A DNA stretch of 20,819 nucleotides from Reclinomonas americana ATCC 50394 (GCA_048213135.1 PS015058.1:182042-202860), one strand, 5' to 3'. Positions 1-20,819 are shown, counted from the stretch's first letter. Program-made: numbers and translations. Notes: generated by a model from the letters alone, not told the origin.

Positions 1-302
1 GCATATGCATGACAGTAATTAAAGGAGAAGGAAATGGAGGAAGGTTTTAATCAGGGTGGTAGAAGAGTGCACGTGAGGGTTGCGTTTGGCTGACTACTGC
101 TGCTGCAAAGGAGAGAAACTGCCTCCTGCTGTTGATCAAGGGCAGAATGAACAAGGAGACCATTTACTTCAACATCATGGATCCCGGTCTGTGCCACGTA
201 CCTCTCATGACTATAAAGAAGGAGGAGAAGGAGGAAGGTTCTAGTCAGGTTATAAGAGTGGAGGGTTGCGTTTGTTTCTCTCCACAACAGCTCGCGGGCT
301 CA

Positions 303-1919
<1,617 letters not shown>

Positions 1920-1963
1920 TTTTGTCTAAAGTATAAAGTCGCGTCCTGCCTGTGCGTTTTGTT
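1920..1963. promoter_or_regulatory. Putative bidirectional promoter between divergent start codons
   Basis: Only 44 bp separate the minus-strand ATG (1919) and the plus-strand ATG (1964). The spacer is AT-richer than its surroundings and has TATAAA at 1932-1937. Confidence 0.55.
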
Positions 1964-2128
1964 ATGTTGTTCTTGTCACGCGCTCGGAGGTTGTTCTTCT
2001 CCACTGATGCAGTGAAGGAGGCTGCAGCAGTGAAGCGGGCGTGGAACTTTTCGGCGGGACCGTCGTGTTTGCCGACTCGTTGCGTGTGTGTGTGTGCAGG
2101 GAGGGAGAGGGAGGGAGAGAGCAGAGAG

Positions 2129-2160
<32 letters not shown>

Positions 2161-2180
2161 AGAGAAGAGAAGAGAAGAGA

Positions 2181-2221
<41 letters not shown>

Positions 2222-4069
2222 NNNNNNNNNNNNNNNNNNNNNNNNNNNNNNNNNNNNNNNNNNNNNNNNNNNNNNNNNNNNNNNNNNNNNNNNNNNNNNN
2301 NNNNNNNNNNNNNNNNNNNNNNNNNNNNNNNNNNNNNNNNNNNNNNNNNNNNNNNNNNNNNNNNNNNNNNNNNNNNNNNNNNNNNNNNNNNNNNNNNNNN
2401 NNNNNNNNNNNNNNNNNNNNNNNNNNNNNNNNNNNNNNNNNNNNNNNNNNNNNNNNNNNNNNNNNNNNNNNNNNNNNNNNNNNNCTCTCTCTCTACCATA
2501 CCTCCTTCTCCTCCTCCTCCTCCTCCTCCTCCTCCTCCTCCTCCTCCTCCTCCTCCTCCTCCTCCTCCTCCTCCTCCTCATCTCTCTCTCTCTTGTGCCC
2601 TAGCAGCGATGCAGGCACCCAAGTCGTCACCTAATCACAGAGTGGCTGAGAGACAACGCGCGCCTATGCATAGATGAAGGCGCCCATCGACTCCTTCTCT
2701 CTCTTCTCCTTCTTCCTCTCTCTCTTCGTCTTTTTTCCTCTCTGTCTCTCTCCCTCCCTCCCTCTCCTTCCTCTCTCCCTCTCACCCACCCGCTCCCTCC
2801 CTCCCTCTCCCTCCTCCGACCTCCACGCAGCCGTTCTCCAGCAGATTCGCGATGAGCTGCTGTCGTTTGACGGCAGCGGAATGAGCCTCATGGAGATGTC
2901 GCATCGTGACGTGGGCGGCCCTGTGCAGCACATGATGCAGTCGTCGGTCGAGTTGTTGCGACAGCTGCTGGAGGTGCATGCGACTCTTCTGTTCCATCAC
3001 ATGCCCCTTTGCCCTCACGCTTCTTGGCTTGTCGTGCCAGGTGCCGAGCAACTACCACGTGCTGCTGATGCAGGGCGGGGCGCATGGGCAGTTCGCCGCG
3101 GTGCCGCTCAACTTGATGGGTCAGCCAGGTCGCACGTACGGAGCGTATGTGGATGCGGGGTTTTGGAGTCGTCGCGCGTTCAACGAGGCCACGCGTCTGC
3201 GTGTCGGCGACATGCGTGTGGTGTACAACAACGAGGCGGCGCACAAGTATAGGCGATTGGGTGCGCCGAGCGAGTGGGAGGTGGACGACAAGGCCGCGTA
3301 CATTCATCTGTGTGCGAATGAGACGATTCATGGACTGGAGGTGCTGCGCGATGTGGAGTCGCCAGTGGCCGGCGTGCCGCTGGTGCTGGACGCCACCTCC
3401 ACCCTCCTCAGTCGCCCGCTCGATATCAGCAAGTACGGCGTCGTGTACGCCTCCAGCGGCAAGAACCTCGGACCCGCCGGCATCACCGTCGTTATTGTGC
3501 GCGACGATTTGCTGCAAGACGGCTTGGCGCTGCCCGGCTGCCCGTCGGTTCTGTCGTGGAAGCAGGCGGCGACTTCCGGGGGCGCCTACAAGCAACCGAA
3601 TCTGTACAACACGCCACCGACGTTCATCTGCTACGCCATGTGGCGCGTGTTGCAGCACACGCTGCAGCGTGGCGGTGTGCCGGCCATGGAGAAGCGTGCG
3701 GTGGCGCTGTCTTCGGAGATCTACAACATTGTCGACAGCAGCCACGGCTTCTACTCGAATCACGTGGATCCTGCGTTCCGCTCGCGCATGAATGTGCCGT
3801 TCCGCATCAACGGCGGCGACTTGGAGCTGGAGCGCCTGTTTACCCGTGAGGCGGAGCAGAAGCACGGTCTCCTGCAGGTGTTTGGGCATCCGCTTTTTGG
3901 CGGGCAGGTGAGTGTTCTTGGAGGGAAAGGGAGGGAGGTAACGAGGAAGCTGATTGTGGTGTTTGCATTTGTTGCGCAGCGAATTACGCTGTACAATGCG
4001 GTGCCGGAGGAGGCCGTGGCCAAGATGACGGACTTTATGCGAGCGTTCCAGAAGCAGTATGCGCGGTAG
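1964..4069 (+). CDS. PSAT1: Phosphoserine aminotransferase (PLP-dependent class V aminotransferase), about 404 aa; exons 1964-2078, 2831-2973, 3041-3907, 3980-4069
   Basis: Spliced product contains NFSAGPSCLP, SLMEMSHR, LMQGGAHGQFAAVPLNL, CANETIHG, the PLP-lysine motif YASSGKNLGPAG, LYNTPP, RSRMNVPF and GHPLFGGQ|RITLYNA. The Arg-rich N-terminal extension is MLFLSRARRLFFST. Confidence 0.96.
2100..2820. repeat. PSAT intron 1: (GA)n in the 5' part, (CCT)n/(CT)n in the 3' part, N gap at 2222-2484
   Basis: Directly visible. Confidence 0.95.
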
Positions 4070-4159
4070 TGGGCGAGGGAAGTGGGGGGAGGGGAGAGAG
4101 TCTGCTAATTAGTGTAATGTGATGTCGGCGTTGGAGGAGGAGGAGGCAATCGGGGAAGA

Positions 4160-4445
4160 CTTTCCATGCGGTGTTGGAGGTTGTGTTCTCTCCCCAGTTC
4201 GGTCACACGGGGAGGGTCCCCTGGTGACCGGATGACGGGTCTAGCGAGTCGAGGGTCAAGTGTCGGAACAACGAGAGAGAAAGGAGGGGGAGTTGTGCTT
4301 GCACTTCTTCGGCGCATGCCCTATCGGGCCCACCCTCTACTCATCGCTTGCGAAGCTTGTTGGTACTTGAAGATCCCGCCACAGAAACCCAACAGCTTTC
4401 TGACAACTCTCTTGACAGGAATTTTTGTGTGTGAAACGCGACTGA
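4160..4445 (+). ncRNA. Candidate structured non-coding RNA of unknown family, with an Sm-like site
   Basis: Nested helices by eye: 4198-4213/4217-4232 hairpin, 4237-4242/4371-4376, 4243-4256/4332-4348 and 4168-4188/4381-4396. AATTTTTG lies at 4420-4427, followed by a short possible hairpin. G-U pairs favour the plus strand. Confidence 0.3.
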
Positions 4446-4532
4446 GAACAGACACGCACACCTTGTCGGTGTGTGCATTCTCTCTCCCTCCTCTCTCCAG
4501 CTCTGTGTTCTCATTGGCCTTGTGGCGCACAG

Positions 4533-4831
4533 TTCTCTGTGAATGTGAGTGCGGCGCATGATTCGTCGCAGTCGGTGGTGGTGGAGGGCATGTCGGCCGT
4601 GTCCACTCTTGCGGACTTGCTGCGTGAGGCCACACGTTTGCTGCGTGAGAAAAGTGGAGATGGGGAGATGGAGATTGTGGGAGTAGAGAAGCCGGTGCCG
4701 TACGACATTGACGATACGAGCGCGATGAAGTTGAAATCACTCGGCATCAACTCGTCCACTCATCTCATCGTCCGTGTGACGCTTGACGTGCCGCTGCCAC
4801 TGAGTGGAGGGAGTGGGAGTGGGAGTGGAAG
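4533..4831 (+). CDS. Upstream exon of the NACHT-WD40 gene encoding a ubiquitin-like (beta-grasp) domain and a Gly/Ser linker
   Basis: Acceptor gcgcacag|4533 and donor ag|gtgtgt at 4832. Encodes FSVNV..SVVVE..STLADLL..KLKSLGINSSTHLIVRV then GGSGSGSG. It joins in frame through micro-exon 4896-4916 and intron 4917-4993 (branch-like CTGAC at 4973) to the 4995 ORF. Confidence 0.6.
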
Positions 4832-4994
4832 GTGTGTGTGTCTGTGAATCGCCCTCTGTGCACAACATGCATCTCACTCTCATGTCTCCGCACAGCAACT
4901 CGGAGCGAGTGACTCGGTTTGTTTTGCTTGCCCTCGTCATCCTTCTCTCCCCTGCTTGCTCTTTCATTGATGCTGACAGCAGTGGGCGCACAGC

Positions 4995-7900
4995 ATGGTC
5001 AACTCACAGCGCATCAACATGGCCTTCGAGGTGGTGGTGGAGGCCGTGCGTCTGCGCTGTCAACGTGCACTTGCCCAGTTCAGTCGCGATCATGCCGATT
5101 TTGATGTGCGGGCGTGGACTCCCGATGTGTGGACACCGCCGTTGTTCTGGCATCCGTTGACAATCAAAGCGTGGTACGATCGGCATGCACCACTCGCACC
5201 TGGTCGCGTCAAGTTGTTTGCACCGCAGCAGCAGCACATGCTCGACTGGAAGTCCGCCTTCGATGCCGACCACAACTCCGACCCTTCGTGTGACGCATTT
5301 GATGTGACGGCTTTGGCATCCATCTTACTGTTTGGTGGCTTTGTGCACGATGATGCGTCCTTCCGCCTGATCAGTCGCGCAAGCGAACGTTCAACGGTGG
5401 AACAACTGCGTGATGTACGGAACGAGTTGGTTCACGGGTCGTCTGCATGGACCGACGCCAGTGCGCAAGAGTATCTCGGTGACCACGGCACGTTCCTTGC
5501 CCTCCTCGGCAAGCTGCGCCATCCTGCCGACGCAACGGCCGGTTTTGAAACGCGGATTCGTGAGGCGCGCCTCATTGATGACGACTTTAGCACGTTTGCC
5601 GTGCGTCTGCATCGACTGGCTCACCGTGAGATGGCCTATTATCACGACGACGAGAGTGTGCGCAAGGACATACAGATGTATGTGCCACTGCTGTGCTCCC
5701 GTGAGCGTGACGTCTCGTCGACAGACAAGATGACGGATCTGTTGACGGAGGTGGATGCCTTCCTCGCTGACACCAACACCACGCAGCGTGTGTTGGTGTT
5801 GTTTGGCAATAGTGGCGCAGGCAAGACCACCTCCATGTCGGTGCTCGCTGAGAGAGCGTGGCGACAGTGGCAGACGAGAGACAGCAGACGAGTGCCTGTG
5901 CGTGTGCCTCTTGGCGCACTGCGCAATGCCGATGAGCGACTGTTGGAAGAAGCACTGGAGCGACTGTCACCTGAATTGGGATTCGGCGAGTCGGATGTAC
6001 GACGGTTGAAGGAGGAACCACTGCTGCTGTTGCTTGACGGATACGACGAGTTGTACCGTGGTGTGAATCTGTTTGTCAAAAACCAGCTGGATCCGTCTGT
6101 GTGTCGCGATGTGAAGGTGATCATCACGTGCCGAGGCGATTATGCGCTGACGGCATTGGGTGGTGCGGCACAATATCGACGGTACCTTGCACCGCTAGAT
6201 GCACGAGGACAGTTGTGCATGCAGCAGTTGATGGAACGACACATGTCACCATTCAACAAGGAGCAGATTGAGAAGTACTTTGAGCGACTTGTGCAAGTCA
6301 GTGGTGATAATGACAGTGAAGTGCGATGGTCGACTGCCAAAGAGTACATTCGTGCACTGAAGAGTGTGCATGGACTGGATGCACTGGTGTCGAATCCGTT
6401 CCTGCTGGCTGTGGTGGCTCGTGTGTTACCGCAGTTGGTGGCGAGTGGTGTGCAGCGACCAACTCGGTGCGATGTATTCGACCGATTCATTCGACAGTGG
6501 ATTGTGAGGGAGCAGGAGAGGCAGACGCGTCTCGGTGCGGAGCGTGTGCCAAGTGAGGAGACGTGTCTCTCCTTCTGTGAGGGACTGGCACGGTTGATGC
6601 ATGAGAAGAATGTGGTGCGTGTGTCTGTGACGGAGAATCGGTCAGAGGATGGTGATGAGGAGGTTGACTTTGGTGGTGCGCCACTCGCCTTGCGACGAGT
6701 GGAAGAGAGATCATTTGACAAATTCCTCGGTCACAAGAACCAGCATGTGCGAGTGTGTTGTCCGATTGTGCGACGGTACGGGACGACGCAGTGGGGATTC
6801 GTGCATCTGTCGTTGCTGGAGCACTGTGTGGCGCGGCATGTGTTTGCATGGGAGACGTGGGATGAGGAGAGGCGGTTGACGATGCAAGATGTGCAGCAGC
6901 ATGTGTTAGGAGCGCGACTGCTGAATGATCGTCCATCGCTGGTGGAGCAGATGGCCGAGGTGGTGCGACGGTCTCCAGCGTTGCAAGCGAGACTGTGGGA
7001 GGTGATTTCGGTGTCCCGTGAGGTGGATGAGGAGCGAGTGGTGACGGCATCGGCGAATGCAGCAACGGCGTTGTGTGTGGCACAAGTGTCGTTCAGTGGA
7101 CGAGACATGTCGGGTGTGCGAGTGCGGGGTGCGGATTTGAGGGATGCGGTGATGCATAGGACGGTATGGAGGGAAGCGGATTTGCGAGGGGTGAATGTGT
7201 GCCTTGCGTATGCGAGGGAGGCGGATTTCACGGGGGCGGATGTGATGGGTGTGAAGTGGCCGAGAAGGCCTATGGAGGGCCACACTGGAGAGGTGAACTC
7301 GGTCGCTGTCACTCCCGATGGCCAGCACATTGTGAGTGGCAGTGGGGACAAGACTGTAAGAGTGTGGTCACTGGCAAGTGGCGAGGAGATACGCCGACTG
7401 AAAGGCCACACGAGTGTGGTGCGGGCTGTGACAGTGACACCCAATGGTCAGTACATTGTGAGTGGCAGTAATGACAAGACTGTACGGGTGTGGTCAGTGA
7501 CAAGTGGCAAGGTGCGCCGACTACAAGGGCACATGGGTGAGGTCCGGGCAGTGGCAGTTACACCCGATGGCCAGTACATTGTGACTGGCAGCTGGGACAA
7601 GAGTGTTCGTATGTGGTCACTGGTGAGTGGCAAAGAAGTAAGGCGACTGGAAGGCCACACGAGTTGGGTGAATGCAGTGGCAGTGACACCTGATGGCCAG
7701 CACGTCGTTAGTGGCAGTGGAGACAACACTGTGCGTGTGTGGTCACTGGCAAGTGGAGAAGAAGTGCGACGGTTGGAGGGACACACAGACTGGGTGTATT
7801 CTATCGCTGTCACTCCCGATGGGCAGCACGTTATGAGTGGAAGCAGGGACAAAACTGTGCGGATGTGGTCGGTGGCAAGTGGCGAGGAGGTGCGCCGACT

Positions 7901-9215
7901 GGAAGGCCACTCGAATGGGGTGCAAGCAGTGGCAGTGACACCCGATGGCCTGCACATCGTGAGTGGCAGTGCGGACGACACTGTACGGGTGTGGTCGCTG
8001 GCGAGTGGCGAGGAGGTGCGCCGACTGGAAGGCCGCTCGATTGGGGTGCGTGCTGTGGCAGTGACACCCGATGGTCTGCACATTGTGAGTGGCGGTTATG
8101 CCAAGACTGTGCGTCTGTGGTCTGTGGTGGGTGAGGAAGGCGTGCGACAGATGGGAGGACACACTGATTCAGTGCATACCGTTGTGCTCACTCTCGATGG
8201 CCAGAGCGTCGTGAGTGGAGGTGGAGACATGACGGTGAGGATGTGGTCGGTGACAACTGGAGAAGAATTGTGGAAGGTGGAAAGACAGTCGTCGGACCTC
8301 ATCGTGTCTCCGGATGGTCGGTATGTTGTGAGTGGGAGTGTGGACGGAGCGGTGCGTGTGTGGTCGCTGGCGAGTGGTGAGGAAGTGTGGCGGTTGGAGG
8401 GACACATTGAAGCCGTGATGTCTGTCGCCTTTACTCCCGATGCTCAGCAAGTAGTAAGTGGGCGTAATGACCCCACGGTGCGTGTGTGGTCCCTGGCGAG
8501 CGGAGACGAAGTGCGACGGTTGAAGCGACACACTGGAATAGTGAACTCTGTCGTCGTCACTCCCGATGGTAAGAACATCGTGAGCGGACGTTGGGACACC
8601 ACAATGCGAGTGTGGTCACCGGCGAGTGGAGAAGTAGTGCGACGATTGGAAGGACACACTGACTGGGTGCGATCAGTTGCCGTCTCTCCTGATGGTCAGC
8701 ACATTGTGAGTGGGAGTGAGGACAGAACAGTGCGAGTGTGGTCACTGGCGAGTGGAGAGGAGGTGCGACGGTTGGAGGGTCACACTGGCGTGGTGAACCT
8801 TGTTGTTACCACTCCCGATGGTCAGCACATCGTGAGTGCGAGTGACGACGAGACACTGCGAGTGTGGTCACTGGCGAGTGGAACAGAAGTGCGACGGTTG
8901 GAAGGACACTCTCTTCGTGTGCGGGCTGTCGCCATCACTCCGGATAGTTCGTACATCATGAGTTGTGATTATGGTGGGATTGCGCGAGTATGGTCACTTG
9001 CGAGTGGAAAAGAAGTGCCTCTTGACGACCAGGCGGATCTTGTGACTCCTGAATTGGGTCGTGTGGCTTTCCTTGGCTGCACGGCCTTTGGTACTGCTTA
9101 TACCACGCGAGTGTCTGGCAAAAGGATCTTTCTGATGCGTCGAAACACTCGTGGGCTGGTGGAGCGTATCTTGGGCACTGTGTTGCCTGACTTCTCCTAC
9201 GCACTCGGTATTTAG
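4995..9215 (+). CDS. NLR/STAND-like protein: HEPN (DZIP3-like) domain, NACHT NTPase, pentapeptide repeats and 14 WD40 repeats; uninterrupted 1406-aa ORF, probably the last exon of a longer gene
   Basis: FDVTALASILL...LRDVRNELVHG (RxxxxH at 5418-5435); Walker A GNSGAGKT (5805-5828); Walker B LLLLLDGYDE; IITCR; LVSNPFLL; winged-helix FVHLSLLEH; ADLRD/ADLRG/ADFTG pentapeptides; 14 GH...W repeats. Confidence 0.95.
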   Translation: MVNSQRINMAFEVVVEAVRLRCQRALAQFSRDHADFDVRAWTPDVWTPPLFWHPLTIKAWYDRHAPLAPGRVKLFAPQQQHMLDWKSAFDADHNSDPSCDAFDVTALASILLFGGFVHDDASFRLISRASERSTVEQLRDVRNELVHGSSAWTDASAQEYLGDHGTFLALLGKLRHPADATAGFETRIREARLIDDDFSTFAVRLHRLAHREMAYYHDDESVRKDIQMYVPLLCSRERDVSSTDKMTDLLTEVDAFLADTNTTQRVLVLFGNSGAGKTTSMSVLAERAWRQWQTRDSRRVPVRVPLGALRNADERLLEEALERLSPELGFGESDVRRLKEEPLLLLLDGYDELYRGVNLFVKNQLDPSVCRDVKVIITCRGDYALTALGGAAQYRRYLAPLDARGQLCMQQLMERHMSPFNKEQIEKYFERLVQVSGDNDSEVRWSTAKEYIRALKSVHGLDALVSNPFLLAVVARVLPQLVASGVQRPTRCDVFDRFIRQWIVREQERQTRLGAERVPSEETCLSFCEGLARLMHEKNVVRVSVTENRSEDGDEEVDFGGAPLALRRVEERSFDKFLGHKNQHVRVCCPIVRRYGTTQWGFVHLSLLEHCVARHVFAWETWDEERRLTMQDVQQHVLGARLLNDRPSLVEQMAEVVRRSPALQARLWEVISVSREVDEERVVTASANAATALCVAQVSFSGRDMSGVRVRGADLRDAVMHRTVWREADLRGVNVCLAYAREADFTGADVMGVKWPRRPMEGHTGEVNSVAVTPDGQHIVSGSGDKTVRVWSLASGEEIRRLKGHTSVVRAVTVTPNGQYIVSGSNDKTVRVWSVTSGKVRRLQGHMGEVRAVAVTPDGQYIVTGSWDKSVRMWSLVSGKEVRRLEGHTSWVNAVAVTPDGQHVVSGSGDNTVRVWSLASGEEVRRLEGHTDWVYSIAVTPDGQHVMSGSRDKTVRMWSVASGEEVRRLEGHSNGVQAVAVTPDGLHIVSGSADDTVRVWSLASGEEVRRLEGRSIGVRAVAVTPDGLHIVSGGYAKTVRLWSVVGEEGVRQMGGHTDSVHTVVLTLDGQSVVSGGGDMTVRMWSVTTGEELWKVERQSSDLIVSPDGRYVVSGSVDGAVRVWSLASGEEVWRLEGHIEAVMSVAFTPDAQQVVSGRNDPTVRVWSLASGDEVRRLKRHTGIVNSVVVTPDGKNIVSGRWDTTMRVWSPASGEVVRRLEGHTDWVRSVAVSPDGQHIVSGSEDRTVRVWSLASGEEVRRLEGHTGVVNLVVTTPDGQHIVSASDDETLRVWSLASGTEVRRLEGHSLRVRAVAITPDSSYIMSCDYGGIARVWSLASGKEVPLDDQADLVTPELGRVAFLGCTAFGTAYTTRVSGKRIFLMRRNTRGLVERILGTVLPDFSYALGI
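7272..9017 (+). repeat. Array of 14 WD40 repeats of about 126 bp (42 aa) with high internal conservation
   Basis: Consensus LEGHTxxVxxVAVTPDGQHIVSGSxDxTVRVWSLASGEEVRR. DNA-level identity is visible between units, for example gcgagtggcgaggaggtgcgccgactggaaggcc and close variants. Confidence 0.95.
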
Positions 9216-9762
9216 GTCAGCAAGATGACAACATGGACGGAGAGAGGATCGAGAAGCGAGCAGATTCGTGCGCTGGTGGTGGCGCGAGATCGGCGAGTGG
9301 AGGGTGCGGTGGAGCCAGATTCGCCGGCGGGTGCGGTGTCGTCGGTGGCGTCACTGAGTAAGGCGGAATTGGGCACGAGTGAGATTGGTGCGGCGGCGGT
9401 GGAGCGGCGGTGAGGGCGACGCGGTGCAGAAGAAGAAGGGTGAGAAAAGGGAGAAAGGGGAAGGGGAAGTGAGTGGCGTGTGTGACTGACTTTGGCTTTT
9501 TGCGTTGGTGTGCAGTGTCAACGCCGTGCTACGGTGCCGCGTGTGTGGTTTGTAAAGATTGGTGTGAGACGCGTGGAGGGCGAGGCGGAGCAGAAGAGAA
9601 AGGGTGAGTGGGCAAAGGGGGAAGGGGAAGTGAGTGTCAAACGTTTTTTTGTAAAGATTTGTTTACAGTACCGTAGAATTTCCCTCGCAATCTGGCGGTT
9701 GTGTTGGTGCTCGCTGTTAGTGAGTCAGTGTGAGTCAGAGTGTGTGCGTGTAAGCATCGCCC

Positions 9763-12700
9763 ATGTTCAAGCCGTACAAGACGGCTCCGGCGCCCATCAG
9801 CGTGCGACCGCGACCACCGTCTGGCTCGATTTTTGCCTCACCGACGGCGACTCCACAGAATGCCAGTGATCGAACACCCAGGTGACACTCACAGTACTCA
9901 CACATCGGTGACCGCACTCACTCATTCACTCACTCTTACCACGTCTCAGTCGCTTCGCGGACCCAGCAGCCGAGGTTGCAGTTTCGTCAGAGATCCATCA
10001 ATCTGTTTCATCACAATCCTCTCCCCTTCTCTCTCACTCACTCTCGCACACAGCGACGACGACGAGAGCTCATCCTCGGCTACTCGGTGCCGCTCCAGAG
10101 CGAGGAGACATTCGGTACATCACACTCTGTCCATCTCTCTCCCTTTACCCACACTGATAAGCTGACTATGAGATCATCTCCTCTCCAGCTGCGGTAATCA
10201 AGCAAGTGCGCATCAAGCTGCACGCCGACGCACGGCAAGACCTGCGGCGCGTGCTCACCTCCGACGAGGGCATGGCGGTGTTCTACTCGCTCTTCTGGCT
10301 CGTGTACTGCCGCCTCATCACGCCGCTCACGACCGTGGAGGAGCAGAGGACTCTGCTGGCGCGCCTCTCCAAGGCGACGGCCGAGTTTCAGGATACGATT
10401 GAGAAGAAGACGAGCTGGGTGATGAAGGTGGGCTGGAGTCCACTCTTTGGACTCCAAGTTGTGATCTCATGTGTGGCCCCCATCGCAGCACATCCACGCC
10501 CTGTGGGCGCAGTCCTGTGTACTTGCCTTCCACATGGTGCTGCCGTCGGTGGCCGTCGGCTTCACACCGCGCACTGAGCTCGACATTTACCAGACGGTGA
10601 TGTTCCTGTTCACTGGCGTGCAGCTCGGCAACAAGACACTCGACAAGATCCGCCGCCGTCTCTTTGTGCCCGGCGAGAAGGACATGTGGGTGGACGAGGA
10701 GAACGAGGAGGAGGAGGCGTCGACGCTGCGCTTCCGGCCGAAGCTGCCGCCACTGGAAAAGTACACGCCCGAGTGGTTCCTCACTCCCGCGGTCGCCGAG
10801 CAGTACCTCGAGTCTCTGCAAGTGAGCGAAATGGAGGCGAACGCCAGCAAGGCCGCAGCCGCAGCCTCCGGCACCATCTCCCACTACATTCATCTCAGTC
10901 ACAGCAGCAGCTCCGCTCTGGCCGCGGACGGACTCGACACCGATGTGGCGGTCGGACCGCGCCCGGCCACCGCACATCAGGCCTCCACGTTTATCACGGA
11001 GGCGCATGCGGATGTTGCGTTGGGCATGAGACAGTCACTCTGCTTCCTTTCAGCGTGCGTCTTTCCCACATTGTTCCTTTCCCTTCGCCTGCTCCCATTT
11101 GCCTTTCTTCTCCCTTTGCACCATCTGCACTGTCACCAGCACTCTCTCTTCTGTCCCTCCACCCTTGTGTTGCATTTCACTTCTCTCGTCTGTCTCTTCT
11201 TGTTTGTGCTCACGGAATTTATTTGATGCAGGGACCTCGCGAGCTGCGAACAGAGGTCATGGTCGTTCCGCCAGTGGTCGACACCACAGTGCGGGATCCC
11301 GTGCAGGCCAGTAATTTCGATAATCTGCGAGCCGAGGAGAGAGAGTTGCGGCGGTATAGTGTGCTGTGGTGCGCTGCTGAAGGTTGCTAAATCACGGTGT
11401 AGACGAGCCATGCGCGTGTTCGACACGTACACTTTGAGTCCCGTCGTGCAAAACCTGGTCAAGGGTCGCCGACTGAATGTCTCCACGTCCGTGAGCGGCC
11501 GTTTCTACGTGCCACTGCGTGAGGAGAGTCGTCTCGATCCCTCGCATAACCGCCTCAAGAGCAGCTCGTTGCACTTTCTCGGTGAGCACGCACCGACGAC
11601 ACTGCTTGCTGTTGCATCTGCTCATCGCTTCTTCGCAGCTCCCGAAGAGGTCGATCCAGGCAAGGCGGCAGCGCCAGGCACCACACAACAACTCTTTGCC
11701 GAGTACAACACCAACGGTGACCCGCAAAGGTCACCCGAGGAATCGGCGCAGTCGCCAGAGCCAATGGAGGAGCCGTCACCAGGTGTGTGCGCGAGCGAGT
11801 GCCTGCTTGTGTTTGTGTGTTGTACTCACTGTAGCGATTACAGTGCGAGAGGACGCTGGCCTGTTTCCCGTGACCTTCCTTGTGGCGCACAGCTCCCTTG
11901 ATCCGTCAGTCACCAAGGGACCGCGACCACCACCGTCTGTGTTGGAAAAGGACGAGACTCTGCGCGGGATTCCGAGTTGCGCTCTGTCCCCTTGCTGTGC
12001 ACGCAACGCAGATGATTGACTGGGTTGCAGTGCTGCCTCTGCGCGGAGGCAAGCGAGACAAGAACAAGGTGGCGAAGAAGCTCACGTACTGGGAGAGTCT
12101 ATTGAGTTGCGCGCTCCTGCTCTGCATGCACTGGTTGACAGATCATCTCACCATTGCCCACCAGAACTCGACCGCGAAGGCATCACACCGGACCAACGAG
12201 AGGAGCTCACCAAGGAGCTGTTCCGACGCAGCTACCGCACATCCGACTTTCCCGATTACCTCACGTTGCCGGAGAAGGAGGGCCTGAGGTGCGACGATGT
12301 TTATTCTGCATTCCGCGAAGCATGCAAGCCTTGCTTTCCCCTTATCTTCCCCTTGTCTTCCCCTTGTCTTCCCCCTTGGCCTCTCCCCTTCGCTTCCCCC
12401 GTCTCCTTCCCCCTTCGTCTTTTCTCTTCACCCTCCCCCCTTTGCTTCCCTTTTGCTTCCTCAGTTGTGATGATCTCCACGCCAAACTTTCTTTCGCTTC
12501 CCCCTTCGTCTCCCCCCTTTGCTTCCCCACATCTTTTCCCCTTCGTCTCCCCCCTTCGGTCTTCCTCCTTCGGTCTTCCCCCATCGTCTTCCCCCATCGT
12601 CTTCCCCCATCGTCTTCCCCCATCGTCTTCCCNNNNNNNNNNNNNNNNNNNNNNNNNNNNNNNNNNNNNNNNNNNNNNNNNNNNNNNNNNNNNNNNNNNN

Positions 12701-15700
12701 NNNNNNNNNNNNNNNNNNNNNNNNNNNNNNNNNNNNNNNNNNNNNNNNNNNNNNNNNNNNNNNNNNNNNNNNNNNNNNNNNNNNNNNNNNNNNNNNNNNN
12801 NNNNNNNNNNNNNNNNNNNNNNNNNNNNNNNNNNNNNNNNNNNNNNNNNNNNNNNNNNNNNNNNNNNNNNNNNNNNNNNNNNNNNNNNNNNNNNNNNNNN
12901 NNNNNNNNNNNNNNNNNNNNNNNNNNNNNNNNNNNNNNNNNNNNNNNNNNNNNNNNNNNNNNNNNNNNNNNNNNNNNNNNNNNNNNNNNNNNNNNNNNNN
13001 NNNNNNNNNNNNNNNNNNNNNNNNNNNNNNNNNNNNNNNNNNNNNNNNNNNNNNNNNNNNNNNNNNNNNNNNNNNNNNNNNNNNNNNNNNNNNNNNNNNN
13101 NNNNNNNNNNNNNNNNNNNNNNNNNNNNNNNNNNNNNNNNNNNNNNNNNNNNNNNNNNNNNNNNNNNNNNNNNNNNNNNNNNNNNNNNNNNNNNNNNNNN
13201 NNNNNNNNNNNNNNNNNNNNNNNNNNNNNNNNNNNNNNNNNNNNNNNNNNNNNNNNNNNNNNNNNNNNNNNNNNNNNNNNNNNNNNNNNNNNNNNNNNNN
13301 NNNNNNNNNNNNNNNNNNNNNNNNNNNNNNNNNNNNNNNNNNNNNNNNNNNNNNNNNNNNNNNNNNNNNNNNNNNNNNNNNNNNNNNNNNNNNNNNNNNN
13401 NNNNNNNNNNNNNNNNNNNNNNNNNNNNNNNNNNNNNNNNNNNNNNNNNNNNNNNNNNNNNNNNNNNNNNNNNNNNNNNNNNNNNNNNNNNNNNNNNNNN
13501 NNNNNNNNNNNNNNNNNNNNNNNNNNNNNNNNNNNNNNNNNNNNNNNNNNNNNNNNNNNNNNNNNNNNNNNGTCTCCCTCGTCTCCCTCGTCTCCCTCGT
13601 CTCCCTCGTCTTCCCCTTCTCTTCCCCCTTCGCTTCCCCCTTCGCTTCCCCCCTTCGGTCTTCCCCCTCTGCTCCCCCTCTCACTCGCGTGCCTGCAGAA
13701 AAATGTATGCCGACCGAGTCAAGCGACAGGAGCGGAAGCAGCGCAAGGGATCACTCGGCAACCTGGACGACTTGGCTGGTGAGCTCCTCCTCGCTCGCGC
13801 ACCCTGCCCCCTCCCTTTCTATTTCGACTCACCACCACTCGGCAACGCAGCGGTGGCCTTGGGTGGCAACCTGGATGACGAGACCGACGAGGAGGCGGAG
13901 ACAGGCGTGCGCCAGCGTGCTGCCGTCGAGCAAGCCGAGGCACATCTGGCGGAGAGCATACCGAAACCGTGTGGTAGCGTCTGCTGATCACCACCCATCG
14001 TCACCACGATCCCTTGTCGTCACTGACCTTTCCGCTGTGCACAGCCAAAAACGAGGAGTACATGAGCACCCTGCAGCAGCGTGTGGAAGCCGAGGCGCGC
14101 TTCGATGCCACTCGTGCGCGTCTGGAGAGTGACCTCTCGCGCAATCGCCGCAAGGTCAAGATCAAGCTGCAGAAGCTCACCGAAACATGCAAAAAGGTGG
14201 TTCGTGAAGGACCGCAGACCATGCAGCGTCTCGTTCAGGAGCAAAGTTGCGTCGCTTTGTCACGACTGCATGGCGCCGCGTGCACGCTGACACGCGAGTG
14301 ACGCACGCACGCAGAGATCGAGATGGAGAAGCGGGGAGGAGAGCGCAATCTGCCACCCACCCTGCGCGCTCTCGTGCACCGACTGCCGACGCAAGCACAC
14401 TTGGCGCGTGCGCGACTCAGCCGCGGTCAGCACGTGGCCAGCGAGGAGGACCGAGAGCGAGTGATGCTCGAGTCGACCAAGGCCGGCAACAGCACCCAGG
14501 CATTCATCGACGACGTCGAGCTGCTGTTGAACAATGACCGCCGAGGTGCGCTATCCCCAACCCCCACCTATCCACCTTGCCCATATTCTTACCTCTTGTG
14601 GTGTGGAGCAGAACAAGCGGAGCAGAGCAAGCCTGCCGCTGATGACTCGGGGTCGGAGGCCGCGGCCTCCACGTACCGCTCGAAAACGTCGAGTCGTGTG
14701 GGTTCGTCGGGTCTGCGACGCAGCCGGCTGCAGTCGCGCCTCGACGTGAAGCGCCCGCATGGTCGACCGCGCTCAACAAGTTCCGTGGCCACTTCCTCCT
14801 CCTCGACAGCACCATTCGACTACGGTGTCGATCAGGAGGAGGAAAGTGAGGAGGGCAGTGACGATGACGACGACGACGATGATGATGACGACGACGATGT
14901 CGACGACGAAGATGTCGACGACGATGTTGACGACGATGACGGTGACAGCGAAGTGGCGATTGTGGCGATGCGAGTCGGGAAGGGCGCGACGGCCGGAGAC
15001 GACAGCAGCAAGACCACCAGCCGCGCATCGTCTGCTTCAAAGAGACCAAAATCCGCGACCGGTACCACAGCAGCGGCGACTGCGACCACTGCGTCGACGA
15101 CCACAACCACTGCGGCCTCGGCGGCGGGCACGCCCGGACGAAATTCGCCTCCTCCGCCAGCGGCCGTGGCTGGTGGCGCGCGGCGAGGATCGGGCGGTGT
15201 GCGACTGCGCATTCCCGGCTACCACGACTCCGACATTCTCGTGTCGACGCCCGCTCGCAACTCGCAGCTACGCAACGTGGAGCCCTCGAAGGGACGCCGT
15301 CGCCTCCAGCCCATCGACACGACTCACACCAGCAGCAGCAGTGGCGGTCCGTCGGCGTTCTCCTCGCAGGGTGCCTCACCGTCGTCCACCTACACCAACA
15401 GCCCTGTGCACGAGTTGCTGACTTCGGCGTTGGACGAGTCGGTCACAGCAGCGCCGAGTGTACTCGGGCACATTCGAGCGCACGATATGCCGCGCCACTC
15501 ACTGGCGGTGATGGGCGCCAGCTCGGCCTCGCTGCTGTCGGACCGGAAACGCACGTTTTCGCGCACGCCCGAGATGATGATGGCGCACATTAACACGCTG
15601 AATCAGTTGCCGAGTCCGACCTCCATGGCCGCAGCGCCGCGTGCCTCCTTCTCGGCCAGCTCGAGCTCCGGAGCACTGCTTTCCGCCACCGGTCCACGGC

Positions 15701-16556
15701 CGACGCTCAACACGACGACGCTGGTGCGCATGCTGGAGGAGCGCAAGCTGAATGCACCGGTGCGATCGGAGAAGAAGGACTTGCCGGAGGATGTCATCCC
15801 CGAGGACATGCACGACCTCGTACTCAGCATCGTGCGTCTCGGTGGCGGCGTGCACATGTGCGGCGTGCAGCACCCCGAGTACACGAAAGACGAGGTGCAG
15901 CGGGAGGCGGCCAAGTCGTTTCGTGTTTACCCACAGTTGTGTACTCGCCCTCCTAAAACTGACACACAAAACTGCAGTGCGATCGAGGAGTACAAGCGCG
16001 AGAAAGGTCTGCGAGTCAAGGAACTCAGCGAGGAGCAGTACATCGCGCTCGGTGTGATGCCGGTGCTGCAGGCCGAGGATAGCGTGATGGACGAGTACTT
16101 CAATTCGACGAGCAAGGCCGCCAGCATTGCCACCGAAGTCACCAGCACTCTGCGTGATGTGGCGCGCTTCTCCCGCGACCTCGACGCGGCACTCAAGTTG
16201 TGTCGACCTTGTTCGTCTGCCAGACAATCTCTCTCTCGCTTACTCACCTTCGGCCCAACCGCAGAGATGCCACGCGACGCACCGGCAAGCGCATCCTTCG
16301 CCGCCTCAAGCTCGACCCGTCGTTCAACACGCCCACGCCAGTGGAGCGTGCGCGCGAGCAAGCAGACAGAAGGCATCGCCTCGGCCGCTCACCGGAGATC
16401 CCCGAGGCCCTGCGGCCACCAAAGGGTTTCTCCGCATGCGGCGGCAGCACCAGGTCCTCCAGCCTCCCACCACCTCAAATATCGCGATCGCTCTTCCTGA
16501 ACATGGTGCGCTCCAATCCAGCTGCTGGCGGCAGCGAAGAACCACCCAAATCGTAA
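9763..16556 (+). CDS. FAM227-like (FWWh domain) protein with a long low-complexity C-terminal extension; about 17 exons: 9763-9881, 9950-9980, 10054-10114, 10189-10427, 10489-11013, 11232-11353, 11403-11782, 11844-~11938, 12012-12105, 12165-12288, 13699-13778, 13851-13973, 14045-14245, 14315-14545, 14612-15917, 15978-16196, 16265-16556
   Basis: In-frame GT-AG exon chain. The N-terminal part has SLFWLVY...Q..LLARLS...LWAQSCVLAFHMVLPS...F...IYQTVMFLFTGV and VFDTYTLSPVV, which resemble FAM227/FWWh from memory. Several donors and the 11783-12011 region are ambiguous, and the N gap at 12633-13571 could hide exons. Confidence 0.65.
12330..13680. repeat. Pyrimidine-rich degenerate minisatellite (CATCGTCTTCCCC, GTCTCCCTC, CTTCGCTTCCCC units) flanking an assembly gap in an intron
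   Basis: Tandem 13-mers at about 12582-12632 and 9-mers at 13572-13610; N gap at 12633-13571. Confidence 0.9.
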
Positions 16557-16591
16557 AGGAAAAAACCCAATTGTTATCAAAACATGGTGCC

Positions 16592-19149
16592 TCATTCACT
16601 ACTGCTGAGGAGCGAGACGATGCATCCGACCGAGTCTGCGATGGCGGGTGTGAGGGGAAGGGAGAGAGCGGATATGAAAAAGCGATAACACTGTACCGAT
16701 CGAGTACGTGGGGTTTGTTTGCACAATTTCGTCGCGGTGCAACTCGGGATGTGTGACGCCTGAGTACATGGTGTGTGAGAGCGGGGAAGGAGAGAGGAAA
16801 GGAGGAAGTGGAAAGGGGGAAGACGGAAGGGGGAAGTGGAGAGGGAGTAGTGGAAGGGGGGAGGTGGAAAGGGGGGAGTGGAAAGGGGGAAGTGGAAGGG
16901 GGAAGCGGAAAATTGAGAGTGAGTGAGAAGGGGGAAGTGCAAGGGGGAAGTTGAAAGGGGGAAGTGGAAGGGGGAAGTGGAAGGGGGAAGTGGAAGGGGG
17001 AAGTGGAAGGGGGAAGTGGAAGGGGGAAGTGGAAGGGAGAAGTGGAAAGGGGGAAAGTGGAAAGGAGGATGTGGAAAGGAGGAAGTGGAAGGGGGAAGTG
17101 GAAGGGGGAAAGTAGAGAGGGGGAAGTGGAAAGGGGGCAGTGGAAAGGGGCAGTGGAAAGGGGGAAGTGGAAAGGGGAAGTGGAAAGGGGGAAGTGGAAA
17201 AGGGGAAGTGGAAAGGGGGGAAGCGAAACAGGGAAGTGGGAAGGGGGACGTGGAAAGGGGAAGGGGAAAGGGAGAAGTGGAAAGGGGGAAGAGAAAAGGT
17301 GGAAGTGGAAAGGGGGAAAGGAAAGTGGGAGTGGAAAGGGGCAAGTGGAAAGGGGGATGTGGAAAGTGGAAGACAGGAAAGTGGAAAAAAGGGGGGTGGA
17401 AAGGGGGGAAGTGATTAAGGGGAGGTGGAAAGGGGGAGGTGGAAAGGGGAAATGAAAAAAGGGGGAAGTGGAAAGGGGAAATGAGAACAGGGGGACGTGG
17501 AAGGGGGAAGTGGAAGGGGGAAGCGGAAGGGGGAAGTGGAAGGGGGAAGTGGAAGGGGGAAGCGGAAGGGGGAAGTGGAAGGGGGGAAGTGACGTGGAAG
17601 TGAAAATGGAGTGGAAGGGGGGAATTGGAAAGGGGGAAGTGACGTGGAAGTGAAAAGGGGGAAGTGGAAAGTGGAAGGGAAGGGGACATTGAGAACGAAC
17701 CTGTATACGCCAGCATGCTGTGGATACCAGCTGCCTGCGCAAACATAATGTCGGTGTCGAGTCGGTCACCAATCATGCAACTGCGTGCTGGATCAAAATT
17801 CTTGCTGTCCGTTCAAGAGATGTGAGATGAAAGTAAGCGCCACATGCGCGACATCGTGTCACGCAACGCATGAGAGATAATCTCCCAGAACAGCGCCATG
17901 GGTTTGCCGACCACAACTGGCGTTCGCTCGGCTGCCGTCGCGATGCACGCCAGAATAGCACCCGCACCAGGCAGCAATCGATCGCCATGCGGCTGTCAAA
18001 CCCACGGTGAGTCTCATTGCCCTGCTCGCACACACTGGATGAGCATGCGCAACATAGGTCGCGTCGGGATTGGTGGCCACAAACTGGCAGCCGGCATTCT
18101 CGCGCAGACAGCTCACAGCGTACGCGCACTTTTCGAGGTCGAATGACGAGTCAAATGCCGAAACCACCACGGCAATCTGCGCGAAAAGAAGTGAGCATTG
18201 GAGGGTGGTAGCGTGGGGAGACTCGGACTACACCTCGGGATCAACTCGTCGCTTGGCAAACTCCGACTCGATGTACTTGCCCGAGCACACCGCTGCGGGG
18301 GAGAGTGAGAAGAGGAGAGCGTGCACGAGAGTGCGGAGGAAGCAGAGAGCGCAACTCTCAGCCGCAACGCAGTGGCAACCGAGCTCCGTGAGTTCCGTCA
18401 ACATGCCGCTCTCGCCAATGATCAGCGCCTTGTGCGTGTCGAGATTGTTGCTCTTGAGGTACAAGCCGACTGTGATGCGTAAGCAATGCTGAGTATTATC
18501 AAACCACAGACAGTTATGTGGGAGAAGTAACAGCACACCTGCATATGCCGAGGTGAAGATCTCCGGCTGAGAGGAGCATGAGTGAGAAGGAGGGTGGGAG
18601 GGGGAAGGGGGAAGTGGGAAAGGGGAAACAATTGCAGACATCTGTGCGCACTCTCTCTCAGCAGTCATGAGGTCGGAGAGCTGGTCACGAAGCGCTGGCA
18701 GATACACAAGGCCTCTCTCAGACTGCTCTGTTGCGGTGACTACAACAACGAGAAGAGAGAGATGCAGAAGCTCTTCATGCAGTCTCGGAAAAGTACGCAA
18801 TGCACTGCGAAATACACAAAGCCTCTCAATCGTTGTAAGTCTCTGTCTGCGGCTGCAACAACGAAAGGAGAGAGCAAGAGTAATGGCAGAGTTCAAAGCA
18901 GCAGTCTGTGTAATGTGTTGCGCTTTCTCTCTTCTCTGCATGCAGCCATGAGTTCGGAGAGCGACAAGGAGCAGAGTAATGCAGTGGCAAATACCAAGGC
19001 CTTTTTCATTCACTCGTCGGCAGTCAGTCTCTGCCAGTTCTGTCGCGGCGTAGAAAGAGAGAGAGAGAGAGAGCGAGAAAGAGAGATGTGGCAGAGTTCA
19101 AAGCAGCAGTATTTCTTATCCTTCGTGCGTATGAGTGATATGCGCAAGT

Positions 19150-19184
<35 letters not shown>

Positions 19185-20340
19185 NNNNNNNNNNNNNNNN
19201 NNNNNNNNNNNNNNNNNNNNNNNNNNNNNNNNNNNNNNNNNNNNNNNNNNNNNNNNNNNNNNNNNNNNNNNNNNNNNNNNNNNNNNNNNNNNNNNNNNNN
19301 NNNNNNNNNNNNNNNNNNNNNNNNNNNNNNNNNNNNNNNNNNNNNNNNNNNNNNNNNNNNNNNNNNNNNNNNNNNNNNNNNNNNNNNNNNNNNNNNNNNN
19401 NNNNNNNNNNNNNNNNNNNNNNNNNNNNNNNNNNNNNNNNNNNNNNNNNNNNNNNNNNNNNNNNNNNNNNNNNNNNNNNNNNNNNNNNNNNNNNNNNNNN
19501 NNNNNNNNNNNNNNNNNNNNNNNNNNNNNNNNNNNNNNNNNNNNNNNNNNNNNNNNNNNNNNNNNNNNNNNNNNNNNNNNNNNNNNNNNNNNNNNNNNNN
19601 NNNNNNNNNNNNNNNNNNNNNNNNNNNNCCTCCTCTCTCTCTCTCTCTCTCTGTCTGTCTGTCTCCCTGCAGTCAAGGAGTTCAGAGAGCGGCACAGAGC
19701 AGAGCGCAATGCACTGGAAGATACACAAGGCCTCTCTCGTTGTAAGTCTCTGTCTGCGGCTGCAACAACGAGAGGAGAGAGACAAGTGGAAGAGTTCAAA
19801 GCAGCAGTCTGTGAGACGTGTTGCGTTCTCGTTTTCTCTCCACGCAGTCATGAGTTCTGAGTGACTGCAGGATACACAAGGCCTCTCTCTCGAACGGGTG
19901 TCAGTCTAGTTGAGAGCGGAAAGAGAGACAAGTGGAAGAGTTCAAAGCAGCAGCATGTGTAATGTGTTGTGTTCTCTCTCTCTCTCTCTTCTCTCCCCTC
20001 CCTCCCCCCCTCCCCTCCCCCTCCCTCTCCCTCTCTCCCCCACCCACTCACCACCGTCGACTCATAACCCATCGAATTCAGCTTCTGCATCACTCCCTCA
20101 CGCGACAACCGACTGCTGTTCGTCACAAACGTCACCGACTTTCCCATGTTGCGCAGCATACACACAGCCTCCGGAGCTCCCTCAATCACATCATGCCCGC
20201 GATACAACACACCTGAAAAACAAACAAACAAAGAGAGAGAGAAGGGGGAAGAGGAGGAGGAGGAGGAGGAGGAGGGCCAGAGAGGGAGGAAAGAGCAGTG
20301 AGTGTGCCTGTGTGTGTGAGAGAGAGAGAGAGTGTCTGTG

Positions 20341-20374
<34 letters not shown>

Positions 20375-20678
20375 GTTCACACACTTGCACTCTCTGCTAT
20401 CACGCCTAAGTCGGCGCCTAAGTTGACAACTACTCTGCATTACCTCTCTCTCTCTCTTTCTCTGTCTGTCTCAGTCTCTCTCAGTCTCTTTCTCTCTCTC
20501 TCTCTTTCTCACACTTGCACACACACACTCTCTCTCACTCACACAGAGAGACACAGAAAAGAGAGGCCCGAGACAAAAAATGCAAACCATCACAATCAAA
20601 CAAAAAGTTATCATACTTGCGCGTCAACTCCTCAACAGCCTCGCGACTAGCAAGATGCACAGTCTCCGCAACACTCAT
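16592..20678 (-). CDS. PGP: HAD-superfamily subclass IIA phosphatase (phosphoglycolate / pyridoxal / 4-nitrophenyl phosphatase), about 303 aa; exons 20588-20678, 20052-20212, 18539-18566, 18356-18469, 18234-18292, 18054-18176, 17868-17992, 17701-17804, 16697-16759, 16592-16635
   Basis: Motif I FLFDCDGVL, FVTNSS, EIFTSAYA, FVATNPD, PGAGAI, VVGKP, motif IV MIGDRLDTDI, and YTGVT. Ten exons sum to 912 nt in frame. An upstream in-frame ATG at 20759 is an alternative start. Confidence 0.92.
16783..17688. repeat. (GGGGGAAGTGGAA)-type degenerate minisatellite filling PGP intron 8
   Basis: Dozens of 13-14 bp units are directly visible. Confidence 0.95.
18660..19970. repeat. Diverged multi-copy complex repeat inside PGP intron 2
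   Basis: GATACACAAGGCCTCTCTC at 18701, 19720 and 19871 (variant at about 18812). AGAGTTCAAAGCAGCAG at about 18888, 19093, 19791 and 19937. 18775-18911 and 19670-19812 are near-identical. Confidence 0.85.
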
Positions 20679-20730
20679 ATCTCTCACACAAAAACAACTT
20701 TTCTCAACACTCGGGGCTGTCTGGGACAAA

Positions 20731-20790
20731 AGATCCAATCTTTTTTGAGCGAGCTCCATTCTTTTTGTCCGAGATCCATTCTTTTTGAGC
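20731..20790. repeat. Three imperfect 20-bp tandem repeats upstream of PGP
   Basis: agatccaatcttttttgagc / gagctccattctttttgtcc / gagatccattctttttgagc. Confidence 0.8.
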
Positions 20791-20819
20791 CTTGCTCCTG
20801 ATGTTGTGTGTGTGTGTGT

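Follow-up and report, generated by a model that had tools for sequence, protein, structure and literature searches.

The question raised by this locus is what kind of protein is encoded by one long reading frame, P0001, in a window of 20,819 nucleotides from Reclinomonas americana ATCC 50394, and whether it is, as a preliminary description had proposed from the sequence, an NLR-like STAND receptor carrying an HEPN RNase-type effector. The frame at 4995-9215 on the + strand is intact and open across 1406 codons, and its host is a poorly sampled eukaryote. An in-frame TGA lies six codons 5' of the ATG (4974-4976). The GC content by codon position in codons 1-150 (0.63/0.44/0.64) is like that in the remaining frame, which means that the N-terminus is coding. 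The pyrimidine-rich tract upstream of the ATG is taken here to be a candidate splice-acceptor-type signal, presumably after a kinetoplastid-like gene structure. The features are as follows, with positions counted from the first letter of the window.

4917..4969, + strand: pyrimidine-rich tract, 81% C/T, followed by the in-frame TGA and AG dinucleotides right before the ATG (sequence reading)
4995..9215, + strand: whole ORF of P0001, 1406 aa and stop (ORF analysis)
4995..5522, + strand: all-helical N-terminal region, aa 1-176, with a putative diverged Swt1-like HEPN domain (profiles, hhalign, Atlas, AF2, VIA)
5298..5330, + strand: FDVTALASILL, aa 102-112, with D103 at the conserved Asp with which the second conserved helix begins in bacterial HEPN_Swt1 domains
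5418..5435, + strand: R142-N143-E-L-V-H147, candidate for the HEPN active site, an Rx4H whose R is followed by a polar residue (alignment A4)
5787..6287, + strand: NACHT NTPase domain, aa 265-431 (Pfam NACHT, PF05729)
5805-5828, + strand: Walker A GNSGAGKT, aa 271-278, fitting GxxxxGK[ST]
6024-6050, + strand: Walker B LLLLDGYDE, aa 344-352, fitting hhhhDGxDE
6288..7055, + strand: helical region after the NACHT, aa 432-687, conserved with relatives
7056..7274, + strand: pentapeptide-repeat segment, aa ~688-760 (Pfam Pentapeptide, PF00805)
7275..9026, + strand: 14 WD40 repeats, aa 761-1344 (Pfam and unit alignment)
9027..9212, + strand: C-terminal tail, aa 1345-1406 (remainder of the ORF)

As read from the sequence, the tripartite NLR-like order of N-terminal effector, central STAND NTPase, and C-terminal repeats is present. 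The four-part order proposed earlier, HEPN-like, NACHT, pentapeptide, and WD40, is correct by profile matches, and an architecture that includes HEPN itself is considered highly probable.

NACHT module, pentapeptide segment and WD40 repeats

The NACHT and the WD40 sensor announced in the preliminary description were both found behind the N-terminal head, and the NACHT is complete. The Pfam NACHT profile matched with an E-value of 1.9e-9 and 38.0 bits (cut-off 26.7) over profile positions 1-162 of 167, and both Walker motifs are intact. In the alignment A1, G274, G276, K277, D351, E352, and R380 are invariant in all five rows. The Pfam scan of aa 432-690, in the following helical region, gave no family. 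The pentapeptide segment matched its Pfam profile with an E-value of 9e-7 and 28.8 bits (cut-off 20.2), and the PDB sequence matches to aa 688-756 were pentapeptide-repeat proteins in 16 of 16 cases, with E-values down to 4.3e-7. The block AAANAxTILNxAGVSFSG...GADL...EADLR is common to the protein and its relatives.

The WD40 profile matched 14 stretches (E 3.7e-141), which were resolved into 14 aligned units: twelve of 42 residues, one of 41, and one of 39. This number is enough for two 7-bladed propellers, and two beta-propellers are probably formed. Repeat positions 5, 6, 8, 24, and 26 are hypervariable, with pN values of 0.63-0.69 against a mean of 0.25, and flank the conserved V and D. 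The mean pS between the repeats is 0.56, which means that they were not recently homogenised; since pN and pS are nearly equal at the hypervariable positions, their variability is no proof of positive selection. In the C-terminal tail, the Pfam scan of aa 1348-1406 gave no family.

The nearest relatives of this NACHT-pentapeptide-WD40 chassis are on bacterial contigs, with identities of 25-31% to P0002-P0005 and 22-28% to the loci L001-L010 and with collinearity across roughly 500 aa of the module. No fungal protein was among the nine matches of the search for chassis relatives. When the N-termini of ten relatives were scanned, a family was found in four, namely caspase, lipase, Mrr nuclease, and ARM repeat; precomputed Pfam lists of relatives gave a trypsin-like peptidase with a metallophosphatase, and Mrr_cat. 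Judged from these annotations, the N-terminus is a variable effector slot in the NACHT-pentapeptide relatives. The HEPN-like head of P0001 is absent from all 14 relatives that have an N-terminal extension, and R[NDHQ]x3-5H does not occur in the N-terminal regions of these 14.

The N-terminal head and its relation to HEPN

The initial HEPN call was made by eye on FDVTALASILL followed by LRDVRNELVHG with an intact RxxxxH. Both strings are where they had been seen, the latter at aa 138-148 (5406-5438) with R142, N143, and H147. HEPN motifs have the length Rx4-6H with a polar residue (N, D or H) straight after R, and many but not all families have an upstream acidic residue, typically in Ex3[KR] (PMC3710099; this source, PMC1805685, and bioRxiv 10.1101/2022.07.19.500537 are drawn on here in excerpt). 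N143 is such a polar residue. The exact Ex3[KR] was not found upstream of the Rx4H in aa 1-141, a stretch with just E16xxR19 and E135xxR138; the feature is not shared by all of HEPN. It should be mentioned that a bare Rx4H is uninformative by itself: it occurs 13 times in the protein, 11 of them inside the WD40 repeats or immediately ahead of these.

In the Pfam search, HEPN_Swt1 (PF18731) was the best weak match of the head, covering aa 121-158 and profile positions 65-101 of 115 with an E-value of 0.011. Its 16.5 bits are below the curated gathering cut-off of 27.5 bits. Because of this score and the partial coverage, the head is termed a diverged Swt1-like HEPN and not a member of the Pfam family. 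Two PADLOC CARF_HEPN models also matched weakly (E 0.0081 and 0.013), as did Cas13e of NCBIfam (E 0.13). In each of the three libraries an HEPN RNase was the only or best weak match, always over aa ~121-171.

An HMM was then built from 26 bacterial HEPN_Swt1 domains, out of 27 matches above the Pfam cut-off (one omitted) found in 26 of the 401 genomes from the phylum to which genome G001 belongs. It gave the N-terminus 18.1 bits over aa 91-152 (E 1.7e-7 for a single target). Among 1000 shuffles the highest score was 7.9 bits, and among 3573 unrelated real segments (746,963 aa) it was 8.0 bits, which leaves a margin of 10 bits over both nulls. When the window was scanned in six frames (169 segments), the head was the sole match below an E-value of 0.01. 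Because HEPN_Swt1 was chosen after the weak Pfam match, the HMM test followed up that match and was not blind. By hhalign, the head matched HEPN_Swt1 over aa 97-154 with a probability of 60.6% and an E-value of 8.3e-5. R142 and H147 are invariant in all 27 rows of the alignment A4 of the head with the bacterial HEPN_Swt1 domains; outside the motif, the conserved W, D, F, and ER of the family have their counterparts in W85, D103, F123, and E130-R131, and SERSTVEQLRDVRN corresponds to its aERslvsELRdvRN. With the language-model features of Atlas, the top match of aa 50-180 scored 0.93 with 186 shared features, in a cluster of which 39% of the members carry HEPN_Swt1; clusters with DUF4559 and HEPN_DZIP3 came next. 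The head had no relative at E <= 0.001 among 1.84 billion representatives, and a word-index search found none.

The fold was examined with AlphaFold and Foldseek, as had been suggested. AF2 without an alignment gave an unusable model of the head (pLDDT 40.5), and Foldseek against the PDB returned no match at E <= 0.001. With A4 as input, the model was all-helical (pLDDT 64.8; helices 2-32, 54-67, 72-92, 104-113, 129-147, and 154-172), and the Rx4H is at the end of the helix 129-147. An HEPN domain is an up-down bundle of four helices, all-alpha and about 100-120 aa long, in which the motif closes helix 3 (Anantharaman 2013, PMC3710099, in excerpt); the Rx4H of the A4-based model has the corresponding position. 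When the A4-based model was compared with 48,161 chains by VIA, at least eight HEPN chains, recognised by title or from the excerpted PMC3710099, were among the 50 matches listed (1wwp, 2hsb, 1ylm, 3c8g, 3brj, 6kcr, 7ae2, and 8xdj). The Z scores are 5.4-6.8 for these eight and 5.4-6.9 for the matches to HEPN structures, and the VIA matches cover model residues 1-176; values of 5-7 do not reach what VIA itself regards as meaningful for bundles of helices. The A4-based model and its fold matches cannot count as independent support, because the alignment was borrowed from an HEPN family.

The residues 91-158 are similar to HEPN_Swt1 domains beyond chance. The by-eye call is upheld by the profile, language-model, and null-distribution tests and falls short of the curated Pfam cut-off. 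The confidently aligned core is limited to aa 91-158 (5265-5468). The sequence comparisons make it very likely that the head is an HEPN domain, and the head as a whole may adopt the HEPN fold.

Proposed mode of action and alternatives

The best explanation overall, which is favoured to a reasonable degree, is an NLR-like STAND receptor that combines an effector, a switch, and a sensor. The effector would be the diverged Swt1-clade HEPN with its intact R-N-x3-H, the switch the NACHT with its Walker A and B motifs, the linker a short pentapeptide-repeat solenoid, and the sensor the 14 WD40 repeats. In the resting state, the WD40/pentapeptide arm might keep the NACHT closed. A ligand, for example a viral or other non-self protein, would bind the variable top face of the propellers and so permit nucleotide exchange and oligomerisation of the NACHT. 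The oligomers would pair the N-terminal HEPN domains, which might complete a composite Rx4H active site. The resulting metal-independent RNase could cut cellular and/or invader RNA, so that the infected cell stops growing or dies. By analogy, a ligand may drive oligomerisation, the HEPN domains may dimerise and cleave RNA, and the protein may act in immunity or cell death; the chance that the full mechanism and the defence role both hold is judged to be about even.

The N-terminal 200 residues might instead be a lineage-specific helical adaptor or regulatory domain, whose RNxxxH and flanking residues owe their likeness to HEPN to chance or convergence. The HEPN_Swt1 score under the Pfam cut-off, the lack of homologs of the head in either search, the unusable single-sequence model, the lack of a significant Foldseek match, and an alignable stretch of only ~60 residues are in line with this, and the HMM family was picked from a weak match. 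Chance or convergence is hard to reconcile, however, with the 10-bit margin over shuffled and real segments, with three libraries pointing to HEPN models of different families, with the language-model match, and with the W, D, F, and ER positions that align beyond the motif. Such a domain is regarded as quite improbable. It is also unlikely that the architecture is as described but serves no defence or cell death, acting in conspecific self/non-self recognition as in fungal HET-E/D, or as a regulated RNA-processing or stress-signalling switch. HEPN domains do occur in the housekeeping RNA-processing proteins Las1, Swt1, and Ire1 (PMC3710099, in excerpt), fungal NACHT-WD40 proteins govern allorecognition (PMC1805685, in excerpt), and the eukaryotic neighbours, a phosphoserine aminotransferase and an unknown 725-aa ORF, offer no defence context. 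On the other hand, the closest chassis relatives carry effectors typical of conflict systems (caspase, lipase, Mrr nuclease, and peptidase), and a STAND protein whose N-terminus bears an intact catalytic motif matches descriptions of bacterial NACHT defence proteins (bioRxiv 10.1101/2022.07.19.500537, in excerpt).

Both the chassis and the HEPN head have their nearest relatives in bacteria, the GC3 of the gene is 0.60 against 0.79 and 0.72 in its two neighbours, and the scaffold has five N gaps. These observations would suit a bacterial sequence outside the working gene set of the host, be it a chimera of the assembly, a contaminant, or a transfer that is recent and unexpressed, but this is very improbable. 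Since there is no N between 2485 and 12632, the gene is contiguous with the phosphoserine aminotransferase gene, whose best named relatives are eukaryotic at 41-49% identity (top matches up to 55%); the eukaryotic host is supported by this neighbour. The flanks are long, non-coding, and rich in microsatellites, unlike the dense bacterial contigs of the relatives, and the 4.2-kb ORF is unbroken. A bacterial transfer would not be recent, because no bacterial relative exceeds 31% identity by local alignment or 34% by MAFFT.

Comparison with known systems

RNase L and Ire1, with KEN-type HEPN domains, provide a working analogy only: these HEPN RNases become active once a ligand-controlled upstream module has paired two HEPN domains. 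RNase L and Ire1 dimerise. They are members of the HEPN superfamily (PMC3710099, in excerpt), but of another, circularly permuted KEN family, and their switch is a kinase or pseudokinase and not a STAND NTPase.

The fungal HET-E/HET-D/NWD proteins also have a NACHT followed by many unusually alike 42-aa WD40 repeats, and in HET-E/D, as in P0001, variability is on position pairs flanking a conserved residue; the positively selected codons there are 7, 9, 25, and 27 (PMC1805685, in excerpt). They have an N-terminal HET domain, which the Pfam scan did not find at the P0001 N-terminus, and no pentapeptide block, whereas P0001 has one. The fungal repeats are up to 100% identical by concerted evolution, in contrast to the mean pS of 0.56 here. 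Membership of the fungal HNWD/HET-E family was rejected on the HET domain and this pS value, the placement of variable positions being the only likeness.

The closest detectable relatives of the head are the Ava_2192-type HEPN_Swt1 proteins, in which HEPN_Swt1 is joined to a DUF499 AAA+ ATPase, with 12-27% identity over the domain and the W, D, F, ER, and LRDVRNxxxH positions in common. Their HEPN is also N-terminal to a P-loop NTPase, but the partner is DUF499 or DUF4011 and not NACHT; the P0001 head differs in about 60 extra residues ahead of the second conserved helix and in its score under the Pfam cut-off. Transfer of the bacterial Ava_2192 type to Naegleria, dictyostelids, and Daphnia has been described (PMC3710099, in excerpt).

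In animals, the CXorf38 (DUF4559) and DZIP3 families likewise combine a Swt1-like or DZIP3-family HEPN with NACHT in a eukaryote (Anantharaman et al. 2013, PMC3710099, in excerpt). According to the same source, these proteins are metazoan with Death, CARD, ankyrin, LRR or dsRBD partners, whereas the P0001 sensor consists of pentapeptide and WD40 repeats. No relation of the head to them was found at sequence level in the 1.84 billion representatives and the word-index search.

The bacterial NACHT (bNACHT)/STAND defence proteins are collinear with P0001 in the NACHT, the post-NACHT helices, the pentapeptide block, and the WD40 repeats, and their N-terminal slot holds variable effectors. The bNACHT effectors include HEPN, and the sensors include pentapeptide and beta-propeller repeats (Kibby et al. 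2022, bioRxiv 10.1101/2022.07.19.500537, in excerpt); an N-terminal HEPN on bacterial STAND NTPases was already reported in 2013 (PMC3710099, in excerpt). P0001 differs in its eukaryotic host and is known from sequence, not from a defence phenotype. Because fusions of HEPN to NACHT and to STAND NTPases have been published from 2013 onwards, P0001 is a further member of a kind already known and not an undescribed system; to name it as the best candidate for one was an overstatement. What is new is the combination of the parts, each of which is known from bacterial and animal immune receptors.

The P0001 gene and its surroundings

P0001 is an NLR-like protein with a HEPN-like head, followed by a NACHT, pentapeptide and WD40 chassis. 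According to the preliminary description, the stretch 4995-9215 encodes a protein that carries two N-terminal motifs ahead of these three modules. This observation was confirmed: the frame and the motifs are intact, and the three modules were found over the profile cut-offs or with strong E-values. FDVTALASILL occupies aa 102-112 and LRDVRNELVHG aa 138-148, as had been proposed, and the latter gives R142-N143-x3-H147.

Features of the window
550-928, 1402-1616, 2101-2221: long (GA)n arrays
704-723, 1360-1399, 2222-2484, 12633-13571, 19185-19628: N gaps, five in number and together 1706 bases long
2978-4069, + strand: phosphoserine aminotransferase gene (Pfam Aminotran_5, E 9.6e-25)
4995-9215, + strand: single long ORF of 1406 codons, P0001
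12329-12632, 13572-13679: pyrimidine-rich 11-25-nt arrays
14323-16500, + strand: 725-aa ORF, GC3 0.72, with an Asp-rich (GAC)n tract at 14860-14946
16796-17686: tandem array, about 64 copies of a 13-14-nt purine-rich unit, GGAAAGGGGGAAGT
17690-17776, - strand: HAD Hydrolase_like match of 29 residues (E 3.7e-7), opening an ORF that runs into the tandem array

The first ATG of the P0001 ORF is preceded by an in-frame TGA six codons upstream and by an 81% pyrimidine tract (4917-4969) followed by AG dinucleotides. The GC contents of the three codon positions in codons 1-150 are 0.63, 0.44 and 0.64. The same pattern continues in the rest of the ORF, which means that the N-terminal region is coding sequence. 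The window is a gapped scaffold. No gap lies within or adjoining the P0001 gene, and none separates it from the aminotransferase gene. The 5' end of the latter may be missing or in a gap, because the profile match begins at position 57 of 371 and the N run 2222-2484 is located upstream.

The host is a eukaryote, and no close relative of it has been sampled. The best identity among the relatives of the aminotransferase is only 55%, and most of these are unnamed environmental or transcriptome sequences of eukaryotes. The named matches are from red algae, a bolidophyte, Stygamoeba, green algae and one algal virus. A kinetoplastid origin, suggested by the pyrimidine tract and the GA/CT microsatellites, is unsupported, since no kinetoplastid name occurs among the 120 relatives listed. 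The GC3 value of the P0001 gene is 0.60, whereas those of the aminotransferase gene and the 725-aa ORF are 0.79 and 0.72, respectively. This lower value could be caused by foreign origin, low expression or weak codon bias.

As for the rest of the window, no Pfam family was found over the cut-off in the 725-aa ORF, and the Rfam search gave no match. The HAD match probably marks a gene end; the rest of this gene would then lie in a different frame or beyond the N gap 19185-19628. The intergenic DNA is filled with strand-asymmetric microsatellites.

The N-terminal head

Direct searches gave no relatives of the head. There was no match in phmmer with aa 1-250 against 1.84 billion cluster representatives, and none at E <= 0.001 among the 1502 candidates scored in a word-index search with aa 1-260. 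The PDB sequence search with aa 1-250 (E <= 10) had no match, and no PHROGs family matched the head. In the profile searches, the sub-threshold matches are to HEPN RNases and all fall on one stretch. Pfam HEPN_Swt1 matched aa 121-158 with an E-value of 0.011 (16.5 bits; cut-off 27.5), two PADLOC CARF_HEPN models matched with 0.0081 and 0.013, and NCBIfam Cas13e with 0.13. Matches to ivWA (E 0.025) and mad8 (E 0.013) were dismissed as isolated sub-threshold matches with no second support. Protein-language-model features placed all 250 residues nearest to HEPN_DZIP3 (0.83) and HEPN_Swt1 (0.82) clusters, a result that serves only as a lead. For aa 50-180 the top cluster reached 0.93 with 186 shared features, and HEPN_Swt1 is found in 39% of its members; clusters with DUF4559 (the CXorf38 family) and HEPN_DZIP3 came after it.

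HEPN_Swt1 was chosen for an HMM of our own owing to the weak Pfam match, so that this was a follow-up test and not a blind one. In one bacterial phylum, 27 HEPN_Swt1 domains were found over the Pfam cut-off in 26 of 401 genomes, and 26 of the 27 were used. One match below the cut-off was omitted, together with the domain of locus L118, which was presumed to be a duplicate because its score equals that of L117. Three sampled domains were bona fide in Pfam: HEPN_Swt1 is followed by DUF499 in L116 and by DUF4011 in L126, and no other family was over the cut-off in L134. These domains are of the Ava_2192 type of Anantharaman et al. 2013 (PMC3710099).

Scores of the HEPN_Swt1 HMM
First 260 residues of P0001: 18.1 bits, E 1.7e-7 for one target; aa 91-152 on profile positions 36-93
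Best of 1000 shuffles: 7.9 bits
Best of 3573 real unrelated segments or proteins (746,963 aa): 8.0 bits
N-termini of 14 chassis relatives: none among the matches listed (all above 4.7 bits)
Six-frame scan of the window (169 segments), head region: 15.9 bits, E 1.4e-4, the sole match below E 0.01
Six-frame scan of the window, runner-up segment: 8.0 bits

In hhalign, aa 1-200 aligned with the 26-row HEPN_Swt1 alignment over aa 97-154 with a probability of 60.6% (E 8.3e-5). Arg142 and His147 are invariant in all 27 rows of the joint alignment. Furthermore, Trp85, Asp103 (the D of FDVT), Phe123 and Glu130-Arg131 match the conserved W, D, F and ER of HEPN_Swt1. Among the HEPN features listed in PMC3710099, the head has the Rx4H motif and a polar residue after the arginine; the exact upstream Ex3[KR] is absent from it.

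The AlphaFold2 model from the single sequence had a pLDDT of 40.5 and was not used. With the 27-row alignment the model was all-helical (pLDDT 64.8, pTM 0.55), and the motif was placed at the C-terminal end of the helix 129-147. This is where the HEPN motif is located, at the end of helix 3, according to section 7 of PMC3710099. Foldseek with this second model gave 125 PDB matches at E <= 10 and none at E <= 0.001. VIA-align against 48,161 chains listed 50 entries with Z values of 4.9-7.1, under the caution level of the tool for helical bundles. Six of the entries listed, 5yep, 4rgp, 9oik, 8oz7, 1ufb and 1jog, we take to be HEPN-bearing. At least eight (1wwp, 2hsb, 1ylm, 3c8g, 3brj, 6kcr, 7ae2 and 8xdj) are HEPN proteins by title or by the 2013 paper. 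This evidence for the four-helix fold, a further HEPN feature in PMC3710099, is weak, and it is not independent because the model inherits the HEPN_Swt1 family alignment. A complex prediction with two copies of aa 1-180, in which the alignment was not used, had a score of 0.00 and counts neither for nor against a dimer.

The HEPN reading of the N-terminus in the preliminary description is probably right, since the HMM score beyond those of shuffles and real segments, hhalign and the language-model features agree. We consider it very likely that the head is a diverged HEPN domain of the Swt1-like clade, below the Pfam membership cut-off.

The chassis and its relatives

The assignments of the three chassis modules are secure.

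Modules of the P0001 chassis
aa 265-431: NACHT (Pfam 38.0 bits, cut-off 26.7, E 1.9e-9), with Walker A GNSGAGKT and Walker B LLLLDGYDE
Pentapeptide repeats: Pfam 28.8 bits, cut-off 20.2
aa 761-1344: WD40 (E 3.7e-141), 14 units; 12 are 42 aa long, and the other two have 41 and 39 aa

A PDB sequence search with aa 1-760 gave 16 matches, each of them a pentapeptide protein that aligns to aa 688-756. The 14 WD40 repeats are far more similar to each other than usual WD40 repeats. Between the 12 units of exactly 42 aa, the mean pN and pS were 0.25 and 0.56, respectively. Positions 5, 6, 8, 24 and 26, which border the conserved Val7 and Asp25, have pN values of 0.63-0.69 and six to nine different residues each. 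In the HET-E/D family, codons 7, 9, 25 and 27, bordering the conserved codons 8 and 26, are under positive selection, and the selected residues were assigned to the interaction surface of the propeller (Paoletti et al. 2007, PMC1805685). The placement of the variable positions agrees with that described there, with the numbering offset by one residue. It should be mentioned that pN is about equal to pS at these positions and that the repeats are old; therefore, neither positive selection nor concerted evolution of the P0001 repeats is supported.

A sequence search with aa 200-760 matched nine proteins, P0002-P0010. Seven of these align over the whole module, and P0007 and P0009 align to the pentapeptide part only. 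The blastp identities over about 500 aa are 31, 27, 27 and 25% for P0002-P0005 and 23-26% for P0006, P0008 and P0010. In the precomputed family lists, P0008 and P0010 (the latter from a Trebonia MAG) have a trypsin-like peptidase and a metallophosphatase, and P0006 has NRPS modules and Mrr_cat. The more distant P0010 type is also found in named Saccharothrix, Actinosynnema, Herbidospora and Streptomyces genomes. By eye, P0003, P0004 and P0005 appear to have in common an extra C-terminal domain of about 200 aa after the WD40 repeats, which P0001 does not have.

A metagenome scan gave 46 loci related to the chassis, 19 of which were examined (the 16 best-ranked and three lower); at least 90 residues precede Walker A in 14. 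Pfam on ten of these 14 N-termini found caspase, class-3 lipase, Mrr_cat and ARM repeat, with six having no family. These differing families mean that the N-terminus of the chassis serves as a slot for interchangeable effectors. No R[NDHQ]x3-5H motif occurs in any of the 14, nor do they resemble the P0001 head, which is unique among the chassis relatives sampled. HEPN_Swt1 was found in none of five genomes holding distant chassis relatives, and a contig search with a two-row alignment gave 476 pattern matches, none of which was confirmed.

The contigs of the chassis relatives look bacterial. ORFs cover 0.74-0.94 of the length of the seven contigs checked, and the neighbour genes resemble TraG/VirD4, XerC, the ABC-F protein Uup and AroB, all below the NCBIfam equivalog cut-offs. 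In the metagenome contig L001 (12,117 bp, 37% GC), the stretch 54-11139 has one of the closest chassis relatives beside two ankyrin/VpdC-like proteins and a TraG/VirD4 coupling protein. The ankyrin/VpdC-like proteins resemble Dot/Icm effectors, below the cut-off. This setting is reminiscent of intracellular bacteria of protists and hints at a transfer route.

Proposed working and known systems

On the basis of established knowledge of STAND NTPases and HEPN RNases, a plausible mechanism can be proposed by analogy. A ligand would dock on the propellers and free the NACHT module, which would then oligomerise and bring the HEPN heads together in pairs. The paired Rx4H motifs would form an active metal-independent RNase, leading to arrest or death of the cell, or to cutting of invader RNA.

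P0001 is moderately interesting because of the lineage of its host, its orphan head and its affinities to bacteria. It bears on the acquisition of NLR-like receptors by eukaryotes, because the closest relatives detected for both chassis and head are bacterial. A tentative, rather improbable scenario is that a unicellular eukaryote took over a bacterial-type NACHT-pentapeptide-WD40 receptor, armed it with an orphan HEPN RNase, and uses it for suicide or arrest against viruses in the manner of abortive infection. Intracellular bacteria could be the source of the receptor; this is conceivable because the contigs with the nearest relatives are low in GC and carry genes for TraG/VirD4 and ankyrin proteins as well. 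If the takeover took place, P0001 would illustrate in a present-day organism the route from bacteria to eukaryotes that has been proposed for the origin of NLRs, and its sensor would diversify at those propeller positions where fungal allorecognition genes do. Provided that the head is an active RNase under the control of the NACHT module, P0001 would be a compact gene without introns in which NLR-type immunity or regulated cell death could be tested in a protist, whether free-living or parasitic. To our knowledge, there is almost no experimental knowledge of such receptors in these protist lineages.

In animals, HEPN-NACHT fusions are known from the CXorf38 and DZIP3 families, and STAND NTPases with N-terminal HEPN domains have been described in bacteria (PMC3710099). 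The preliminary description of P0001 as the best candidate for an undescribed system is thus overstated. In the literature searched, we found no publication on such a receptor in a protist; the supplementary alignments of PMC3710099 may include protist HEPN-STAND fusions. In bacterial NACHT proteins, HEPN is among the effector classes, and pentapeptide and beta-propeller repeats are among the sensor classes (bioRxiv 10.1101/2022.07.19.500537); WD40 sensors on bacterial STANDs are described in PMC13581612. The component parts of P0001 are not new. Since proteins that join an RNase effector to a NACHT switch and a repeat sensor were already predicted for animals and bacteria, P0001 would strike a specialist as expected rather than surprising.
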